Assembly (NCBI GenBank): GCA_013202925.1
Contig: JABMRA010000087.1
Location: 1 to 57,596 of the forward strand
Direction of reading: 5' to 3'
Length of the DNA stretch: 57,596 nucleotides
Source of the DNA: Candidatus Omnitrophota bacterium
GTDB taxonomy: Bacteria; Omnitrophota; Gorgyraeia; Gorgyraeales; Gorgyraeaceae
Below, in pieces: positions 1 through 57,596 of this stretch; positions within the stretch are counted from its first letter, which is position 1, and every line of letters starts with the position of its first letter. The translations under genes and the position numbers were made by a program. Below the pieces are notes generated by a model that made no database searches, had not been told where the DNA came from, and saw nothing but the letters and a program-made list of their open reading frames with translations.

Positions 1-372
1 GCGATGCCTCAGTATATTTCTACTATTGAAAAGGCCCGCTCAGGCGAGGCAGTAGCCAATATAGGCAGTCTAAGGACATCCCTAGATAGGTATTGGTATC
101 AGAATGCTGGTGCAACTACCGCTGGTGCAACTACCAGTATACCTCTGCTGGATATAGACGACCCGAATAGCGTTACCAATGCGCTGTATAGTTATGCGAT
201 CACATCCAACACCAGTACTGCTTCGGTGAGGACATATGTTATAACAGCGACACGCACCGCCGCAAGTGGCACTATATATACGGTGTCATGGAGGCAGGTA
301 AGTAATATTGAGGGGCAGCTTTACAGGAGCGCGAATCTTGGAGGCCCTGTATACACAGCTCCTTCAGAGTAA
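1..372 (+). CDS. type IV pilin / pseudopilin, 5'-truncated by the window edge
   Basis: Frame 1 is open from nt 1 (GCG ATG CCT CAG TAT = A-M-P-Q-Y). AMPQYISTIEKARSGEA is the end of the conserved pilin N-terminal helix, so the Met at nt 4 is internal. Stop at 370-372. Paralogous to the next ORF (LPMLVKTIEKAKVGEA). Confidence 0.6.
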   Translation, partial: AMPQYISTIEKARSGEAVANIGSLRTSLDRYWYQNAGATTAGATTSIPLLDIDDPNSVTNALYSYAITSNTSTASVRTYVITATRTAASGTIYTVSWRQVSNIEGQLYRSANLGGPVYTAPSE

Positions 373-388
373 TATAGACCCTAATATA

Positions 389-817
389 ATGCAGAGATTC
401 AATATAGTATTCTTTGGCCGCAAGATAGGTTTTACCCTGACAGAGTTATTGGTCGTCGTCGTAATAGTGGCCATACTCGCTACGCTGGCGCTGCCGATGC
501 TTGTCAAGACAATCGAGAAGGCAAAGGTGGGCGAGGCACTAAGCAATCTGAATCTCATCAGGACAGGGCAGAAGATATATTTTTTGGAAAAAGCGTGTTT
601 TTCTGGCGGGGACAACGGCATAGACTTCTTAAATATAGAAGATCCCAATGATGCTACCGCTGCTTATTTTATATATTCAATAACGACAACTGCTGGCGCT
701 ACAGGTGACTTTAATGCCAAGGCTCAGAGGAAAAGTACTGCACCGGACCCTTATGACGACTATTATTATGAGATAGGAAAAGACGGCACTATCACTTCAA
801 ACGGCCCGCTTATTTAA
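389..817 (+). CDS. prepilin-type N-terminal cleavage/methylation domain protein (type IV pilin-like)
   Basis: An internal ATG at 389 gives MQRFNIVFFGRKIGFTLTELLVVVVIVAILATLALP. G/FTLTELLVV is the prepilin peptidase motif followed by the hydrophobic helix. I trimmed the ORF-track start at 308, which overlaps the upstream pilin. Confidence 0.75.
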   Translation: MQRFNIVFFGRKIGFTLTELLVVVVIVAILATLALPMLVKTIEKAKVGEALSNLNLIRTGQKIYFLEKACFSGGDNGIDFLNIEDPNDATAAYFIYSITTTAGATGDFNAKAQRKSTAPDPYDDYYYEIGKDGTITSNGPLI

Positions 818-822
818 TAATC

Positions 823-1881
823 ATGCAATTAAAAGACCTGCTGAACCTGATGGTTGAAAAAAAGGCGTCAGACCTTCATGTTACAGTAGGCCTTGCCCCT
901 CAATTAAGGATAGACGGGCGGCTGCAGATATTAGCCGATTTCCCTCCCCTAACCCCCCAGGATACAAAAGACCTGGCATATAGTATACTCACGGCTGAAC
1001 AGCGGAAAAAATTCGAGCAGGCAAAGGAACTGGATACGTCCATTGGCGTTACAGACCTGGGCCGCTTCAGGATCAATGTATACAAGCAGCGCGGGTCAGT
1101 AGGCATGGCTGTACGCCTTATCCCTTTTAAAGTCCCTGCGCTGGCCGAGCTTGGCCTGCCTAAGGCAGCGACAATATTCGCGGATAAGCCGAGCGGGCTT
1201 GTCCTGATTACAGGCACAACTGGCAGCGGAAAGTCCACCACGCTGGCCAGTATGATAGAATATATAAATTCAAAGCGAGCGTGCCATATAATCTCCATAG
1301 AAGACCCCATAGAGTACCTGCACAGACATAAAAAAAGCACCATAAATCAGAGAGAGCTCGGGACAGACACGACTTCGTTTCAGGATGCGATAAAGCATGT
1401 CTTCAGGCAGGACCCTAATATAGTGCTGATAGGAGAATTGCGTGACCTTGAGACGATCAGGGGGGCGCTGACGCTTGCTGAGACAGGACACCTTATATTT
1501 GCAACGCTTCATACGATAGATGCGGTGCATGCCATAAATAGGGTCGTGGATGTATTTCCTGCGTATCAGCAGCAGCAGATAAGGATGCAGCTTTCAATGG
1601 TGCTGGTGGGTGTCATTGTCCAGCAACTGATCCCCAAAAAGGCAGACAAGGGCAGGGTCCTTGCAGCAGAGGTCATGCATGTCATACCAGCCATACAGAG
1701 TCTCATAAGGGACAACAATCTCCATCAGATATATTCTTTGATTCAAATGGGCAAAAAATATGACATGTGCACCATGAATCAATCGCTGGCCGAACTCTAT
1801 AACAAGGGCTTCGTAACCTGGGAAGAGGTCTATTCTAGAAGCACCAATCCGCAGGAACTAGTGTCCCTCGTCAAAAGATAA
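823..1881 (+). CDS. pilT: type IV pilus twitching-motility ATPase PilT
   Basis: 352 aa. N-terminus ASDLHVTVGLAPQLRIDGRL, Walker A GTTGSGKSTT, the IISIEDPIEY box and IVLIGELRD (Walker B/Asp box) are the typical PilT/PilU layout. Confidence 0.9.
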   Translation: MQLKDLLNLMVEKKASDLHVTVGLAPQLRIDGRLQILADFPPLTPQDTKDLAYSILTAEQRKKFEQAKELDTSIGVTDLGRFRINVYKQRGSVGMAVRLIPFKVPALAELGLPKAATIFADKPSGLVLITGTTGSGKSTTLASMIEYINSKRACHIISIEDPIEYLHRHKKSTINQRELGTDTTSFQDAIKHVFRQDPNIVLIGELRDLETIRGALTLAETGHLIFATLHTIDAVHAINRVVDVFPAYQQQQIRMQLSMVLVGVIVQQLIPKKADKGRVLAAEVMHVIPAIQSLIRDNNLHQIYSLIQMGKKYDMCTMNQSLAELYNKGFVTWEEVYSRSTNPQELVSLVKR

Positions 1882-1882
1882 T

Positions 1883-2275
1883 ATGAATAATCGTAAAGGG
1901 TTGTCCCTTACAGAGATCATAGTATCAGTGCTTATCATTACTATCATGGCAGCAGGCGTGTTCGGCGCTTTTGTAGGGACTGAATATATCTTTAACCGCG
2001 CGAGGCACAGGCTGCAGGCGTTTAATTTTGCAAGAGAGGTGCAGGATAAACTGAGGAGTAATTGCGGATATAATGAGACAGATTATCCAGACATGGACTT
2101 CGGAACACACCCGGCATCGAATATAGGGGTTAGTATATTAGGAGATATGATTCCCTTAGTCGACCCTGAAAAGTTTACATATAAGGTATTTACATATGAT
2201 GAAGATGAAGGATCTAAGGTCGATGGGTATAAAAAAGTAGAGGTCAAGGTCATCTGGGAAGAGACCAGCTTCTAA
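1883..2275 (+). CDS. minor pseudopilin (prepilin-type N-terminal domain protein)
   Basis: N-terminus MNNRKGLSLTEIIVSVLIITIMAAG has the G/LSLTE methylation motif plus a hydrophobic helix. Starts 2 nt after the pilT stop. Confidence 0.65.
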   Translation: MNNRKGLSLTEIIVSVLIITIMAAGVFGAFVGTEYIFNRARHRLQAFNFAREVQDKLRSNCGYNETDYPDMDFGTHPASNIGVSILGDMIPLVDPEKFTYKVFTYDEDEGSKVDGYKKVEVKVIWEETSF

Positions 2276-2281
2276 CGTAGG

Positions 2282-2830
2282 ATGAAGATGGGCAGATTTC
2301 GCAAGAAGCGAGGCATTACACTAGTAGAGATGTTACTGGCAACGCTCCTTATTAGCGTGGTGTTTATGGCAGTGTCTGCCTTGTATATTGCAAGTCAAAG
2401 GTTTTGTCTTACAGCGAATGATAAGGTAATAATTTTATACGAATTGCAATACGCAGCTGACCATGTCTATAAAAACGTAATGACGGGCATAGGTGATAAA
2501 AATAATCCAGCAATTAGTGTAGCTTTAGGAAACTTAGAGTTTAGCGTTAGGCATATTGAAGAGACCGATCCTGCACAGTCACCGACTTATAGTGATTATA
2601 CGGATGACACAAATCTTAGGTACAAGATAGAAGATAATGCGCTTTTATTTGACGGCAATGATGATGGTGACTTTGAAGAATCTCTAGTGTCAAAGATTAC
2701 TGTAGTATCTGATGAGAGCTCTTTTTCCTTGAGCGGAGATACATTGACCATTTCTTTGACAGGTCAATACAATAATCAGAAGCTTACGGTCTACTCTGCA
2801 TGTTATCCGCGTCTCGCCTCATTTAACTAG
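2282..2830 (+). CDS. minor pseudopilin (prepilin-type N-terminal domain protein)
   Basis: N-terminus KKRGITLVEMLLATLLISVVFMAV has the G/ITLVE motif plus a hydrophobic helix. Confidence 0.65.
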   Translation: MKMGRFRKKRGITLVEMLLATLLISVVFMAVSALYIASQRFCLTANDKVIILYELQYAADHVYKNVMTGIGDKNNPAISVALGNLEFSVRHIEETDPAQSPTYSDYTDDTNLRYKIEDNALLFDGNDDGDFEESLVSKITVVSDESSFSLSGDTLTISLTGQYNNQKLTVYSACYPRLASFN

Positions 2831-2865
2831 CCCTCCAAGATTTTGTAGCCTTCTTTTGTTAAAAA

Positions 2866-2874
2866 TGGTATAAT
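2866..2874 (+). promoter_or_regulatory. extended -10 promoter element (TGGTATAAT) upstream of tRNA-Ala
   Basis: TGnTATAAT at 2866-2874. It matches the extended -10 form seen at the other predicted promoters in this window. The -35 is poor (TTGTAG with a 20-nt spacer). Confidence 0.35.
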
Positions 2875-2975
2875 AAAATTTGTTTCATAAATTTTAAGGT
2901 ATTTCAGCAGCTACAATCCTCCTATTCGTCGGATTGTTTAACGCTGCTTCAATATCAAATTTGTTTCACAAATTT

Positions 2976-3051
2976 GGGGCAGTAGTTCAGTTGGGAGAAC
3001 GCTACGTTCGCAACGTAGAGGTCGCGGGTTCGAATCCCGCCTGCTCCACCA
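2976..3051 (+). tRNA. tRNA-Ala (anticodon CGC)
   Basis: Hand-folded cloverleaf: GGGGCAG/TA/GTTC-AGTTGGGA-GAAC/G/CTACG-TTCGCAA-CGTAG/AGGTC/GCGGG-TTCGAAT-CCCGC/CTGCTCC/ACCA. The G3:U70 alanine identity pair is present and CCA is encoded. Confidence 0.9.
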
Positions 3052-3198
3052 ACGTAGTTTATCAAGGGATTTGAAACGAGCGAACGCCGAGCGAATAGCG
3101 AGGAAAAGGCCGCAATCCGCGGCCGGCAGTGAGCGAGGTGAGTCTACGCAGTCCGAGCAATCCGCGAGGGCGAAGTAGACGAATCCCGCCTGCTCCAC
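3052..3198 (+). repeat. tRNA-trailing conserved element, copy A (about 128-nt core plus a 19-nt direct repeat of the tRNA-Ala T-loop-to-acceptor 3' end)
   Basis: CGAATCCCGCCTGCTCCAC at 3031-3049 (inside the tRNA) recurs at 3180-3198. The intervening core aligns almost base-for-base with 18813-18914 downstream of tRNA-Met. It contains the hairpin GGCCGC-AATCC-GCGGCC (3108-3124). Confidence 0.6.
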
Positions 3199-3277
3199 TG
3201 TCCTGCGCTCAAACAGAGTGAATCTTCGCAGCATGCTACGGACGGTAAACCATTAAACATAAAGCGAAGGAAAGATA

Positions 3278-4015
3278 ATGCGGTTTTATGTTCCACCCGA
3301 GTCGATATTTACGGAAAGACGTATCATCGAGATAAAGGACATGGATGAGATACATCATATACGGGATGTGATGCGGCTGAAAAAGGATACCAGTGTAAAT
3401 GTGTTTGACGGCAAAGGCAAGGAATATTCAGGGGATATAAAGAAGATAGACAAGGATTCAGTGGTAATAGAGATCAATGGGGTCGTGGATAACAAAGGTA
3501 TTATCCCATACAAGGCCACGCTTTATCAGGCGATCCCCAAAAAAACCAAGATGGATTTTATAATTGAAAAGGCCGTGGAATTAGGCGCGGATACCATTGT
3601 CCCAATGGTCACCGAAAGGACCATAACAGCCCTTAAAGAAGAGAAGAGATCTGCAAAGGTGGAGCGCTGGAGGAGGGTGGGTAAGGCAGCATCCAAGCAA
3701 TGCGGCAGGGTGGAATTGTCTGAAATAGCAGATGTCACGGAATTTAATAATGCCCTGGAGGCGTCAAAGAAAAACGATCTTGTTATCTTTGCCGCGCTTG
3801 ATAAGGATGCAAGGCCATTGAGATCAATATTGAGAGATTCAAGCCAAAAAAACATAGCGATATTTGTCGGGCCAGAGGGTGACTTTAGCCAGGACGAGAT
3901 CGCCGCGGCCAAGGGGCAGGGATACAGCATCTGTTCTCTGGGGCCGAGGGTCTTAAGGGTGGATACAGCTGCAATATATATACTGTCATGCCTGAATTAT
4001 GAAGGTGCTGTGTGA
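3278..4015 (+). CDS. rsmE: 16S rRNA (uracil1498-N3)-methyltransferase RsmE
   Basis: 245 aa. MRFYVP start, LYQAIPKKTKMDFIIEKAVELGADTIVPM and the C-terminal IFVGPEGDFSQDEI are typical RsmE/SPOUT motifs. Confidence 0.85.
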   Translation: MRFYVPPESIFTERRIIEIKDMDEIHHIRDVMRLKKDTSVNVFDGKGKEYSGDIKKIDKDSVVIEINGVVDNKGIIPYKATLYQAIPKKTKMDFIIEKAVELGADTIVPMVTERTITALKEEKRSAKVERWRRVGKAASKQCGRVELSEIADVTEFNNALEASKKNDLVIFAALDKDARPLRSILRDSSQKNIAIFVGPEGDFSQDEIAAAKGQGYSICSLGPRVLRVDTAAIYILSCLNYEGAV

Positions 4016-5721
4016 TGATGGATGATAGGGCAGCCAGGAAGGACAGATATTTCATTCTTTTTATTTTCCTCGCAGCCTTTTTGGTCAGGATGATCTACAT
4101 TGTCCAGGTCCTGCAGTTCCCGTTGACAGAATATCTTGCCAGGTCTGGTACCTTTGACCAGTATGGTTTTGATAAGGCCGCCTCTTTTATCGCGTCAGGT
4201 AATTGGCTGGGCGGAGAAGGGGTCTTTGGAAAAGAGCCCTTGTATTCGTATTTTTTGGCGTCCATTTATAAGATCTTTGGATACAGCCATTTTGCAGTAT
4301 ATATTGTCCAGTCCCTTTTGACCTCGTTCGGAGTAGTCCTTCTGTATAAAATCACAAGCCAGGTCTTTAATAGGGCCAGTGGTTATATAGCGTCTTTTAT
4401 CATGGCGTTTTATTCCATATCCATTTTTTATGACGCGCTTCTCCTAAGGGCCAGCCTTATCACATTTTTGACAATCCTGACGCTTTATCTTCTTTTAGAA
4501 GCGCGCAGGAAAAAGGGTTACCTCATGTGGCTTTTCTCAGGCATTGCCCTGGGGCTTTCCGTGCTTACGAGGCACAATATACTCCTGCCTTTCATAGTAT
4601 TTTTTATCCTGGTTACAATCAGGCCTTTTAAAAGAGCGATTAAATACGCGGCGGTCTTTATTGCGGGCATGTTCATCGTATTGCTGCCGGTCCTGGCGAG
4701 GAATTATGTTGTATCAGGCACGGGAAAGATCGGCATCTCCAGCGAGATAAATGCATTCTGGGTGGGCAATACGTATAATTCATCAGGCGTGGATTTTGAA
4801 CCCTCTGATCCGGAATATCGCGACCTGGAATTTGGATCAAGGGGGAGTGTGGGGAAGACAGCGCGTCTTTTTTTTATGGAGATAAATAAGAGGCCTGCCC
4901 GCTATTTAAGATTGTATGCCAGGAAGGCATGGATGTTCTTTAATGGATACGAGGCTCCCTCGAATACAAATTATTATCTTTACAGAGAGGAATTTCCAAC
5001 GGTCTTGAGGTGGCCGCTTTTTAGTTTCCGGCTGGTTTGCAGTCTGGCTATACTGGGCATATTGTTGAGTGTGCTCAGGCAAAAAAGGCCTTATCTAGTC
5101 CTTATCTTTCTTGGGGTCCTCAGTGGTTCGGTAATGGTTTTTCATATCCAGTCAAGATTCAGATTGCCCGCAGCCCCATTGTTTATAATATTCTGCTCTT
5201 ACGCTGCCTATTTTATATTTGACAGGATTAAAGAGGGGCGTTTGATAAGGTCTCTGGTGATTGTCGCGCTGGCGATATTTTTTTACGCGCTTTTAAGACC
5301 GGATCTGACATACGCTGGTTTCAGGGATAAAGACGATATTATCAGGCATATTGACAGGACCAACCTTGCGCTGGCGTATATAGATGGTTATAAGATATAC
5401 GGAGATAACGAGGCCTTGAAACTGGCCTTGAGGCAATGCGACCTTGCGATAGAGAAAGAGATGTTTGACTATAGCCCTTATGCCGTCAAGGCACATATAT
5501 ATTTTCTGAAAGATAGATACGATGACTCGATAGACGAATATAAAAAGGCCCTTGTGTATGAGAGTCGCAATCCATTTTTATACAACGAGATAGCGGGTGT
5601 TTATTATAACCAGGGGGCCTATGAGAAGGCGCTGTTGTATGAAAAAAGGGCGCTCTATCTCTTTCCCGAAAACAAGGTCTTTGAAAAGAATCTGGACATG
5701 ATACCCGTATCCAAAAGATGA
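4012..5721 (+). CDS. GT-C fold membrane glycosyltransferase (GT39/ArnT-like) with C-terminal TPR-like repeats
   Basis: About 10 predicted TM helices in the first ~430 aa, with an ArnT/PMT-like N-terminal loop (PLYSYFLASIYKIFGYS). The C-terminal soluble part has TPR-like repeats (AVKAHIYFLKDRYDDSIDEYKKAL, AGVYYNQGAYEKAL). ATGA-type overlap with rsmE. Confidence 0.7.
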   Translation: MMMDDRAARKDRYFILFIFLAAFLVRMIYIVQVLQFPLTEYLARSGTFDQYGFDKAASFIASGNWLGGEGVFGKEPLYSYFLASIYKIFGYSHFAVYIVQSLLTSFGVVLLYKITSQVFNRASGYIASFIMAFYSISIFYDALLLRASLITFLTILTLYLLLEARRKKGYLMWLFSGIALGLSVLTRHNILLPFIVFFILVTIRPFKRAIKYAAVFIAGMFIVLLPVLARNYVVSGTGKIGISSEINAFWVGNTYNSSGVDFEPSDPEYRDLEFGSRGSVGKTARLFFMEINKRPARYLRLYARKAWMFFNGYEAPSNTNYYLYREEFPTVLRWPLFSFRLVCSLAILGILLSVLRQKRPYLVLIFLGVLSGSVMVFHIQSRFRLPAAPLFIIFCSYAAYFIFDRIKEGRLIRSLVIVALAIFFYALLRPDLTYAGFRDKDDIIRHIDRTNLALAYIDGYKIYGDNEALKLALRQCDLAIEKEMFDYSPYAVKAHIYFLKDRYDDSIDEYKKALVYESRNPFLYNEIAGVYYNQGAYEKALLYEKRALYLFPENKVFEKNLDMIPVSKR

Positions 5722-7715
5722 AGATTACCAGAAGGACCCATATCTTATTTATAGCGCTCCTGATAGTGGTTGTTTTTTCGCCCTCTTTAAAGAACGATTT
5801 TGCATGGGACGACAAGTACCTTATAACAAATAATCCTTATGCGAAAAACTGGGCATATCTTCCGCAGATCTTTACCACGCAACTGTACCAGGGCAGTCAG
5901 GTGGAGAGCAATTTTTACAGGCCCATGCAGCTTATTTCCTTTGCAGTAGACCATTCGATCTGGGGACTGAATCCCTTTGGCTATCACCTGACAAATCTGG
6001 CCCTGCATGTATTTAATTCTGTCCTTGTGTATTTTATTTTAATAGCGATCAGCGCCTCGCCTTATCTGGCGCTCTTGACAGCAATGTTTTTTGGCATCTC
6101 GCCTGCAATATCAGGCATTACCTATTATATCTCAGCGCGGTCTGACCTTTTGATGGCCCTGTTTATGTTCTTGTCGTTTTTGTTATTCGGTAGATATGTA
6201 AAGACCAAGGGGCGGGCATTATATATTTTTTCTGTTGTCTCATTCATGATCGCGCTTTTGTGTAAGGAGATGGCAGTGGTATTGTTGATGTTTTTGGGTT
6301 TGGAGATCCTTAGGTCCGGCGAAAAGAAAAGCAGACAATGGCCAGCGCTTTTGCCTTATGTGATAGTCATGTTCTTTTATGGCGCCATCAGGTATTTTAT
6401 TTTAGATTTTTCAGGAAACGCAGACCCCAGTTACACAGCCCATATACCATTATGGGGGCGCATCCTGACAGATTTTAAGATAGTGCCCAAATATCTCGGC
6501 CTGCTTTTATTTCCATACGGGCTGCACATGGAATGGTTTATAGAGCCCGCCAAAAGAATATTTGAAACGAAAGTGCTCTTTTCTTTTGGCCTCATTGTCG
6601 CGCTTGCGTTTATGCTCAGGAGGCTGTGGCGCGCGAACAAGCTGGTTTTGTTTGGCGTGCTCTGGTTTTTATTGGGGCTTGCGCCTGTCTTGAATATCTA
6701 TCCTATATCGGTCTTTTTTGGAGAAGGATGGCTCTATGTCCCGTCCGTAGGGTTCTTCATTGTCCTTGGTATTATTTTTCAGGATGTCATTGCCCCGAGA
6801 GCAGGAAGGGTATTGACTAGGGCCCTGGTAGCGCTGCTACTTGTGTATTATTCCTTCTTTACCATTAGTTATGGAAAGGTCTGGAAGGATTCAGTCAGTT
6901 TGTTCGAGAATGTATTAAAATACGAGAAGAAAAGCCCTTTTATCCACCTCACCTACAATAATATGGCCATGGCTTATTATGATAAAGGAGAGATTGCCGA
7001 ATCGATCGAACACTGCAGGAATAGCATATCCTCGAATCCCAGATATCCGGAGGCATATAACAATCTTGGCGTTGCCTATATGGCAGAGGCAAGGCCTGTC
7101 AGGGCCATGGCCAATTTTAAAAAGGCGATCAGCCTGAAAAAAGACTACACATCCGCCTATTGTAATCTGGCACATGCGTATAAGGGCATGGGCATGACAG
7201 ATAATGCAATCAGGTTTTCAATGGCTGCGATAGATATAGATCCTGATTCTTACGATGCGTATCGCAATCTGGGTTATATCTTTTCAGAGAAGGGCGATGC
7301 GGATAAAGCGATACGATTTTTTACAAAGGCCCGCGAGATCAGAAGAGAATCTTTTGAACCTTATTATTGCCTTGGGAACCTTTATATAAGGAAGAATAGA
7401 TACAAGGCTGCATTGGGCGAGTTCCAGGAGGCGCTGCGGCGCGGCGCAGGGGATTATAAGTTTTATAATGAACTGGCCTTTTTGTACATAAAAAATAACA
7501 GGTTTAAGGAGGCAGAAGGGGCGCTCATGCAGTCTCTGGAATTGAACAGCGACCAGTCAGAGCCGCATAACAATCTGGGCAATCTTTATTCCATGCTTGG
7601 ATATCTTGATCTGGCCATTGACGAATACAGGATGGCGCTCGAGCTAGAGCCTGATAACGCGGAGATGCAGGACAATCTTAGGAAGACAGAGGTTGAACTG
7701 ACGCAGCATCCTTAG
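5718..7715 (+). CDS. TMTC-like membrane glycosyltransferase (DUF1736-type N-domain) fused to multiple TPR repeats
   Basis: N-terminal motif DDKYLITNNPY...FYRPMQLISFAVDHSIWGLNPFGYHLTNLALH is typical of TMTC/PMT_2-like proteins. It has more than 8 TM helices and at least 7 canonical TPRs at the C-terminus (AYNNLGVAYM, AYCNLAHAYKG, AYRNLGYIFSEKGD and others). Confidence 0.7.
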   Translation: MKITRRTHILFIALLIVVVFSPSLKNDFAWDDKYLITNNPYAKNWAYLPQIFTTQLYQGSQVESNFYRPMQLISFAVDHSIWGLNPFGYHLTNLALHVFNSVLVYFILIAISASPYLALLTAMFFGISPAISGITYYISARSDLLMALFMFLSFLLFGRYVKTKGRALYIFSVVSFMIALLCKEMAVVLLMFLGLEILRSGEKKSRQWPALLPYVIVMFFYGAIRYFILDFSGNADPSYTAHIPLWGRILTDFKIVPKYLGLLLFPYGLHMEWFIEPAKRIFETKVLFSFGLIVALAFMLRRLWRANKLVLFGVLWFLLGLAPVLNIYPISVFFGEGWLYVPSVGFFIVLGIIFQDVIAPRAGRVLTRALVALLLVYYSFFTISYGKVWKDSVSLFENVLKYEKKSPFIHLTYNNMAMAYYDKGEIAESIEHCRNSISSNPRYPEAYNNLGVAYMAEARPVRAMANFKKAISLKKDYTSAYCNLAHAYKGMGMTDNAIRFSMAAIDIDPDSYDAYRNLGYIFSEKGDADKAIRFFTKAREIRRESFEPYYCLGNLYIRKNRYKAALGEFQEALRRGAGDYKFYNELAFLYIKNNRFKEAEGALMQSLELNSDQSEPHNNLGNLYSMLGYLDLAIDEYRMALELEPDNAEMQDNLRKTEVELTQHP

Positions 7716-7727
7716 AGGATTGGCAAT

Positions 7728-8693
7728 ATGGATAAGCCGTTTATCTCAATTATAATACCAACGCATAATTCCGCATCAACCCTTGCCGAGACCATAAAGG
7801 GCTGCATGAACCAGGATTATCCCCGGGACAGGCTGGAGATAATAGTGGTTGACGATGGCTCGAAAGACGACACAAAAAAGGTCGTCGAAGGTTTTCCGGT
7901 CAAGTATATTTATCAGAAAAAGGCCGGTCCTGCCTCAGCCAGGAACAATGGCTGGCGCAATTCAAAAGGCCAGGGTCTTTGCTTTATCGACGCTGATTGT
8001 ATACCTTACACCGACTGGGTCTCAAAATTAGCACGCCATTACGATAGAGGCGATATCGACGCAGTGGCCGGCAGTTATGCCGTAGACGGCTGCAGGTATC
8101 TATTGGATAAATCCGTGCATTATGAAATAAAATATAGACATTCAAGGATGCCTGAATATACCAATTCCTTTGGCACGTACAATGTCTTAGTAAAACGTCA
8201 CGTGTTCGAGGCCTTGGGCGGCTTTGACCCCGGGTACTGCAATGCCAGCGGCGAAGACAGCGATCTCGCTTACAGGATCATAAAGGCAGGCCATAAGATA
8301 TATTTTGAGAAGCAGGCGCTTGTCAGTCACCACAATAGCCTAAGGATTTTGAAATATTTTGCAGTCCAGTTCCGGCATAGTTACTGGAGGATGAAGTTAT
8401 ACAGGAAGAGCGCCTCGATGATTACGAGAGATGAATATGGGTACTGGAAGGATTTCGCAGAGTTATTTCTTGTGGCAGGCCTGGCTGTATGCCTGTCGTT
8501 GAATAGCTTTATGCTAGCGGCCTTATTGGCAGCACTGCTCTTTGTCATGCAGCTGCCGCTTTCTGTAAAGGTGTTTTTGGCAGAGAGAGATGTGAGGTAT
8601 CTTATTTTTTCTTTTGTTACCTTTGTCCGCGCCTTTGTGCGTATTCTGGGAGGTATATTTGGGTTTATTACATTCTGGATCATCAAAAGATAA
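7728..8693 (+). CDS. glycosyltransferase family 2
   Basis: ISIIIPTHNSASTL, IIVVDDGSKDDT and the DxD region FIDADC are present, plus a C-terminal TM tail. Confidence 0.85.
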   Translation: MDKPFISIIIPTHNSASTLAETIKGCMNQDYPRDRLEIIVVDDGSKDDTKKVVEGFPVKYIYQKKAGPASARNNGWRNSKGQGLCFIDADCIPYTDWVSKLARHYDRGDIDAVAGSYAVDGCRYLLDKSVHYEIKYRHSRMPEYTNSFGTYNVLVKRHVFEALGGFDPGYCNASGEDSDLAYRIIKAGHKIYFEKQALVSHHNSLRILKYFAVQFRHSYWRMKLYRKSASMITRDEYGYWKDFAELFLVAGLAVCLSLNSFMLAALLAALLFVMQLPLSVKVFLAERDVRYLIFSFVTFVRAFVRILGGIFGFITFWIIKR

Positions 8694-9327
8694 TCCGCGG
8701 CGTTTTTGGGATGATTTCTGGAAGGCCCGCAGCGTTAAGGACGCGGGGTCGCGGGCCAAGGCACGCATGATAGACATTGTATCGAATTACACAAAGCCCG
8801 GCGACAGCGTTCTGGATGCCGGATGCGGCTCGGGATTTTTTTCATCCCATTTTATATCCTCTGGCTGCAATGCGTATTCTCTGGATTATTCCGAACAGGC
8901 CCTATTGGTCACAAAAGGACGCACAGAAGGCAAGGCCAAGGCGTATATAAAAACGGATATTTTGGACGAAGAGGCCTTGTCGGATATCGGCACAAGGTTT
9001 GATGTTATTTTTACAGACGGACTTTTAGAGCATTATTCGAAGGAGGAGCAGGACAGGATCATTCGGAATATGAAGCGCCTCAAAAGAGAGAATGGCTGCA
9101 TGATAAACTTTGTTCCAAATAGATTTTCTTTCTGGTCTATGATACGGCCGTTTTATATAGGTATCAAGGAAAGACCTTTCCTTATGAAGGGGTTTTTGGA
9201 CCTTCATGCGAGAAACGGCCTGAAGATCATTTCGTCAGGCGGCCTTAATGTAGTGCCTTTTGGGATTTCACCCGAGAGATCATTGGGCAGGCGCCTCGGC
9301 ATGCTTTTTTATTGTGTAGCAATATAG
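8614..9327 (+). CDS. class I SAM-dependent methyltransferase (start uncertain)
   Basis: SAM motif I VLDAGCGSGFF and motif FDVIFTDGLLEHY. The track start at 8614 overlaps the GT2 gene by 80 nt. Alternative in-frame starts are TTG 8659 or ATG 8767. Confidence 0.75.
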   Translation: MLPLSAPLCVFWEVYLGLLHSGSSKDNPRRFWDDFWKARSVKDAGSRAKARMIDIVSNYTKPGDSVLDAGCGSGFFSSHFISSGCNAYSLDYSEQALLVTKGRTEGKAKAYIKTDILDEEALSDIGTRFDVIFTDGLLEHYSKEEQDRIIRNMKRLKRENGCMINFVPNRFSFWSMIRPFYIGIKERPFLMKGFLDLHARNGLKIISSGGLNVVPFGISPERSLGRRLGMLFYCVAI

Positions 9328-9331
9328 CCCA

Positions 9332-9368
9332 GGGTTTACATTTAAGTCATTGACTTAAATGTAAACCC
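9332..9368. repeat. 37-nt near-perfect palindrome (18-bp arms)
   Basis: GGGTTTACATTTAAGTCA-T-TGACTTAAATGTAAACCC lies between the methyltransferase stop and the rSAM start. No U-tract follows. Confidence 0.7.
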
Positions 9369-9382
9369 ATCCAAGGAAGAGA

Positions 9383-10825
9383 ATGAAGATATTATTTCTG
9401 AATCCATCATACGGGAAAGGGTTTTGTAAGACAGCGAGGTGGTTTGCCAAGTCCAGGGCAAGGGAACATCGCCACCCGGATTATCTCTGCACAGCAATAG
9501 CTGTTCTGGAGAGGGATGGCCATTGCTGCAGGTTTGTGGATGGCGCAGCCAAGGACGTGTCTGTCAGCGAGACAGCGCAGGTGCTCAGGGATTTTAAGCC
9601 GGAAGCTGTTGTTATCAATACGACCACGCCCTCTATAGATTCTGATCTGGGGTATGCGAGGATGTGCAAGGAGCAAGCCGGCCAGGGAGTTTTCACGATA
9701 ATGGTAGGGCCGCATGTGAGCGCTGAGCCAGAGGACGCGCTGAGAAGAGGCGGGCATTTTTTAGACGCTGCTGCGCGGAGAGAGTATGACTATACCTTAA
9801 AGGAATTTGCCAATACCGGAGGCATCTCTGATTTAAAGGGTGTGTCGTATTTAAAGGATGGCGAGGTGATACATAATCCAGACAGGCCGTTTATTGAGGA
9901 CATGGACGATCTTCCTTTTCCAGCATGGCACCACATAGATCCCCGCGATTATTATGCCCCTGCCAAAAGAAACCCTTTTCTTACCTTGATCACCGGAAGG
10001 GGCTGCGAAGGCAGATGCACTTTTTGTCTGTTTCCTCAGGTGATGTATGGCAGGCATTACAGGCCGAGGAGCCCTGAAAACGTATTGGATGAGATAGAAT
10101 ATGATATACGGCTTTTCCCTGGATTAAAGGAGATCATGTTTGAGGACGATACCTTTACGCTGGCCAGATTTCATGGGAGATTGGCGCGGATATGCCAGGG
10201 TATGCTGGATAGAAAAATAAGGATATCATGGGCATGCAATGCGAGGCCGGATATACAGGATCTCTCTCTTTTGAGATTAATGAAAAAGGCAGGCTGCAGG
10301 ATGGTGTGCGTTGGTTTTGAATCAGGGGACGAAAATATACTGGCGAATCTCAAAAAAGGGACTTCTCCCGGGGCAATGATGAACTTTGCCCGATTATGCA
10401 GGAAGGCAGGCATATCAGTGCACGGATGTTTTATAATAGGGGCCCCTGGCGAGACAGCAGATTCTATCAAAAAGACGGCCAGGTTTGCCGCAGGCATGCC
10501 GATTGATACAGTCCAGTTCAGCGGGTTATGTCCTTATCCGGGGACAGAGTTTTATAATTGGTGCAGGGAGAGCAATTATATTAGTTCAAGGACCTGGAAG
10601 GAATGGGTGGATGACAATGGAGAGCAGAGGACCATCATAGATTATCCGCATCTTTCGTGCGAGGCCATGAACAAGGCAATAGACAGGTCACTCTACAGCT
10701 TTTATCTCAGACCTCGCTATATACTCTCGCAGGTCTTTCAACCCAGATCCGCGCAAGATATCCAGGCAAGGGCAAAGGGGTTGTTTAATTTCATTAATCA
10801 TATGTGGGTAACAAGGTATATGTAG
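9383..10825 (+). CDS. B12-binding domain radical SAM protein
   Basis: N-terminal Rossmann-like B12-binding region (MKILFLNPSYG...), rSAM motif GRGCEGRCTFCLFP (CxxxCxxC), and a downstream FESGDENIL box. Confidence 0.85.
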   Translation: MKILFLNPSYGKGFCKTARWFAKSRAREHRHPDYLCTAIAVLERDGHCCRFVDGAAKDVSVSETAQVLRDFKPEAVVINTTTPSIDSDLGYARMCKEQAGQGVFTIMVGPHVSAEPEDALRRGGHFLDAAARREYDYTLKEFANTGGISDLKGVSYLKDGEVIHNPDRPFIEDMDDLPFPAWHHIDPRDYYAPAKRNPFLTLITGRGCEGRCTFCLFPQVMYGRHYRPRSPENVLDEIEYDIRLFPGLKEIMFEDDTFTLARFHGRLARICQGMLDRKIRISWACNARPDIQDLSLLRLMKKAGCRMVCVGFESGDENILANLKKGTSPGAMMNFARLCRKAGISVHGCFIIGAPGETADSIKKTARFAAGMPIDTVQFSGLCPYPGTEFYNWCRESNYISSRTWKEWVDDNGEQRTIIDYPHLSCEAMNKAIDRSLYSFYLRPRYILSQVFQPRSAQDIQARAKGLFNFINHMWVTRYM

Positions 10826-10858
10826 ATGGCCCTGATGCCCTAAAAGGTATTCCTCACC

Positions 10859-10887
10859 TTGACAAACCGCAAAGTGTATGGTATACT
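10859..10887 (+). promoter_or_regulatory. sigma70-type promoter (TTGACA, 17-nt spacer, TGGTATACT)
   Basis: -35 TTGACA at 10859-10864, 17-nt spacer, extended -10 TGgTATACT ending at 10887, 34 nt upstream of the cvpA-like start. Confidence 0.5.
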
Positions 10888-10921
10888 TCTTCTACATTCT
10901 ATTTGTTCCCCGTTTTAATAT

Positions 10922-11464
10922 ATGCCTCATATAAGGTTCAATTGGGTTGACATTCTTTTTGTAACCCTAGTAATTAGAATATGTTACATCGGCTATAAAA
11001 AAGGTCTTTTTTCTGAGCAATTTCGCCTTTTAGGCCTATTTACCGCATTCATTCTTTCTTTTAATAATTATACCAGGGTAAGTAATTTTTTGACGACCCA
11101 TACCTCATGGTCCGGTATAAAGCCGGACGCGGTCTCGTTCTTATTTATATTTTTACTTATACTTGCCATATTCAAGATCCTGACCAAAATGGCAGGTTTA
11201 TTTTTTGGCGGCGAAGAAAACGTTTCCATTTTCAACAGTCTTGCAGGGTTTGTATTGGCCCTGGCAAGAGGCCTTTTATTGATAGGCCTGATCTATGTTT
11301 TGCTGGTCAATAGTCATTTTAAATATTTATCCAATAGCGCAGAAGAAAGATCTTTTTCAGGTCAGTATGTGGCGGAGATAGCGCCTTTTGCATACAAGGC
11401 AGGAATGGCCATGTATCCGTGGAAGGCAACAGAGACACCGCTGGTGAAGCTGATAAACAGTTAA
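10922..11464 (+). CDS. CvpA-family membrane protein
   Basis: 180 aa, 4 TM helices. The N-terminal WVDILFVTLVIRICYIGYKKGLFSE is typical of the colicin V production protein family. Confidence 0.7.
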   Translation: MPHIRFNWVDILFVTLVIRICYIGYKKGLFSEQFRLLGLFTAFILSFNNYTRVSNFLTTHTSWSGIKPDAVSFLFIFLLILAIFKILTKMAGLFFGGEENVSIFNSLAGFVLALARGLLLIGLIYVLLVNSHFKYLSNSAEERSFSGQYVAEIAPFAYKAGMAMYPWKATETPLVKLINS

Positions 11465-11481
11465 GTTTAGGGAGGGATCAA

Positions 11482-12441
11482 GTGAAGCTTGGCGACATTT
11501 ATAAGAGGGCAGTGGAGTTCGGGATGCAAAAGGATCCAAGGGGTAAAGCAGGCGTCAAGGAAGAGCTTTTAAGGGCAAAGAAAGAATACGAAAACCTGAA
11601 CAAAAAAGACAAGGAAGTATACGATAAAGAAAGGCTTATTAATCCTTACAGCGATACGCGTATACTCTTTGGCAAAAAAGACATTGAGGTCAAGACGCTT
11701 CTTGTGGGCATAGATATAGAGGTGGGCGAGGTCCTTCTTGCCGATAGATTAAGAGAAAGAGGAGAAAAAATAGATCTTTTACTTGCGCATCACCCTGAAG
11801 GCACTGCGCTTGCAGGATTTTTCAACGTGATGTATATGCAGGTCGATATATTGAAAGGGGTGGGCGTGCCTGTGAATATCGCCGAGTCCCTGATGCAGGA
11901 AAGGATAAAAGAGGTCGAGAGAAAGGTGCTTCCCGCGAATCACATGAGGGCTGTTGATGCAGCCAGGCTTATGGGCATTGCCTTTATGAACTGTCATACG
12001 CCTGCGGACAATTGTGTTGCTTCGTATCTGCAGGGCCTGATGGACAAGAAAAGACCGGATACACTCGCTGATATAATAGATATCCTTAAGGTAATCCCTG
12101 AATATAAAGAATCGACAAAACAGGGCTTGCCTCCCCAGATCATAAGGGGTCACTCGTCAAGTAAGGCAGGCAAGGTGTTTGTGGACATGACAGGCGGGAC
12201 AGAGGGCTCCAAGAATATATTCAGTAAACTTTCCAATGCAGGCATCTCAACGCTGGTATGCATGCATCTTGGCGAACAGCATTTCAAGAAGGCATCTGAA
12301 GAGCATCTGAATGTGATCATTGCCGGGCATATAGCGAGCGACAACGTGGGGTTGAACCTGATGCTCGATGAACTGGGAAAAAAGGAAAGGCTTAACATAC
12401 TGAGTTGTTCAGGGTTCAGGTGCTTCTCGCGGAGGAAATAG
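11482..12441 (+). CDS. NIF3-like (dinuclear metal centre) family protein
   Basis: GTG at 11482 is preceded by GGGAGGGA, and I prefer it over the overlapping ATG at 11419. DLLLAHHPEG and the C-terminal IIAGHIASDN resemble NIF3/YbgI metal-ligand motifs. A NIF3 gene next to dnaG-rpoD is common synteny. Confidence 0.55.
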   Translation: MKLGDIYKRAVEFGMQKDPRGKAGVKEELLRAKKEYENLNKKDKEVYDKERLINPYSDTRILFGKKDIEVKTLLVGIDIEVGEVLLADRLRERGEKIDLLLAHHPEGTALAGFFNVMYMQVDILKGVGVPVNIAESLMQERIKEVERKVLPANHMRAVDAARLMGIAFMNCHTPADNCVASYLQGLMDKKRPDTLADIIDILKVIPEYKESTKQGLPPQIIRGHSSSKAGKVFVDMTGGTEGSKNIFSKLSNAGISTLVCMHLGEQHFKKASEEHLNVIIAGHIASDNVGLNLMLDELGKKERLNILSCSGFRCFSRRK

Positions 12442-12450
12442 ACACAGATC

Positions 12451-14214
12451 ATGGCTAAGATACCAGAACACATACTAAATGAGATTCAGGACAGAAGCGA
12501 TATAGTGGAGGTCATCTCCGGTTATATCCCCTTGAGGCCGGCTGGCAGGAATTTCAAGACGCTCTGTCCGTTCCATCACGAGAAGACGCCGTCTTTTATC
12601 GTGAGCCCCGATAAACAGATATATCATTGTTTCGGATGTCATTCCGGCGGAAACGTATTTAATTTTGTAAAGGAATACGAAAAGATAGATTTTATTGACG
12701 CGGTAAGGATGCTTGCCGGAAAGACTGGCGTAAAGTTACCGGCATACAAGAAGGAATCGCGCGAAGAGGATTCATTTGTAGGCACTGTTTACAGCATAAA
12801 TGATATTGCAGCAAATTTCTATAGTAGTCTATTGGAAAGGGCCCCTGCGTCTTCAGGGGTGCGGCGTTACGTAGAAAAGAGGGGGATTGAGGAGTCTGTG
12901 TTAAAAAAATTCAGGGTCGGTTGTGCGGATGCCTCCTGGAGCTCTCTAGCGGATTATTTATTGAAAAGGGGCGTAAAGATAGATATGTCGTTGAAGGCCG
13001 GCCTGATCCAAAAAGGCAAGCAGGGATCTTTTTACGACCTATTCAGGGGCAGGCTCATATTTCCTATATGCGATGTCAGGGGAAGGATCCTGGGTTTTGG
13101 CGCTAGGGTCATGGATGATTCTTTGCCAAAGTATATAAATTCCCCAGAGACCGTGATCTACAAAAAGAGCCAGCATCTATACGGCCTAAATTTCGCAAAG
13201 CCCCACATAAGGGAAAAGGGTTTTGCGATTATAACAGAAGGTTATCTTGATGTAATCACTTCTCATCAATATGGCATAAGCAATACGATCTCCTCTCTGG
13301 GCACAGCGCTGACGCTTGAACAGATAAGACTTCTCAGAAGATACACGCATAACGTGGTGATGGTATATGATGCAGACCAGGCAGGCGAGATGGCGACGCT
13401 GAGGGGCCTGGACCTGTTCCTGGAAGAGGGCATGAATGTCAAGGTGGCGACCCTGGATAAAGGCCATGACCCTGATAGTTTTATACGCAAATTTGGTCCG
13501 CGTGGTTTTACTACAGCGATAAAAAAGGCAAACAGTTTGTTTGATTATAAATTGGGGCTTTTGAATGAGAAATTCACAAAAGACGAACCTGAGCAGAAGG
13601 CCGAGATCGTAAAAGAGATGCTTTTAACAATACGGAAGGTTAGAAATTCTGTTATAAAAGCGGAATATATAAAAAGGTTATCCCAGGGGCTTTCTATAAA
13701 AGAAGATGCTGTATGGGATGAGCTAAAGAAAACCAAAAAGAAGGTCAGGGGTTATGAACTACGGACGACGGACGACGAACCGCGAACGACGATAAGTATA
13801 TCTCCGGCAGAAAAGATATTGCTAAAACTAATGCTCGAGGATGTCAACGTGGTAAACACTGTTAAAAACAGTCTCCAGCCGTTTGATTTTAAAAACCCGC
13901 AGATAAGACACCTGGTCGAAGCGCTTTTTGGCCTGGACTCGGAAGATAGTTTTATAGATGCGACGAAGCTTATCAATTACCTGGAAGACAGGGTTGCGCC
14001 CAACGTGATTTCTTTTATTGTCAATGAAGAGATGGATATAAAGGATAAGGAGCGGAACGTCTCGGACTGCATAAGGACGATCAAGAAAGAACAGAGATGC
14101 GAGGAGTTAAAGGATATTCAGAACAGATTGATCTTAGCGCAGAAGAATGGCTTTGAAGACGAGGCAAAAAATCTTTTAGAGCAGTTTAGTAAGTTGATAA
14201 AAAAAGGAGCTTAA
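12451..14214 (+). CDS. dnaG: DNA primase DnaG
   Basis: CHC2 zinc finger CPFHHEKTPSFIVSPDKQIYHCFGCHSGGNVFNF and TOPRIM motifs EGYLDVI and VVMVYDADQAG. Confidence 0.92.
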   Translation: MAKIPEHILNEIQDRSDIVEVISGYIPLRPAGRNFKTLCPFHHEKTPSFIVSPDKQIYHCFGCHSGGNVFNFVKEYEKIDFIDAVRMLAGKTGVKLPAYKKESREEDSFVGTVYSINDIAANFYSSLLERAPASSGVRRYVEKRGIEESVLKKFRVGCADASWSSLADYLLKRGVKIDMSLKAGLIQKGKQGSFYDLFRGRLIFPICDVRGRILGFGARVMDDSLPKYINSPETVIYKKSQHLYGLNFAKPHIREKGFAIITEGYLDVITSHQYGISNTISSLGTALTLEQIRLLRRYTHNVVMVYDADQAGEMATLRGLDLFLEEGMNVKVATLDKGHDPDSFIRKFGPRGFTTAIKKANSLFDYKLGLLNEKFTKDEPEQKAEIVKEMLLTIRKVRNSVIKAEYIKRLSQGLSIKEDAVWDELKKTKKKVRGYELRTTDDEPRTTISISPAEKILLKLMLEDVNVVNTVKNSLQPFDFKNPQIRHLVEALFGLDSEDSFIDATKLINYLEDRVAPNVISFIVNEEMDIKDKERNVSDCIRTIKKEQRCEELKDIQNRLILAQKNGFEDEAKNLLEQFSKLIKKGA

Positions 14215-14217
14215 CCT

Positions 14218-15825
<1,608 letters not shown>

Positions 15826-15847
15826 TCTGTTGTTTGTCTGTTCTAGA

Positions 15848-15882
15848 GGGGTCAAGCTGTTAAAGCTTGACCCCTTTTTTTT
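15848..15882 (+). terminator. intrinsic terminator of the dnaG-rpoD operon
   Basis: GGGGTCAAGC-TGTTAA-GCTTGACCCC followed by T8, 23 nt after the rpoD stop. Confidence 0.85.
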
Positions 15883-15962
15883 ATCGCAAATGCTTTACAT
15901 TTTCGACAATGTCAGAAGTGTAAAGCATTTTGTGGGCGGCTGCGAGGCAGGACAAAATATAC

Positions 15963-15991
15963 TTGTCATAGCATAGTTCAAATGGTATTAT
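15963..15991 (+). promoter_or_regulatory. sigma70-type promoter placed for a leaderless mRNA
   Basis: TTGTCA (15963-15968), 17-nt spacer, TGGTATTAT (-10 at 15986-15991). Only 7 nt separate the -10 from the ATG at 15999, and there is no Shine-Dalgarno. Confidence 0.5.
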
Positions 15992-15998
15992 AAAAGCC

Positions 15999-16964
15999 AT
16001 GAAAAATACTAAATGCCCTGTATGTGAAAATCCCGAAAATAGACTGCTCTATTCAAAAGAAGAAGATCTGGCCGCAGAAAAATTTTCCTTTAATATTCTA
16101 AGGTGCGGTAATTGCAGTCACCTCTTTTCCTTTCCATTGTCTTCTTCCGGAGAACTAAATAGCAATTATGAAGAGACAAGGGCTATATTTCTTGATGACC
16201 TGAAAAAGACAAACAAAAAGATTAAAAAATGGGATAAGGGATGGAGAAAGTTTATTTTAAAAGAATATCTAGGATATAAGAAAACCCCGTCGAGGAACAG
16301 CCTGAAATATCTATGCGCGTTCTTTATGTCGAGATTCACCTCTCTTACTCTTGTGCCATTTCACGGGGAAGGTAAAATACTGGATGTCGGCTGTTACAAC
16401 ATGCTGTACCTTCACCTGCTTAAAAATCTAGGGTGGGATGTACAGGGAGTCGAAATTGATAGAAATGCCTGCAGGCTGGCAATGGAATTAGACATCAGTA
16501 CCTTCTGCGGGGAACTAGAAAATGCGGGATTTGCTGAAGAGTCTTTTGACGTGGTACGGTTCAATCAAGTCCTTGAACATATCCCTGATCCTAAAAAAAC
16601 AATAAATGAGGCAAAGAGGGTATTGAAAAAAGGCGGAAGGCTTTACATCTCTGTTCCAAACGCAAGAAGCCTGGCCCGTCTTTTATTTGGAGATATATGG
16701 CTCGGCCCCGCAGGCCATGTCCAGGGATTTTCCCCTCGTTCCGCAACATACCTCTGCAGGCACCTGGGGTTCAAAATAAAATCTATGAGATTCAATTCAA
16801 GCAGAAATATCCTTATTAACGGTATTGATTATTTTCTCAAGGGCATGGGGAAGGATATTTCACTGAAAAACAGATTTACCCGTTATGCTATCGCTTCCCC
16901 GCTCAATTTTATTCTGAACATACTGCATCTCTCTGATACGCTCACTGTCGAGGCAGAAAAATAA
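15999..16964 (+). CDS. class I SAM-dependent methyltransferase with N-terminal Cys4 zinc ribbon
   Basis: CPVC...CGNC at the N-terminus, SAM motif ILDVGCYN, and FDVVRFNQVLEHIPDP plus GGRLYISVPN motifs. Confidence 0.75.
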   Translation: MKNTKCPVCENPENRLLYSKEEDLAAEKFSFNILRCGNCSHLFSFPLSSSGELNSNYEETRAIFLDDLKKTNKKIKKWDKGWRKFILKEYLGYKKTPSRNSLKYLCAFFMSRFTSLTLVPFHGEGKILDVGCYNMLYLHLLKNLGWDVQGVEIDRNACRLAMELDISTFCGELENAGFAEESFDVVRFNQVLEHIPDPKKTINEAKRVLKKGGRLYISVPNARSLARLLFGDIWLGPAGHVQGFSPRSATYLCRHLGFKIKSMRFNSSRNILINGIDYFLKGMGKDISLKNRFTRYAIASPLNFILNILHLSDTLTVEAEK

Positions 16965-17041
16965 TACCCATCTGTGATTGCAGGCGTCCTATTTAGGTAC
17001 ACCCTACTATTTTCTGTGCCGACTTGTTCTAAAAAATCCTC

Positions 17042-17070
17042 TTGTCAGGCACTAAACCAAATGATATAAT
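17042..17070 (+). promoter_or_regulatory. sigma70-type promoter (duplicate of the tRNA-Met promoter)
   Basis: TTGTCA (17042-17047), 17-nt spacer, TGATATAAT (-10 at 17065-17070). Same architecture as the promoter at 18652-18680. Confidence 0.5.
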
Positions 17071-17081
17071 CATCTTTCTAC

Positions 17082-17120
17082 GGGCCCATAGCTCAGTTGG
17101 TTAGAGCACCTGACTCATAA
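17082..17120 (+). pseudogene. truncated tRNA-Met(CAT) 5' half (acceptor 5' strand through the end of the anticodon loop)
   Basis: 39/39 nt identical to 18692-18730 of the intact tRNA-Met. Identity stops exactly after the anticodon loop CTCATAA. No anticodon 3' stem, T-arm or acceptor 3' strand follows. Confidence 0.8.
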
Positions 17121-17187
17121 ACCGAATCAAAGAATTTCCGTAACGCTTTGAAATTGCTGCTCCCACAATATCTTAACTAGCAAAAAC

Positions 17188-18513
17188 ATGAAAATTGCAT
17201 TAATACGTTGTTTTTGGATTCCCGTTTCATGGCCGCCTGATATAGGGCTCGCATATATCGCTGCTGTTCTTAAAAAAGACGGTCATGAAGTATCGGTATT
17301 TGATTTGAATATAGAATTCTATCACAAAATGGAAGAATTTAGAGAGAAGTTGGAACAGGGTAATCGCGTTGTATTAGAGGAGCTTGGGGAAGTATTTTTA
17401 CAAAAGCACCAACACCTCATAGGTGAGATATGCGACGATATCTTGAAACTGCAACCGGAGATTATTGGCTTCTGCATTTGGCAAACTAATACAATAGTTA
17501 GCCGGAATTTAGCCAAAAGGCTTAAAGAAATAGACCCGTCTATATTTATAATTTTCGGTGGACCTGATTCCTTTCCACTGTTTTCAGGGAAAAAGATCAT
17601 TGAAGATAAGATAGCAGATGTGGTCGTATATGGTGAAGCAGAGATTACAATCAGGAGAGTCTTGGATTCAATTAGTAAGGATAGAAAAGTTATGCCGATA
17701 CAGGGGACTATTATTAACAGAAACGGTGAAATAGTAGATTGTGGTTGGCCTGATTTAGTAGAAAATCTAGATGAGTTGCCAGTTCCAGCATGGGATGACT
17801 TTCCGCTGCAATTGTACATTGATAAAAACACCATACCGATATCTTTTAGTCGAGGCTGCGCGTATAAATGCGAGTATTGCCCAAGAGAAACATATCCGAG
17901 ATATCGCTGTCGTTCAGCTGAAAATATAGTTTCTGAAATAGAGAGTTGGTTACATGGACATCCGAATAGACGTACCTTTTCTGTCTCTGACAGCGCACTT
18001 AATAACAACCCCAGGCAAGTAGAAAAGTTATGCGACTTAATTATCGATAGAAATCTTCATATCAAATTCGGAGGTTTTGCTATCCCTCATCCACGGATGG
18101 ATTGTAAGTTTCTTTTAAAGATGAAAAAGGCAGGATTTGACGGACTTTGTTATGGAGTGGAAAGTGGCTCTGATAGAATACTTGCTAAACTGGGAAAAAA
18201 AATAAAACTTGAAACTATACAAAGAGTAATAAAAGATACATATGAAGCCGGTATATCTGTTACCGTAGATCTTTTAGTAGGATTGCCCGGTGAATCAGAA
18301 GACGATTTCGACAGATCGCTGGATTTTTTAATTCAGAATAGAAAATATATAACTGATGTAGGGGCCAACCGTTATGGGGTGGCAGAGTATAGCTATGTCA
18401 AATCACATAGAGAAGAATTTGAATTTATACCTGAGGAAGTTATAAATAGTCGCTTTACCAGGCTTAAAGGAATAATCGATTCTCTAAATCTTTCTGTGAC
18501 TAACAAGTATTGA
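17188..18513 (+). CDS. B12-binding domain radical SAM protein (stand-alone, bracketed by tRNA-Met 5'-half repeats)
   Basis: N-terminal MKIALIRCFWIPVSWPPDIGLAYIAAVLKKDGHEVSVFDLN (B12-binding-like), rSAM motif SRGCAYKCEYCPR, and YGVESGSDRIL. Confidence 0.85.
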   Translation: MKIALIRCFWIPVSWPPDIGLAYIAAVLKKDGHEVSVFDLNIEFYHKMEEFREKLEQGNRVVLEELGEVFLQKHQHLIGEICDDILKLQPEIIGFCIWQTNTIVSRNLAKRLKEIDPSIFIIFGGPDSFPLFSGKKIIEDKIADVVVYGEAEITIRRVLDSISKDRKVMPIQGTIINRNGEIVDCGWPDLVENLDELPVPAWDDFPLQLYIDKNTIPISFSRGCAYKCEYCPRETYPRYRCRSAENIVSEIESWLHGHPNRRTFSVSDSALNNNPRQVEKLCDLIIDRNLHIKFGGFAIPHPRMDCKFLLKMKKAGFDGLCYGVESGSDRILAKLGKKIKLETIQRVIKDTYEAGISVTVDLLVGLPGESEDDFDRSLDFLIQNRKYITDVGANRYGVAEYSYVKSHREEFEFIPEEVINSRFTRLKGIIDSLNLSVTNKY

Positions 18514-18651
18514 ATTGAAGGTAAAGACTGCATTGCTCAGGATATCAAAATATCCAGACAGCCTTTAAGTATTTGCAATAAGATAGACCCTTCTTTTATT
18601 ATCGAAAAATACAGGCTGTTCACTCCAAAAAAAGAACTAGGCCAATATCTC

Positions 18652-18680
18652 TTGTCATGATTCGAGTTAGGTGGTATAAT
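18652..18680 (+). promoter_or_regulatory. sigma70-type promoter of tRNA-Met
   Basis: TTGTCA (18652-18657), 17-nt spacer, TGGTATAAT (-10 at 18675-18680), 11 nt upstream of the tRNA 5' end. Confidence 0.55.
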
Positions 18681-18691
18681 TATTTTTCTAT

Positions 18692-18768
18692 GGGCCCATA
18701 GCTCAGTTGGTTAGAGCACCTGACTCATAATCAGGGTGTCCAAGGTTCAAGTCCTTGTGGGCCCACCA
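18692..18768 (+). tRNA. tRNA-Met (anticodon CAT; elongator-type, could alternatively be lysidine-modified tRNA-Ile2)
   Basis: Hand-folded: GGGCCCA/TA/GCTC-AGTTGGTTA-GAGC/A/CCTGA-CTCATAA-TCAGG/GTGTC/CAAGG-TTCAAGT-CCTTG/TGGGCCC/ACCA. G1:C72 is paired, so it is not an initiator. Confidence 0.88.
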
Positions 18769-18935
18769 TATTGTCATAGTAGTTGTAGTGTTTGGACCTG
18801 TAAGGACTTGAAGCGAGCGAGCACCGAGCAAAGCGAGGAAAAGTCCGCAATCCGCGGACGACAGCGAGCGAGGTGAGACTACGCAGCCCGAGCAATCAGC
18901 GAGGGCGTAGTAGCCAAGTCCTTGTGGGCCCACCA
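18769..18935 (+). repeat. tRNA-trailing conserved element, copy B (about 146-nt core plus a 21-nt direct repeat of the tRNA-Met T-loop-to-CCA 3' end)
   Basis: CAAGTCCTTGTGGGCCCACCA at 18748-18768 recurs at 18915-18935. The core is homologous to 3076-3179. Hairpin GTCCGC-AATCC-GCGGAC (18843-18859) shows a compensatory change relative to copy A. Confidence 0.6.
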
Positions 18936-19021
18936 TCCGCCACCAAAGGTGGCGAGATGGTGAGGTCTCGCCCTCCGTCAAAGGCAGAGAGGCGGACCCA
19001 CCAATCCGCCGTAGGCGGATT

Positions 19022-19136
19022 GATCCTGAGGATGCGACGAATAGTAGCATCCGAAGGACCTTCAAAGACGATTAAGGTCCTTCGGTGCCTAAAATGCTTA
19101 TTATTCATTCGCATTTTTTAACGGCACCTCAGGATC
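19022..19136 (+). ncRNA. candidate structured RNA (10-bp closing helix enclosing three hairpins) in the tRNA-Met/tRNA-Val spacer
   Basis: GATCCTGAGG (19022-19031) pairs with CCTCAGGATC (19127-19136). Inside are GATGC..GCATC, CCGAAGGACCTT..AAGGTCCTTCGG (12 bp), and TGCC[AAAATGC..GCATTTT]GGCA. Function unknown. Confidence 0.4.
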
Positions 19137-19157
19137 AAATTTTGCTTCGCAAATTTG

Positions 19158-19234
19158 GGGCGATTAGCTCAGTTGGTTAGAGTGCTGCCCTCACATGGCA
19201 GAGGTCACTGGTTCGAGTCCAGTATCGCCCACCA
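19158..19234 (+). tRNA. tRNA-Val (anticodon CAC)
   Basis: Hand-folded: GGGCGAT/TA/GCTC-AGTTGGTTA-GAGT/G/CTGCC-CTCACAT-GGCAG/AGGTC/ACTGG-TTCGAGT-CCAGT/ATCGCCC/ACCA. Confidence 0.88.
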
Positions 19235-19273
19235 TCCGCCTAAGGCGGACGAGGGGCCAAAGGAGGAAGATAG

Positions 19274-20011
19274 TTGAGCCAGGCAAAGACGATTAAGGAA
19301 CAGATTGGATTTTTGATAGGGCTCCAGGTTATTGATAGAGAGATTTATTCATTGAATAGAGAAAAAAAAGAGATGCCCGCTAGAATCAAGACAATAGATG
19401 AGACATTAGGTAGCAAGAAAACTGGCATTAAGCAGGCAGAAGAAGATTTAAAGTCCTTGCAGGTAAAATTGAAAGACAGGGAGGTCAGCTTGCAGCAGAA
19501 GGAAGATCAGATTAAAAAGCTGCAGCTCCAGCTTTATCAATTAAAGAGCAACAAGGATTATTCTGCGATGCTGACAGAGATAGAAGGGGTGAAGGCGGAT
19601 AATTCTCTCATGGAAGAAGAGATAATAAAATTAATGGACGAGATAGAGGCGGCCAGGAAGAAGATAGCAGAGGAAAAGGAGCTGTTTAAGAAAGAAGAGG
19701 TAAGTTCTCAGAAGGAGAAAGAGGCAATCAAGGCAAGGGGAAAAGAGGTTGATTCGCGGCTTTCCGACCTTTCCTCTCAGCGAGAGAATGTAGTGCCCAA
19801 TATTGAAAAGCAGATCCTGGCGAGATATGAGAGGGTGCTTGAAAACAGGGAAGGCCTTGCGATTGTGGCGGTAGATGATGGCGCGTGCAGCGGATGTCAC
19901 ATGAATCTCCCGTCGCAGGTTGTGAGCGAGGCGAAGATAAAAGAGAGCATTGTTGTTTGCGGGAGTTGTTCAAGGATCCTTTATGTGGAGGACAGCGTTG
20001 AAATCAATTGA
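19274..20011 (+). CDS. coiled-coil protein with C-terminal C4 zinc ribbon (COG1579-like)
   Basis: TTG start preceded by AAGGAGGAAG. Long heptad-rich region, then CSGCHMNLPSQ...CGSCSRILY as the terminal Zn ribbon. Confidence 0.7.
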   Translation: MSQAKTIKEQIGFLIGLQVIDREIYSLNREKKEMPARIKTIDETLGSKKTGIKQAEEDLKSLQVKLKDREVSLQQKEDQIKKLQLQLYQLKSNKDYSAMLTEIEGVKADNSLMEEEIIKLMDEIEAARKKIAEEKELFKKEEVSSQKEKEAIKARGKEVDSRLSDLSSQRENVVPNIEKQILARYERVLENREGLAIVAVDDGACSGCHMNLPSQVVSEAKIKESIVVCGSCSRILYVEDSVEIN

Positions 20012-20423
20012 GATATTTATAGACGGTGCTTCAAGAGGAAATCCCGGGCCTTCGGGCATAGGCATAGTATTCTTCGACGACAAAAAGAACGTCGTTAAAA
20101 AAATATTTAAATTTATAGGGAATGCGACAAATAACGTTGCGGAGTATACCGCGTTTATCTACGCATTGCAGGAGGCGCTTATAGATAGATATGAAGATGT
20201 AAAGATCGCCTCAGACAGTGAATTGTTGACCAGGCAGCTCAGAGGAGAATATAGAGTTAAAAACGAGAATCTAAAACCGTTTTACGATCAGTTTTTACAT
20301 CTTTCGCGAGGATTCAACAGGATCGAGGTAGTTTCAATAGGCAGAAAAGATAATAGCATAGCGGATAAACTCGCCAACAAGGCAATAGATTCGCGGGTAG
20401 ACGGTTCATTAAAAATTGAATAG
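19983..20423 (+). CDS. rnhA: ribonuclease HI
   Basis: IEIFIDGASRGNPGPSGIGIV, NNVAEYTAFIYALQEA, SDSELLTRQL and NSIADKLAN carry the DEDD catalytic-residue context of RNase H1. The ATG at 19983 (or TTG at 19998) is preferred over the track start at 19950. Confidence 0.8.
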   Translation: MWRTALKSIEIFIDGASRGNPGPSGIGIVFFDDKKNVVKKIFKFIGNATNNVAEYTAFIYALQEALIDRYEDVKIASDSELLTRQLRGEYRVKNENLKPFYDQFLHLSRGFNRIEVVSIGRKDNSIADKLANKAIDSRVDGSLKIE

Positions 20424-20785
20424 GCGCAGGTTGGATGGTCGCCTCTGTCTTTAGACAGGGGAGGAAAGTCCGGGCTCCACAGGGTAGCATAGCGGGTAAT
20501 GCCCGTCTCCGCCAAAAAAACACGGCGGAAGGATTAGAGCCACAGAGACGAGTCTGAGAGGCGTTTTATGGTAACGTAGTAGCTTAAGCGTACGTTGCCT
20601 GCTTTTCAGGGTGAAACGCGGTAATCTCTATGCGGAGCAAAACCAAATAGGTCTCGCTAGGAAGAACGGCCCGTTCAGTAGAGCGAGACGGGTAGGTTGC
20701 ACGATCCCGGCAGCAATGTCGGGGCAAGATAGATGACTATCATCCGCCAAATGCGGAGACAGAACCCGGCTTACAGGCCTGCGCC
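20423..20785 (+). ncRNA. rnpB: RNase P RNA, bacterial type A
   Basis: P1 GGCGCAGG (5') pairs with CCTGCGCC (3'). Universal GGAGGAAAGTCCGGGCTCC (P4 5' strand) at about 20458-20477 and ACAGAACCCGGCTTAC (P4 3' strand) at about 20758-20773. Confidence 0.9.
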
Positions 20786-20801
20786 GTATTCATCCAACCC
20801 C

Positions 20802-20830
20802 TTGTATTTACCCAAAAAATATGATATATT
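20802..20830 (+). promoter_or_regulatory. sigma70-type promoter placed for a leaderless mRNA
   Basis: TTGTAT (20802-20807), 17-nt spacer, TGATATATT (-10 at 20825-20830). There are 7 nt to the ATG at 20838 and no Shine-Dalgarno. Confidence 0.45.
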
Positions 20831-20837
20831 TTGACAT

Positions 20838-21800
20838 ATGCGTATAATAGCAAATGTTATAATAATATCGTTTTTTATAGCGACCACCCTCTACGCAGAT
20901 ACTGTTGTTATGAAGGACAGGACAGAGGTCAAAGGCCTGGTCGTTGATGAATACACAGACAGGATTACTTTTAATACTGTTGACGGCGAAAAGACCATTT
21001 TCAGGGATGATATAGAGAGGGTCGAATACGATACGCCTGAGCAGAATTTCATGCAGCTTGGACGGGCCTACGATGAGAAAGGGTGGTATGATAAGGCAGC
21101 GTTTTATTACAAGAAGGCAATGGAGATAAACCCGGAGTATAAAGACGCCAGAGAGGCATATCTTGCGAGCCACACAAAGGCATGGCGGCAGGAAGAAAAG
21201 ATGACCATGAAGGAACTGGAGCACCGGAACATGGTAATGGACTGGTGGAAGAACAGGAATAAGGAAACTGTTTCACCGGCCAAGGACAAGGCGCTATTAT
21301 TGAAAGATACGCTCGGTATTTCTTTGATAAAAAAAGACGGGATTTTTACAATAGACGAGGTCAGGCCTTATTCCAGCGCAGCCAGTTCTGGTATTAAAGA
21401 CGGGGATATGCTTGTGGGTATCTGGGGCAAGCTTATACGCTACAGCAGGATAGAGGATGTGCTTGAGGAGCTCTTGGGCCCCGCGCATTCAGAGGTCAGG
21501 GTTTTAGTGGATAAGGAGATTGTTGTTGCGGTCGAGGTAAACGACAAGGATACATATAAAGGATTGGGGATTTTGCTGGGTTTTGAATACGAGGACCTTA
21601 CTGTAATGGATGTTGTGGGCGGCGCAAAGGGAGACGCAGCTGGTTTTAAAAAAGGCGACCTTGTAATAGCCGTGGATAAAAATATTACCCGATATCTGCC
21701 TCTTGATAGCGTTATAGCGCTTATAAATAGTTCAGGAGATAATAAAAATATTATTTTTGGTGTCAGGCGGACTGTAAATTTGAGGAGAGAAGGTAAATAA
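20838..21800 (+). CDS. secreted TPR + tandem PDZ domain protein
   Basis: Signal peptide MRIIANVIIISFFIATTLYA, a TPR-like LGRAYDEKGWYDKAAFYYKKAMEINP, and two PDZ-like segments (GISLIKKDGIFTIDEV..SSGIKDGDMLVGI and GILLGFEYEDLTVMDVV..AGFKKGDLVIAV). Confidence 0.65.
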   Translation: MRIIANVIIISFFIATTLYADTVVMKDRTEVKGLVVDEYTDRITFNTVDGEKTIFRDDIERVEYDTPEQNFMQLGRAYDEKGWYDKAAFYYKKAMEINPEYKDAREAYLASHTKAWRQEEKMTMKELEHRNMVMDWWKNRNKETVSPAKDKALLLKDTLGISLIKKDGIFTIDEVRPYSSAASSGIKDGDMLVGIWGKLIRYSRIEDVLEELLGPAHSEVRVLVDKEIVVAVEVNDKDTYKGLGILLGFEYEDLTVMDVVGGAKGDAAGFKKGDLVIAVDKNITRYLPLDSVIALINSSGDNKNIIFGVRRTVNLRREGK

Positions 21801-22402
21801 TGCCGACAAAACCTGGTTTTAGAAGAAGGCAGTATATAATAAAGAAAGGACTGCAGTACCGCTACATAGGCATAGTGTTTGCCATTGCCCTTTTAGCGTC
21901 GATAGTCACAGGTTATACTGTGTTTGCAACCGGATGGACGCTTCTCGGAGAAAAACTGGCAAATGTATATCCCCAGGGCAGGCTTGTGGTTGTGTTAAGG
22001 GCGACAAACCTTGCCTTGATCAGGAATCTATTATTTGCCTCGCCGCTTATTTTTATTTTGGGGCTATTATTTTCTCACAGGATAGCAGGGCCTGTTTACA
22101 GGATCGAAAAAAGTGTTTACGAGATCGCCAATGGCAACCTTGGGATGAGGATAAAACTAAGACAAGGGGATGAGCTCTGGGACCTTGCCAATATGATAAA
22201 TAACATGACGGAAAAACTCGATAAGGGCATTGCCTTAAATAAAGAGAGTGTATCGGCAATCCAGAAAGACCTGGATGAGATTAAAAAGACGATCTCCGGC
22301 CAGCCATTTGACCTGAAAAAGGTAGACGCATCCATAAACGGCCTCCAGTCAAAGATAAAAGACCTTGATTCTTCCCTCAACATCTGGACCACCGCAGCCT
22401 AA
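21800..22402 (+). CDS. membrane protein with HAMP domain
   Basis: Two TM helices followed by HRIAGPVYRIEKSVYEIANGNLGMRIKLRQGDELWDLANMINNMTEKL (HAMP). TAATG overlap with the upstream gene. Confidence 0.65.
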   Translation: MPTKPGFRRRQYIIKKGLQYRYIGIVFAIALLASIVTGYTVFATGWTLLGEKLANVYPQGRLVVVLRATNLALIRNLLFASPLIFILGLLFSHRIAGPVYRIEKSVYEIANGNLGMRIKLRQGDELWDLANMINNMTEKLDKGIALNKESVSAIQKDLDEIKKTISGQPFDLKKVDASINGLQSKIKDLDSSLNIWTTAA

Positions 22403-22627
22403 TCCCACCAAAGGTTATACTTTTAACATTGTTTTGCTTCGCTGAAATGTTTTCACTTTCAGCTTCGCAGAAACCCGGTATTCCTACGAAGCCAAGCGCA
22501 TAAGCTGCTTGGCGGAGTAGAATTGCAAAAAATATAAACCCTTGCGTATAATACTTTCAATATTTGGCTACGCTCTGCACTGGCCGGACCGTGCAAGGTG
22601 CAACATAACTATTCAAATAGTACACGT

Positions 22628-22693
22628 AAAACCCCTATGCGTGCGACAAAAACCCCTATGCGTGTTGACAATCGAGGGTTTCTTTGTTATACT
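22628..22693 (+). promoter_or_regulatory. two 16-nt direct repeats abutting a sigma70-type promoter of the glycan/rSAM locus
   Basis: AAAACCCCTATGCGTG at 22628-22643 and 22649-22664, immediately followed by TTGACA (22665-22670), a 17-nt spacer and TGTTATACT (-10 at 22688-22693). ATG at 22705. Confidence 0.5.
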
Positions 22694-22704
22694 GGCAGGC
22701 GTCT

Positions 22705-23838
22705 ATGCGAGTGTGCCATGTTATAACAAAACCTGAACTGGGTGGGGCACAGCTTTCCACTCTTAATATCCTCTCCGGCCTTCCAAGAGATAGATACGAT
22801 ATTTCCGTTATTACCTCACCAAAAGGCATACTTAGCGCTGAATTTAGAGACCTAAAGGATGCAAAAGCCTTTTTCTCGCCATTTCTGACACGCCCTATAA
22901 ATATCCTGTCTGATATATTGGCATTCATACATATATTTCTTATATATAGAAGCAATAAATACGCAATAGTACATACGCATAGTTCAAAGGCCGGTATTAT
23001 CGGACGTCTGGCAGCTCGTCTTGCAGGCGTGCCTGTGATCATACACACAGTGCATGGCTGGTCTTTTAATGATTGCCAGGGCTGGGTCAGAAAACGGCTC
23101 TTTATGTCCCTGGAAAGGGCAATGGCGAGATTTACCACAAGGATCATATGTGTTTCCAAAAAGGACATGGAAACAGGATTGAAATATAAGATAGCAGGCC
23201 CGGATAAGTTTGTTCTAATAAAATACGGCATACCTCTTGCTGAATTCAGAAGATCATCGGTTGATCCATTGGTAAAGAAAAAGGAATTGGGCATTACCAA
23301 TAGCGGCCCTGTAATAGGGATGGTATCCTGCCTTAAGCCCCAGAAATCCCCCCTGGATTACATAAAGGCATGCATAAAGATTTATGAAAAGATGCCTGAT
23401 GTAAATTTCCTGCTGGTGGGGGACGGCGCATTGAGAAGCAAATGCGAAAAACTCCTAGCCCCTACGCCACTAAACGGAAGATTTATATTTACCGGATGGA
23501 GGAGGGATGTCTCGGAGATCCTGGATATCCTGGATGTGGCAGTCCTGACAAGTAAATGGGAAGGCATGCCTATTTCTGTTATAGAGGCGCTTTGTAAAGG
23601 TTGTCCTGTTGTTGCTACGAATGCAGGCGGTACCCCTGAACTTATCAAGGGCGGGGTCACAGGTTATGTTACCCAGCCTGGCACATATGAAGAAACAGCT
23701 GAAAAGGTATTAAGGATACTTGGGGATCCGCTCTCTTTCAATAATATGAAAAGGCAGGCGTCTTTATCCATAGACGAATCCTTCGGGGTAGATAGAATGG
23801 TAAACGAGACAGAAAATTTATACAGGAGGTTGGTATGA
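22705..23838 (+). CDS. glycosyltransferase family 4 (GT-B fold)
   Basis: MRVCHVITKPELGGAQ N-terminus and the C-terminal E-x7-E region SKWEGMPISVIEALCKGCPVVATNAGGTPELI. ATG at 22705 is preferred to the track start at 22684. Confidence 0.85.
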   Translation: MRVCHVITKPELGGAQLSTLNILSGLPRDRYDISVITSPKGILSAEFRDLKDAKAFFSPFLTRPINILSDILAFIHIFLIYRSNKYAIVHTHSSKAGIIGRLAARLAGVPVIIHTVHGWSFNDCQGWVRKRLFMSLERAMARFTTRIICVSKKDMETGLKYKIAGPDKFVLIKYGIPLAEFRRSSVDPLVKKKELGITNSGPVIGMVSCLKPQKSPLDYIKACIKIYEKMPDVNFLLVGDGALRSKCEKLLAPTPLNGRFIFTGWRRDVSEILDILDVAVLTSKWEGMPISVIEALCKGCPVVATNAGGTPELIKGGVTGYVTQPGTYEETAEKVLRILGDPLSFNNMKRQASLSIDESFGVDRMVNETENLYRRLV

Positions 23839-24833
23839 TTTACGCCTCGACATTTTTTATCGCCTTTCTTTTGGCGCTATTTTTATCGCCAGTCAGCGTC
23901 AAGATAAGCAAGCGCTTTAATATCTTCTCCAAGCCAAAAAAGGGAGAGACAGGCGGCAAGCCGTGCCTTGGGGGTATTGCTATATATATGGCCTTTATCG
24001 TGACTGTCCTCCTTATGGCCTTTTTTAAAGTAATACATGGCCCCGGGTTTGCAGGGTTGATAATCGCCTCAGGCATGATAGTTTTATTAGGGCTGATAGA
24101 TGACGCAAAGGACTTGAGCCCCCTTAAAAAGATAATAGTAGAGTTGATAGCAATAGGGGTGTTGATATTATTTGGCGTCTTTACCGGGATCTCATTCCTG
24201 CCGATATGGACGAATATCCTGATCACGCTTATATGGGTACTTTTTATAACCAATGCGTTTAATCTACTGGATATTGCGGACGGATTGACCTCGGGACTTG
24301 TGATCATTATTTCCCTGACACTATTGGTCATTTCACTGGTGAACAGGGATATCTTTTCAGCAATCGTTCTGGTCGCATTGCTCGGGTCGCATCTGGGATT
24401 TCTGAAATATAATTACCCGCCGGCAAGGATCTACATGGGCGATACGGGGAGCCTGTTTTCGGGATTCGTATTGGCAGCAGTGGCAATAAACATCAGTTAT
24501 GCGCCGCTCGAACGCCCTGTTGCCCTGATCACGCCGATACTCGCGATGAGCCTGCCTATATACGATACGCTTTTTTTGATAATAATGCGTATAAAAAAAG
24601 GCAAGCCGATTTTTAGCAAGACCAATGACCACTTTACATTGAGGCTGGTTACCATGGGGAATGGAGTGCGTAAAAGTATCTGGATCATGTATCTTTTCAG
24701 CATCTTTTTGGCAGTCTCGTCATTGATAGTGGCCTTTGGTCCCAACAGGACAGGTGTGGTTATGTTGATCGTCGTGGTTCTTGTGTTTATTCTAATGGGG
24801 AAGAAGGTCGGGATGGTCAAGGTAGAGGATTGA
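23835..24833 (+). CDS. WecA/MraY-family polyprenyl-phosphate sugar-1-phosphate transferase (initiating enzyme)
   Basis: About 10 TM helices, with the motifs NAFNLLDIADGL and MGDTGSLFSGF that are characteristic of this family. Confidence 0.85.
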   Translation: MIYASTFFIAFLLALFLSPVSVKISKRFNIFSKPKKGETGGKPCLGGIAIYMAFIVTVLLMAFFKVIHGPGFAGLIIASGMIVLLGLIDDAKDLSPLKKIIVELIAIGVLILFGVFTGISFLPIWTNILITLIWVLFITNAFNLLDIADGLTSGLVIIISLTLLVISLVNRDIFSAIVLVALLGSHLGFLKYNYPPARIYMGDTGSLFSGFVLAAVAINISYAPLERPVALITPILAMSLPIYDTLFLIIMRIKKGKPIFSKTNDHFTLRLVTMGNGVRKSIWIMYLFSIFLAVSSLIVAFGPNRTGVVMLIVVVLVFILMGKKVGMVKVED

Positions 24834-26167
24834 TGTATAAGAGACAAGAGACAAGAGACAAGAGACAAGGCGAAGTTGTTATTTTGGGCGCGGGCATGGC
24901 CGGCCTTAGCACGGCATACCACCTGCAGAACAATTATTCCCTGTATGAAAAAGAGGCAGAGCCGGGCGGAATGGCCAGGACTATAGATAAGGACGGCTAC
25001 AGATTCGACTATGACGGTCATCTCCTGCATTTTAGGGACGAATACGCATTTTCATTGATCAGCGATCTTCTGGACGGGAACCTTGCCCCTCACAAGCGCA
25101 ATTCCTGGATATACTCAAAAGGCAGCTATACGCGATATCCGTTCCAGGCGAATTTTTACGGCCTGCCAAAGGACGTAATAAAGGAGTGCCTCGTCGGCCT
25201 TATAAGGGCAAGGCTCAATCTGGTCAATGTCTATGGAAAAAGGGATCTGAATGGAAATTTTGACAACTGGATAAGGATGACCTTCGGAGAAGGCATAGCA
25301 GAGCACTTTATGCTGAGTTATAATAAAAAATTCTGGACCGTAGAACCAAAAGAGCTTGTGTGTGACTGGCTGGACGGATTTGTGCCGGTGCCGGCCATTG
25401 AGGACGTGGTCACAGGGGCCATATCGAGCAGCACAAAGCCATACGGCTACAACTCAAGATTCTGGTATCCTGTAAAAGGCGGCATATCCGAAGTGGTGGA
25501 TGGATTTTTGCAAAAGACCAGCAATCTTCACGTGAACAAAAAGGTGGTCACCATAGACCAGCACAGAAAAGAGATCGTGTTTGAGGACGGCACCATAAAA
25601 GGATTCAAACACCTGGTTAGTACAATACCATTGCCTGAACTGTGGAAGATTCTTGTAAACATCCCGGATAAGGTAAAAGAGGCCTTTTCAAGGCTCAGGC
25701 ATACCTCTATCTTTGTAGTGAATCTGGGCATCAAAAGAGATGACGTTACGGACAGGCATTGGGTGTATTATCCCGAGGAAAGCATAGCCTTTTACAGGAC
25801 AGGTTTTCCTACGAATTTTTCCATGGATGTGGCGCCTTCCAACAGGACATCTCTATATGCCGAGATATCTTATTCAGACAACAAAAAGATAGATAAGGAG
25901 AAGGCGATCAGGGATACTGTAAGGGATCTGAAGCTGCTGGGGATTATTTGCAGGGAGGACGAGATCGAGGTCTGTCAGCCCATAGATATCAAGTATGGCT
26001 ACGTGATCTATGATTCAAACAGGAAATCAGCAGTGCAGACCATAAAGAATTATCTACAGAGATTCGGCATCCACACTATAGGCAGATATGGAAGCTGGAG
26101 TTATATGTCAATGGAAGACGTGATCCTTGAAGGAAGGGAAATGGCGAGATGTCTACTTACATCTTAG
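24833..26167 (+). CDS. FAD-dependent oxidoreductase (UDP-galactopyranose mutase / amine-oxidase-like)
   Basis: Dinucleotide-binding VVILGAGMAGLSTAYHL and YEKEAEPGGMAR. TGATG overlap with the upstream gene. The 5' end carries a 7-nt tandem repeat. Confidence 0.7.
   Translation: MYKRQETRDKRQGEVVILGAGMAGLSTAYHLQNNYSLYEKEAEPGGMARTIDKDGYRFDYDGHLLHFRDEYAFSLISDLLDGNLAPHKRNSWIYSKGSYTRYPFQANFYGLPKDVIKECLVGLIRARLNLVNVYGKRDLNGNFDNWIRMTFGEGIAEHFMLSYNKKFWTVEPKELVCDWLDGFVPVPAIEDVVTGAISSSTKPYGYNSRFWYPVKGGISEVVDGFLQKTSNLHVNKKVVTIDQHRKEIVFEDGTIKGFKHLVSTIPLPELWKILVNIPDKVKEAFSRLRHTSIFVVNLGIKRDDVTDRHWVYYPEESIAFYRTGFPTNFSMDVAPSNRTSLYAEISYSDNKKIDKEKAIRDTVRDLKLLGIICREDEIEVCQPIDIKYGYVIYDSNRKSAVQTIKNYLQRFGIHTIGRYGSWSYMSMEDVILEGREMARCLLTS
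24839..24869 (+). repeat. heptanucleotide tandem repeat (GAGACAA x4, with partial flanking units) inside codons 3-12
   Basis: aaGAGACAAGAGACAAGAGACAAGAGACAAgg read directly from 24839-24870. The unit length is not a multiple of 3. Confidence 0.85.
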
Positions 26168-27963
26168 GGATTTCGTGTTTTTATCATGATAGTGCTGCGG
26201 CATTGATCAAAGACGGAGAGATAATCGCAGCAGCGCAGGAAGAGCGTTTTACGCGCAAAAAGCACGATTTCAATTTTCCGGTGAATGCATTGAAATACTG
26301 CCTGGAAGAGGGAGACATAAAGGCCAGGGATTTAGCGTTCATTGCATTTTACGACAAGCCGCTTTTGAAATTCGAGAGAATACTATTTACGTACCTTTCT
26401 TATGCACCTTCGGGCTTCAGGTCTTTTTGTAAGGCCATTCCCTTGTGGCTGAAGGAAAGGTTGTGGATGTCGCACTTGATAGCTGAGAAGTCGGGTTTCA
26501 AGGGCAAGATCTTGTTTACGGAACATCATGAGTCGCATGCAGCATCCTGTTTCTATCCTTCTCCTTTTAAAGAGGCCGCGATCCTTACGATGGATGGGGT
26601 AGGGGAATGGACCACCGCAAGTATCGGGATCGGTAAAGATAATGATTTTAATCTGCTCTACGAGATAAAATTCCCGCATTCCCTGGGGCTTTTATATTCC
26701 GCGTTTACGTATTATACGGGATTCAGGGTCAACTCAGCAGAATACAAGGTCATGGGCCTGGCGCCTTACGGCGAGCCAAAATACGCTGATCTGATCTTAA
26801 ATGAGCTCATGGACTTGAAAGAGGACGGCTCTTTTAAGCTGGATATGAAATATTTCAATTATTGCGCCGGGCTTACAATGACGAATAATAGATTTAATAG
26901 GCTATTTGGCGGACCACCAAGAAAACCTGAGACAAAGATCACCCAGAAGGAAATGGACCTGGCAAGGTCTGTCCAGGCAGTAACCGAAGAGGTAATGCTC
27001 AGGACAGCAAGGCATGTTTATAAGCTTACAGGTATGAAGAATCTTTGCCTGGCCGGAGGGGTGGCGTTGAACTGCGTGGCCAATGGCAGGATCTTGCGGG
27101 ATGGGCCTTTTGACAAGATATGGATACAACCAGCCGCAGGTGACGCAGGGGGCGCAATCGGGGCAGCGCTGAGGATATGGTATAGATATTTGGGCAATAA
27201 GCGTGATGCAGACAATACCAAGGATAAACAGAAAGGTTCTTATCTGGGTCCGGTTTATACCGATGATTATATCGAAGATTATTTAAAGAAGCACAATGGC
27301 CCTTATCAGAAATTTTCGCAAGATGAATTATTAAAAAGGACAGCAGGTTTTATTGCTGCCAACAAGGTAATCGGCTGGTTTCAGGGCAGGATGGAGTTTG
27401 GGCCCAGGGCATTGGGCGCAAGGAGCATAATAGGCGATGCCCGTTCGCCGGATATGCAGTCACGCATGAACCTCAAGATAAAATTCAGGGAGTCATTCAG
27501 GCCGTTCGCGCCCACGGTTTTATCAGAGAATGCAAAGGAATATTTTGAGATCAGCTGCGACAGCCCTTACATGCTTCTGGTGGCAAATGTCAAAAATGGC
27601 CACTTAAAGGCAAGACCGGATAAAGAACCAGGGGGCTTTGGTAGGTTGAAAATAATACGTTCTGATATCCCTGCTGTTACGCATGTTGACAATTCCGCAC
27701 GGATTCAGACCGTATCAAAAGACAGCGAAAACAATATGTATTACGGACTTTTAAAGGAGCTTTACAGTAAAACAGGCTGTCCTGTAACAATAAATACGTC
27801 CTTTAATGTGAGAGGCGAGCCAATAGTATGCACGCCTGAGGATGCCTATAGGTGCTTTATGCGCACTGACATGGACTATCTTGTAATGGGGAGCTTTATC
27901 CTGGACAAAAAGGCACAGCCACTGGAGAGGCACGAGACAAGACAGTACTTTGAGCTCGACTAG
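26149..27963 (+). CDS. carbamoyltransferase (NodU/CmcH family)
   Basis: MSTYILGISCFYHDSAAALIKDGEIIAAAQEERFTRKKHD is the canonical family N-terminus. About 600 aa with an internal HHESHAASCF. Confidence 0.9.
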   Translation: MSTYILGISCFYHDSAAALIKDGEIIAAAQEERFTRKKHDFNFPVNALKYCLEEGDIKARDLAFIAFYDKPLLKFERILFTYLSYAPSGFRSFCKAIPLWLKERLWMSHLIAEKSGFKGKILFTEHHESHAASCFYPSPFKEAAILTMDGVGEWTTASIGIGKDNDFNLLYEIKFPHSLGLLYSAFTYYTGFRVNSAEYKVMGLAPYGEPKYADLILNELMDLKEDGSFKLDMKYFNYCAGLTMTNNRFNRLFGGPPRKPETKITQKEMDLARSVQAVTEEVMLRTARHVYKLTGMKNLCLAGGVALNCVANGRILRDGPFDKIWIQPAAGDAGGAIGAALRIWYRYLGNKRDADNTKDKQKGSYLGPVYTDDYIEDYLKKHNGPYQKFSQDELLKRTAGFIAANKVIGWFQGRMEFGPRALGARSIIGDARSPDMQSRMNLKIKFRESFRPFAPTVLSENAKEYFEISCDSPYMLLVANVKNGHLKARPDKEPGGFGRLKIIRSDIPAVTHVDNSARIQTVSKDSENNMYYGLLKELYSKTGCPVTINTSFNVRGEPIVCTPEDAYRCFMRTDMDYLVMGSFILDKKAQPLERHETRQYFELD

Positions 27964-27967
27964 TAAT

Positions 27968-28032
27968 CGCGGAACCACGCGGAACCTCTCGACTTCGCTC
28001 GGGGTAAACTCCCCGCGGAACTAACGCGGAAG
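27968..28032 (+). promoter_or_regulatory. four CGCGGAA(C/G) octamer repeats around a short hairpin in a 75-nt intergenic spacer
   Basis: CGCGGAAC at 27968, 27978 and 28014, and CGCGGAAG at 28025. Hairpin CGGGG-TAAACT-CCCCG at about 27999-28015. Confidence 0.4.
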
Positions 28033-28038
28033 GAAACA

Positions 28039-28422
28039 ATGAGGCAAGAACTGAGAAGATTCGGGTTTAATCTAGGATTGGGCTTAAATATACTGGGATG
28101 CATCATGTTCTACAGGGGCAGGGGGCATTTTATATGGTTTACAGGCATTGGGTCTTTGAATCTGCTCCTTGCTATTCTGTGCCCGAAGGTATTAATACCT
28201 CTGAAGAAGGCCTTGGATCTTGTTATCCTTCTGGTCGGCCGCACAATAAACACGGTAAGTTTGACGATCGTCTTTTATTTGATATTCGCGCCTATCGGAA
28301 TCCTGCTGCGACTATTTGGCAGGGACCTGCTGCACCGGAGAATAGATAAGACAGCCGGTTCTTACTGGATCAAAAGGAAAGAGACGGCTTTTACACCGGA
28401 TTCTTACGAACGTATGGGTTGA
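28039..28422 (+). CDS. small membrane protein, SxtJ-like (commonly follows carbamoyltransferase genes)
   Basis: 127 aa with 3-4 TM helices, directly downstream of the carbamoyltransferase. The family call is from memory of gene context and general sequence character only. Confidence 0.45.
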   Translation: MRQELRRFGFNLGLGLNILGCIMFYRGRGHFIWFTGIGSLNLLLAILCPKVLIPLKKALDLVILLVGRTINTVSLTIVFYLIFAPIGILLRLFGRDLLHRRIDKTAGSYWIKRKETAFTPDSYERMG

Positions 28423-28429
28423 TTTTTAT

Positions 28430-29254
28430 ATGGGAATAATAATGACCGCAATAAAAGACCTGATTAGTTACCGCCATTTAGTCTGGGACTTGGCTATAAA
28501 AGACATCAAGGTCCGCTATAGAAGCCCTGTTCTGGGTTTTTTGTGGGCAATCATTGTCCCCTTGGTCATGGTCTTTATCTATAAGTTTGTGTTTTCGAAT
28601 ATTATCCGGGCAGGCTTTGTGGAAAATTTCCCATTTTTTATATACCTGATGACCGCGATCTTTCCATGGACGTATTTTTCGTCTTCGGTCAACGCTGCCA
28701 CTGAAAGCATATGCAGCAACAGGGAATTGATAAAGAAGACGTATTTCCCGCGCCAGATCATACCGGTCTCCGTGGTATTGGCAGGCCTGATAAATTTTAT
28801 TCCTGCCTTGGTCGTTATGCTTATCATCCTTGCCTTTTTCAGGATACAGTTTACGATTTTAATCCTTTTGCTGCCGGTCATCCTTCTTGTTCAGACAATC
28901 TTTACGATCGGCCTTGCCCTTATTGTCTCCACCCTGCAGGTTATTTTGCGGGATGTGAAGTATATGGTGGAATTGATAATTATGGCATGGCTCTTTCTTA
29001 GTCCAGGTTTTTATTCATTGGCGATGGTGTTGAATATATCTGAAATATTCTTTAAGTGCTATATCCTTAATCCTTTTGTGGGATTTTTCTCCCTTTATCG
29101 CATAGCGCTTCTTAAGGGATTTAGCGATACGCTGCCGCCACAGGTCAATATCTATGGCCTGTCGTGCTGGCTGATCATAGTTTCTGTTATAGTCTTGGTG
29201 GTTGGCCTTTTGGTCTTTAAGAAATTCGAACAACGTTTTTCTGATTTAATTTAG
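28430..29254 (+). CDS. wzm: ABC-2 type polysaccharide export permease (Wzm/TagG-like)
   Basis: 274 aa with 6 TM helices. The N-terminal LISYRHLVWDLAIKDIKVRYRSPVLGFLWAIIVPL is the canonical ABC-2 permease signature. Confidence 0.8.
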   Translation: MGIIMTAIKDLISYRHLVWDLAIKDIKVRYRSPVLGFLWAIIVPLVMVFIYKFVFSNIIRAGFVENFPFFIYLMTAIFPWTYFSSSVNAATESICSNRELIKKTYFPRQIIPVSVVLAGLINFIPALVVMLIILAFFRIQFTILILLLPVILLVQTIFTIGLALIVSTLQVILRDVKYMVELIIMAWLFLSPGFYSLAMVLNISEIFFKCYILNPFVGFFSLYRIALLKGFSDTLPPQVNIYGLSCWLIIVSVIVLVVGLLVFKKFEQRFSDLI

Positions 29255-29259
29255 TATTT

Positions 29260-30987
29260 ATGAATGCGATCAGACTGGAAAATGTAGGTAAGAGGTTTAT
29301 ACTGACGCACCAGGGGGATAGTGCGACGAGAGGTTTTTTTCATTCTTTCCCTGGGCAGAAAATAGCCACTGAATTCTGGGCCTTAAGAGATATAAGCATG
29401 GAAATCGAAAAAGGCAGGGTGATCGGTGTAATAGGAAGGAATGGGGCAGGCAAGAGCACGCTGTTAAATTTACTCGCCGGGACATCGTCACCTACAAAAG
29501 GCAAGATTGAGATCAATGGCAGGGTTTCCAGTCTCCTTACTCTAGGAGCTGGTTTTCAGGATGAATTAACGGGAAAAGAGAATATATTCCTCAACAGTTC
29601 TATTCTAGGAATGAGCCGTAATGAGATAAATAAAAAATATCGCAGCATTGTGGAGTTTTCCGAACTGGATGGATTTTTAGATTCTCCGCTTCAGGTGTAT
29701 TCTCAGGGAATGCGGCTGCGTTTGGGTTTCAGCGTGGCCATTCATGTGGATTTTGATATCTTGCTGATTGACGAAATCCTGTCCGTGGGAGATGTATCAT
29801 TTCAGAAGAAGTCCTTTGACAAGATAGAGCAGCTCAGGAAACAGGGAAAAACTATGGTTGTCGTTACTCAGTCATTGGACATTGTTGAGAGGTTTTGCGA
29901 AGAGGCATATTTATTGGAGAACGGCGAAGTTGTTGAAAATGGAAATCCACAGAAGGTCGCCGGCCGCTATATAGAGCTATTAAGTGAAAAGAAGTTGCCT
30001 GAGACATTCCGGCAGAGATACGGAAATCTGAAATGGTGGGCTGATAAAAGGTTCTGGGATATGAGGGAGGGGAGCAAGGAGGTGCGGATTGTTGATGTCA
30101 GGATGTTTAATTCGCAGAAAAGAGAGACAAATCGATTTAAATCAGGAGAAAAGGTTACTGTCAAGGCCCAGTTTGTAGTAGATGAAGAGGTTAGCGAGCC
30201 CCATTTTGGTATAGCTATATTCCGCGAAGACGGACTTTATTGCTACGGGCCAAATACATTATTCGACGGCCATAAAATAGATAAACTTAACAAAGGAACA
30301 GGTTTTTTTGGCGTCGAGTACAAATCCTTGGATCTAAGGCCTGGTAAATATCGTTTTTCTATTGCCATCTGGGACAAAAACGAACTCTGGGCCTATGACT
30401 ATCATGTCGGTTTTTATAAATTTGAGATTACTGGTGAAGGCAGCGATGGGGAGTTGCTAAATTTAAAATATAGGTGGGAGCCGGAAAATTGGTGGCAAAG
30501 GTTTAAGATACCGCAGCTAGAAAAGACGGATCCCCTCCCCATTTTAAATCCTCATATGCAAGACAATATCTTATCTCCAGATATGGAGCTTGCCTCGGTT
30601 GAAATTTTAGATTCGTCAGATAATGTAAAGTCAGTTTTTAAAACCGGAGAGGATATCAAGATAAAGATGCGGTTTAAATACCTTAAAGAGCCCCATGACT
30701 CTTATCTATGGCTAGGATTATTTCGCAGCGATGATGTATATTGCCACGGGGTATCAAAAAGATTAAAAGAGGATGAGATTGTATTGGCCTATCCTCAAAT
30801 GCCCCTATTAACCGGAGACTATTATCTATCCGTAGGTGTATGGAAAAAGGATAAAAAGGAACCTTTACTGTATGGATATAAGCCGTCTTTATTTAAGATG
30901 TCTTTTTTGGGCCAGGACCACGGGACAGTATATCTAGAACATTCCTGGAATTGGGAACTTCCAAAGAATATAAAGGAGGATGCATAA
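29260..30987 (+). CDS. wzt: polysaccharide ABC transporter ATP-binding protein (Wzt/TagH-like) with two tandem C-terminal beta-sandwich (Wzt_C-like) domains
   Basis: Walker A GRNGAGKSTLL, signature YSQGMRLRLGF, Walker B ILLIDEIL. Two similar C-terminal segments follow, at aa 272-392 (VRIVDVRMFN..KSGEKVTVKAQF) and aa 441-560 (ASVEILDSSDN..KTGEDIKIKMRF). Confidence 0.85.
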   Translation: MNAIRLENVGKRFILTHQGDSATRGFFHSFPGQKIATEFWALRDISMEIEKGRVIGVIGRNGAGKSTLLNLLAGTSSPTKGKIEINGRVSSLLTLGAGFQDELTGKENIFLNSSILGMSRNEINKKYRSIVEFSELDGFLDSPLQVYSQGMRLRLGFSVAIHVDFDILLIDEILSVGDVSFQKKSFDKIEQLRKQGKTMVVVTQSLDIVERFCEEAYLLENGEVVENGNPQKVAGRYIELLSEKKLPETFRQRYGNLKWWADKRFWDMREGSKEVRIVDVRMFNSQKRETNRFKSGEKVTVKAQFVVDEEVSEPHFGIAIFREDGLYCYGPNTLFDGHKIDKLNKGTGFFGVEYKSLDLRPGKYRFSIAIWDKNELWAYDYHVGFYKFEITGEGSDGELLNLKYRWEPENWWQRFKIPQLEKTDPLPILNPHMQDNILSPDMELASVEILDSSDNVKSVFKTGEDIKIKMRFKYLKEPHDSYLWLGLFRSDDVYCHGVSKRLKEDEIVLAYPQMPLLTGDYYLSVGVWKKDKKEPLLYGYKPSLFKMSFLGQDHGTVYLEHSWNWELPKNIKEDA

Positions 30988-30988
30988 A

Positions 30989-33900
30989 ATGAAGAAGAAT
31001 TATCCTAACGTAGGCATAATCACGGTAAATTTCAATGGCAGGAAACACCTCAAGGAACTCTTTGATTCTGTCTTTCGCCTGCAATACCCAAAAGATAAAA
31101 TGGAAGTCATCCTTGTGGATAATGCCTCTACAGATGATTCAGTTAGATTTGTGAAAAAGAATTATCCTAAGGTAAGGATTATAAAAAATGACGTTAATAA
31201 TTACACTAAAGCAGTTAATTTAGGAATAGACTCAGCAGAAAAGGCTGAATATGTAGCATTGGTGAATAATGACACCAGGATGTCTAAGAATTGGCTTGTA
31301 GAGCTCATAGGCGTAATTTCTAAAGATAAGAAGATTGCCGCAGTCGGCAGTAAGATATTAAATATGAAAGGCAAGGTTCAGAACGCAGGCCATTATGAGC
31401 TCCCTAATTTTTACTGGGGAGAAAGGGGCGCTGGACAGAAGGCCAAGAGGTATACCACCGTTGAAGAAGTGCCCAGTTTATGCGGCGCTGCAGTGCTATA
31501 CAGAAAGGACCCCCTTTTTGAAACAGGCTTATTTGATGAAGACTTTGTCATATACGGTGAGGATGTGGATATGGCTTTAAGATTGCGGAAAAAGGGTTAT
31601 AAGCTGATGTTTGTTCCAAAGAGTATTATTTATCATGAATTTCATGGCACAGCCAGCGAAGACCTCGCTCATTATTATATTGAGAGGAATAGGTTGCTAT
31701 TTTTGGCAAAGCATTATCCATATAAGTTGAGTAACAGTCTTTTGGGAAGCGGATATTTTACTGCAGAAAAATCCATTGATTCCTGCAGCAAGATTTATTC
31801 CATATTTCCCGATGTAATCAAGAAGTTAATCAAGGCCCACCCGTTGGATATAGCAAGCGAGGTTGCCTCAGAGGTATTTGAAGAGATGGGCAAGATTATT
31901 AATTATGAAAATGATTTACTGGCAAAAGAGATAAACAAGATTACGGAAGACAGAAACAATACGTATCTTAACCACGCCCATGTGCTTAAAAAATTGGAAG
32001 AGGAAACAAGTAATGTTTTCAAAAAGGATAAGGAATTATCAGCGCTAAGGGATAAATACAGCAATCTTTCCGAACAACTCAAAAGTCGAACAGGCGAAGC
32101 TTCTCGTCAGCTCAAGATTATTTCAGATAAAGAAAAAGAGATCTCCACTCAGCTACGCCAGAGGATGGACGAGGTCCTTATAAAGGACGGACAACTAATT
32201 GAAAAGGATAGCCATATTACTGGTCTAGGCAATCAAATCAACCAATTAAATGCAGAGGTCCAAGAACACCTAAATTCTCTGCAAGCTAAGGAGTCTCTCT
32301 TAGCCGAAAGAGAGGCCGATCTTACCAACCTCAGGAATGAACTAAACAATATCTCCACTCAGCTACGCCAGAGAATGGACGAGGTCCTTATAAAGGATAA
32401 CCATATCACTGGTCTAGGCAATCAAATAGTCCAATTGAATTCACAGATAGCTGTCCTTAAAGAAGAGCTTGATAATCTTTCTGATCAGCTTCACAGAAGA
32501 ATGGACGAGGTCTTGTTAAAAGACAGTGAAATAAATTGTCTAAAAGACGAACTCAGTGGAATCTATAATTCAGAAGGATTTCGCTTTGTCCTACGTCCTC
32601 TCTGGACCATTCTTTGGCATTCACGTAAATTTTTGAGGGCAGCAAAAAGAAAACTAGGTCAGGCGTTCTGGCTAACAATTACAATTATATTGACACCAGT
32701 TTTCATAGTTTTAAGTTTATGCTTTTTCCTTGAGCACATAACCTGGTCTATCCTTAAACCATTGCTGAAAAGGGTATCCCCAAAAAGAAAAATAATGCCG
32801 ATCAAGGATAGTAAAATAAGCCTGGTTATGCCCAATTACAATGGAGTTGATTGCCTGAGGGAATGTCTTCCTTCTGTCTTTAGCGCTGATGGCTTCACTG
32901 ATGGCCAGAATGAAGTGTTGATAGTCGACGATGGAAGCACAGACGGAAGCGTGGATTTCATAAGAGAGCATTTTCCGCAAGTCAGGCTTATTCAGAATAA
33001 TAGGAACAGAGGGTTTGGTTTTACCTGTAATAGAGGCGTGAAGAGTGCCAGAAACGAGATCGTGGTTTTAATAAACAACGATATCATCCTGACCAAGGAT
33101 TTTCTGCAACCTTTAGTCGGCCATCTTCAAAAAGAGGATGTTTTCGCGGTGACCCCAAAACTCTACGCCTGGGACAGAAAGACGTTTAATTGGGGGATGC
33201 ATATGGGCCACTTTAAAAAGGGCTATATAAGTCTATGGAACGAGGCAGAGACGGGAAACGGAGATAGGATTAGTCAAACCTCACCTTCAATATTTGCCAT
33301 TGGTGGAGCAATGGTATTCAGAAAAAGTGACTTTCTCTGGCTGGGCGGGTTTGACAGTATCTATCGTCCGAATTGCTGGGAGGATATAGATATCTCTTAT
33401 CAGGCGTGGAAGAGGGGGCTGAAGGTCTTATATGAGCCAAAAAGCCTTATGTATCACAAGGCAAGGGCGACCCTTACTTATGAAAGGCCGAAGGAGATAA
33501 AGAATGAGCTCTTGTTTACATGGAAGAACATCACTGACTCCGAGATATTGAAGGATCATTTGAATCTATTGCCTATGAATTTCTATCGGAATAGACTTAA
33601 CTTCCTGAAGGGCTTTTTTTGGGCATTAGATTATTTGCCGCAGATGCTTCTGCACCGTCTTCTTAATAGAAGCTATTTAAAGGCCAGCGACAGGGGCATA
33701 TTCAGCAACTGTATGCGTTACTACAGGAATTTCATGCGACGCGGTTTTCGTCATTTAGAGGAGAACGAGAGGAAGAAAGTGCTGCTCATCACCCCATTTA
33801 TGCCTTATCCGCTTAAGCAGGGCGGAAAAATAAGGATCCACGCGTTGGCATCCCTGCTTAAAGATAAATTTGATATATCCCTCTTGGCCCTGATCCATCA

Positions 33901-36900
33901 TAAGGGAGAAGCGGATTACGCGCTTGAGCTGAAAGGGGTATTCAGGGATATCCACACCGTATATCCCAAGACAGATATAAAGAGTAGATTATATCCCCAG
34001 CGCTATAAATATGCGCACAGTCATGCCCTGATCGATAAGCTCAAAGAGATCCAGAAAAATCAACCGATCGACCTTATCCAGATAGAGTCAAATGAGTTAT
34101 TGTATCTCGTCAATTATGTAAAACACATCCCTATCATCTATACCGAGCACGATTCAAGCGTTTTGTTTTTCAGGGACTCTTACTATCAGATAAAGGACGG
34201 GACGGCCTTTTCTAATCTATTTGACTACCTCAAGAGGGTGCGCCTGCATCATTCGCTTTATAAGAAGTTAGACAGGGCCATATTGTTATCCCGGGAAGAC
34301 GAGGAGGTCCTGCGCCCATTTTTCCCCAAGACCAATTTCTCTTTTATTCCTACAGGAGTCGATATCGAGAAGTTTTCGTTTGTCCACCCCGACAGGCCTA
34401 AGGCAAAGAGATTGATTTATGTGGGTCATTATCCGCACTATCCAAATGAGGATGCGGTCATATATTTTATAAAAAAAATATTCCCCCGCATACAGAAGAG
34501 GATTCCGGAGATCGAATTTTTAATAGTCGGCTCAGGCCCTACGGAGAAGATTAAACAGATCTCTAATCAGCACAATATCAGGCTGATACCTGACGTGGAG
34601 GACGTGTGGTCGTATCTTCGCGAGTCAGCGATCTTTGTCAATCCGATAAGGATCAGCGCAGGCATCAAAGGCAAGGTCCTGGAGGCAATGGCCGCTGGCA
34701 TACCAGTGGTTTCTACAAGGGTCGGGTCGTCAGGTATAATGGCCAGAAACAAACAGGAGATCCTGATAGCAGATACGCCTTCTGCCTTTGCTCGCGCCGT
34801 AATAAAACTCTTAAAAGACGACACTTTGTATTCCGGACTTGCACATAATGCGAGGAATCTGGTTGAACAAAAATATGACTGGTGCAGGATATCGCAGTTA
34901 TTGAGCCAGGCCTATGACGAGACCATGGCATTTGATGCCTTGTCTCCGGTCAAGGAAGAGATGTCTTTCGATAAGATCGTGGATTTAAGCAACAGGATCG
35001 TAGAAGAGGCGGTCGAGAAAGGCAGGTTTTGTTCCGGCTTTAAATACGGGCCGGAAGAGCTGCATATAGAACTTACATATCGCTGCGACAGCAAGTGCGT
35101 CATGTGCGACCTCTGGGATCAGCACATAAGAGTCCCCAAGCAGGAAAAAGAGATGACCCTGGACGAGATCAGGAGATTTGTAGATCAATCGGAACATCTA
35201 AAAAAGATAAAGACAGTGGTCTTGTCCGGAGGCGAACCTTTTCTCCGCAAGGATTTAATAGAGATCAGCGGTTATTTTATAGAAAGATTTCCTGGTATTT
35301 CCCTGGGGATACTTACCAATGGGATCAACACAAAGGCCATAATCAAAACCACAAAAGAGATCATAAAGAGGCACAGGCCAAAGAATATCTGGCTGGGCAG
35401 TTCTCTCGATGGTATTGGCGAGGCGCACGACAGGATCAGGGGGAAGAGAGGGGCGTTTTCTGCCATTGAAAAAACCATCCAGGTCTGCAAAAAAGAAGGC
35501 ATAAACATCACCCTTACCTTTACCCTCTCAAGCAGGAATTACGACCAGTTGATTCCCGCGAAGAGGTTTGCCGAAAGCTACGGCATAGAGTTTTACATCC
35601 AGTTTGTAGTACCTAAAGAGACCAGGGAAAAAGGCGTTTTCAGCTTTACGCCTACTCAGTTAAAGAGGATCGAAGCCGATCTCCATAAGATGATGCAGGA
35701 AGAAATCAAAGATGTGGATTATCAAAGGCTTTCAAGGGAGCTTGAGAGCGATTCTTACCAGGGCCTTGTAGGAAAATTATATTACCTTTCGAACCTTGTA
35801 AGGTATCAAAAAAATCCAAAGAGATATTTCAGAAAATGTGTAGCAGGGACAAAGTTTGCGATGTTTTCGCCGTCCGGGGATCTGTATTTCTGCCCGGGGC
35901 TTAAAAATGGCAGTGTGGGCAGTATCCGAAAAGAGAAGTTCGACAGTCTTTGGACTTCAAAGAAGGCAGATAGCATAAGGGAGTTTATCTCGCATGAGCT
36001 CTGTCATTGCTGGCTGGTCTGCGTCGTCTTTCCGGTCATAGACCAGGCACGTTCATCCATAAAGGGCGCTGCTGAAAAGGATACGCTCGATATCTTAGTA
36101 AAGACAGAAGATAGAAAGGAAAAGATAGCCGCCTTTTTAGAAGAGGATATGCGCCTCGCGGAGAAAAACAGCAGTCTTAACGAAAGAGAATATCGCCTCG
36201 GGAAGATCGACCTGGAATCAACGCCGCAGGGCATCGGCATAGGCGCGCACTGGAAGTGCGATGCCAATTGCGTCTTTTGCCTGGGCGGTCATCCCAGACT
36301 TTTCGATCTAAATACCTATAATCAGTTCTTCGAGAGGAGGCTTTTTAATGTCCTGCCAAAGGCGGAATTTATAAACCTCTGCGGTTTTGGAGAGCTGCTC
36401 CTGATGCCCCGCTGTGACGAATTCCTGGATTACATGAACAAGAGCCTTCCGTTCAGCAACAAGATACTTACCACAAACGGCACAGCTTTGTCAGACAGGA
36501 TCAATCAAAGATTGACCGAGGGCAGGTATAGTGTGCAGATCTCTTTACATGCTTCAGAAAAGAGATTGCATAAGACGCTTACCCATATGGATTCCTTTGA
36601 CCGGATCATTGAACAGACACGGAACCTCCTTGAGATCCGGAAGAAACAGCAATCCCCGTCTGTAAATCTTGTCTCCGTGGTCAATAGTTTAAACATAGAG
36701 AATCTGCCTCAGCTCGTTGAATTCGCCGCTAAATTGAGAGTGGACAGCGTACTTGTTAATTATATGACGATATACAGCCCGGCGCATCTGAAGCTGTCAT
36801 GTTTCTTCAAGCAGAAGATCACCAACCGTATGTTTTCCATGGCAGAGGAAAAGGCGTCCAAGCACGGGCTTTCATTGACGCTCCCGCCGAAGTTTGGGGG

Positions 36901-37213
36901 CAACGGCAATGGTTCAAAATATCCAAGATGCTCTGATCCATGGAAATATCTCTACGTGGAGACAGAGGGCTCTATCCTGCCGTGCTGTTATGCAGGGGCC
37001 CATATCGGATATCTTTATAGAGATGACTTCCAGGAGGTCTGGAACGGGGAATTCTATAGAAATCTAAGAAAGTCATTGGCAGAGGGAAGGGCAGAGGGGT
37101 GGTGTAAGTACTGTTACAAAAACAAACCCTCGAATGTAAACGATATCCGTTCGCATGTGAGTTTCAGGCCTGATCTGCAACAGAAGATCCTGAAAGGGGT
37201 TAGCCTCAAATGA
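30989..37213 (+). CDS. giant multidomain protein: GT2, coiled-coil, TM, GT2, GT4, radical SAM, radical SAM/SPASM-like
   Basis: Residue numbers follow the track ORF that starts at 30980. GT2-A aa 10-235 (IITVNFNG..VDNASTDDS..YGEDVDM). Coiled coil aa about 300-530. TM aa 561-585. GT2-B aa 612-835 (VMPNYNG..VDDGSTDGS..WEDIDIS). GT4 aa 932-1310 (GIKGKVLEAMAAGIPVVST). rSAM-1 CDSKCVMC, first Cys at nt 35084, then GGEPFL. rSAM-2 CDANCVFC, first Cys at nt 36257, with the C-terminal Cys cluster CSDPW..PCCYAG..WCKYC. The ATG at 30989 sits about 9 nt after AAGGAGG and is preferred to 30980. Confidence 0.85.
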   Translation: MKKNYPNVGIITVNFNGRKHLKELFDSVFRLQYPKDKMEVILVDNASTDDSVRFVKKNYPKVRIIKNDVNNYTKAVNLGIDSAEKAEYVALVNNDTRMSKNWLVELIGVISKDKKIAAVGSKILNMKGKVQNAGHYELPNFYWGERGAGQKAKRYTTVEEVPSLCGAAVLYRKDPLFETGLFDEDFVIYGEDVDMALRLRKKGYKLMFVPKSIIYHEFHGTASEDLAHYYIERNRLLFLAKHYPYKLSNSLLGSGYFTAEKSIDSCSKIYSIFPDVIKKLIKAHPLDIASEVASEVFEEMGKIINYENDLLAKEINKITEDRNNTYLNHAHVLKKLEEETSNVFKKDKELSALRDKYSNLSEQLKSRTGEASRQLKIISDKEKEISTQLRQRMDEVLIKDGQLIEKDSHITGLGNQINQLNAEVQEHLNSLQAKESLLAEREADLTNLRNELNNISTQLRQRMDEVLIKDNHITGLGNQIVQLNSQIAVLKEELDNLSDQLHRRMDEVLLKDSEINCLKDELSGIYNSEGFRFVLRPLWTILWHSRKFLRAAKRKLGQAFWLTITIILTPVFIVLSLCFFLEHITWSILKPLLKRVSPKRKIMPIKDSKISLVMPNYNGVDCLRECLPSVFSADGFTDGQNEVLIVDDGSTDGSVDFIREHFPQVRLIQNNRNRGFGFTCNRGVKSARNEIVVLINNDIILTKDFLQPLVGHLQKEDVFAVTPKLYAWDRKTFNWGMHMGHFKKGYISLWNEAETGNGDRISQTSPSIFAIGGAMVFRKSDFLWLGGFDSIYRPNCWEDIDISYQAWKRGLKVLYEPKSLMYHKARATLTYERPKEIKNELLFTWKNITDSEILKDHLNLLPMNFYRNRLNFLKGFFWALDYLPQMLLHRLLNRSYLKASDRGIFSNCMRYYRNFMRRGFRHLEENERKKVLLITPFMPYPLKQGGKIRIHALASLLKDKFDISLLALIHHKGEADYALELKGVFRDIHTVYPKTDIKSRLYPQRYKYAHSHALIDKLKEIQKNQPIDLIQIESNELLYLVNYVKHIPIIYTEHDSSVLFFRDSYYQIKDGTAFSNLFDYLKRVRLHHSLYKKLDRAILLSREDEEVLRPFFPKTNFSFIPTGVDIEKFSFVHPDRPKAKRLIYVGHYPHYPNEDAVIYFIKKIFPRIQKRIPEIEFLIVGSGPTEKIKQISNQHNIRLIPDVEDVWSYLRESAIFVNPIRISAGIKGKVLEAMAAGIPVVSTRVGSSGIMARNKQEILIADTPSAFARAVIKLLKDDTLYSGLAHNARNLVEQKYDWCRISQLLSQAYDETMAFDALSPVKEEMSFDKIVDLSNRIVEEAVEKGRFCSGFKYGPEELHIELTYRCDSKCVMCDLWDQHIRVPKQEKEMTLDEIRRFVDQSEHLKKIKTVVLSGGEPFLRKDLIEISGYFIERFPGISLGILTNGINTKAIIKTTKEIIKRHRPKNIWLGSSLDGIGEAHDRIRGKRGAFSAIEKTIQVCKKEGINITLTFTLSSRNYDQLIPAKRFAESYGIEFYIQFVVPKETREKGVFSFTPTQLKRIEADLHKMMQEEIKDVDYQRLSRELESDSYQGLVGKLYYLSNLVRYQKNPKRYFRKCVAGTKFAMFSPSGDLYFCPGLKNGSVGSIRKEKFDSLWTSKKADSIREFISHELCHCWLVCVVFPVIDQARSSIKGAAEKDTLDILVKTEDRKEKIAAFLEEDMRLAEKNSSLNEREYRLGKIDLESTPQGIGIGAHWKCDANCVFCLGGHPRLFDLNTYNQFFERRLFNVLPKAEFINLCGFGELLLMPRCDEFLDYMNKSLPFSNKILTTNGTALSDRINQRLTEGRYSVQISLHASEKRLHKTLTHMDSFDRIIEQTRNLLEIRKKQQSPSVNLVSVVNSLNIENLPQLVEFAAKLRVDSVLVNYMTIYSPAHLKLSCFFKQKITNRMFSMAEEKASKHGLSLTLPPKFGGNGNGSKYPRCSDPWKYLYVETEGSILPCCYAGAHIGYLYRDDFQEVWNGEFYRNLRKSLAEGRAEGWCKYCYKNKPSNVNDIRSHVSFRPDLQQKILKGVSLK
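32141..32540 (+). repeat. about 210-bp periodic intragenic repeats encoding the coiled-coil (ISTQLRQRMDEVLIKD...HITGLGNQI.QLN)
   Basis: ATCTCCACTCAGCTACGCCAGAG(G/A)ATGGACGAGGTCCTTATAAAGGA at 32141 and 32351. A third degenerate copy (CAGCTTCACAGAAGAATGGACGAGGTCTTGTTAAAAGAC) lies near 32487. Confidence 0.75.
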
Positions 37214-38805
37214 AAATAGCCCTTGTTCAATGTCCGGGATGGGGAAGAGACTGCCCTCCTTATAGCCTGGCACTTTTTTCTGCCATATTGCGCAATGCCG
37301 GCCATAAAGTTTCCTGCTTTGACCTAAATATCGCCCTTTATTGCAGCGGCCCAGAGAAATATCAAAGGTTCTGGGACGATAAGGATCTTTATAGTTTCTG
37401 GTCTAGCAAGGATTTGGTAGAAAAGTTTCTACAGGATAATAATAAGATGGTTGAATTTCAAGTCGAGCAGATTCTTGATACAGACGCAAGGATAATCGGC
37501 TTTACAGTGCATTTCAGCTCGCTTCTTGTAAGCCTGGAGATTGCGAGGAGGATCAAAGCGGCGGACAGGAAAAGGATTATTGTTTTTGGCGGTTCAGACT
37601 GTTGTCGCCAATTAAGAGGATTCGAGCTTATAAAAGAGGATGCGGTGGATATAGTCAATGTGGGCGAGGGCGACCTTAGCATCCTGGAATTGGTTAAGCA
37701 AGTGGAGACCAAGGGTGAAGTCGATTTTCTGAAGGGCGCCCTGGTCAAGAAAAATGGCAGTTTTATTGATTGCGGGGATATAGATGTAGTAGGCGACCTT
37801 GATAAGCTGCCCTTTCCTGATTATTCTGACTTTAGCGATGATATATCAGCAGGCATTTACAGGCAGCCTGAAAGGCTCGAGATACTGGATAGCCGCGGTT
37901 GCCCTACCAGGTGCCATTTCTGCAGCGAGTGGCAGTTCTGGAAGCGCTTTCGCTCCATGAGCGGGGAAAGGATGTTTGCCGAGATATCCTATCAGGTAAA
38001 AAACCATCCAGGCGTTGACTATTTTTATTTTATTGGTTCATTGCTCAATGGCAACATCAGGGCCCTGTCTGATTTTTGCGACCTTGTGATCAAGAACGGC
38101 TTGAAGATAAGATGGCTGGGTCAGCCGGTTATCAGAAAAGAAATGACAAGGGAATTTTTACAAAAGATGAGAAAGGCGGGCTGTGAGTGGCTTGGTTATG
38201 GCATTGAGAGCGGTTCCCAGAGGGTAGTTAACAGCATGAACAAGAAATTTTCATTAAAATTAGCGGAACAGGTCTTAAAGGATACTCATGACGCTGGCAT
38301 CATGGTCCAGGCGAATTTCATGTTCGGGATACCTACCGAAACAGAAAAAGATTTCAAAGAGACATTGAGTTTTTTGAAAAGGAACAGGGGTAGTATGGAT
38401 TCTGTCCTGGCGAGCCAGTCCTTCTGTGTCATAGACAAGGACACCTATCTTTACAATCATCCCGCAGAGTTTGATATAACAGACAGGGAGCACCATCTTT
38501 ACTGGGAATCAACAGGCAGTACCTATCCAGAGAGATTTCGTAGATACGAAGAATTTTGCAGATTAGCGCTGTCGCTGGGGATCCCTGAGACCTCAGGCGT
38601 GCTAAGAGTGAAGCCAGATAAGTGGAGGCTTTTAGGAGATTATTATTTATATAAGAAAGATTATCCAAAGGCAATAGATTGTTTTCATAAGGCACTGGAG
38701 GTCGAATCGCAGGAAGATTCTATATTGGAGAAGATCAATCATTGTCAGCAGAAGCTGGAGGGGTTAAGTCGTGACTATGCTGGAGTCCGCGAAGCAGGGG
38801 CTTGA
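37210..38805 (+). CDS. B12-binding domain radical SAM protein with C-terminal TPR-like tail
   Basis: MKIALVQCPGWGRDCPPYSLALFSAILRNAGHKVSCFDLNI, rSAM SRGCPTRCHFC (first Cys near nt 37900), YGIESGSQRV, and tail LGDYYLYKKDYPKAIDCFHKALEV. ATGA overlap with the giant gene. Confidence 0.85.
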   Translation: MKIALVQCPGWGRDCPPYSLALFSAILRNAGHKVSCFDLNIALYCSGPEKYQRFWDDKDLYSFWSSKDLVEKFLQDNNKMVEFQVEQILDTDARIIGFTVHFSSLLVSLEIARRIKAADRKRIIVFGGSDCCRQLRGFELIKEDAVDIVNVGEGDLSILELVKQVETKGEVDFLKGALVKKNGSFIDCGDIDVVGDLDKLPFPDYSDFSDDISAGIYRQPERLEILDSRGCPTRCHFCSEWQFWKRFRSMSGERMFAEISYQVKNHPGVDYFYFIGSLLNGNIRALSDFCDLVIKNGLKIRWLGQPVIRKEMTREFLQKMRKAGCEWLGYGIESGSQRVVNSMNKKFSLKLAEQVLKDTHDAGIMVQANFMFGIPTETEKDFKETLSFLKRNRGSMDSVLASQSFCVIDKDTYLYNHPAEFDITDREHHLYWESTGSTYPERFRRYEEFCRLALSLGIPETSGVLRVKPDKWRLLGDYYLYKKDYPKAIDCFHKALEVESQEDSILEKINHCQQKLEGLSRDYAGVREAGA

Positions 38806-39850
38806 CGAGAAACAAAAAAAGATTATTCAGGCCCTGAGTAAGCGCGATCTAAAGAAAAAACTGGAGAATTTTGTCCTCGTAGAAGAAGAAAAGGCAAGAA
38901 GAGAGGAGATCGTCTCTGGTTATCCCTACTGGCTCATAATCGATCCGGTTAATTTCTGCAACCTCAAATGCCCCTTTTGTCCTACCGGGCAGGAGAGGGG
39001 GTCGCGAAAGAGGGCAATACTTTCTTTTGACAATTTCAGGAAGATAATAGATGAGATAGGCCCTTACCTGATCCATATAGATTTCTGTAATTGGGGCGAG
39101 CCTTTTCTGAACAGGCAATTGCCGGAAATGATCAAATATGCCGAGAGGCATTATGTTGATACCAAGGTCGACACCAACCTTAATCTTCTCACTGAGGAAG
39201 ACGCTGAGAAAATAGTCCTCTCCGGACTTGATAAGATCATCGTATCCATAGACGGTATAACGCCCGAGACCTATTCTCGGTACAGGGTAGGAGGGGATTT
39301 TGATAAGGTCATGGAAAATCTCGGGATACTGGTCAAGAAGAAAAAGGAGCTCAAAAAGGCCACGCCTTATATCACATGGCAGTTTTTGGTGTTCAGGCAT
39401 AATGAGCATGAGGTAGAAGAGGCGAAAAAGATAGGTTGTGACTTAGGCGTAGACCACGTAGGTATTACCAAGGCATTTATTGGCGAAAAAGATTGGATCC
39501 CTTTAAACGAGGAGCTAAGCAATTACAGGCAGGAAGGACTAGGCAGCGGCTACACATCAGACGGCCTCAAGAAACCGCAGGGTACAATGTGCAACTGGCC
39601 CTGGGAGGCAATAACAATGAATCCCAATGGCTCTGTTTCGCCCTGCTGCTCTGTTGAAGACGAGAAAGATGACTTTGGCAATATCTTCCAGCAGCCATTC
39701 AGAGAGGTGTGGAATAATGAGAAATACAGGATGGCAAGGAGATATATCAAGGATAACGCGACGCAGGTTACGGGTGAGAATATCTGTGTAAACTGCGGGC
39801 ATTCAGGGATGATCAATATAGATATACTTTCGTGCCACAGTTTATTTTAG
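38771..39850 (+). CDS. radical SAM / SPASM domain protein
   Basis: DPVNFCNLKCPFCPTG (first Cys at nt 38957), NWGEPFL, and C-terminal SPASM-like CNWPWEAITMNPNGSVSPCCS...CVNCGHSG. GTG start at 38771 lies 7 nt after GGAGGGG. ATG at 38777 is the alternative. Confidence 0.8.
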   Translation: MTMLESAKQGLDEKQKKIIQALSKRDLKKKLENFVLVEEEKARREEIVSGYPYWLIIDPVNFCNLKCPFCPTGQERGSRKRAILSFDNFRKIIDEIGPYLIHIDFCNWGEPFLNRQLPEMIKYAERHYVDTKVDTNLNLLTEEDAEKIVLSGLDKIIVSIDGITPETYSRYRVGGDFDKVMENLGILVKKKKELKKATPYITWQFLVFRHNEHEVEEAKKIGCDLGVDHVGITKAFIGEKDWIPLNEELSNYRQEGLGSGYTSDGLKKPQGTMCNWPWEAITMNPNGSVSPCCSVEDEKDDFGNIFQQPFREVWNNEKYRMARRYIKDNATQVTGENICVNCGHSGMINIDILSCHSLF

Positions 39851-39978
39851 CGCAGATAAAACAAAAAATGTTTAAACAAATCAGTATCTAGTTATTTGTA
39901 AAGTAGTAAAAGATTTACAAATTCCCAGTGTTAAAAGGTCTCTAGCCATATTTTAACTGATTTATTAAATAGTGACTT

Positions 39979-41676
39979 ATGAATGCACGCGGTTTTCTTA
40001 GCAAGTTCGATAGAAGAGAAGTTGTTACTTTGTTATTGTTTGTTTCCGTTTATCTGGTGTTAGAATTGAGCCAAATTAAACTTCCTGGCTTATATTGTGA
40101 TGAAGCACATGATGCAGTAGGAACCTTACAAATTATGAAACATGTCAGTAGTGGATATTTGCAATCTATCCAATTTTTTGGTAGATATTTTCCATTGGTA
40201 AGGGGCACTTATCACGGCGCAGTAGGTTCTTATTTTATACTGCCATTTTTTTTGCTATTCGGAGTTAATATTGTCTCTCTACGACTTATGCCAATATTTA
40301 TCGGTATATTAACCTTAGTGTTTACCTATCTTTTTTCAAAGAGATTTTTTAGTCAGAAAGTGGCGTATTTAACAATTTTATTATTGGTTATCAGTCCAAA
40401 TTTTATCCTAGGGACAAAATTAGGCAATGATAATGGCTCTATAATGCAAATGATGTCCATGGCAAGTTTGTTTTGCCTTTTAATGTGGTACAGAAAGAAA
40501 AAGAATATTTTATTTTATACAGGTATGTTTTTCCTTGGTCTAGGCATTGCTACAAGGATTTGGTTTTTCTGGTTTATTGTCGCGCTCTTTTTGGCCAGTC
40601 TAATTTATATAAAAGATATTAATGAAATGATACGGAAAAATAAGCTAAATTATTTTAACCTATTTTTAGCAGGAATATTTGCTTTTTGTCTTGGTGCTTT
40701 TTTAATTATCTGCTTTAATTTTAAACATAATTTCATTACTTTAAGATACATCCTTTCCCATGCTGGCCAGAGTGTCGAGGGGGTCAGTAACCTTGATTAT
40801 TTTAATAATTTACTAATACGTATCCAGGATCTTGTTGTTTTGCTTAAAGAGCAATGGTTCGCATGGGTGATAGTAGGGTCTAAGGGGAATGAGCTAAGAT
40901 ATATATCCAGGAATGATCTTTGTCTTTGGGCATTTAACCTTTGTTTAATTTGGTTAGTTTTTTCTATTTTATTTATTAGAAAAAAGAGAGACATAAAACA
41001 GAGGAAAATTTTATTTTTATTATTATTGGTCTCTTTTATTTTTCTACAAAGCCCAATTACTCTTAGAGCTTTTGGGGGAAGTCACCTATTTATTTTATTT
41101 CCACTTTTACAATTGGTAATAGGTCTTGCGTTAGTCGATATGGTAAATTTTTTCAAAGGTAGTAAATTACTCGTTGCTGTAATCTCAAGCATTTTATTGG
41201 TGTTAATAATAACCGATCTGAATGTAATTATAAAAGAGTATTCTCGTCATAAAGAAACTGGAGGAGGCCCTAGTTATTCTGATAGTATAAATCAACTTGC
41301 CAGGTGGCTAAAGGAAAAAGAGATCGCTGTTCCTCTGGCTATGGATTGGGGATTGTGTCATAACCTTATTGTTCTTACAGATGGCAAAGTAAGGCCCCGA
41401 ACTTTTAGATATATTGAGGAGAGTGGAATTATTGAACCTGAACTAACATTAGTCAGAAATGAATTTATTAAGGATTTAAAAAAAGAAATAGAGGATAGAG
41501 ATAGATTGTTTTTGATTTTTCGCGCTCCCGAGATTAGTAATCGTGACCGCCATGATGATGTTTTGAAGATAACCAAAGAAACAAATAGGGATTATATTGA
41601 GGAAAAGAGATTTTACAGCAGAAATGGCCAGTTGATATATTTAGTCAATTCAATCAATTTATTAACTGATAAATAA
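39979..41676 (+). CDS. GT-C fold membrane glycosyltransferase (GT39/ArnT-like), strongly AT-rich gene
   Basis: 565 aa with about 12 TM helices. N-terminal PGLYCDEAHDAV loop, and a soluble C-terminal domain of about 130 aa. Hand-counted lines give about 30% GC, against about 45-50% in the flanking genes. Confidence 0.65.
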   Translation: MNARGFLSKFDRREVVTLLLFVSVYLVLELSQIKLPGLYCDEAHDAVGTLQIMKHVSSGYLQSIQFFGRYFPLVRGTYHGAVGSYFILPFFLLFGVNIVSLRLMPIFIGILTLVFTYLFSKRFFSQKVAYLTILLLVISPNFILGTKLGNDNGSIMQMMSMASLFCLLMWYRKKKNILFYTGMFFLGLGIATRIWFFWFIVALFLASLIYIKDINEMIRKNKLNYFNLFLAGIFAFCLGAFLIICFNFKHNFITLRYILSHAGQSVEGVSNLDYFNNLLIRIQDLVVLLKEQWFAWVIVGSKGNELRYISRNDLCLWAFNLCLIWLVFSILFIRKKRDIKQRKILFLLLLVSFIFLQSPITLRAFGGSHLFILFPLLQLVIGLALVDMVNFFKGSKLLVAVISSILLVLIITDLNVIIKEYSRHKETGGGPSYSDSINQLARWLKEKEIAVPLAMDWGLCHNLIVLTDGKVRPRTFRYIEESGIIEPELTLVRNEFIKDLKKEIEDRDRLFLIFRAPEISNRDRHDDVLKITKETNRDYIEEKRFYSRNGQLIYLVNSINLLTDK

Positions 41677-41768
41677 CTATCAGTAAGATTTATGATTATT
41701 TAATGTCAAATATTTTAATGAAAGAGTTTGAATAGTTTATTGGAATTTATAAAAGGATTGTATTTACA

Positions 41769-43340
41769 ATGAAAATTGCACTTATTCAATGCCCGGTCTG
41801 GGGAACATATGATCCGCCTGTTGCCCTGGCGCAGCTTTCGGCCTGTCTCAAGAGGGAAGGCCATGAGGTTTGCGTCTTTGACTTAAATATAAAACTATAC
41901 CGCAACCGCACAGAGAATTATAAAAACATGTGGGCCTGGGAGCAGAGTTTATTCTGGTATGATGCGGAACAGGTAAAAAAGTTCTTCAGGGACAATGAAG
42001 ATGATATCAGGCGTTATGCGGCAGGTATAGTTAAGGCAGGGGCCAGGATTGTAGGGTTTTCAGTAAGCGCGGCTTCGTGGTTGGCCAGCATTGAACTGGC
42101 CAAGAGACTCAAGGATATAGACAACAGACTGATAATTGTTTTTGGTGGCCCGCTCTTCTTCGAGAGAAGATACGTAGACTCCATATTAAAGGAGGCGGCT
42201 GTAGATATAGTCATCCCTGGCGAAGGTGAAGTCACTTTTTGCGAACTTGCTGGGGCGATCGAGAACAACAATGATATTTCTTGCTGTAAAGGTATAGCGT
42301 TTAAGAAGGACGGTGAAATCATAAAGACCCAGCCCAGGAAACTTCTGGCGAATCTTGACGATCTGCCGTTTCTGGATTTTTCGGATCTTCCCCTGAAGGA
42401 TTACGATGACTCAAGGCATATCCCTTTTATGGCCAGTCGCGGATGCGTGCAGACCTGCGCCTTTTGCAGCTCCCGCACGTTCTGGCCCGGATACAGGGCC
42501 ATGAGCGGAGAGAGGATGTTCAGGGAGTTTGAGTTCCACAAAAAGACGCAGGGCAGGATAAACCCGGATTTCGGGCATATAGATTTCCTGGATCTACTGG
42601 TAAATGGCAATATGGAATCATTAAATACTTTTTGTGATTTGATGGGCAAGGCCAGACTGAATATCTACTGGAGCGCCAATATGATCATCAGGCCGGAGAT
42701 GACGCCCGACGTGATCAGTAAGATGAAAGAGGCCGGGTGCGAGCATGTTATCTTTGGCATCGAGTCCGGTTCGCAGAGAGTTTTGAATCTGATGAAAAAG
42801 CATTATCGGATCCAGGATGCGGATCGAATAATTAGATGGCTGCATGAAGCGGGCATACTTGTCACCTGTAATTTTATGTTTGGTTTCCCGGGCGAGACAG
42901 AAGAGGATTTTAAGGAGACACTTGATTTTATAAGGAGGAACGCCGGATTTTTAGGCCGGGTCTATCCCAGCAGGACTTTTTGCGCAATAGAAGAATACAG
43001 TTATTTTCACGGCCACCTGGAGGAATTTGGGGTCAAGCCGAACCCGCCGAATCATCTATACTGGGAGAGCATGGACGGCGAGAGCACGTATCCTGTGCGT
43101 TTGGAGCGCTGTGAACAGTTTTGCAATCTTGCTTTGTCTTTGGGTATTGAGGTCGGCTGCGGGGTGCAGACCTCTGTCGAGCTGGATAAATGGCACAATC
43201 TGGGTTTTTATTATGAAGCCAAAAAGGACTACAAGAACGCGATGGACTGCTTTTTAAAATACAATAAACTGGATTCGGCTAATGAAGTGATCCTGAATAA
43301 AATCAATCTTTATTGCCATGAGCTAAAGGAGAGTAGATAG
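41769..43340 (+). CDS. B12-binding domain radical SAM protein (paralogue of 37210-38805)
   Basis: MKIALIQCPVWGTYDPPVALAQLSACLKREGHEVCVFDLNI, SRGCVQTCAFC (first Cys at nt 42444), FGIESGSQRV, and tail LGFYYEAKKDYKNAMDCFLKYNKLD. Confidence 0.85.
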   Translation: MKIALIQCPVWGTYDPPVALAQLSACLKREGHEVCVFDLNIKLYRNRTENYKNMWAWEQSLFWYDAEQVKKFFRDNEDDIRRYAAGIVKAGARIVGFSVSAASWLASIELAKRLKDIDNRLIIVFGGPLFFERRYVDSILKEAAVDIVIPGEGEVTFCELAGAIENNNDISCCKGIAFKKDGEIIKTQPRKLLANLDDLPFLDFSDLPLKDYDDSRHIPFMASRGCVQTCAFCSSRTFWPGYRAMSGERMFREFEFHKKTQGRINPDFGHIDFLDLLVNGNMESLNTFCDLMGKARLNIYWSANMIIRPEMTPDVISKMKEAGCEHVIFGIESGSQRVLNLMKKHYRIQDADRIIRWLHEAGILVTCNFMFGFPGETEEDFKETLDFIRRNAGFLGRVYPSRTFCAIEEYSYFHGHLEEFGVKPNPPNHLYWESMDGESTYPVRLERCEQFCNLALSLGIEVGCGVQTSVELDKWHNLGFYYEAKKDYKNAMDCFLKYNKLDSANEVILNKINLYCHELKESR

Positions 43341-44468
43341 ATGTCAGTCAGGCCGACCGCAGAGATAGACAAAAATCAGAGTTTTTCATTGCTGAGACAA
43401 AGGCAGAGTGATAACTCCAGATTGAATGACGCTGAATTTGAATCCAGGAAAATAATACTCGAGTCTTCGCCAAAGGTCTTTTTTCTACAGGCGGCCGGGC
43501 CCTGCAATTCCCAGTGTGTTTTCTGTTCAAGGGGGAAGGATTATGAATTTTTTGACCTGGAAACGCACAGGCGTCGCTTCGAAAAGAAACTCAGCATATC
43601 TCTTTTAAAGGCAGAGCAGATTGTGCTGACCGGTTCAGGGGAGTATCTCCTTCTTCCTGATGCCGAAAAGATACTGGATTATTTCGAGGATGGCTTCTCG
43701 CATGTAGAGAAGGTGTTTTCCACTAACGGTTCTGGCCTTACGCGTAAAATATGCGATAAGATAACAGGCGGCAAAAGCAAGTATACTATACATCTGAGCC
43801 TTCATTCTTCCAATAAAGACACTCATAAGACTATGACCCGCACGGATAATTTCGATAAGATCATAGATCAGTTGAATTATTTAGTCAGGACAAGAAAAGA
43901 TATGACCATGCCTACATTAAGGCTTATCTTTGTTGCCACCACCCTTAACATAGAAGACCTGCCTGATTTTGTAAGACTGGCAGCGGATCTGGGTGTGGAC
44001 AGGGTGGTCTGTTATTACAATTATATATATGTCCCTGCCCAGAAATACCTTTCCTGTTTCTTTAAGCAGGCGCTAACCAATAGGATGCTGGACGATGCAG
44101 ACAGGATAGCAACCAGGTCAGGCATAGCTATAGACCTGCCTCCGAGGTTCGGGCTGAAGCATTATGCTGCCAATACAGGCATTTGCAGAGAACCATGGAG
44201 TCAGATCATGCTCAATGCCGAAGGCCATGTCCTTCCGTGTGATGCGGCAGAGGATGGCAGCGAAAGCCTGGAAGGAAAGGATTTTATGGATGTCTGGAAC
44301 GGGACCTATTATCAGGATCTGAGAAAAAATATGATAGAGAGCAATAAATCATGCTTCAGGCATTGTTTCAGGGCCAACCCCGTTTCGGTAAACGACTTTC
44401 GCTCGCACGTAATCCGCAGGGGCAAGCAGGGATCAGAGATAGATATAACATGGGGAGATAATTTCTAG
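43341..44468 (+). CDS. radical SAM / SPASM-like protein
   Basis: QAAGPCNSQCVFCSRG (first Cys at nt 43503), TGSGEYLL, and C-terminal CREPWSQIMLNAEGHVLPCD..CFRHC..NDFRSHV. Starts the nucleotide after the upstream stop. Confidence 0.8.
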   Translation: MSVRPTAEIDKNQSFSLLRQRQSDNSRLNDAEFESRKIILESSPKVFFLQAAGPCNSQCVFCSRGKDYEFFDLETHRRRFEKKLSISLLKAEQIVLTGSGEYLLLPDAEKILDYFEDGFSHVEKVFSTNGSGLTRKICDKITGGKSKYTIHLSLHSSNKDTHKTMTRTDNFDKIIDQLNYLVRTRKDMTMPTLRLIFVATTLNIEDLPDFVRLAADLGVDRVVCYYNYIYVPAQKYLSCFFKQALTNRMLDDADRIATRSGIAIDLPPRFGLKHYAANTGICREPWSQIMLNAEGHVLPCDAAEDGSESLEGKDFMDVWNGTYYQDLRKNMIESNKSCFRHCFRANPVSVNDFRSHVIRRGKQGSEIDITWGDNF

Positions 44469-44471
44469 AAA

Positions 44472-46460
44472 ATGATAAAGAGAGACAGAGATTTAGAAGC
44501 ATATTATAAGAATCCGGCAATAGAATCCTGGACTTATGTACACATTGGGATGGAAAATCTACAATTCCACGATCCAGAGATGTATAGTAAGATAAAAGAA
44601 AAACAGGTTATGTTACTTACTGAGATCGATAAGCGAGTTAAGATTATTAGCCAGATTTGTGAGAGATTAGGATTGAATAATTATACAGAAATAAGATTTT
44701 ATATTGACCAGTTTTTACAAAAGTTTCCACTAGGCTTAAGAGATCATGTGGCTTGGGATGATGTTAATTTTATTTTTTTATATCTCCTAACTAAGATGCT
44801 CAGACCAAGGATAATAATCGAAACTGGCTGTAATGTTGGATTTAGCAGCACTTTTATTGCATTAGCAATTAAAGAAAACGATAATGGATGTATGTTTTAT
44901 ACTATGGATCCTCGCCTTGAACACTACCCACAGGGAAGCCCAATTTCTTTTAAATATAGCCATGAAAGACAGCAAGAGATTAATTATTATAGTCTAAGTC
45001 TAAGAGGGAAACATGAACCACTAGGTATTGTTCCACAAGATTTGAGGAAATATATAATTTTTAAGGCTGGAAGATCAAGTAATATTTTACCAGATCTACT
45101 TAAGGATAATCCCAAGATAGATATTTTTTTTCATGATTCAGATCATAGTTACAGAAACGCGATATGGGAATGTACGACAATTTGGCCTTACCTGAGAACT
45201 GGGGGTTATGTTTTGGTTCATGATGTAAGTCATAATTTAGCTTTTAAAGAAGCGTTTAGTAAAATGGAAATCTCAACCAAAGAAGATAACATGGGCATAG
45301 TTAAAAAAACAGATAAGGATTCTATTATGGAAGACCCATGGGCTGATTCACTTGATAATTCCAGACTCAATGATATTGAATATCTATCAAAGAAGCTTAA
45401 ATTAGAGTCATCCCCGCAGAAAATTATTATCCAACTGATGGATTCTTGTAGTTTAAATTGCGTTTTTTGTGCAGGAAGGAAAAGCAATGTAGTATCCAAT
45501 TTCGATAATTTTCGCTGTGGGTTGGAAGGTAAAATCTCGCGTTATATTTCCCAAGCTGATAAAATTATTTTTAAAACCTGTGGAGGGATTTTTCAATCAT
45601 TCGAAATAGAAAATATGATTGTACATTCCTATATTGATTATTTCCAAGAATCCTTTCCTGAAGTAGAAAGAATTTATTTTACTAACGGATTGGAATTAAC
45701 TCCCAGGCTATGTGATTTCATCATCTATTCACAAGGCATAAATAATGCACTGGATATAAATATTAAGAAAAGTACTTTTAATATTTTGTTATATGCTTCA
45801 AATAGTTGTTTGCACAAGATTTTGACAAACAGTGATAGTTTTTCTAGAATCATAGCCCAGGTCCAATATTTTCTTAAGTTAAGAAAGGATAATAATAATT
45901 CTAACATTCATCTTATCTTTGTAGCCACCACTCTCAATATTGAAGATCTGCCTGATTTTGTAAGATTGGCAGCAGATCTTGGAGTTGATAGAGTGATTTG
46001 TTATTATAATTATATATATGTCCCTGCCCAGAAATACCTTTCTTGCTTTTTCAAGCAAGGGCTTACTAATAAAATGCTGGATGAGGCTGAAAAGATAGCT
46101 CACAAATTGAATATAGCAATAGACCTACCGCCTAGATTTGGACTAAAGGATTACCCCATTACTACAGACATTTGTCGAGAGCCTTGGAGTCAAATCATGC
46201 TCAATGCTCAAGGTCACATCCTTCCCTGCGATGCATCAGAGGACACCAATGAGAGCTTGGAAGGAAAGGATTTCATGGATGTCTGGAATGGCTTTTATTA
46301 CCAGAACCTAAGAAAAGGCTTAATCAAGGGAAGTTGTTCGTGTTTCAAGCATTGCTTCCGCGCCAATCCTGCCTCAGTAAATGACTTTCGTTCGCATGTG
46401 ATCCATCGGGGAAAAGGAGGAGCGGATATAGATATATCATGGGGGGATAATTTTCAATGA
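44472..46460 (+). CDS. fusion of a class I SAM-dependent methyltransferase (CmcI/Methyltransf_24-like) and a radical SAM/SPASM-like domain
   Basis: N-terminal half: IIETGCNVGFSSTFIALAI...IFFHDSDHSY...GGYVLVHDV. C-terminal half: MDSCSLNCVFCAGR (first Cys at nt 45447) and a C-terminal region of about 190 aa that is near-identical in protein to the 43341 ORF. Confidence 0.8.
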   Translation: MIKRDRDLEAYYKNPAIESWTYVHIGMENLQFHDPEMYSKIKEKQVMLLTEIDKRVKIISQICERLGLNNYTEIRFYIDQFLQKFPLGLRDHVAWDDVNFIFLYLLTKMLRPRIIIETGCNVGFSSTFIALAIKENDNGCMFYTMDPRLEHYPQGSPISFKYSHERQQEINYYSLSLRGKHEPLGIVPQDLRKYIIFKAGRSSNILPDLLKDNPKIDIFFHDSDHSYRNAIWECTTIWPYLRTGGYVLVHDVSHNLAFKEAFSKMEISTKEDNMGIVKKTDKDSIMEDPWADSLDNSRLNDIEYLSKKLKLESSPQKIIIQLMDSCSLNCVFCAGRKSNVVSNFDNFRCGLEGKISRYISQADKIIFKTCGGIFQSFEIENMIVHSYIDYFQESFPEVERIYFTNGLELTPRLCDFIIYSQGINNALDINIKKSTFNILLYASNSCLHKILTNSDSFSRIIAQVQYFLKLRKDNNNSNIHLIFVATTLNIEDLPDFVRLAADLGVDRVICYYNYIYVPAQKYLSCFFKQGLTNKMLDEAEKIAHKLNIAIDLPPRFGLKDYPITTDICREPWSQIMLNAQGHILPCDASEDTNESLEGKDFMDVWNGFYYQNLRKGLIKGSCSCFKHCFRANPASVNDFRSHVIHRGKGGADIDISWGDNFQ

Positions 46461-48190
46461 TAGTAAAACTTGAAAAACCTTTGATGCGCTTTACCTGGAA
46501 TATAGTCTATGACTGTAATTATCGCTGTTCCTACTGTTTCTTTGAAGGCAAGTGGGAGGAGTATGGGAAAAGAAATGTCTATCTTTCACCGGATGAATGG
46601 TTGCAGTACTGGAAGAGGATTCATGATAAATACGGCCCTCCTTATATAGTTATAACCGGAGGAGAACCTTTTAATTACCCGCATTTTATTGAATTGATAA
46701 AGAAAATTTCACAGATCAGCACACATGTAAATATTTCGAGCAACTCTTCGGGTGATCTGAATAAATTTGTAAAGGAGGTAGATCCGCAGAATGTTTCATT
46801 ATCGCTTAGTTTTCAGCCAGAATTTGACAGCTTAGAGGATTTTATCGATAGACTCCTTTTTATTAGAAAACATAAATTTGATGGTTGCGTAAACTTTGTT
46901 GCCTATCCGCCTTTTTTAAAAGATATAACTTATCACAAGGAGAAGATCTCCTCTATAGGCGAAACCTTGAAGGTTATCCCATTTTTCGGCGAATACAAAA
47001 GAACAGGTTATCCAGAGGGATATACTCAGGAACAGAGGCAGCTGGTTGGCATCGATGATAACTGGTTTAAGAAGGTAAGAAGGAAAGGATCCCTTTGTTC
47101 GGCAGGCCAGAAGACCGCGCTTGTTTTTCCTGATGGAAAGGTTGCCCGCTGTGGCCAGATTGGCGAAGAGATGGTTTTAGGAAGTTTTTTTGACTCAGAT
47201 TTTAAGTTGCTGGATAACCCCTTAGCCTGCGAGGCTGAGTATTGCCCCTGTGATGAAGGAAAGGTCGCGCCTGAAGATGACGAACCCGACACTTTGCCAG
47301 CCAATGCACAGGATTCGGGGAGCAAAGTGGAGTCGAAGACCGGATCAGTATCTTCCGGCCCTCCAAATGGCAGAGATGTGCGTTTTACATGGGACATTCA
47401 TTATAAATGTAATTTTCGCTGTCCTTACTGCTGGTTTTATGAAGGATGGGCTGAGGCAGGCAGGAGGAATCTATATCTTTCTCCTGAGGAGTGGTTAGCG
47501 CATTGGTCAAGGATCTACGATAGGTATGGTTGTGTCCATATAGAGATTACAGGAGGAGAACCCTTCTTATATCCTAAATTTGTAGAATTGGTCAAATCAT
47601 TATCCGCTATCCACACGGTTAAGGTCACTACTAACCTGTCCGGGGATGTAGAGAGGTTTGCCAGAGAGATAGACCCTAAAAGGGTAAACATGGATCTGAA
47701 TTTTCACGTGCTCTTTATTGATCTCGAGACAGTTACAAATAAGGCCCTGATTTTAAAGAAAGTTGGTTTTAAAGTGGGTATTTGTTACCTTGCCTATCCT
47801 CCTCAAATGCAGGCAGATAAGATAAAATTTTATGACGAACATTTTAGAAATTTAGGAATAGGTTTTGCATTGGCTGCGTTTTGGGGCGAATACCAAGGAA
47901 AAAGATATCCTGAGAGCTACTCTACTTCGGAAAGAGAATTTATGCGCCCTTTCCTGGGAGACATAGACAGGTTTACTTATCACTTAAATGCTGAAAGCCC
48001 AAGAGGAAAATTGTGTAATGCCGGGCATATATATGCCGGCATCCATTCCAACGGGGATGTGGTTAGGTGCGGGCCTTTGGCAGATAAGGTAATAGGCAAT
48101 ATCAGAAACGAGGATTTTCGGCTTTTGGATAAACCTTTGCCTTGCGAGGCAGATACCTGTCCCTGCAATGAATATGTAAATTTACTTTAA
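46457..48190 (+). CDS. tandem didomain protein of a compact radical-SAM module (CNYRC-type), modules 1 and 2
   Basis: FTWNIVYDCNYRCSYC (Cys at nt 46514) and FTWDIHYKCNFRCPYC (Cys at nt 47408). Each module continues with TGGEPF..YP, AYPP, YP(E)(G/S)Y, and LC.AGQ/H...G.V.RC...C....CPC. An acidic/Ser-rich linker spans aa 268-307. ATGA overlap upstream. Confidence 0.8.
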   Translation: MIVKLEKPLMRFTWNIVYDCNYRCSYCFFEGKWEEYGKRNVYLSPDEWLQYWKRIHDKYGPPYIVITGGEPFNYPHFIELIKKISQISTHVNISSNSSGDLNKFVKEVDPQNVSLSLSFQPEFDSLEDFIDRLLFIRKHKFDGCVNFVAYPPFLKDITYHKEKISSIGETLKVIPFFGEYKRTGYPEGYTQEQRQLVGIDDNWFKKVRRKGSLCSAGQKTALVFPDGKVARCGQIGEEMVLGSFFDSDFKLLDNPLACEAEYCPCDEGKVAPEDDEPDTLPANAQDSGSKVESKTGSVSSGPPNGRDVRFTWDIHYKCNFRCPYCWFYEGWAEAGRRNLYLSPEEWLAHWSRIYDRYGCVHIEITGGEPFLYPKFVELVKSLSAIHTVKVTTNLSGDVERFAREIDPKRVNMDLNFHVLFIDLETVTNKALILKKVGFKVGICYLAYPPQMQADKIKFYDEHFRNLGIGFALAAFWGEYQGKRYPESYSTSEREFMRPFLGDIDRFTYHLNAESPRGKLCNAGHIYAGIHSNGDVVRCGPLADKVIGNIRNEDFRLLDKPLPCEADTCPCNEYVNLL

Positions 48191-48211
48191 AAGAGTCGCT
48201 TAAATAAAGCA

Positions 48212-50107
48212 ATGAAGAATTTAAAATCAAAAAAGAAAAAAATAAATAAAAGAAAGGTCTCTTTCACCTGGAATATACATTTCGCCTGCAATTACCGGTG
48301 CCCGTATTGCTGGTTTGATGAGAACTGGCATCACCTGGCCAAATTTAACACTACTTTTGGAGTCAGGGAGATAGTGAGATGCTGGAACAGGGTGTACAGA
48401 AAATACGGCAGTACCCATATTGATATTCTGGGCGGAGAGCTGTTTCTTTATCCAAATTTTGTAGATATAGTAAAGGAATTGTCGCGGCGTCACAGTATCA
48501 GTGTGTCCACGAATTTAACGACAGATGTAAAGAGGTTTATTAAAGAGGTAAGTTCTGCCAATGTGAAGATAACCGCCTCCTTTCATCCTATATTCGCAGA
48601 CACGGAGTTATTTATAAAGAAGGTGTCTCTCTTCAAAGACAGCAAGTTTGATATAAATATCTCATATCTCGCGTACCCGCCGCACTTAAAGCTGATAGGA
48701 TATTATAAAAAAATATTTGATAGGGCGGGGCTTTCAATCGGACTGAGTACCTTTTGGGGAAAATATAATGGTATGGATTATCCTCAGAGTTACACAAAAG
48801 AAGAGAAGGAATTGATAAGGCCTTACCTGGGAAGTCGTTCGGGAAGGCCTTTTCAGGTAGAGCCTAAAAAGATAAAAAAGGGCTCTCTTTGCAGGGCAGG
48901 CCAGATTTATGCTGTTATTCAAACAGACGGCAGGGTTCAGCGATGCGGCATGGATTCTTTTGAAGGTCATTTGGGTAATATATTTGATAAGGGGTTCAAT
49001 CTGTTAGAAGAACCAGGACCCTGTAATTCTGAAAGCTGCCCGTGTAATGAATGGGCATTTTTACTTGTTGAAAAAGATAGTAGTTTGGATCTGTCCGGGG
49101 TTGCAACGGCAGACAAGAAGCCCGTGGCCTCAAAGGCCCGTGGATCCTTAAGCCCAAGATTTCCCAGGATCGATCCTCCTTATAAGGTGTTCTGGAACTG
49201 GGAGATTACCTACGCCTGTAATTATAAATGCACTTATTGTTATTTTTGGAAGATCAAGGAAAGGCACGCGCCTATTGATGTGGATAGATGGAGCGGTATA
49301 TGGGATGATATATTCGATAAATACGGTTGTTGCCATATTCGTTTTTCGGGGGGAGAACCTACCCTGTACCCCGGTTTTTTTGATCTACTGGCTGAATTAT
49401 CCAGTAAACACACTATAGATATAACTACTAATTTCAGTTTCGACATCTATGAGTTAATTGAAAAGGTAAATCCTCAACCCCTGATGATCTCCCCCAGCTT
49501 TCATCCCGAATTTGATGAAATAAAAGATTTTTTGAAAAAGATAGCCATCTTACGTAAGCACAATTTTCTTGCAAGCGGCATAGCCTACGTAGCATACCCG
49601 CCGCATCTTTCAAAGTTAAAAAAAGTCATGAAAACAACCGAAAGAAATAATGTCGAGTTCAAAATAATACCATTCAACGGTGAATTTAATGGCCGGCAGT
49701 ACCCACAAGGTTATAATGACAAAGAGAAAGGCCTGTTAAAGGATGCGGCTGAGGATTCTAGTTCAAAAGAGCTGAACACCCGATGGCTAAATTGGCATGT
49801 AAATGATAATGATTTGGACAAAAAAGATAAAGGGGCCAAAGAGATCTCGCATTTATGTAGAATGGGGCAGATGTATGCAAGGATTGGTCCGGATGGAAAG
49901 GTCACCAGATGCTGTCATCCGCAAAGTGATGTTTTAAGCAGTATTTTTGGCGATGATTTTAGAATTCTGGATGAACCAAAGCTATGCAATATTGCAAATT
50001 GCCCTTGTTTTAAGGCGATGTTTGTAGGAGAAGAGGGGTCCTGGTTGCCTCATTGGGGAGCGCCCGAACATCCTCTTTTGCCCAAGGTTAATAATATAGA
50101 GGTGTAA
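48212..50107 (+). CDS. tandem didomain protein of the compact radical-SAM module, modules 3 and 4
   Basis: FTWNIHFACNYRCPYC (nt 48287) and FWNWEITYACNYKCTYC (nt 49217). LCRAGQIYAVIQTDGRVQRC..CNSESCPC and LCRMGQMYARIGPDGKVTRCC..CNIANCPC. Confidence 0.8.
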   Translation: MKNLKSKKKKINKRKVSFTWNIHFACNYRCPYCWFDENWHHLAKFNTTFGVREIVRCWNRVYRKYGSTHIDILGGELFLYPNFVDIVKELSRRHSISVSTNLTTDVKRFIKEVSSANVKITASFHPIFADTELFIKKVSLFKDSKFDINISYLAYPPHLKLIGYYKKIFDRAGLSIGLSTFWGKYNGMDYPQSYTKEEKELIRPYLGSRSGRPFQVEPKKIKKGSLCRAGQIYAVIQTDGRVQRCGMDSFEGHLGNIFDKGFNLLEEPGPCNSESCPCNEWAFLLVEKDSSLDLSGVATADKKPVASKARGSLSPRFPRIDPPYKVFWNWEITYACNYKCTYCYFWKIKERHAPIDVDRWSGIWDDIFDKYGCCHIRFSGGEPTLYPGFFDLLAELSSKHTIDITTNFSFDIYELIEKVNPQPLMISPSFHPEFDEIKDFLKKIAILRKHNFLASGIAYVAYPPHLSKLKKVMKTTERNNVEFKIIPFNGEFNGRQYPQGYNDKEKGLLKDAAEDSSSKELNTRWLNWHVNDNDLDKKDKGAKEISHLCRMGQMYARIGPDGKVTRCCHPQSDVLSSIFGDDFRILDEPKLCNIANCPCFKAMFVGEEGSWLPHWGAPEHPLLPKVNNIEV

Positions 50108-50191
50108 GATGCATGCTTGTAGATAAGGAAGAATACTGGCCGGCTTACTGGAGCAGCCCTAACAGCCTTAATTTAAAAGGGAAAGAATAAA

Positions 50192-51640
50192 ATGTGTGAA
50201 GCAATTTCTCCTCGTGTCTTTTTCACGTGGGATATTCATTATAAATGTAATTATTACTGCAGTTATTGCTTTTTGCATTTTGAGCCTGAAACGGCAAATA
50301 TTGAAGCAGTTTATTTAGAGGTCGAAGAGTGGGTTAAAATCTGGACAGATATTTATAAAAGATATGGTCCTTGCCATATCTTGGTGACCGGAGGAGAGCC
50401 GTTTACTTACCCGAATTTTATGGATTTGGTTTCTTCTTTATCAGAGATGCATACGTTTGGTTTTTCGACAAACCTTTCATGGGATATCAACGAGTTTATA
50501 AAAAAGGTGAACAGGCTTAAGGTAGAGATAGAGGCAAGTTTTCACCCGGAATTTATAGGCGCCGAAGAGTTTTTGAAGAAAATAAAATTATTAAAAAAGA
50601 AGGATTATTTGGTGAGCGCCACGGTTGTGGCATATCCTCTCTTGCTGGATAAGATTATAAAGTATAAAGAGATATTTAAAAAAGAAGGCGTCAGGTTGAA
50701 CCTCTATCCTTACAGGGGGCCGCATGATTCCAGGAATTATCCGGATGCATACTCAGAGTCAGAGAGGCAGCTCTTGAAAAAACTGGGTCTTGAGATCGGC
50801 ATAAAGGCCAGCAGGGGACTTATGGATGTATATAAATTAACGCAGGATGGCAATGCTCAGGAGAAAAAACAAGAAGGCAAGATCTGTAGGATGGGACAGA
50901 GATACGCAAAGATCATCCCGAACGGGGAGGTCTACAGGTGCTGTGCAGCTGTAAATAAAAAATGGGGAGATCTGGGCAATGTCATAAAAAAGACATTTGA
51001 ACTGCTTGATAGGCCTGGACTCTGTCCAGACCCCATGAACTGCACCTGTTATAAATCTATGGTCATGGGAGAAGAAGATAGATGGCTGGGGTATTGGAAG
51101 ATCCCCAATGACTTTAGGGCCGAAAAAAAGATGAGGGATGAATTAGGGGTCGCCAAGAAACTTCGTGACACTGGGAAAATAGAAGAGGCTGTTGATAAGA
51201 TAAACCAAATCTTGAAGACGCGGCCCGGGAACGTCAGGGCACTTACGTTACTCGGAGAAGTTTATTTACAAAAAAAAGATTTTGTAACTGCCGGTAATAC
51301 ATTGCAAGAGGCCTTAAAAAATAATTCTAACCCTGATGACGCCTCATGGATTTACAGGACGCTGGGCAGGTTTTATTTTGAGTCAGCCATGAATAATAAC
51401 GATACAAAAAAAGAAGGGTTCGGTCAATCTCTGGATTGCCTGGAAAAGGCAATAAGATTCGCAGATAAATCCAATAATGTCGCAGATAAAGCGTGGGCAC
51501 ACTATGAGATTGCCACTGTATATCATAATAAAAAGAATTACCCCAAGGCTCAGGAGAATCTAAAGATGGCCCTTGAATATGAGCCCGAAAACGGGCATTT
51601 TAGAGAACTTCGTACATTGTTGGAAAAGGACGCAAGGTGA
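50192..51640 (+). CDS. compact radical-SAM module (module 5) fused to C-terminal TPR repeats
   Basis: FTWDIHYKCNYYCSYC (nt 50246), TGGEPFTYP, ICRMGQRYAKIIPNGEVYRCC..CPDPMNCTC. TPR-like repeats from about aa 320 (LTLLGEVYLQKKDFVTAGNTLQEAL, AHYEIATVYHNKKNYPKAQENLKMAL). Confidence 0.8.
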   Translation: MCEAISPRVFFTWDIHYKCNYYCSYCFLHFEPETANIEAVYLEVEEWVKIWTDIYKRYGPCHILVTGGEPFTYPNFMDLVSSLSEMHTFGFSTNLSWDINEFIKKVNRLKVEIEASFHPEFIGAEEFLKKIKLLKKKDYLVSATVVAYPLLLDKIIKYKEIFKKEGVRLNLYPYRGPHDSRNYPDAYSESERQLLKKLGLEIGIKASRGLMDVYKLTQDGNAQEKKQEGKICRMGQRYAKIIPNGEVYRCCAAVNKKWGDLGNVIKKTFELLDRPGLCPDPMNCTCYKSMVMGEEDRWLGYWKIPNDFRAEKKMRDELGVAKKLRDTGKIEEAVDKINQILKTRPGNVRALTLLGEVYLQKKDFVTAGNTLQEALKNNSNPDDASWIYRTLGRFYFESAMNNNDTKKEGFGQSLDCLEKAIRFADKSNNVADKAWAHYEIATVYHNKKNYPKAQENLKMALEYEPENGHFRELRTLLEKDAR

Positions 51641-51686
51641 GAGAGTCAAGCAGTGAAAGGCTGGGCTATTGCTGCGGGAGACTAAG

Positions 51687-53582
51687 ATGTTGACAGAGAA
51701 AATTTGTTTTTGCTGGAATATAAATTACCGGTGTAATTATCGATGTCCGTATTGTTTCTTTTATAACAGATGGGATAGGGTTGTAAAAGATAACGGAAAT
51801 TTTCCAGCCGAGGACTGGATAAAGAGCTGGCGCCGCATTTATGATATTTATGGAAGCGCAAAGATAGAGACAGCAGGGGGGGAGCCGTTTACTTTTCCTT
51901 CTTTCGTGAGATGCATAAATGAGATATGTAAATTGCACAGCCTTAGGATTACAACAAATCTTTCCTGTTCAACAGAGATTCTGAAGACGATTATCGGACA
52001 AAACAGTCCCGAGAGACTAAAATGGAACATAACCTTCCATCCGAGTTTCGCTAATGTCGATGATTTTTTAAAAAAGGCCCTGCTTTTGAAGCGCAACAAA
52101 TTTGAAGTTTTGACAATGTATGTTGGTTATCCCCCTCAGTTAAAGATGATGCCGCATTTTAGGAGTATATTTCAAGAAAACGGGATCACCTTTTTTGCAC
52201 AGGCATTTCAGGGAGAACATAACAGGATAGCCTATCCTCAGGGTTATACAGAAGAGGAAAGGCAGCTGATGGGCGATCTCAAGAAGGACGATTGTCACGG
52301 AGGGTTAAAGAGACTAATAGAAAATCAATTGCTTAAAAAACAAACAAAGGGCAAATTATGTCTTGCCGGATCGAAATATGCATTTGTTGATTCCACGGGA
52401 GAGGTATACAAATGTTCCCGTGAAAGAAAGAATTCAATGGGGAATTTTCTGGAGCATGATTTTAGATTATATGATCGGCCGCTGCCGTGCGAGTTTGAAT
52501 ATTGCCCTTGTGAATTTACATGGCTGGTTGAAGAAGAGGCGATTCGAGAAAAGCAAGACATGAAGGACCAGGATAAAATCGAGGCGGATCTGCCTTTGAC
52601 GGAATTATCCGGTAAAGCAGCAGTTTGTCAGACGCAGGATAAATATCCTGCCCCTGGTCGAGTCTATTGGTGCTGGGATATACATAATGCATGTAATTAT
52701 AAGTGCCCATATTGCTGGCTTAACACTCCTCACGAAGATGCCCCAAAGGACGTTCATCCTTATCCCGGGATTGATAAACTGGTAAAGATCTGGGCCGATA
52801 TTTATAAGAAATATGGAAGATGCCATATTCATATTTCCGGAGGCGAACCTTCTATCTACCCGTCTTTCTTTGAGTTGATAGGTAAACTTTCGCAATTGCA
52901 TTATGTAGAATTCGACACCAACCTATCTTTTGACCCAGTTGATTTAGTAAGGAATACAGAAGAAGGCCGTAGATTAAAGATAGGGGCTACATTGCACCCA
53001 GAATTTACTGACTTAAATACCTTCTTTTCGAAAGTGCTCCAGTTAAAGGGCGGCGGTTTTAGAATCGGGATGACGTGCGTAGGTTATCCGCCACACTTGA
53101 AAGATATTCGCAGATATAAAGATATATGCGATAAGAATAACGTTGAATTTAATATCCAGGCCTTTAGAGGGGCTTTTAATGGCAAGGAATATCCAACAGC
53201 GTATGACGATGCAGAAAAAGAACTTATTGGCATACAGGCTGAAGATGTTACCAGTCGGATATTAGATTATCACATCAGTGAGAGAGACAAGAAAAAGGAA
53301 AAAGTCCGGAGGTTATGCAGAATGGGTCAAATGGGCGCCAAGATCTATCCGAACGGAGATGTTTTTAGATGTTGTATGCCTGAGGACGATCATAGGATAG
53401 GCAATATTTTCAATGACGATGATTTTAGGTTATTTGATGGACCAAGATATTGTGAGAAGAGTCCGTGTCCTTGTTGGAGGGCCATGATTATTGGCAAGGA
53501 AGATGATTGGCAGCATTACTGGTATCGCATGGAAACAGATAGTAGGTATTGTGATAGAAATTTACAAACTAAGCAAGATTGA
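51687..53582 (+). CDS. tandem didomain protein of the compact radical-SAM module, modules 6 and 7
   Basis: CWNINYRCNYRCPYC (nt 51732) and CWDIHNACNYKCPYC (nt 52692). LCLAGSKYAFVDSTGEVYKC..CEFEYCPC and LCRMGQMGAKIYPNGDVFRCC..CEKSPCPC. ATG at 51687 is preferred to TTG at 51669. Confidence 0.8.
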   Translation: MLTEKICFCWNINYRCNYRCPYCFFYNRWDRVVKDNGNFPAEDWIKSWRRIYDIYGSAKIETAGGEPFTFPSFVRCINEICKLHSLRITTNLSCSTEILKTIIGQNSPERLKWNITFHPSFANVDDFLKKALLLKRNKFEVLTMYVGYPPQLKMMPHFRSIFQENGITFFAQAFQGEHNRIAYPQGYTEEERQLMGDLKKDDCHGGLKRLIENQLLKKQTKGKLCLAGSKYAFVDSTGEVYKCSRERKNSMGNFLEHDFRLYDRPLPCEFEYCPCEFTWLVEEEAIREKQDMKDQDKIEADLPLTELSGKAAVCQTQDKYPAPGRVYWCWDIHNACNYKCPYCWLNTPHEDAPKDVHPYPGIDKLVKIWADIYKKYGRCHIHISGGEPSIYPSFFELIGKLSQLHYVEFDTNLSFDPVDLVRNTEEGRRLKIGATLHPEFTDLNTFFSKVLQLKGGGFRIGMTCVGYPPHLKDIRRYKDICDKNNVEFNIQAFRGAFNGKEYPTAYDDAEKELIGIQAEDVTSRILDYHISERDKKKEKVRRLCRMGQMGAKIYPNGDVFRCCMPEDDHRIGNIFNDDDFRLFDGPRYCEKSPCPCWRAMIIGKEDDWQHYWYRMETDSRYCDRNLQTKQD

Positions 53583-53627
53583 TAGTTATATATTAAAAGT
53601 TTTTTAAACTGAACAAAGGAGCTAAAG

Positions 53628-54440
53628 TTGAAATTTACTTTTGGCTGGGATTTATGTTATACATGCAATTACCGCTGTCCGTATTGTGGCATTTGGGAAA
53701 ACAGGTCAGATAGCGATCTTTTTCTGTCTGCCGAAGAATGGGGTGCGATTTGGGACAGGGTCCATGCCAAGTATGGAAGCTGCCACATCTACATGTCAGG
53801 GGGCGAACCGTCTTTTTACCCTGGTTTTTATGACCTAGCGTTAAGATTGGCGCAGAGGCATTCGATAGAGATATGCACCAACCTGTCCTGGGATATAGAT
53901 AGATTGGTGCCGCAGATCCCGGCTGGCACATTAAAGATAGCCGCGACCTTTCATCCAACGTTTGCCAGGTTTGAGGAATTTTTTGAAAATGCGGTAAGGG
54001 TAAAGGAGTATCTACCTAATTCGCAGATATATTATGTGGCGCATCCAGGCCAGATCAGGGAAATGCCTGAAAGGAGCAGGAGATTAAAAGAGCAAGGCGT
54101 AGATCTTATACCATTACCTCTTAGGGGAGACGGATATGTGCTTAACTCAGACGAAGAAAAAAGGATAGTTGAGGAGGTAAGTCCTTACAAAGGCGAGAAG
54201 ATAGAATATCAGTTACAGAGGATCTCGCCTAAAGGCAAGCTGTGCAGGGCAGGCCAGTTTTACGCTGTTATCAGGGCAAATGGCGCGGTGGACCGCTGCA
54301 GTCAGCATAGAAACGGAGGGCTTGGAAATTTTTTGTCAGAGGAGTTTGGTTTATTCGACAAACCTGTTCTTTGCGAGAAGGACTACTGTCCAATAGAATC
54401 ACAATGGATAATAAATGAACAAAGAATTAGAACTAACTGA
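53628..54440 (+). CDS. single compact radical-SAM module (module 8)
   Basis: TTG start 6 nt after AAGGAG. FGWDLCYTCNYRCPYC (nt 53664), SGGEPSFYP, LCRAGQFYAVIRANGAVDRC..CEKDYCP. Confidence 0.75.
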   Translation: MKFTFGWDLCYTCNYRCPYCGIWENRSDSDLFLSAEEWGAIWDRVHAKYGSCHIYMSGGEPSFYPGFYDLALRLAQRHSIEICTNLSWDIDRLVPQIPAGTLKIAATFHPTFARFEEFFENAVRVKEYLPNSQIYYVAHPGQIREMPERSRRLKEQGVDLIPLPLRGDGYVLNSDEEKRIVEEVSPYKGEKIEYQLQRISPKGKLCRAGQFYAVIRANGAVDRCSQHRNGGLGNFLSEEFGLFDKPVLCEKDYCPIESQWIINEQRIRTN

Positions 54441-55014
54441 AAACAAAATCAGGAAAGTAATTGATGAACTAAGGCAATATTATAGAAGTCTAGAATTCGG
54501 CCCTGTTAGCGATGAGGAAGGCCGCATCTTGCAGATATTGATTGAAATTTCAAATGCTAAAGATGTTTTAGAAATAGGTACATCACTCGGGGTTTCTTCG
54601 CTTTGGATGACCTTAGGTCTTTTAAAGACAAAGGGGAAATTGATAACCTTTGAAGCTATGCCTGAACATGCGCAGTTTGCAAGACAAAATTTTGAAAAAG
54701 CCGGCGTACAGGATATTATTACTCTTATAGAGAGAGACGCTGTATATTTTAGTCCATTATTAAAAGACAAATTTGATTTCATATTTATGGACGGACTCGA
54801 AAGAGAATATTTAATGTTCTTTAATCTTTTTTTCCCTTTGTTGAAGGAAGGAGGCATTATTGTTGCTCATGATGTTATAACAAAGGCGAATGATGCGCAG
54901 GATTACATTGAAACATTAAACAAAGATAGGCGTGTTACTAATTGTATTATCAGAGGCCCTGAGATAGCAACGGGCATGCTTATAACTTATAAGAATAAGG
55001 AATTGACAGGTTAA
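54415..55014 (+). CDS. class I SAM-dependent O-methyltransferase (caffeoyl-CoA OMT / Methyltransf_3-like)
   Basis: VLEIGTSLGVSSLWM (motif I), FDFIFMDGLEREY, and GGIIVAHDV. 26-nt overlap with the upstream gene. Confidence 0.75.
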   Translation: MNKELELTENKIRKVIDELRQYYRSLEFGPVSDEEGRILQILIEISNAKDVLEIGTSLGVSSLWMTLGLLKTKGKLITFEAMPEHAQFARQNFEKAGVQDIITLIERDAVYFSPLLKDKFDFIFMDGLEREYLMFFNLFFPLLKEGGIIVAHDVITKANDAQDYIETLNKDRRVTNCIIRGPEIATGMLITYKNKELTG

Positions 55015-55020
55015 AACAGG

Positions 55021-57596
55021 ATGGGCAAAAGGCAGACAGGTAATTTACAAGTAGCTTTTCCGCGAAAAACCCCTCCTTACAGAGTTTTTTTCACATGGGA
55101 GATAACATACAATTGTAACTATCGCTGCACTTATTGCCATGCCCCAAAACCAGGGAATCCTGATACAAGAAAAACGACTTCTCTGGACGCAAAGAAATGG
55201 ATAGGGATATGGGACGATGTGTATAAGAATTACGGGGCATGTTTTATTCTTATAAGCGGCGGGGAGCCCTTTGCCTACCCGTCTTTTATGGATCTGGTAA
55301 CGCAGCTTCATAAAAAACACATAATCGAACTTTGCACAAATCTGGAATGGGATGTGAAGCCATTTGTAAAAAATATGGATCCAAAAAGGATAAAGGTCGC
55401 GACCAGCCTGCACCCGGAGTTTGCCGATCTGGACAGGTTTTTGCATAGGCTGAAACTTCTGAAGGACAATGGCTTCAGGACGCATGTGAATTTTGTCCCA
55501 TGGCCCCCGTTTTTAGAAAGAATGGCGGAATACAAGGAAAAGGTGGAGGCGCTGGGCGTTCAATTTATATTGCAGCCTTTTATAGGAGATTATGAGGGCA
55601 GGAGATATCCTCAGGGTTACACTGAATCCGAAAGAGAATATTTTAAGATATTCAAGGATTCCTGTAATATAAGCACGCTCGATTTCAAGACGACCAACGA
55701 ATCCAACAAGAAAGGCAAACTCTGCAGAATGGGACAGAATTACGCATTTATTCATCCTGACGGGGCTGCAGACAGGTGCTGTAAGGATCACAGCGTAGCA
55801 TTGGGTAATGTGATAGACAAGACATTTAGGTTGCTGGAAGAGCCGGCTGCCTGCACAATCGAAGAATGCAACTGCTGGCGGTGCATGCTCGTAGAGAAAG
55901 AACCTGAATGGGTAAATCACTGGGGCTGGGCCGAGATAGAAGACATAGAGCCAGTCGCTATAAAATCAGAACCCTCCGGAGCGAGGCAGGGCGAGGTTTT
56001 GGATGGAAGGGATTCTGGTGCGAGGGTGGCGCTGGTACAGCTGCCGCCATGGGGAGTCTTTGATCCCCCTAACGCGCTTGCGCAGATGTCCAGCTATATA
56101 AAGCGGGACGGTCACAAGGCGGCAGTGTTTGATGTCAATGTCGGATTGTATAATAGCAAAAGAGAGCAGTATAAGACAGTATGGGCCATAGAGCAGAGCG
56201 GATTCTGGCATAATCAGGAGAATGTTTTAAAGTTCTTCAATGATAACAGCGAGACAATCAATGATTTCATCCAAAGGATTATTGCTGTTGAGCCAGAAGT
56301 CGTCGGCCTTTCCGTAAGCTCGGCTTCTTTGCACTTTGCGATGGAGTTTGTTAAGAAGATAAAAGAGAAGAGGCCTCAGGTAAAGATTGTTTTTGGAGGG
56401 GCCATGTTTTTTGTCCAGGTGGATATGGAATCCATTTTAAATAATGGCTGTGTGGACATAATTATTCTCGGGGAAGGAGAAGAATCCTTTTCCGAATTGC
56501 TGCAGATATTAAGGGATGGCAGGGACCTTGGATTATGCAGGGGGATATGCTTTAAAAAAGGCGGCAAGATAGTGAATACAGGGCCAAGGGAATACATGAA
56601 AAATCTGGATGAACTTCCGTTTCTGGATTTCAGTGATTTGCCTCTGGACAGATATGACCCGCCAGGGCATCTGGGCAGACATATTTCCCTTATGACAAGC
56701 CGCGGGTGCATACAGAATTGCGTGTTCTGTGGCCCAAAGGCCTACTGGCAGGGATTCAGGACAATGAGCGGTAAGCGCATCTATGATGAGATAAGGTACC
56801 ATATTGCCTTAAACCCAGATATAGAGCATATAGAATTCCTTGATCTGCTTTTTAATGGAAGCATTAAGACCTTAAATGACTTCTGTGATTTAATGATCAG
56901 CGACCCGCCTAAGCCGGGCTTAAAATGGCACGTCAATGCGATCATCAGGCCAGAGATGACTTTGGAGGTATTTCAGAAGATGAAGCGTGCCGGGTGCCAT
57001 CACATAACTTATGGCATTGAATCTGGCTCTCAAAGGGTCTTGGGCCTGATGAAAAAACGTTATAAGGTAAAAGATGCGGATGATGTCCTTGAGAATAATC
57101 ATAAGGCAGGCATAGAGGTTACCTGCAATTTTATGTTTGGCTTCCCCGGAGAGACAGAGGAGGATTTTCAAGAGACCCTTGATTTTTTAAGGCGCAATTC
57201 GAGATATATCACAACCGCCTATCCCAGTCGCACGTATTGCACAGTAGAGCCTTTTAGTTACATGGAAAAACAGATGGAAGAGTTTGATATGGTGCCGAAT
57301 AAGGATTATCCTATCTATTGGGAGTCGCGGGACAGCCGCAATAATTATCCTGAGAGGCTCAGGAGGTGCGAGGTGTTTTCCAGCCTGGCCTTATCCCTGG
57401 ACGTAGCAGTTGGGAGCGGGCTTCAGACCTCGGTGGAATTGGATAAATGGTTCAGTCTCGGTTTTTACTATCTTGCCAAAAAGGACAGCGGGTCAGCCAA
57501 AAGGTCTTTCCAGAATTACCTGAAACTGGACCCCAAAAATGAGGTTATAAATAATAAGATTCACGAGCTTGATAATGCGCTCAATGCAGACAGGCC
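55021..57596 (+). CDS. fusion of compact radical-SAM module 9 and a B12-binding radical SAM domain, 3'-truncated by the window edge (not in the supplied ORF track)
   Basis: My own translation from ATG 55021 has no stop to nt 57596. MGKRQTGNLQVAFPRKTPPYRVFFTWEITYNCNYRCTYC (Cys at nt 55114) ...LCRMGQNYAFIHPDGAADRCC..CTIEECNC.. linker ..VALVQLPPWGVFDPPNALAQMSSYIKRDGHKAAVFDVNV...SRGCIQNCVFC (Cys at nt 56707)...YGIESGSQRV...LGFYYLAKKDSGSAKRSF. The minus-strand track ORFs here are antisense artefacts. Confidence 0.8.
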   Translation, partial: MGKRQTGNLQVAFPRKTPPYRVFFTWEITYNCNYRCTYCHAPKPGNPDTRKTTSLDAKKWIGIWDDVYKNYGACFILISGGEPFAYPSFMDLVTQLHKKHIIELCTNLEWDVKPFVKNMDPKRIKVATSLHPEFADLDRFLHRLKLLKDNGFRTHVNFVPWPPFLERMAEYKEKVEALGVQFILQPFIGDYEGRRYPQGYTESEREYFKIFKDSCNISTLDFKTTNESNKKGKLCRMGQNYAFIHPDGAADRCCKDHSVALGNVIDKTFRLLEEPAACTIEECNCWRCMLVEKEPEWVNHWGWAEIEDIEPVAIKSEPSGARQGEVLDGRDSGARVALVQLPPWGVFDPPNALAQMSSYIKRDGHKAAVFDVNVGLYNSKREQYKTVWAIEQSGFWHNQENVLKFFNDNSETINDFIQRIIAVEPEVVGLSVSSASLHFAMEFVKKIKEKRPQVKIVFGGAMFFVQVDMESILNNGCVDIIILGEGEESFSELLQILRDGRDLGLCRGICFKKGGKIVNTGPREYMKNLDELPFLDFSDLPLDRYDPPGHLGRHISLMTSRGCIQNCVFCGPKAYWQGFRTMSGKRIYDEIRYHIALNPDIEHIEFLDLLFNGSIKTLNDFCDLMISDPPKPGLKWHVNAIIRPEMTLEVFQKMKRAGCHHITYGIESGSQRVLGLMKKRYKVKDADDVLENNHKAGIEVTCNFMFGFPGETEEDFQETLDFLRRNSRYITTAYPSRTYCTVEPFSYMEKQMEEFDMVPNKDYPIYWESRDSRNNYPERLRRCEVFSSLALSLDVAVGSGLQTSVELDKWFSLGFYYLAKKDSGSAKRSFQNYLKLDPKNEVINNKIHELDNALNADR

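Follow-up and report, generated by a model that had tools for sequence, protein, structure and literature searches.

Two radical-SAM domains fused to a predicted WbbB-like glycan assembly protein in Omnitrophota

A large gene on a 57,596-nucleotide contig of a Candidatus Omnitrophota bacterium (JABMRA010000087.1; the whole stretch is the window below) encodes a single protein with, in order, an N-terminal GT2 glycosyltransferase (GT2a), a coiled coil, a hydrophobic segment, a second GT2 (GT2b), a GT4 and two radical-SAM domains (rS1 and rS2). On balance, domain composition and gene context favour reading this protein as a WbbB-like single-polypeptide machine that would assemble a lipid-linked glycan for export by an ABC transporter, with the two radical-SAM domains as tethered tailoring modules. 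Its polymerase end carries two uncharacterised radical-SAM domains, a hint that a sugar polymer undergoes radical chemistry. A full-text literature search found no characterised glycosyltransferase/radical-SAM fusion and no published precedent, as the original prediction had supposed. That prediction also held for its domain inventory and for its analogy to the rulers of ABC-transporter-dependent glycan assembly; its placement of the radical-SAM domains at the terminator position was not supported.

The gene lies in one open reading frame of 2077 codons (30980..37213, + strand) without an internal stop, as originally described. An AGGAGG stands 9 nt 5' of the ATG at 30989 and the Wzt stop codon (30985-30987) ends 1 nt before it. 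This ATG is the likely true start, giving 2074 residues, and Wzt appears to be translationally coupled to the large gene. The product is identical to the deposited protein P0001, 'MAG: glycosyltransferase [Candidatus Omnitrophica bacterium]'. Pfam identified Glycos_transf_2 twice (residues ~10-235 and 613-832, E = 6e-49), GT4/GT1 families (998-1303, E = 1.5e-30), Radical_SAM (1363-1516, E = 3e-24) and two stretches of SPASM (E = 1.5e-17). All coordinates of the original prediction proved accurate to a few residues. Comparison with homologues demonstrates that catalytic-type residues are kept in all three glycosyltransferases and Fe-S cysteines in both radical-SAM domains. GT2a residues D95, D183, D185, E191 and D192 are invariant across 37 homologues, as are D648, D698 and W797-E-D-I-D801 of GT2b and K1227 and E1232 of GT4 in the homologues compared. 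The GT4 additionally gives a TIGR03087-like match (935-1305).

Table 1. Features of the operon and of its large multidomain protein, in window coordinates. Residue numbers follow the open reading frame that opens at 30980.
Feature	Position	Residues	Strand	Basis
Upstream operon part: GT4, WecA-like phosphoglycosyl transferase, flavin amine-oxidase-like protein, carbamoyltransferase, small SxtJ-like protein	22684..28422		+	
Wzm permease	28430-29254		+	
Wzt ATPase, two Wzt_C carbohydrate-binding modules	29260-30987		+	
Large multidomain gene, 2074-aa protein	30989..37213		+	ORF opens at 30980; 30989 likely start
GT2a, N-terminal GT-A glycosyltransferase	31007..31759	~10-260	+	Pfam; invariant residues
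Coiled coil, putative molecular ruler	31919..32572	~314-531	+	Heptad score; heptad-spaced DNA repeats
Hydrophobic segment, 23 residues, central Thr-Pro	32663..32731	562-584	+	Putative re-entrant membrane anchor
GT2b, second GT-A glycosyltransferase, putative first half of polymerase	32813..33484	612-835	+	Pfam, E = 6e-49
GT4 (GT-B), putative second half of polymerase	33773..34909	932-1310	+	Pfam PF13692/PF00534/PF13439
rS1, first radical-SAM domain	35042..36049	~1355-1690	+	Pfam, motifs, AF2 model
rS2, second radical-SAM domain	36212..37210	~1745-2077	+	Motifs, family profile, AF2 model
Downstream tailoring genes	37210..55014		+	

The coil is enclosed in a stretch of 251 residues without proline (289-539). 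Its heptad score, from a custom measure rather than a standard predictor, was 0.53 against 0.15 +/- 0.03 in shuffled sequence, and DNA repeats in the region are spaced by 210, 189 and 126 nt, exactly 10, 9 and 6 heptads. At ~220-250 residues, the coil would be ~30-37 nm long if fully extended. Among homologues the spacer varies from ~150 to ~815 residues and the coil from ~100 to ~680, with growth through heptad-preserving repeats. A coil follows GT2a in every context examined, including a stand-alone GT2a-coil protein of 437-509 residues (L024, with an ATGA overlap, L019 and L032) and junctions to other polymerases (P0045-P0053 and a 1552-aa protein in L004). Locus L001 has a methyltransferase-coil protein instead of GT2a, and TM-GT2b-GT4, rS1 and a B12-rSAM-TPR protein stay together.

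WbbB of Klebsiella pneumoniae O12 and Raoultella terrigena is polymerase, terminator and ruler in a single protein, in which an N-terminal GT terminator is followed by a coil and two C-terminal polymerase GTs. In the large protein, too, a GT at the N-terminus, a coiled coil and two GT modules towards the C-terminus share one polypeptide, and both proteins are encoded with Wzm and a Wzt bearing a carbohydrate-binding module, in an ABC-transporter-dependent pathway. Because the coil parts the N-terminal GT2 from all else, GT2a rather than the radical-SAM domains would occupy the position of the WbbB and WbdD terminators and would act as chain terminator or cap. The WbbB terminator is a Kdo-transferring GT, whereas a GT2 stands there in the large protein, and we know of no GT2-family terminator; GT2a might instead be a branching enzyme or serve as a third module of the polymerase. 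In contrast to WbbB, the large protein adds a hydrophobic, Pro-kinked segment between coil and polymerase and two radical-SAM domains after the polymerase, and its activities are predicted only. No sequence homology to WbbB or WbdD was found.

ORF6 of K. pneumoniae O7 and WbdD/WbdA of E. coli O9a and K. pneumoniae O3 also have their terminator module where the coil ends far from the polymerase, and in these systems coil length sets chain length. The polymerase GTs are fused in O7 and recruited near the membrane in WbdD/WbdA; orthologues occur with and without fused GT modules, and the GT2a-coil module behaves likewise here. Their terminators are methyltransferase-kinases, whereas a methyltransferase-coil protein is found here only in the related locus L001. 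Furthermore, WbdD binds the membrane by an amphipathic helix, and none of these proteins has a radical-SAM domain.

The segment AFWLTITIILTPVFIVLSLCFFL is the sole strongly hydrophobic stretch in the large protein. In 44 homologues it has a central Pro in most cases, flanks that are both net positive and, in nearly all, a Glu directly after it. A single spanning TM helix would pose a topological problem, a point absent from the original prediction, since the substrates of either half of the protein are cytoplasmic. Because it combines 23 residues, a central Pro and positive charge on either side, we infer, by reasoning rather than from a dedicated predictor, a re-entrant helix-break-helix on the cytoplasmic face instead of a spanning helix; 23 hydrophobic residues are equally typical of helices that span the membrane. 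Monotopic phosphoglycosyl transferases of the PglC type have a re-entrant membrane helix broken by a central Ser/Thr-Pro and bordered by basic flanks. The likeness lies in a short hydrophobic helix, a central Pro break and basic flanks, which would leave both ends cytoplasmic; the two differ in that there is no homology, the element here is internal, between coil and GT2, and its topology is predicted only.

Both radical-SAM domains have the CX3CX2C triad recorded in the original prediction, as C1369/1373/1376 in rS1 (CDSKCVMC), followed by the GGE motif (GGEPFL) also recorded there, and as C1760/1764/1767 in rS2 (CDANCVFC), with a GFGE motif. Each ends in a twitch/SPASM-type tail, C1620-x12-G-x4-C1638 and then C1675xCx3C1681 in rS1, and a BtrN-like twitch pattern, C1984-x17-C2002 ... 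C2042xxC2045, in rS2. The AF2 models have pLDDT values of 90.7 (rS1) and 94.3 (rS2). The top profile and structural neighbours of rS1 are the peptide-modifying twitch/SPASM maturases SkfB, CteB and SuiB and the cytosylglucuronate decarboxylase BlsE, which share its CX3CX2C core and the C-x12-G-x4-C hairpin of the auxiliary-cluster domain; SkfB, BlsE, CteB and BtrN are its PDB neighbours. rS1 differs in that it has no N-terminal RRE, has five rather than seven C-terminal cysteines, lies in a glycan instead of a peptide operon and is fused to GTs.

For rS2, the family profile searched against the PDB gave BtrN as the best match (E = 2e-21), ten orders of magnitude ahead of the next. BtrN, a 2-deoxy-scyllo-inosamine dehydrogenase and the founding twitch radical-SAM enzyme, has the same auxiliary-cluster spacing (C-x17-C ... 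C-x2-C) and a carbohydrate-like substrate. Similarity is low, however, with a weak single-sequence match (E about 1e-5); BtrN is a soluble enzyme of 250 residues whose substrate is a small aminocyclitol, rS2 has one more conserved cysteine (C2003) and additional helices, and Foldseek ranked SuiB, DesII and SkfB above BtrN. Structure searches place rS1 and rS2 equally near peptide-modifying SPASM enzymes (SuiB, SkfB, CteB, anSME) and the sugar or nucleotide enzymes DesII, BlsE and viperin, and so favour neither substrate class. A sugar rather than a peptide substrate is likely, since BtrN is the best match of rS2, the sugar-acting BlsE is near rS1, and the operon has no RRE or PqqD domain and no precursor-peptide gene.

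The radical-SAM domains vary among relatives. In class B loci rS2 is the very next gene (P0258, 14 nt after P0013), and rS1 has a neighbouring gene of its own in L001, beside TM-GT2-GT4, and in L033, L035 and L037. Class C (L025, L030) has a different, STM4011-like radical-SAM domain at the same C-terminal position, and class D has none whatever. Fusions of the rS1 family with GTs also exist in different arrangements (GT4-rS1, GT2-rS1, rS1-GT2-GT4). The best reading is that the radical-SAM domains, on the membrane-proximal polymerase side, are detachable accessory tailoring modules of the polymerase.

The large gene has conserved neighbours, Wzm and a Wzt that bears two carbohydrate-binding modules; the window Wzt, of 575 residues, has two Wzt_C stretches, in line with the dual-domain Wzt of the original prediction. 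The upstream gene order recurs in L009, L011 and L028. Downstream genes encode two B12-rSAM proteins, of which one has TPR and each precedes an rSAM-SPASM gene, as well as a PMT_2 GT-C, a fusion of Methyltransf_24 with an rS2 paralogue, three double-rSAM proteins, an rSAM-TPR, a short rSAM and an O-methyltransferase. They contain 13 further CX3CX2C domains, so that the conserved 32-kb operon holds 15 of the window's 17 radical-SAM domains. This order is kept, with varying gene fusions, in L005, L007, L010, L018, L022, L027 and L029.

In the mechanism that we propose, a WecA-like enzyme and a GT4 would prime undecaprenyl phosphate, and the re-entrant helix-break-helix would hold the large protein on the cytoplasmic face, where GT2b and the fused GT4 would alternate in polymerising the backbone beside the membrane. 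Tethered to the GT4 C-terminus, rS1 and rS2 would each use a [4Fe-4S] cluster and SAM to form a 5'-deoxyadenosyl radical that abstracts hydrogen from a sugar C-H, with one twitch-type auxiliary cluster apiece. Their reactions would likely be oxidations or epimerisations of the BtrN or HygY kind, and the likely substrate would be the nascent lipid-linked chain. Both may work alongside the B12-rSAM methylases and other radical-SAM proteins encoded downstream. Once the chain reached the far end of the coil, GT2a would cap its non-reducing end, and the cap would be recognised by the Wzt carbohydrate-binding modules for export by Wzm/Wzt.

It is unlikely, on our assessment, that the radical-SAM domains instead act on soluble nucleotide sugars and channel unusual donors to the fused GT4 and GT2b, leaving the polymer unmodified. 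Every characterised relative that acts on sugars (BtrN, DesII, BlsE and viperin) uses small molecules, and the fusion to GTs is equally consistent with channelling. Action on the polymer is suggested, though, because a related rSAM-SPASM is fused to two Wzt_C modules in one Omnitrophota genome and because the window has no NDP-sugar biosynthesis genes, the 32-kb operon lacking any nucleotidyltransferase, dehydratase or aminotransferase that would make NDP-sugars. That fusion, related to window gene 50192, is a single observation from a family other than rS1 and rS2; with the TPR domains on partner radical-SAM proteins, it points to macromolecular substrates. Furthermore, the 15 radical-SAM domains compare with just four GT modules in the cytoplasm, not counting the initiating transferase (upstream GT4, GT2a, GT2b and fused GT4) and one PMT_2 GT-C.

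We consider it quite improbable that the radical-SAM domains are the terminator, as the original prediction proposed, placing a radical cap or change at the non-reducing end as a mark for the two-module Wzt. In each of the ten class A/B loci whose Wzt gene is complete, Wzt is 568-590 residues long and has two carbohydrate-binding modules, against only 423-440 residues in the rSAM-less class D locus and L001, and the Wzt_C fusion shows that some radical-SAM protein of the operon is recruited to the ligand of those modules. The length correlation may, however, merely follow phylogeny. It is GT2a, not the radical-SAM domains, that the coil sets apart from the polymerase GTs; P0043 (its gene complete, on a contig of 72 kb) and P0034, of class D, lack radical-SAM domains yet keep GT2-coil-TM-GT2-GT4 beside Wzm/Wzt, the Wzt having a carbohydrate-binding module; and L001 has its methyltransferase-coil terminator alongside rS1.

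Still less credible is a role as SPASM-type maturases of a peptide or protein, such as a future glycan carrier, or of a cofactor, with GT fusion for co-localisation only. The closest structures do include SkfB, SuiB, CteB, anSME and PqqE, the cluster contains PMT_2 GT-C genes and TPR domains, and PqqD genes lie near related radical-SAM clusters in L004 and L006. Against this, intergenic gaps of at most 130 nt within the operon leave no room for a precursor-peptide gene, the ~30-50 residues before the triads of rS1 and rS2 are too few for an RRE, and the recurrent fusion partners of both families are GTs instead of peptidases or leader-binding domains.

That the long frame is a sequencing or assembly artefact fusing separate genes has a negligible probability, even though every junction is split in some lineage, between GT2a-coil and TM-GT2b in L024 and L031 and at the GT4/rS1 and rS1/rS2 boundaries in the loci given above. 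Some 44 protein clusters (35-71% identity) and ~30 GTDB species genomes, nearly all of them Omnitrophota, share this domain order. Independent NCBI, JGI, ENA and Logan assemblies yield at least 17 protein clusters with the whole two-rSAM fusion, which 8 GTDB species genomes also encode; this confirms that the fusion is not an artefact. The 17 or more clusters show 42-71% identity, and 11 of the 16 other than P0001 span 96-100% of the query, the other five being N-terminally incomplete or more divergent. In a tree of the GT2b-GT4 region, the split forms are derived clades.

An ORF of 2077 codons runs without interruption across the large gene, and its true start is more likely the ATG at 30989 than the position at which it opens, since an AGGAGG ends 9 nt upstream of that ATG, which lies 1 nt past the Wzt stop. 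The resulting product of 2074 aa is identical to the deposited protein 'MAG: glycosyltransferase [Candidatus Omnitrophica bacterium]'. Profile searches recovered every enzyme domain of the original prediction at nearly the same residues: an N-terminal GT2 (GT2a), a second GT2 (GT2b), a GT4 and two radical-SAM (rSAM) domains, rS1 and rS2. A coiled coil and then a hydrophobic segment lie between GT2a and GT2b. Both predicted Cys triads are present, and the Wzt encoded just upstream does carry two Wzt_C stretches. Invariant Asp/Glu residues were found in GT2a, GT2b and GT4 alike across 37 homologues.

Modules of the large protein (residues numbered from the ORF opening at 30980) and genes of its operon and flanks (window nucleotides)
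Feature	Position	Match or content
ORF of the large gene, + strand	30980-37213	
GT2a and GT2b	about aa 10-235 and 613-832	PF00535, 166.6 bits across the two stretches, above curated cutoff
Proline-free stretch with the coiled coil	aa 289-539	251 aa; DNA repeats at 31800-32700
Hydrophobic segment	aa 562-584	sole strongly hydrophobic stretch of the protein
GT4/GT-B	about aa 935-1305	PF00534/PF13692; PF13692, 106.8 bits, above curated cutoff
rS1, radical-SAM core	aa 1363-1516	PF04055, 86.5 bits against a cutoff of 29.5; Cys triad C1369/1373/1376
rS2, second radical-SAM region	about aa 1759-2004	NCBIfam matches; Cys triad C1760/1764/1767
SPASM-type tails, two		PF13186 match on both
Conserved Cys of rS1 tail	C1620, C1638, C1675, C1677, C1681	five
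Conserved Cys of rS2 tail	C1984, C2002, C2003, C2042, C2045	five
PilT/T2SSE-type ATPase, two prepilin-type proteins	823-2830	left end of window
Upstream glycan-type set	4012-10825 and 15999-18513	PMT_2-TPR, long TPR protein, GT2, methyltransferase, two more B12-rSAM genes
dnaG and rpoD	12451-15825	
RNase H-like gene	19950-20423	RVT_3; upstream of operon
Operon including the large gene	22684-55014	co-directional, tightly packed
Operon start, in order		GT4 glycosyltransferase, WecA-like phosphoglycosyl transferase, flavin amine-oxidase-like protein
Carbamoyltransferase, then small SxtJ-like (SxtJ/DUF5989-type) membrane protein	26149-28422	adjoin Wzm and Wzt
Wzm	28430-29254	ABC2_membrane
Wzt, followed by the large gene	29260-30987	ABC_tran and two Wzt_C stretches (carbohydrate-binding modules)
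B12-binding rSAM gene then rSAM-SPASM gene	37210-39850 and 41769-44468	overlapping or abutting pairs
Proteins with two rSAM cores each	46457, 48212, 51669	STM4011-like
Among the downstream rSAM genes		PMT_2 GT-C enzyme; Methyltransf_24 fused to an rS2 paralogue
Operon end		O-methyltransferase
CX3CX2C radical-SAM domains, 17 in 14 genes	9383-54440	15 of the 17 in the operon (30989-54440)

Conservation in independent assemblies excludes an assembly artefact as the source of the long ORF. The orthologues of the same fusion order that had been called for were found in a search of 5.8 billion proteins, as about 44 clusters from NCBI, JGI, ENA and Logan assemblies at 35-71% identity to the large protein, and among GTDB genomes, scanned at one per species, as 33 loci that nearly all belong to Omnitrophota (the other labels are a few beginning 'uncultured Planctomycet' and one Abyssobacteria). 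Stops in orthologues had been named as evidence against a true fusion. Such stops do exist, but as natural gene fissions, and the full fusion recurs across independent assemblies. The gene is split following the coil in locus L024, with an ATGA overlap, and between GT4 and rS1 in L001, L033, L035 and L037.

Modules were mapped onto ORFs and proteins by blastp and tblastn, and four classes were assigned on this basis. Class A, to which the window protein belongs, carries both rS1 and rS2 and is represented by 8 species genomes and at least 17 protein clusters. In class B rS1 alone is fused, with rS2 encoded directly downstream (P0258, for example, begins 14 nt past P0013). Class C has another, STM4011-like rSAM domain in the same C-terminal position, and class D has no rSAM domain, as in P0043, whose gene is complete and lies on a 72-kb contig. 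In a neighbour-joining tree of the GT2b-GT4 region, class B falls within class A and class D within class C; thus modules were split off or lost repeatedly.

The coil parts GT2a on one side from GT2b-GT4 on the other. On our own simple heptad measure, which is distinct from a standard coil predictor, it scores 0.53 versus 0.15 +/- 0.03 for shuffled sequence, in keeping with the coiled coil first read from the translation. Across species its length ranges between about 100 and about 680 aa, the latter in the homologue P0007, while the catalytic modules stay 50-80% identical, which is the pattern expected of a ruler. A dispersed-repeat tool found DNA repeats within the coil spaced by 210, 189 and 126 nt, or exactly 10, 9 and 6 heptads; Tandem Repeats Finder detected none in the large gene. 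The coil seems to have grown through duplications that keep the heptad register.

Wzm and a carbohydrate-binding Wzt are also neighbours of the gene in the homologous loci. In architecture and genomic context the large protein resembles the coil proteins WbbB and ORF6-O7, yet it is a sequence relative of neither. We found no homology to the WbbB Kdo-transferase terminator or the WbdD kinase/methyltransferase, and Pfam and NCBIfam list only GT2, GT4, rSAM and SPASM in the protein. Sequence searches of the PDB with GT2a and with GT2b-GT4 returned generic GT2 and GT4 structures only, and with relatives this generic no linkage or donor could be assigned. We read the large protein as probably an assembly protein with a coiled-coil ruler, to which radical tailoring modules are tethered.

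The original prediction placed the radical-SAM domains in the position of the terminator. Our results do not support this assignment, since it is GT2a that the coil sets apart from the remainder of the protein and that thus holds the terminator position. In WbbB, similarly, an N-terminal terminating GT is followed by the coil, with two polymerase GTs at the C-terminus (PMC11231755). GT2a is likely the terminator, or cap enzyme, although it could instead be a third polymerase module. In all contexts examined GT2a is followed by the coil. The pair occurs as stand-alone proteins of 437-509 aa and is also joined to unrelated polymerases, and so behaves as a mobile module, as does the methyltransferase-kinase terminator of the O7 system (PMC11231755). 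In the related locus L001, Wzt is adjoined by a protein in which a SAM methyltransferase precedes a coil of about 200 aa that is rich in repeats, and TM-GT2b-GT4 (TM being the hydrophobic segment), an rS1 homologue and the B12-rSAM-TPR homologue are still adjacent. In this locus the putative terminator module has been exchanged and the polymerase-rSAM link retained. Class D proteins combine GT2a-coil-TM-GT2b-GT4 with a Wzt bearing a carbohydrate-binding module, in the absence of any rSAM. Together, locus L001, class D, the mobility of GT2a-coil and the variation in coil length agree with GT2a at the terminator position. Five metagenome proteins (P0046, P0049, P0384, P0413 and P0432) have the order GT2a, coil, rSAM, rSAM and no polymerase GT modules; in these the coil bears only radical-SAM domains opposite GT2a.

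GT domains depend on nucleotide sugars and rSAM domains on SAM and a reductant, so the two halves of the protein must both be cytoplasmic, which does not allow the hydrophobic segment to be a single membrane-spanning helix. Across 44 homologues this segment is 20-28 residues long (most commonly 23), has a central Pro in most cases (LT-P-VF in the large protein), and is directly followed by Glu in nearly all. Both flanks are net positive in the homologues (+6 and +6 in the window protein). We take this pattern to resemble the re-entrant helix-break-helix of monotopic phosphoglycosyl transferases. By analogy, and on our own simple measures of topology, the segment is probably a re-entrant anchor on the cytoplasmic face, which would keep GT2b-GT4-rSAM at the membrane, with GT2a at a distance of about 30 nm.

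Stand-alone relatives, about 50 for each domain, were aligned with rS1 and rS2; they come from groups that include Omnitrophota, Elusimicrobiota, Patescibacteria and Scalinduaceae, and their identities are 26-46% for rS1 and 23-58% for rS2. The Cys triad and G1417-G-E of rS1 are invariant in its 50 relatives. Of the triad Cys in the rS2 family, the first occurs in at least 90% of sequences and the other two never vary; rS2 carries GFGE, and a GGE-type motif is conserved in both families. Pfam finds a single Radical_SAM stretch across the whole protein, and the rS2 call therefore rests on NCBIfam matches, the BtrN profile match and an AlphaFold (AF2) model. The rS2 profile matched BtrN in the PDB at E = 2e-21 (next entry 3e-11), and the two share a C-x17-C ... 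C-x2-C spacing; matches of the rS1 profile were SkfB, CteB, BlsE, BtrN and MoaA. In the alignments each domain has a C-x12-G-x4-C hairpin and two or three more Cys. Neither has the full seven-Cys SPASM motif (CX9-15GX4C ... CX2CX5CX3C ... C), and the Cys pattern of each tail is consistent with a twitch-like form that has a single auxiliary cluster. The curated model NF033640 (N_Twi_rSAM) reached 139.9 bits against a cutoff of 170, with model positions 107-339 of 398 matched. The names N_Twi_rSAM, W_rSAM_matur, HxsC, NirJ/AhbD, MoaA and mycofactocin maturase were all rejected as below their NCBIfam cutoffs. The AF2 models are confident (pLDDT 94 for rS2 and 91 for rS1), and that of rS2 matches rSAM structures at E = 6e-14 in Foldseek. 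Foldseek neighbours are a mixture of peptide maturases (SuiB, SkfB, CteB and anSME) and sugar or nucleotide enzymes (DesII, BlsE and viperin); being generic SPASM/twitch proteins of mixed substrate class, they allow no function to be called. Both domains belong to the twitch/SPASM branch of the radical SAM superfamily and to no named family.

Downstream of the large gene the operon encodes 13 further radical-SAM domains, carried by B12-rSAM genes, rSAM-SPASM genes, three double-rSAM proteins, one rSAM-TPR and one short rSAM. None of the 17 rSAM domains in the window passes a curated family cutoff; against NCBIfam the downstream ones are STM4011-like, RiPP C-methyltransferase-like or HpnJ-like, all below threshold. 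The downstream gene order is kept in Omnitrophota, and neighbours are fused in varying combinations: B12-rSAM-TPR with rSAM-SPASM (about 900 aa), B12-rSAM with an rS2 paralogue (about 925 aa) and three modules together (about 1190 aa). The paired B12-rSAM and rSAM-SPASM genes of the window are mostly fused elsewhere, in proteins of about 900-1190 aa, and such pairs occur in L005, L007, L008, L010, L012, L016, L018, L022, L023, L027 and L029. This arrangement suggests that the pairs are obligate two-enzyme units.

The rS1 family comprises 4321 representative clusters at E <= 1e-30, and among the best 150 of these about 24 are fusions, which include GT4-rS1, GT2-rS1, rS1-GT2-GT4, GT2a-coil-rSAM-rSAM and B12-rSAM-B12-rSAM-rS1. 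In other phyla stand-alone rS1/rS2 homologues lie in Wzm/Wzt clusters, next to GTs and the same B12-rSAM-TPR gene. Repeated fusion to GTs in differing orders is good evidence that the rS1 family shares a pathway with glycosyltransferases. We favor a sugar substrate, probably the lipid-linked polymer. Nucleotide sugars are the less favored alternative, because the operon lacks NDP-sugar biosynthesis genes (no nucleotide-sugar synthesis gene is present anywhere in the window), its rSAM domains far outnumber its GT modules, and its partner rSAMs bear TPR modules. A peptide (RiPP) reading of the operon was set aside, as the window contains no PqqD/RRE domain and no precursor-peptide gene.

A further pointer to the polymer, and only a pointer, comes from locus L031 (JAOZPD010000029.1, Candidatus Omnitrophota), where positions 8085-9983, between Wzt and the large gene, encode a 632-aa protein that fuses an rSAM-SPASM part to two Wzt_C modules. 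The rSAM-SPASM part is 39% identical to window gene 50192 and belongs to another rSAM family than rS1 and rS2. The Wzt_C modules of the protein share no more than 42% identity with the Wzt of the same genome, so it is not a misassembled duplicate. The protein is a singleton cluster, and a metagenome scan for further rSAM-Wzt_C fusions found only the unfused form (L040: Wzm, Wzt, then an rSAM gene). This single observation weakly suggests that some rSAM of the operon may be recruited to the capped chain end, a milder form of what was originally proposed. Separately, related glycan clusters of other genomes have PqqD (RRE) genes and an ScmC-like rSAM nearby (L004 16824-21928; L006 498-779), so peptide-modifying rSAM cassettes can neighbour such glycan loci; genes of this kind are absent from the window.

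We regard it as a serious possibility, short of probable, that the large protein is the first polysaccharide synthase to contain its own radical chemistry, in which rS1, rS2 and the 13 other rSAM domains of the operon modify C-H bonds of the polymer to give a surface glycan heavily modified at carbon. These domains would act on unactivated C-H positions of the lipid-linked polymer in the cytoplasm, prior to export, and candidate reactions are oxidation, epimerisation, C-methylation or cross-linking. We infer the chemistry, the sugars that make up the glycan, the role of GT2a and the final acceptor, which could be lipid A-core, a protein reached via the PMT_2 enzymes, or something else. If the proposal holds, the glycan would be of a type not described before. 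The assembly line that makes it would occur widely in Omnitrophota, and Elusimicrobiota and other uncultured phyla would have related cassettes.

Coiled-coil rulers are the accepted model for setting the length of bacterial glycans exported by ABC transporters. To our knowledge, every studied example is from Proteobacteria or Firmicutes and works with conventional transferases, and radical-SAM sugar chemistry is known solely on small molecules, among them aminoglycosides and nucleoside antibiotics. Radical chemistry on a nascent polymer would be a class of reaction new to both fields. New here are ruler logic in an uncultured phylum that branches deeply, where the cap enzyme is likely a GT2, a membrane anchor of a different kind that is probably re-entrant, a polysaccharide polymerase physically fused to radical-SAM enzymes, and a conserved operon holding most of the window's radical-SAM domains. 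The fusion offers a defined construct, its C-terminal didomain, with substrate from its own GT modules, and bears on the cell surface of Omnitrophota, a phylum whose biology is almost unknown.

As the original prediction had supposed, no characterised glycosyltransferase/rSAM fusion was found: a full-text literature search returned no paper on a GT-rSAM fusion, nor on rSAM enzymes in Wzm/Wzt clusters or that pathway. A 2026 Omnitrophota preprint notes long proteins with co-occurring radical SAM and GT1 Pfams, and nothing beyond that.

The window is chromosomal DNA, because dnaG and rpoD lie upstream of the operon; these two genes also divide the upstream glycan-type set from the main operon. 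A carbamoyltransferase and SxtJ/DUF5989-type pair like that of the window also adjoins Wzm/Wzt in the distant rSAM-rich locus L002 (5629-7529), and its presence points to possible O-carbamoylation of the glycan.

Follow-up and report, generated by a model that had tools for sequence, protein, structure and literature searches.

Nine radical SAM modules at the end of a polysaccharide cluster

We analysed a stretch of 57,596 nucleotides from Candidatus Omnitrophota bacterium (GCA_013202925.1, contig JABMRA010000087.1, positions 1-57,596 of the forward strand), hereafter called the window. At the end of a surface-polysaccharide cluster, six back-to-back genes hold nine radical SAM (rSAM) modules of about 270 aa each. 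All genes described below lie on the forward strand. The first, g1 (46457-48190), encodes a 577-aa didomain in which M1 (nt 46478-47272; 369 bits with the module HMM) and M2 (nt 47372-48187; 386 bits) are separated by an acidic, Ser-rich linker (aa 274-304). It is followed by g2 (48212-50107), a didomain of 631 aa with Pfam matches to PF04055 and, partially, to PF13186, in which M3 (nt 48251-49081) and M4 (nt 49181-50041) score 397 bits each. The 482-aa protein of g3 (50192-51640) starts with M5 (nt 50210-51091; 404 bits) and ends with a TPR domain identified with Pfam (aa 317-479, nt ~51140-51628). The third didomain, g4 (51687-53582; 631 aa, with an alternative TTG start at 51669), carries M6 (nt 51696-52556; 399 bits) and M7 (nt 52656-53522; 401 bits), while g5 (53628-54440; 270 aa) was recognised from its ORF and the module alignment as a single module, M8. 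A gene for a class-I SAM-dependent O-methyltransferase (54415-55014; PF01596, 91.7 bits for a cutoff of 22) lies within the array and shares its first 26 nt with g5. The last gene, g7 (55021 to beyond 57596), is open at the window end (858+ aa). It begins with M9 (nt 55078-55935; 414 bits) and continues with a B12-binding and rSAM part (aa 411-723, nt ~56251-57189), matched by PF02310 at aa 411-493 (51.2 bits, cutoff 32.1) and by PF04055 at aa 559-723 (117 bits). This C-terminal half has the order typical of class B (cobalamin-dependent) rSAM enzymes, i.e. a B12-binding domain and then the rSAM core. It scores under every NCBIfam cutoff, the best match being TIGR03975 (153 vs. 282 bits), with HpnJ at 143 vs. 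578.

The spacing between consecutive genes of the array is 21, 84, 46, 45, -26 (the overlap) and 6 nt. The first Cys of the CxxxCxxC motif lies at 46514 in M1 and 47408 in M2, and at 48287, 49217, 50246, 51732, 52692, 53664 and 55114 in M3 to M9. A tenth such motif lies outside the nine modules, at 56707 in the B12-rSAM half of g7. The original prediction, made from the sequence alone, had reported six genes with nine modules, and when we rechecked ORFs and motifs all its CxxxCxxC coordinates matched exactly. It had also described TPR repeats on one protein, a B12-rSAM fusion on another and an O-methyltransferase within the array, with which Pfam agrees. The three head-to-tail didomains that it had announced, with acidic or Ser-rich linkers, correspond to g1, g2 and g4, and the linker of g1 has this composition.

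Upstream of the array, Pfam identifies a glycan assembly and export core (22684-30987). It includes genes for a GT4/GT1 glycosyltransferase (from 22684), an initiating transferase of the Glycos_transf_4 family (PF00953, from 23835), an FAD oxidoreductase (from 24830), a carbamoyltransferase (from 26149), a Wzm ABC-2 permease (PF01061, from 28430) and a Wzt ATPase with a Wzt_C domain (PF00005 and PF14524, from 29260). Domain scans then reveal a giant protein of 2077 aa (30980-37213), a polymerase-like multi-glycosyltransferase with the architecture GT2-GT2-GT4/GT1-rSAM-SPASM, followed by a B12-rSAM protein with TPR (37210-38805), an rSAM/SPASM protein (38771-39850), a PMT_2 glycosyltransferase of the GT-C type (39979-41676) and another B12-rSAM protein (41769-43340). 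Two further rSAM/SPASM genes precede the array (43341-44468 and 44472-46460), the second of which encodes an N-terminal Methyltransf_24 domain and lies directly upstream of g1. According to Pfam and NCBIfam, they belong to another rSAM family than the module, and their C-terminal halves are 86% identical in DNA sequence. In total, the window encodes 18 rSAM domains: the nine modules, five B12-rSAM and four SPASM-rSAM. The NCBIfam search was run on nine proteins of the window, and the remaining ones were scanned with Pfam. The components that define a Wzm/Wzt-dependent polysaccharide pathway are all present, namely Wzm, Wzt with the glycan-binding Wzt_C domain, the initiating polyprenyl-phosphate transferase and cytoplasmic glycosyltransferases, represented by GT2 and GT4/GT1 domains at 22684 and 30980.

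Fold and conservation of the module

PF04055 matches all six proteins above its gathering threshold (37-117 bits, cutoff 29.5), which bears out the idea that CxxxCxxC and GGEP mark an rSAM core. The AF2 model of a single module (pLDDT 87.5, pTM 0.87) shows six β/α units followed by β-hairpins. The matches to PF13186 cover only profile positions 1 to 36-49 of 67, i.e. the first half of the SPASM profile, and are absent or below the cutoff in g3, g5 and g7. In a PDB sequence search, the region of the distal cysteines aligns to the twitch cysteines of SkfB. Overall, the module combines a (β/α)6 rSAM core with a C-terminal domain of the twitch (half-SPASM) type, in which four distal cysteines are conserved. 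The full SPASM motif of seven cysteines was not found in the modules, which have four to five distal cysteines and leave the second half of PF13186 unmatched. Hence, of the twitch/SPASM-type site that had been proposed for these cysteines, the twitch (half-SPASM) part stands, given the SkfB alignment and a conservation of 94-95%, and the full SPASM part does not.

The nine modules align over their full length, with 31-43% pairwise identity and 29 invariant columns. They score 344-414 bits with the module HMM, against 21-31 bits for the other rSAM genes of the window, and the similarity among them is therefore far above chance. The motifs listed in the original prediction hold as a consensus but not strictly in each copy. 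M3 carries a GGELF variant, M1 has SNSS and FQPEF variants, M5 has CTC and M9 has CNC. In M8, the Y.G..YP box is missing through an 8-aa deletion and there is a further deletion of 3 aa; this module has four distal cysteines only and ends in CPIESQW, so that it has CPI and not CPC. All nine modules retain CxxxCxxC, GGE and the four distal cysteines. Beyond the array, GGE is invariant in 60 sequences as well, and CxxxCxxC is found in 240 of the 243 modules from 67 loci. Across these 243 modules, four distal cysteines are kept in 94-95% of cases and the fifth in 79%. Homologues without CxxxCxxC or the distal cysteines, which had been named as a sign of decayed paralogues, are thus rare. Orthologues of M1, M2, M4, M8 and M9 have about 60-73% identity, compared with the 31-43% among paralogues. 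Those of M8 (59-70% identity) occur in both Omnitrophota and Elusimicrobiota and have all the features of its subtype in common. The nine modules are ancient paralogues and probably non-redundant.

Relatives, distribution and genomic context of the family

The best NCBIfam match of every module is the STM4011 family (NF038073), which is curated yet uncharacterised, with 61-148 bits per protein for a cutoff of 200 (the scores of didomains being the sum of two domains). The comparison of the module with STM4011 by hhalign gave a probability of 99.2% and E = 3.6e-19, with 24% identity over 237 columns that run from the CNYxCPYC box to the distal C..G / RC / PC / CxC pattern. STM4011 is similarly compact (~280-290 aa) and homologous over the full length, distal cysteines included. 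However, its identity to the module is just 21-25%, it has WGE in place of GGE, and it occurs in single copy in a five-gene cassette (STM4015-4014-4013 hydrolase-4012 rSAM-4011, plus DUF6745). We saw no partner gene of this cassette in the window, where arrays, fusions and glycan genes are found instead. In two plasmid records, from Methylobacterium and Deinococcus, the cassette adjoins toxin-antitoxin/transposase genes. Our literature searches on STM4011 to STM4015 returned no functional description, and neither did those on rSAM with Omnitrophota, with Elusimicrobia and glycosyltransferase, or with O-antigen and B12, nor those on tandem rSAM. A preprint on Omnitrophota genomes mentions radical SAM merely as one Pfam family in the sugar-metabolism module of giant proteins. 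Some JGI records name the proteins as glycyl-radical activases, which we disregarded because there is no glycyl-radical enzyme nearby and such names are generic. Searches with NCBIfam, PDB sequences and Foldseek placed the module in no characterised family, let alone one with a known substrate. The original prediction was right in that no characterised rSAM family claims the module, but it must be completed by the homology to STM4011 and by the existence of about 700 unnamed clusters of relatives.

The top Foldseek matches are all from the twitch/SPASM clade. Several have sugars or nucleosides as substrates (BlsE, viperin, MoaA and SpeY), and others modify peptides (SkfB, SuiB, CteB and anSME). 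The nearest structures, SkfB, BlsE, anSME and viperin, have TM-scores of at most ~0.6. The module shares with the twitch enzymes SkfB, BtrN, SpeY, BlsE and MoaA the partial TIM-barrel rSAM core, the short β-hairpin domain and the cysteines for one cluster, but the TM-scores with them are 0.37-0.60, the identity is 12-18%, and no NCBIfam model of theirs comes near its cutoff on the module. SkfB is the top match in both the PDB sequence search and Foldseek, and the C-x-C motifs at the end of SkfB and of the module are aligned, but the module has no counterpart of the N-terminal peptide-binding domain of SkfB. To our knowledge, none of these five enzymes forms paralogous arrays or is fused in tandem. 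BtrN, SpeY, BlsE and MoaA offer the best mechanistic analogues of the module, because their substrates are carbohydrate-like.

The family comprises about 700 clusters (at 50% identity), unnamed in the databases and almost restricted to Omnitrophota and Elusimicrobiota. Its arrays reach 10 modules and are accompanied by B12-rSAM and SPASM-rSAM genes. Most members are single-module proteins of ~275 aa. The tandem didomains, which had been taken as the arrangement of the family, are present here but are not its defining form. They are conserved in Omnitrophota, where g1 has more than 40 full-length orthologues (53-90% identity), whereas in Elusimicrobiota the modules are separate genes. In the AF2 model of the g1 didomain, built with 85 paired sequences, both halves have a pLDDT of ~95, the linker has 30-41 and the pTM is 0.51. 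According to this prediction, the two modules of the didomain are autonomous and connected by a disordered tether, with no fixed interface. An obligate pseudo-dimer is not supported, given this pTM and the disordered linker despite the number of paired sequences. Two complete rSAM domains in one polypeptide are also found in FbiC, the fused CofG/CofH F0 synthase, whose halves are separate genes in other organisms. The resemblance extends to the service of one pathway and to the alternation between fused and split forms, as between Omnitrophota and Elusimicrobiota. Yet the halves of FbiC are from different families and perform two defined successive steps, whereas those of the array are paralogues of one family, with up to three fused, on a disordered linker. 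Modules are fused to TPR in five other proteins (P0025, P0118, P0174, P0156 and P0170), and to GT2(-GT2)-GT4/GT1 in four separate clusters at 50% identity (P0198, P0232, P0255 and P0230), where the module itself is the C-terminal rSAM domain.

Modules occur together with glycan genes at L067, L068, L070, L071 and L072, and in all of these but L068 a giant homologous to the 2077-aa protein heads the same gene order. The other glycan genes of the five loci include GDSL/SGNH, PMT_2, GT9, GT2, GT4, DegT, YdjC and GH5. Of the loci that span 12 kb or more, 12 of the 16 Omnitrophota-type and 9 of the 24 Elusimicrobiota/other ones had a hit to glycan probes within ±10 kb, and the remaining 15 of the latter had no glycan genes in that range; all of these are raw counts. 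Wzm and Wzt are adjacent in seven loci of Endomicrobia/Elusimicrobia. At L012 and L023, two Elusimicrobiota loci scanned with Pfam, almost all genes over 20 kb are rSAM.

Possible roles in glycan tailoring

The association of the array with a polysaccharide cluster suggests radical tailoring of polymer sugars on an unusual scale. Our main reading, to which we give a probability of about 0.55, is that the modules are functional, non-redundant twitch rSAM paralogues that tailor a surface polysaccharide in the cytoplasm. We infer that the substrate is a glycan and that the action is position-specific. The original prediction, which saw iterative or position-specific chemistry on one polymer, agrees with the glycan genes nearby and with the fusions to glycosyltransferases, but nucleotide-sugar precursors are possible substrates too. 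In the scheme that we favour, the module core would bind the SAM-cleaving [4Fe-4S] cluster, and the β-hairpin domain is predicted to hold one auxiliary Fe-S cluster on the four cysteines. Synthesis of the polysaccharide would begin on polyprenyl phosphate, the 2077-aa multi-glycosyltransferase would carry out the polymerisation, and Wzm/Wzt would export the product. With a 5'-deoxyadenosyl radical, each module would take a hydrogen atom from a particular C-H of a sugar, with separate paralogues serving separate residues or positions. Their partners would be the five B12-dependent rSAMs, which are probably C-methylases, the four SPASM-type rSAMs, the SAM methyltransferases and the carbamoyltransferase. 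The fusions (didomains, TPR, B12-rSAM and, elsewhere, the polymerase) may hold the enzymes together and fix their stoichiometry, and would not create composite active sites.

The modules could instead act on soluble nucleotide-sugar precursors, with radical dehydration, deoxygenation, epimerisation or rearrangement by each paralogue yielding its own unusual NDP-sugar, in the manner of viperin, MoaA, BlsE and DesII. The substrates of these four enzymes are nucleotides or nucleoside sugars, and viperin and MoaA bind nucleoside triphosphates. We consider this role unlikely, even if it fits the glycan context equally well, MoaA and viperin rank next after STM4011 (in NCBIfam, PADLOC and PDB), and BlsE, a Foldseek neighbour, works on a nucleoside sugar. 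The matches to viperin and MoaA span only the generic N-terminal 80-120 residues. Among the scanned ORFs of the window there is no NDP-sugar pathway enzyme, i.e. no nucleotidyltransferase, 4,6-dehydratase or NDP-sugar epimerase/reductase, and the fusion of modules to polymerase glycosyltransferases is easier to explain by action on the growing chain. The same fusions, together with the repeated synteny with giant glycosyltransferases, speak against the glycan genes being chance neighbours of a multi-rSAM pathway for a cofactor, a tetrapyrrole or a lipid. We find such a pathway improbable. It would agree with L023 and L012, near-pure rSAM islands with no glycan gene within 20 kb. A role of this kind was proposed for the "extensive suite of radical SAM proteins" described by Méheust et al. 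(10.1101/765248) in groundwater Elusimicrobia, where as many as 13 rSAM genes, part of them encoding B12 domains, lie next to nitrogenase (NifHDK) paralogues. These suites resemble ours in being dense arrays in a phylum where module arrays are common, although that study does not define the module family. However, a search for the NifH-type P-loop within ±10 kb of the 67 module loci and in the window found no NifH-like gene, and we dropped the nitrogenase link for these loci. Nor does the 57.6-kb window hold any Nif-like, HemN_C or tetrapyrrole gene.

The presence of the RiPP maturases SkfB, SuiB and CteB among the closest structures raises the question of whether the modules mature a RiPP, in a polytheonamide-like system where B12-rSAM C-methylases and an rSAM epimerase act many times on one precursor. 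The B12 half of g7 also has a RiPP C-methyltransferase family, TIGR03975, as its best NCBIfam match, but at little more than half of the cutoff (153 of 282 bits). With an rSAM core that begins at about residue 10, the modules lack an RRE/PqqD-like domain, and they are fused to glycosyltransferases. There is no precursor-like small ORF in or near the array, and six annotated neighbourhoods contain no peptidase, transporter or leader-peptide family. Small ORFs in the intergenic gaps amount to one resembling a pilin, one with membrane character and some that are tRNA genes translated on the reverse strand, and we rejected the RiPP reading as very unlikely. It is hardly credible that the modules are viperin-like antiviral enzymes, or that several of them are pseudo-enzymes decaying after duplication. 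PADLOC does return pVip matches with E-values down to 1e-26, but these are confined to profile positions 3-100 of 257. Similarly, NF038283 reaches 26-80 bits for a cutoff of 180, with its best stretches at about positions 4-114 of 281. The setting is a glycan operon and not a defence island, and the restriction of the pVip matches to the first ~100 profile positions led us to reject a role in defence. Decay could be read into the motif deviations of M3, M8, M5 and M9, but the core and distal motifs are kept in all nine modules and the deviant M8 is a subtype conserved across two phyla, so this explanation was rejected too.

The tailoring of a surface polysaccharide by the modules is thus the reading that we prefer. 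A broader version, which we hold only tentatively, is that of an rSAM assembly line acting on the nascent glycan in Omnitrophota and Elusimicrobiota, with dozens of specialised twitch, SPASM and B12 enzymes. Some of these would be fused to the polymerising glycosyltransferase, and unactivated sugar carbons would be oxidised, epimerised, deoxygenated or C-methylated. In the biosynthesis of polytheonamide, a proteusin, the unactivated carbons of one polymer are hyper-modified by B12-rSAM C-methylases and a second type of rSAM (PoyB/C/D). The B12-rSAMs, SPASM-rSAMs and modules of the window form a similar mix of enzymes. The difference is that polytheonamide is a ribosomal peptide modified by few iterative enzymes, whereas here the context is a polysaccharide, the paralogues are many and specialised, and no precursor peptide was found. 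An assembly line of this kind would produce hyper-modified glycans of a class that has not been described before, as a carbohydrate version of what polytheonamide-type tailoring does to peptides. The carbohydrate-acting rSAM enzymes known so far have small-molecule substrates (aminoglycosides, nucleoside antibiotics and nucleotides), and we know of no earlier description of radical tailoring of polysaccharides on such a scale. If the tailoring of surface polysaccharides is correct, the cell surfaces of two widespread and largely uncultured phyla would carry unfamiliar sugar chemistry. Among the Omnitrophota, many members are considered ultra-small or host-attached. The ~700 clusters of ~270-aa enzymes would be a source of new C-H functionalisation reactions, and the STM4011 cassette of Salmonella and other bacteria would gain its first structural and evolutionary reference point. 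The system is now defined in terms of module boundaries, conserved residues, natural polymerase fusions and a gene set for co-expression.

As for the reaction itself, our preferred guess, a speculative one, is that a sugar hydroxyl is oxidised to a ketone in a two-electron reaction like those of BtrN and SpeY. The fully ligated auxiliary cluster would be the electron sink, and the ketone could open a route to epimerisation, amination or C-methylation. One module of the family occurs in fusion with an aldo/keto reductase, a hint of carbonyl chemistry. This single fusion and the analogy with twitch dehydrogenases are the basis of the proposed oxidation.

The module family and its nearest relatives

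The six ORFs of the array and the methyltransferase gene embedded among them (54415-55014) lie exactly where the original prediction had placed them. A regular-expression scan retrieved the first Cys codon of the CxxxCxxC box of all nine modules (M1 to M9), at 46514, 47408, 48287, 49217, 50246, 51732, 52692, 53664 and 55114, again as predicted. It also revealed an extra CxxxCxxC at 56707, inside the B12-binding radical-SAM (B12-rSAM) half of the last array gene, which starts at 55021 with M9 and runs past the end of the window. Cut at 265-294 aa, the nine copies can be aligned over their full length, with 31-43% pairwise identity and 29 invariant columns. The motifs once ascribed to every copy hold as a consensus, with exceptions: M3 has GGELF, M1 has SNSS and FQPEF, M5 has CTC, M9 has CNC, and M8 lacks the Y.G..YP box and ends in CPI. 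An HMM built from all nine window modules gave them 344-414 bits, against 21-31 bits for the other radical-SAM genes of the window. The 264 domain hits, from 68 sequences, leave the range of 50-150 bits empty, and the family is therefore sharply delimited.

The Pfam radical-SAM profile (PF04055) matched all six array proteins above threshold, and the match to SPASM (PF13186) was confined to approximately the first 40 of 67 profile positions. The AF2 model of M9, made with good confidence from a 60-sequence alignment (pLDDT 87.5, pTM 0.87), has six β/α units followed by β-hairpins and a terminal helix, i.e. a predicted partial TIM barrel with a twitch-like extension. The CxxxCxxC box, which in M9 numbering is C13, C17 and C20, is kept in 240 of 243 modules from 67 loci. 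In the same set, 94-95% of the modules have four distal cysteines, numbered C216, C234, C259 and C264 in M9, and 79% have a fifth, C266. Because the four are so widely kept, and because modules of the M8 subtype have four distal cysteines and no more, these are likely to be the ligands of a single auxiliary cluster. The top sequence match in the PDB is SkfB (E = 1.5e-8), whose twitch motif C-x17-C…C-x4-C-x-C aligns with that of the module. Foldseek matched the module to SkfB, BlsE, SuiB, CteB, anSME, viperin, MoaA and EpeE, with TM-scores of 0.55-0.60 and 12-18% identity. The module is a member of the twitch/SPASM clade lacking a close structure. These results confirm the initial observation overall and support its structural reading, an uncharacterised twitch rSAM family arranged here as tandem didomains.

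The top NCBIfam model for every module was NF038073 (the STM4011 family). Nearly the whole profile was covered, but each protein scored 61-148 bits, below the cutoff of 200. M9 is 21-25% identical to annotated plasmid STM4011 proteins, and the comparison of the two profiles gave a probability of 99.2% over 237 columns, distal cysteines included. The GGE of the module corresponds to WGE in STM4011. Records of two plasmids (Methylobacterium and Deinococcus) show the STM4011 gene as a single copy in a five-gene cassette of STM4015, STM4014, the STM4013 hydrolase, the STM4012 rSAM and STM4011, accompanied by DUF6745 and adjoined by toxin-antitoxin and transposase genes; our literature search retrieved no functional publication on this cassette. 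These data make the module family a sister of STM4011 rather than a member of it. The matches of modules to MoaA, viperin and pVip involve only the generic N-terminal 80-120 residues.

With this sister family and its abundance in metagenomes, the module family is not an orphan. A word-indexed search retrieved 665 relatives, most of them single-module proteins of 270-290 aa with generic names only, and hosted for the most part by MAGs of Candidatus Omnitrophica/Omnitrophota and Elusimicrobia. One window protein (P0340) is itself in NCBI as 'radical SAM protein [Candidatus Omnitrophica bacterium]'. An exhaustive search gave 698 representatives (50% identity) at E ≤ 1e-30 and 3230 at E ≤ 1e-10. 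Scanning species genomes yielded 66 module loci, nearly all in Omnitrophota or Elusimicrobiota/Endomicrobia MAGs, with a minority labelled Planctomycetales or just 'bacterium'. The window is chromosomal, since it encodes DnaG, RpoD, three tRNAs and RNase P RNA.

Paralogues, didomains and fusions

Loci contain from 1 to 10 modules within ±10 kb of the match. Genes with several modules were found in 14 loci besides the window, all of the Omnitrophota type, and in the Elusimicrobiota form the modules are separate neighbouring genes. Orthologues of M1, M2, M8, M9 and M4 in other genomes show 60-73% identity, against the 31-43% between window paralogues, which by this measure are old. The M1-M2 pair recurs as a didomain in other genomes, and the atypical M8 form, with all its deletions, is kept in both phyla (Omnitrophota and Elusimicrobiota). 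The age of the paralogues and the retention of the M8 form argue for separate, maintained functions over decay.

The M1-M2 didomain has more than 40 full-length orthologues, and proteins with three modules exist (885-983 aa). In its AF2 model (85 paired sequences, pTM 0.51) both halves have a pLDDT of about 95 and the linker (residues 274-304) one of 30-41, values that point to autonomous modules joined flexibly. As a tether, the didomain is lineage-specific. Besides further modules, fusion partners include B12-rSAM or SPASM-rSAM domains (P0124, P0125, P0126, P0143, P0146, P0148 and P0373) and TPR repeats (the M5 gene of the array, P0156, P0170 and P0174). In four separate clusters (P0198, P0232, P0255 and P0230) the module is fused to a multi-glycosyltransferase, GT2(-GT2)-GT4/GT1. 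In one protein from a 5.5 kb JGI contig (P0342), an M1/M2-like module is joined to a complete aldo/keto reductase domain (PF00248, aa 318-589), a possible clue to keto-sugar chemistry; its gene adjoins one for a module-SPASM-rSAM fusion.

Modules are linked to a glycan polymerase and export system

Upstream of the array, Pfam scans of window ORFs of at least 150 aa revealed a polysaccharide cluster of the Wzm/Wzt type. It comprises a GT4/GT1 (start 22684), a Glycos_transf_4 initiating transferase (23835), an FAD oxidoreductase (24830), a carbamoyltransferase (26149), Wzm (28430), Wzt with Wzt_C (29260) and a single ORF of 2077 aa encoding a GT2-GT2-GT4/GT1-rSAM-SPASM protein (30980-37213). These are followed by a B12-rSAM with TPR (37210), an rSAM/SPASM gene (38771), a PMT_2 of the GT-C type (39979-41676), a B12-rSAM (41769) and two rSAM/SPASM genes (43341 and 44472). 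Further B12-rSAM genes start at 9383 and 17188. In total, the 57.6 kb hold 18 radical-SAM domains: the nine modules, five B12-binding rSAMs (9383, 17188, 37210, 41769 and the C-terminus of the last array gene) and four of the SPASM type (in the giant glycosyltransferase and at 38771, 43341 and 44472).

This context recurs. In all five contigs for which Pfam annotation had been precomputed (L067, L068, L070, L071 and L072), modules, B12-rSAM, rSAM/SPASM and glycan genes occur together, the glycan genes including, by contig, GDSL/SGNH, PMT_2, GT9, GT2, GT4, DegT, YdjC and GH5. A homologue of the giant glycosyltransferase opens the gene order in all but L068; such homologues (1739-2183 aa) head the same gene order as in the window. 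When window proteins were used to probe the 10 kb on either side of each module locus, B12-rSAM genes were found at 52-53 of 66 loci and SPASM-rSAM genes at 42-51. Among loci of at least 12 kb, any glycan probe was found at 12 of 16 of the Omnitrophota type versus 9 of 24 of Elusimicrobiota or others. Wzm and Wzt adjoin modules at seven Endomicrobia/Elusimicrobia loci. In two Elusimicrobiota MAGs almost every gene in 20 kb is a radical SAM, and the flanks are too short to bear on the glycan link. One locus (L023, 1-20771) has 15 rSAM genes out of 16, six of them modules; the other (L012, 1-20792) has seven modules, five B12-rSAMs, three SPASM-rSAMs, a metallo-β-lactamase-fold gene and a B12-rSAM-GDSL-TPR fusion.

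From the functional-looking twitch architecture, the ancient and specialised paralogues and the physical and genetic links to the polymerase and export system, we infer a role in glycan tailoring. Modules would abstract hydrogen at defined sugar positions of a polyprenyl-linked or nascent glycan in the cytoplasm, with one paralogue per position or residue, beside the B12-rSAMs, probably C-methylases, and other tailoring enzymes. The predicted radical chemistry on a polymer is thus plausible and now tied to a glycan, but unproven. BtrN, SpeY and BlsE are carbohydrate-acting twitch enzymes. Because of such relatives, the predicted fully Cys-ligated auxiliary cluster and the aldo/keto reductase fusion, a speculative first guess for the outcome would be oxidation of a hydroxyl to a ketone; epimerisation and deoxygenation are equally open.

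Modules might act instead on nucleotide-sugar precursors, which would fit their distant similarity to viperin and MoaA. We regard this as rather unlikely, because it fits poorly with the polymerase fusions and nucleotide-sugar pathway enzymes are missing among the scanned window ORFs. A non-glycan pathway, which has been suggested for rSAM suites that adjoin nitrogenase paralogues in Elusimicrobia (10.1101/765248), is improbable, as no NifH-like gene was found at any module locus. Maturation of a RiPP, for which we found neither a precursor gene nor an RRE domain, is more doubtful still, and a viperin-like defence or decayed copies, the evidence for each being weak, are hardly credible.

Other features of the window

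A second, small glycan-like group occupies 4012-10825 and encodes PMT_2 with TPR, a TPR protein, GT2, a methyltransferase and a B12-rSAM. Between it and the main cluster lie housekeeping genes, among them dnaG, rpoD, tRNAs and RNase P RNA. The adjacent rSAM/SPASM genes at 43341-46460 are 86% identical in nucleotides over their last ~670 nt, with long identical stretches, and the second has acquired a Methyltransf_24 domain at its N-terminus that is AT-rich (GC ~0.36). The pattern points to a partial duplication of recent date or to gene conversion. The PMT_2 stretch at 39979-41676 has a GC of 0.33 against ~0.44 for the window, which could reflect foreign origin or the composition bias of membrane proteins. 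A 340-aa ORF (11419-12441) has no Pfam match at E ≤ 1e-4, and a hydrophobic ORF of 127 aa (27963-28430) occupies the gap directly upstream of wzm.

Finally, a GC-rich element of ~113 nt, matching no Rfam family, is present in two copies (3066-3198 and 18803-18934; ~88% identical), directly 3' of tRNA-Ala (2976-3051) and tRNA-Met (18692-18768). After each copy, 18-20 nt from the 3' end of the respective tRNA are repeated (3181-3198 = 3032-3049; 18915-18934 = 18748-18767). The arrangement resembles that of a miniature element inserting at tRNA 3' ends with target duplication.

Follow-up and report, generated by a model that had tools for sequence, protein, structure and literature searches.

The reading frame that opens at position 55,021 and runs off the end of the analysed DNA (the window, a stretch of 57,596 nucleotides from a Candidatus Omnitrophota bacterium) is genuine, and it encodes most of a fusion of radical SAM (rSAM) enzymes that is conserved and kept by selection. 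In full length the protein consists of a compact twitch-like domain, a class B rSAM domain with a TPR-like tail and another compact domain, and is, on balance, probably a conserved enzyme with three active sites that performs successive radical steps on one substrate.

Starting from the ATG at 55021 on the forward strand, six nucleotides downstream of the TAA stop at 55014 of an O-methyltransferase ORF, translation gives 858 codons without a stop up to the window end at 57596, with two bases to spare. This is what an earlier reading made from the sequence alone (the sequence-only reading) had described, and no in-frame stop had escaped it; the peptides that it quoted (the linker, SRGCIQNCVFC, YGIESGSQRV and LGFYYLAKKDS) are all found in the translation. 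Given the regional base composition, a frame would stay open over 858 codons by chance with a probability of about 5e-24; stops number 14–59 in the remaining five frames. The list of ORFs supplied with the sequence does, as had been remarked, hold only minus-strand frames after 55014, because by design it leaves out ORFs that run off the source, a technical property only. As to an extension of the contig, a search of metagenome contigs gives no exact match for the window's final 41 nucleotides, and the NCBI contig is also 57596 bp long; the missing C-terminus was deduced from the closest homologue (P0002, 82% identical).

The sequence-only reading saw a compact rSAM module fused to a B12-binding rSAM. 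The fusion is genuine and conserved, but it is not bipartite: a third, compact module follows in the homologues. These form 23 independent protein clusters with 50–82% identity that cover 98–100% of the query and are 1115–1167 amino acids long, from which it follows that only eight residues lie between the window end and the third module. The full-length homologues run about 275 amino acids further, into a second compact rSAM module (module 3), and the real architecture is thus compact-B12-compact (cBc), to which a fourth compact module is added in a single instance. The Pfam Radical_SAM model (PF04055) matches two stretches of the ORF at 116.9 bits, against a threshold of 29.5. Among the 23 homologues the CxxxCxxC triads of modules 1 and 2 are invariant and that of module 3 nearly so, and both GGEP motifs and the auxiliary cysteines are invariant or nearly so; judged by these motifs, each module keeps a [4Fe-4S]-SAM site of its own.

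Features of the tri-modular rSAM gene and its upstream partner (window coordinates; residue numbers are those of the window ORF unless P0002 is named)
Feature	Position	Strand	Description
Class I O-methyltransferase gene	54415..55014	+	PF01596 Methyltransf_3, 91.7 bits; partner gene
Partial CDS	55021..57596	+	858 codons to contig end; first ~76% of compact-B12-compact tri-modular radical SAM protein
Module 1 (M9)	55021..55929	+	Compact twitch-like radical SAM domain, residues 1-303, including conserved C-terminal E..W..HW helix
CNYRCTYC radical SAM [4Fe-4S] triad	55114..55137	+	C32, C36, C39; invariant in 23 orthologues and 9 paralogues
SGGEPF SAM-binding GGE motif, module 1	55255..55272	+	G80, G81, E82 invariant
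Auxiliary-cluster Cys region, module 1	55723..55884	+	C235-x12-G-x4-C253/C254 ... C278-x4-C283-x-C285-x2-C288
Inter-module linker 1	55930..56022	+	Residues 304-334; unconserved, variable length, predicted disordered
B12-binding Rossmann-type domain, module 2	56023..56520	+	~Residues 335-500; homology to ORF 41769 starts at 335
Radical SAM core, module 2	56695..57189	+	Residues 559-723 (PF04055)
CIQNCVFC triad, module 2	56707..56730	+	C563, C567, C570; equivalent to invariant C553/557/560 of P0002
TPR-like helical hairpin, module 2 C-terminus	57448..57540	+	WFSLGFYYLAKKDSGSAKRSFQNYLKLDPKN; conserved in all homologues
Start of linker 2	57541..57596	+	Window ends ...NADR(P), eight residues ahead of the third module in P0002: NADKPCLNGGISFNWDIHYRCNYRCPYCWF

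Between modules 1 and 2 the homologues carry a linker of 19–40 amino acids that is unalignable among the 23, with a 10-residue insertion in the window protein relative to P0002. In the AF2 model of P0002 (pLDDT 77) the domains are folded with confidence and the linkers have low confidence, with pLDDT below 50 at residues 306–321, the equivalent of linker 1; the pTM of the full-length model is 0.51, which supports no fixed arrangement of the domains. The three modules would be joined by flexible linkers. In a scan of NCBIfam every module stays under the curated cutoffs of the named families, and searches of the literature on Omnitrophota radical SAM proteins, STM4011, rSAM enzymes with O-antigen or polysaccharide, and multi-rSAM domains gave no description of the architecture. 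To our knowledge, and in the literature searched, no single polypeptide that combines three rSAM active sites from two classes has been described.

The first 300 or so residues had been assigned to a CNYRC-type family as its ninth module, and they indeed carry the ninth of the nine CNY[RKY]C motifs found across the ORFs from 46457 to 55021, with 34–39% identity to the other eight modules (E-values of 1e-53 to 1e-80). The module matches the Fer4_12 and Radical_SAM models of Pfam, and its AF2 model shows a (beta/alpha)6 core whose nearest folds are SkfB and BlsE (Foldseek E-values of 6e-11 and 1e-9, TM about 0.55), with ChlB, CteB, SuiB and anSME also near; a profile match to SkfB (1.2e-8) gives an alignment that spans the cysteine region. 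Within that region C235, C253, C278 and C283 are invariant in nine of the nine window modules, and C254 and C285 are also invariant among the orthologues. The four extra invariant cysteines of the compact modules would be enough for one auxiliary cluster. Enzymes of the twitch type, such as SkfB, BtrN, MoaA and SpeY, have an abbreviated C-terminal Cys-rich beta-hairpin (C-x9-15-G-x4-C) and one auxiliary cluster.

With the SPASM and twitch enzymes more widely (SkfB, BlsE, anSME, SuiB, CteB, PqqE and the sugar-acting SpeY and DesII) the compact modules have in common the (beta/alpha)6 core and, putatively, a Cys-rich beta-hairpin region C-terminal to it, marked by the motif C-x12-G-x4-C. They differ in being only about 280–300 amino acids long, in lacking an N-terminal recognition domain, and in having four invariant extra cysteines (C...C...C-x4-C) rather than the seven-Cys SPASM motif; identity is around 15%, and module 1 has no match to PF13186 (SPASM) at E≤0.01. 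The compact family is small and has no characterised member: a search of 1.84 billion proteins gives 208 representatives at E≤1e-30. The sole named model to align over the whole compact module (residues 31–286 to profile positions 11–254 of 278) is NF038073, “STM4011 family radical SAM protein”, but with 75.9 bits for module 1 and 61.4 for the preceding module of the series (M8), against a cutoff of 200, the compact modules form a related family and do not belong to it. That cutoff is passed only by multi-module proteins in which the scores of modules are summed (for instance P0006, 208.5 bits). STM4011, the namesake of the model, has no characterised function.

The remainder of the ORF (residues 335–858) is, as had been proposed, a full paralogue of the B12-binding rSAMs encoded at 41769 (52% identity) and 37210 (37%), aligning to residues 2–519 of 523 in this comparison. 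A B12-binding domain (PF02310) is found at residues 411–493 with 51.2 bits (cutoff 32.1), N-terminal to PF04055 at 559–723. TPR_1 and TPR_2 matches in Pfam are seen in homologues and in ORF 37210, together with a weak TPR match in the PDB. When the corresponding part of the P0002 model is compared to known structures by Foldseek, the best matches are TsrM (3e-18), OxsB (8e-17), MgmA and CysS (both 1e-16), AprD4 (3e-16) and TokK (2e-14). Like these class B enzymes, module 2 has an N-terminal B12 Rossmann domain and then a CxxxCxxC barrel; it differs from them in identity (just 13–18%), in its conserved TPR-like tail, in a setting of glycan biosynthesis rather than of antibiotic, cofactor or RiPP biosynthesis, and uniquely in being flanked by two more rSAM domains in one chain. 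The NCBIfam models that score on this half all stay under their cutoffs: TIGR03975 (152.7 bits, cutoff 281.85), HpnJ (142.6, 577.6), ApyD (129.7, 750), PhpK (122.8, 600), BchE (114.8, 481) and an MgmA-type model (101.9, 360).

Module 2 is most likely a C-methylase, predicted to place the methyl group of methylcobalamin on a carbon radical. The class B fold, however, includes the non-methylating AprD4 and OxsB and is no guarantee of methylation. Both are among the top structural matches here (E about 1e-16), and the HpnJ and BchE models score like the methylase models, all of which would suit a dehydration (AprD4), a rearrangement (OxsB), a cyclisation (BchE) or an HpnJ-like reaction. We consider such a reaction somewhat unlikely, given that the majority of characterised class B enzymes are methylases, that the B12-binding domain scores above its Pfam cutoff, and that the closest PDB sequence match of the module is the MCR glutamine C-methyltransferase (PDB ID: 9ccb; E 7e-17); the logic of the fusion would in any case be unchanged.

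Further evidence for a joint role of the modules comes from relatives in which they are separate. A Rosetta-stone comparison, which the sequence-only reading had suggested, gives a positive result: the parts are split but collinear in two loci (L085 and L099), stand as an unfused array in a third (L159) and are fused elsewhere. In L085 the three parts lie in the same order as separate adjacent genes (7929–8948, 9039–10607 and 10608–11453), every one of which has a stop, a start and an RBS-like sequence of its own, and are respectively 57–58% identical to module 1, 59–60% to the B12 module and 56% to module 3. The triad is also split in L099, and in L159 the parts are fully unfused, with a gene of the B12c type 4 kb from the orthologues of modules 1 and 3, which indicates that collinearity is not universal. 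Of the 146 B12 domains in one tree, 11 make up the clade of the window protein; all 11 are fused, and the immediate sisters of this clade are stand-alone genes. Since relatives carry the three units as separate neighbouring genes, the fusion and the collinearity together suggest that the three modules very probably act on the same substrate. A precedent in logic is FO synthase, which exists as fused FbiC or as split CofG and CofH, with two rSAM domains making one product (PMC11917521). The duality of fused and split forms matches that between the window and L085, but there is no sequence relationship, and here a glycan-associated pathway has three rSAM domains, in some cases four, that belong to two classes and include one of the cobalamin type.

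Other permutations of the same parts recur, namely Bc, Bcc, cB, cBcc and an O-methyltransferase joined to a compact module. Three proteins of the latter kind (P0058, P0062 and P0063) are 61–64% identical to module 1, and the O-methyltransferase gene is directly upstream also in another locus (L004). Among 76 loci from species-representative genomes that we scanned by classing ORFs according to architecture, not one has the full cBc form, which is therefore confined to a narrow lineage. Long tblastn spans in species-representative genomes were rejected as fusions, being tandem separate genes. Two further candidates for split triads (L003 at 759–4640 and L006 at 3956–7192) were also discarded, as module trees place their B12 and compact genes in other paralogue groups. 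For a cBc protein encoded in L003, the N-terminal module falls outside the module 1 clade in a neighbour-joining tree without support values.

As read from its genes, the window's cluster would make a surface glycan by the ABC-transporter-dependent (Wzm/Wzt) route, with the components that define an O-polysaccharide-type pathway. Its members include Wzm (PF01061; ORF 28430), Wzt (PF00005 and the Wzt_C domain PF14524; ORF 29260), a WecA-type transferase (PF00953; ORF 23835), GT4 and GT2 domains, a carbamoyltransferase and a 2077-residue ORF that is itself a GT2-GT2-GT4-rSAM-rSAM fusion. The genes lie on one strand with spacings of -35 to +128 nucleotides. A similar picture emerges for the relatives: glycosyltransferases and a glycan exporter are conserved neighbours in every locus examined, for instance GT9, GT2, GT4, PMT_2 and carbamoyltransferase genes in L002, L004 and L006, and an ABC-2 exporter pair with GT2 in L085. 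No neighbouring enzyme has an above-cutoff NCBIfam match that names a substrate. We know of no surface-polysaccharide cluster with about 17–19 rSAM domains, and none is described in the literature searched. A paper on the Kuenenia S-layer glycan, considered as a precedent for a radical SAM methylase, was set aside as the term is absent there. Clusters in Elusimicrobia are known to combine a nitrogenase paralogue with a suite of rSAMs (10.1101/765248). By a crude motif test, no NifH-type P-loop (GKGG[IV]GK[ST]) occurs in any fetched locus, GWA2_69_24 included; a link to these clusters is absent from the window and the Omnitrophota loci, though one may exist in Elusimicrobia.

In this setting the three sites would probably act one after another, each by a radical step, on a single substrate, for which a sugar residue of the lipid-linked glycan, or its activated precursor, is the likeliest candidate. 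Modification would take place while the glycan is still cytoplasmic, because SAM and a low-potential reductant are available only there. The compact modules would most likely start with hydrogen-atom abstraction, leading to epimerisation, oxidation or deoxygenation as in the twitch-type sugar rSAMs, and the fusion would keep the stoichiometry and pass the intermediate between sites. More tentatively, the cluster as a whole may, though with considerable doubt, be a hitherto unrecognised polysaccharide-level tailoring system in which some twenty rSAM sites remodel unactivated C-H bonds of the lipid-linked glycan before export, with the cBc protein as one station that carries out an ordered hydrogen abstraction, C-methylation and second radical step on one sugar residue. 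The sites of such a system would be of compact twitch, cobalamin and SPASM types, several of them fused to one another, to glycosyltransferases or to methyltransferases.

Such a system would be the carbohydrate counterpart of proteusin-type peptide tailoring. In the polytheonamide (proteusin) pathway the rSAM epimerase PoyD and the B12-rSAM C-methyltransferases PoyB and PoyC act as separate proteins on a ribosomal peptide. The likeness is conceptual, a polymer heavily remodelled by hydrogen-abstracting rSAMs and cobalamin rSAM C-methylases, and TIGR03975 is the top NCBIfam match of module 2; here, in contrast, there is no precursor gene, and glycosyltransferases and the Wzm/Wzt exporter are the neighbours. 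Radical SAM chemistry on sugars is otherwise known almost wholly from small-molecule antibiotic pathways. If the proposed chemistry is right, Omnitrophota and Elusimicrobiota would carry a glycan coat whose sugars are C-methylated or edited by other radical reactions, which would bear on the surface biology of ultra-small, host-associated bacteria and on the discovery of biocatalysts that functionalise C-H bonds. Should it prove wrong, what remains is a conserved and clean fusion of several rSAMs, in which a B12 enzyme is linked with an rSAM family that is itself uncharacterised, and the fused proteins (window, P0002) and the split genes of L085 offer a natural fusion and the same parts as three small genes.

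The modules could instead tailor a nucleotide-activated monosaccharide before its incorporation, giving an unusual branched, C-methylated or deoxy sugar. All characterised sugar-modifying rSAMs use small molecules, and BlsE, DesII, SpeY and AprD4 are structural neighbours here; a split transketolase adjoins the L085 cluster, and transketolase-type enzymes are associated with branched-sugar synthesis. However, the window's cluster shows no nucleotidyltransferase or 4,6-dehydratase genes, a single monosaccharide would hardly call for nine to ten paralogous modules, and the covalent joining of SPASM rSAM domains to three glycosyltransferase domains in the 2077-residue ORF argues for action at the level of the polymer. 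We therefore hold the monosaccharide to be an unlikely substrate.

Far less probable is a RiPP-type maturase that methylates and cross-links or epimerises a peptide or surface protein and whose TPR-like tail serves to bind the peptide. TPR elements are frequent in the locus, SkfB, ChlB, CteB and SuiB are RiPP maturases, and the best NCBIfam matches of the B12 half, TIGR03975 and ApyD among them, are RiPP C-methyltransferase models, but at about half of the cutoff or far under it. The compact modules start right at the rSAM core, leaving no space for an N-terminal peptide-recognition domain, and no precursor-like ORF is seen in the tightly packed window cluster, where the sole sizeable gap holds a 127-residue membrane ORF. 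The glycosyltransferases and exporter conserved beside these genes also point away from a peptide.

The fusion would, with negligible probability, be an artefact of assembly or sequencing, in which a lost stop or a frameshift merged two neighbouring genes: few of the 23 aligned proteins, if any, have a longer linker 1 than the window, TTG (55999) and GTG (56026) codons occur in frame shortly before the B12 homology begins, and relatives with split forms exist, but the same unbroken frame is found in 23 separately assembled clusters from NCBI, JGI, ENA and Logan, the E..W..HW motif at the linker start is kept in frame among the homologues, GC3 is even over the junction of modules 1 and 2, and the frameshift near the junction that the sequence-only reading had allowed for is contradicted by the many stops of both alternative frames across 55861–56130. 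The CDS is already present in the NCBI annotation, as “radical SAM protein, partial” (P0001, 859 amino acids, identical).

Translation of the frame starting at ATG 55021 gave 858 stop-free codons and two spare bases up to the end of the window. The sequence-only reading had claimed such an open frame, and all the peptide strings quoted there are present in the product. The TAA stop of the upstream O-methyltransferase ORF lies 6 nt ahead of the ATG. Given the base composition of the region, so long an open frame has a chance of roughly 5e-24; stops number 14–59 in the other five frames. The same reading had called the ORF missing from the ORF track, which does show only minus-strand ORFs after 55014, but this is a technical matter, since the ORF lister is designed to leave out any ORF extending past the end of the source. 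A search of ~5.8 billion proteins returned an NCBI entry (P0001, 859 aa) identical to the product and encoded on a 57596-bp contig, so that the window is the whole contig and the CDS was already annotated. When we sought an extension of the contig by exact DNA match, none was found.

Among the ~5.8 billion proteins searched, 23 further clusters (50–82% identity) span 98–100% of the query, with lengths of 1115–1167 aa and one of 1475 aa. In these homologues the B12-binding radical SAM (rSAM) half is followed by a TPR-like hairpin and then by another compact rSAM module (...SFNWDIHYRCNYRCPYCWF...), and one protein, P0006, has a fourth module, again of the compact type. The window product ends ...NADR(P), 8 residues short of the start of this third module in the 82%-identical P0002, and by this comparison the protein extends beyond the window. 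Among NCBI-named proteins the compact–B12–compact form (cBc; c, compact module; B, B12-binding module) is found only in Candidatus Omnitrophica.

Both halves proposed earlier are borne out. The N-terminal ~300 residues, M9, share 34–39% identity (E 1e-53 to 1e-80) with the other eight of the nine CNY[RKY]C modules, which are spread over ORFs 46457, 48212, 50192, 51669, 53628 and 55021. The C-terminal half, described as a full paralogue of the B12-binding rSAMs at 37210 and 41769, aligns to residues 2–519 of 523, with 52% identity to ORF 41769 and 37% to ORF 37210.

Features of the window and of homologue loci (nucleotide positions unless marked as residues)
Feature	Location	Strand	Remarks
Partial cBc-type ORF	55021-57596	+	
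Fer4_12	residues 31-100		Pfam
B12-binding domain	residues 411-493		Pfam, 51.2 bits (cutoff 32.1)
Radical_SAM	two stretches		Pfam, 116.9 bits
CxxxCxxC motif CNYRCTYC	residue 32		
CxxxCxxC motif CIQNCVFC	residue 563		
O-methyltransferase stop (TAA)	55012-55014		
B12-rSAM ORF	9383-10825		HpnJ-like, 394 bits (under the 577.6 cutoff)
B12-rSAM ORF	17188-18513		
Predicted membrane ORF	28039-28422	+	127 aa, between carbamoyltransferase and wzm
Wzt ATPase	29260-30987	+	two Wzt_C carbohydrate-binding stretches
GT2-GT2-GT4-rSAM/SPASM-rSAM/SPASM protein	30980-37213	+	2077 aa, single ORF; CDSKCVMC at aa 1369, CDANCVFC at aa 1760
Methyltransf_24 + rSAM/SPASM fusion	44472-46460	+	662 aa
Compact rSAM + TPR array fusion	50192-51640	+	482 aa; relative P0072, 42% identical
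B12-rSAM + TPR + rSAM/SPASM fusion	L085, 2485-5469		994 aa
Compact gene	L085, 7929-8948		57-58% to M9 and P0002 N-module
B12 gene	L085, 9039-10607		59-60% to B12 half
Compact gene	L085, 10608-11453		56% to module 3
Split transketolase	L085, 15847-17630		beside GT2 and SPASM rSAM
cB protein	L018/L145/L146, 7944-10928		995 aa, ~145-aa linker
Bc protein	L001, 14802-17270		
Di-compact ORF	L046, 8686-11802		distant (~29%)
rSAM gene string	L159, 1-16924		~15 consecutive genes

In an alignment of 23 sequences, C32/C36/C39 and C553/C557/C560 are invariant and C865/C869/C872 nearly so, the gap being the shortened P0001; conservation extends to the auxiliary cysteines and the two GGEP motifs. The first junction consists of a conserved E..W..HW helix, which belongs to the compact module as it is also present in M4, M5 and M7 (paralogues unfused to B12), followed by 19–40 unalignable residues, and the second of 5–45 variable residues. 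An AlphaFold2 model of P0002 (pLDDT 77.4, pTM 0.51) shows three domains that are well folded, and its pLDDT falls under 50 at residues 306–321 and 846–853; the linkers are flexible. A fusion created by a frameshift or other artefact is for practical purposes excluded by the window junction itself, across which both alternative frames are stop-rich and GC3 is even. The conservation pattern indicates a genuine fusion that selection maintains.

The sequence-only reading had also asked whether orthologues carry the parts fused or as adjacent genes, and both states occur. Using HMMs of the two modules, we classified all stop-to-stop ORFs of at least 200 aa in 158 fetched loci and the window: c alone 287, B alone 144, cc 33, Bc 15 (plus 3 truncated at a contig end), cBc 8, cBcc 3, Bcc 2, cB 3 (and 2 cut, window included) and ccc 3. 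A neighbour-joining tree built from 146 B12 domains places the window's domain in a clade of 11 members, all of them fused; the immediate sister lineages of this clade are stand-alone genes. A 65-kb JGI contig (L085) carries c, B and c as three adjacent, collinear, separate genes; the first spacer (90 nt) contains more than one stop codon and a sequence resembling a ribosome-binding site of the AGGA type, and the third gene has an ATG directly abutted by a TAA. L099 has the same split triad. In L159 (GCA_016930715.1, JAFGGC010000007.1) nearly all genes encode rSAMs of compact, B12 or SPASM type and none is fused; orthologues of M8, M9 and module 3 are adjacent with a B12c-type gene 4 kb off, and this is the fully 'unpacked' state of the same system. 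The O-methyltransferase gene lies immediately upstream of the cBc-type gene in the window and in L004, and in L003 an M9-type module is instead fused to an O-methyltransferase (P0063). Several independent fusions together with conserved order thus link the parts, which is classically taken to mean that they share a pathway or form a complex; the fused FbiC and split CofG/CofH provide an rSAM precedent (PMC11917521).

Other permutations were seen among these loci, including the B12-rSAM/TPR/SPASM fusion of L085. Candidatus Gygaella obscura and related contigs encode a complete cB protein that has no third module, directly after the gene for a 903-aa Bc-like protein, so the two-module form described earlier also exists as a finished architecture. 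L001 encodes both a Bc protein and a cBc protein, and the compact module of the former is sister to module 3 of the latter, which suggests a recent internal duplication of the B–c part; the two genes are separated by one of the sulfatase family.

By domain order and predicted fold, module 2 is a class B-type rSAM. Its structural matches include TsrM (Foldseek 3e-18), OxsB, MgmA, CysS, AprD4 and TokK, and among PDB sequences it comes closest to 9ccb, the MCR glutamine C-methyltransferase (E 7e-17); all scores against named NCBIfam models are about half of the cutoff or less. In the compact modules (~280–300 aa), a (beta/alpha)6 core precedes a Cys-rich hairpin region. Only four extra cysteines are invariant over the nine paralogues (C235-x12-G-x4-C253, C278, C283), a number that would suffice for a single auxiliary cluster of the kind seen in twitch enzymes. 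Structurally they come nearest to SkfB (6e-11), BlsE (1e-9), ChlB, SuiB, CteB, PqqE, anSME and viperin, all at TM ~0.55 and ~15% identity, and a PDB-sequence profile search agrees (SkfB, 1.2e-8). NF038073 (STM4011 family) is the only named model that aligns along the whole module, and its score of 75.9 bits is below the cutoff of 200. The compact family is small: of 1.84 billion proteins, 208 representatives match at E<=1e-30 and 1170 at E<=1e-10.

As a single gene the ORF has solid though not exceptional interest; it is of more interest as a view onto a whole rSAM-rich cluster. From 22684 to the end of the window every gene has the same orientation and the spacings range from -35 to +128 nt, in the order GT4, WecA-type transferase, FAD amine-oxidase-like protein, carbamoyltransferase, Wzm, Wzt with Wzt_C, the 2077-aa protein, B12-rSAMs, SPASM rSAMs, a PMT_2 (GT-C) protein, the methyltransferase–rSAM fusion, compact-module genes and the O-methyltransferase. 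This operon-like string holds 17 CxxxCxxC motifs in ~27 kb (30980–57596), and the 2077-aa ORF covalently links glycosyltransferases with rSAM enzymes. The small membrane ORF has no Pfam or NCBIfam match; in L002 a small ORF likewise adjoins the carbamoyltransferase. Upstream, two more B12-rSAM ORFs are interspersed with housekeeping genes (DnaG, RpoD).

The single chain of the cBc protein carries three rSAM sites, each independent and conserved and one of cobalamin type, and its setting is a glycan operon. rSAM enzymes require cytoplasmic SAM and a low-potential reductant, and the Wzm/Wzt route assembles the whole glycan in the cytoplasm; for these reasons the most economical substrate would be the lipid-linked glycan before export. 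An activated sugar precursor would be the alternative, but the 2077-aa protein, in which SPASM rSAM domains are covalently joined with three glycosyltransferase domains, favours the polymer. Wzt_C in known systems recognises a chain-terminating glycan modification. Analogy with class B enzymes suggests that module 2 would methylate a carbon radical, though AprD4 and OxsB among its top matches mean that methylation is not guaranteed; the flanking modules, like twitch-type sugar rSAMs, would use hydrogen abstraction to epimerise, oxidise or deoxygenate. A RiPP-type role has little support, as no precursor ORF or recognition domain was found and the neighbours are glycan genes throughout. Our literature searches found no description of the cBc architecture or of rSAM-rich glycan clusters, and an Omnitrophota genome preprint has rSAM merely among the Pfams of a "sugar metabolism" module for giant proteins.

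Across homologue loci the glycan theme recurs, with GT9, GT2, GT4, carbamoyltransferase, GDSL/TPR, PMT_2, sulfatase-family and ABC-2 exporter genes, and the split transketolase of L085 may hint at branched-chain sugar synthesis. MAGs of Elusimicrobiota/Endomicrobiaceae, and some labelled Planctomycetia, likewise have arrays of compact and B12 genes; for an Elusimicrobiota MAG (L016) and Elusimicrobia GWA2_69_24 (L026), these reach 10 compact and 4 B12-type genes within 24 kb. For the latter, rSAM suites near nitrogenase paralogues have been reported (10.1101/765248); a NifH-type P-loop was not found in the fetched stretches. Myxococcota and Proteobacteria have distant single modules. In the cultured myxobacterium Enhygromyxa salina (DSM 15201), the di-compact ORF of L046 adjoins a SPASM rSAM and a GT28-like ORF, and could give an experimental handle on the compact family.
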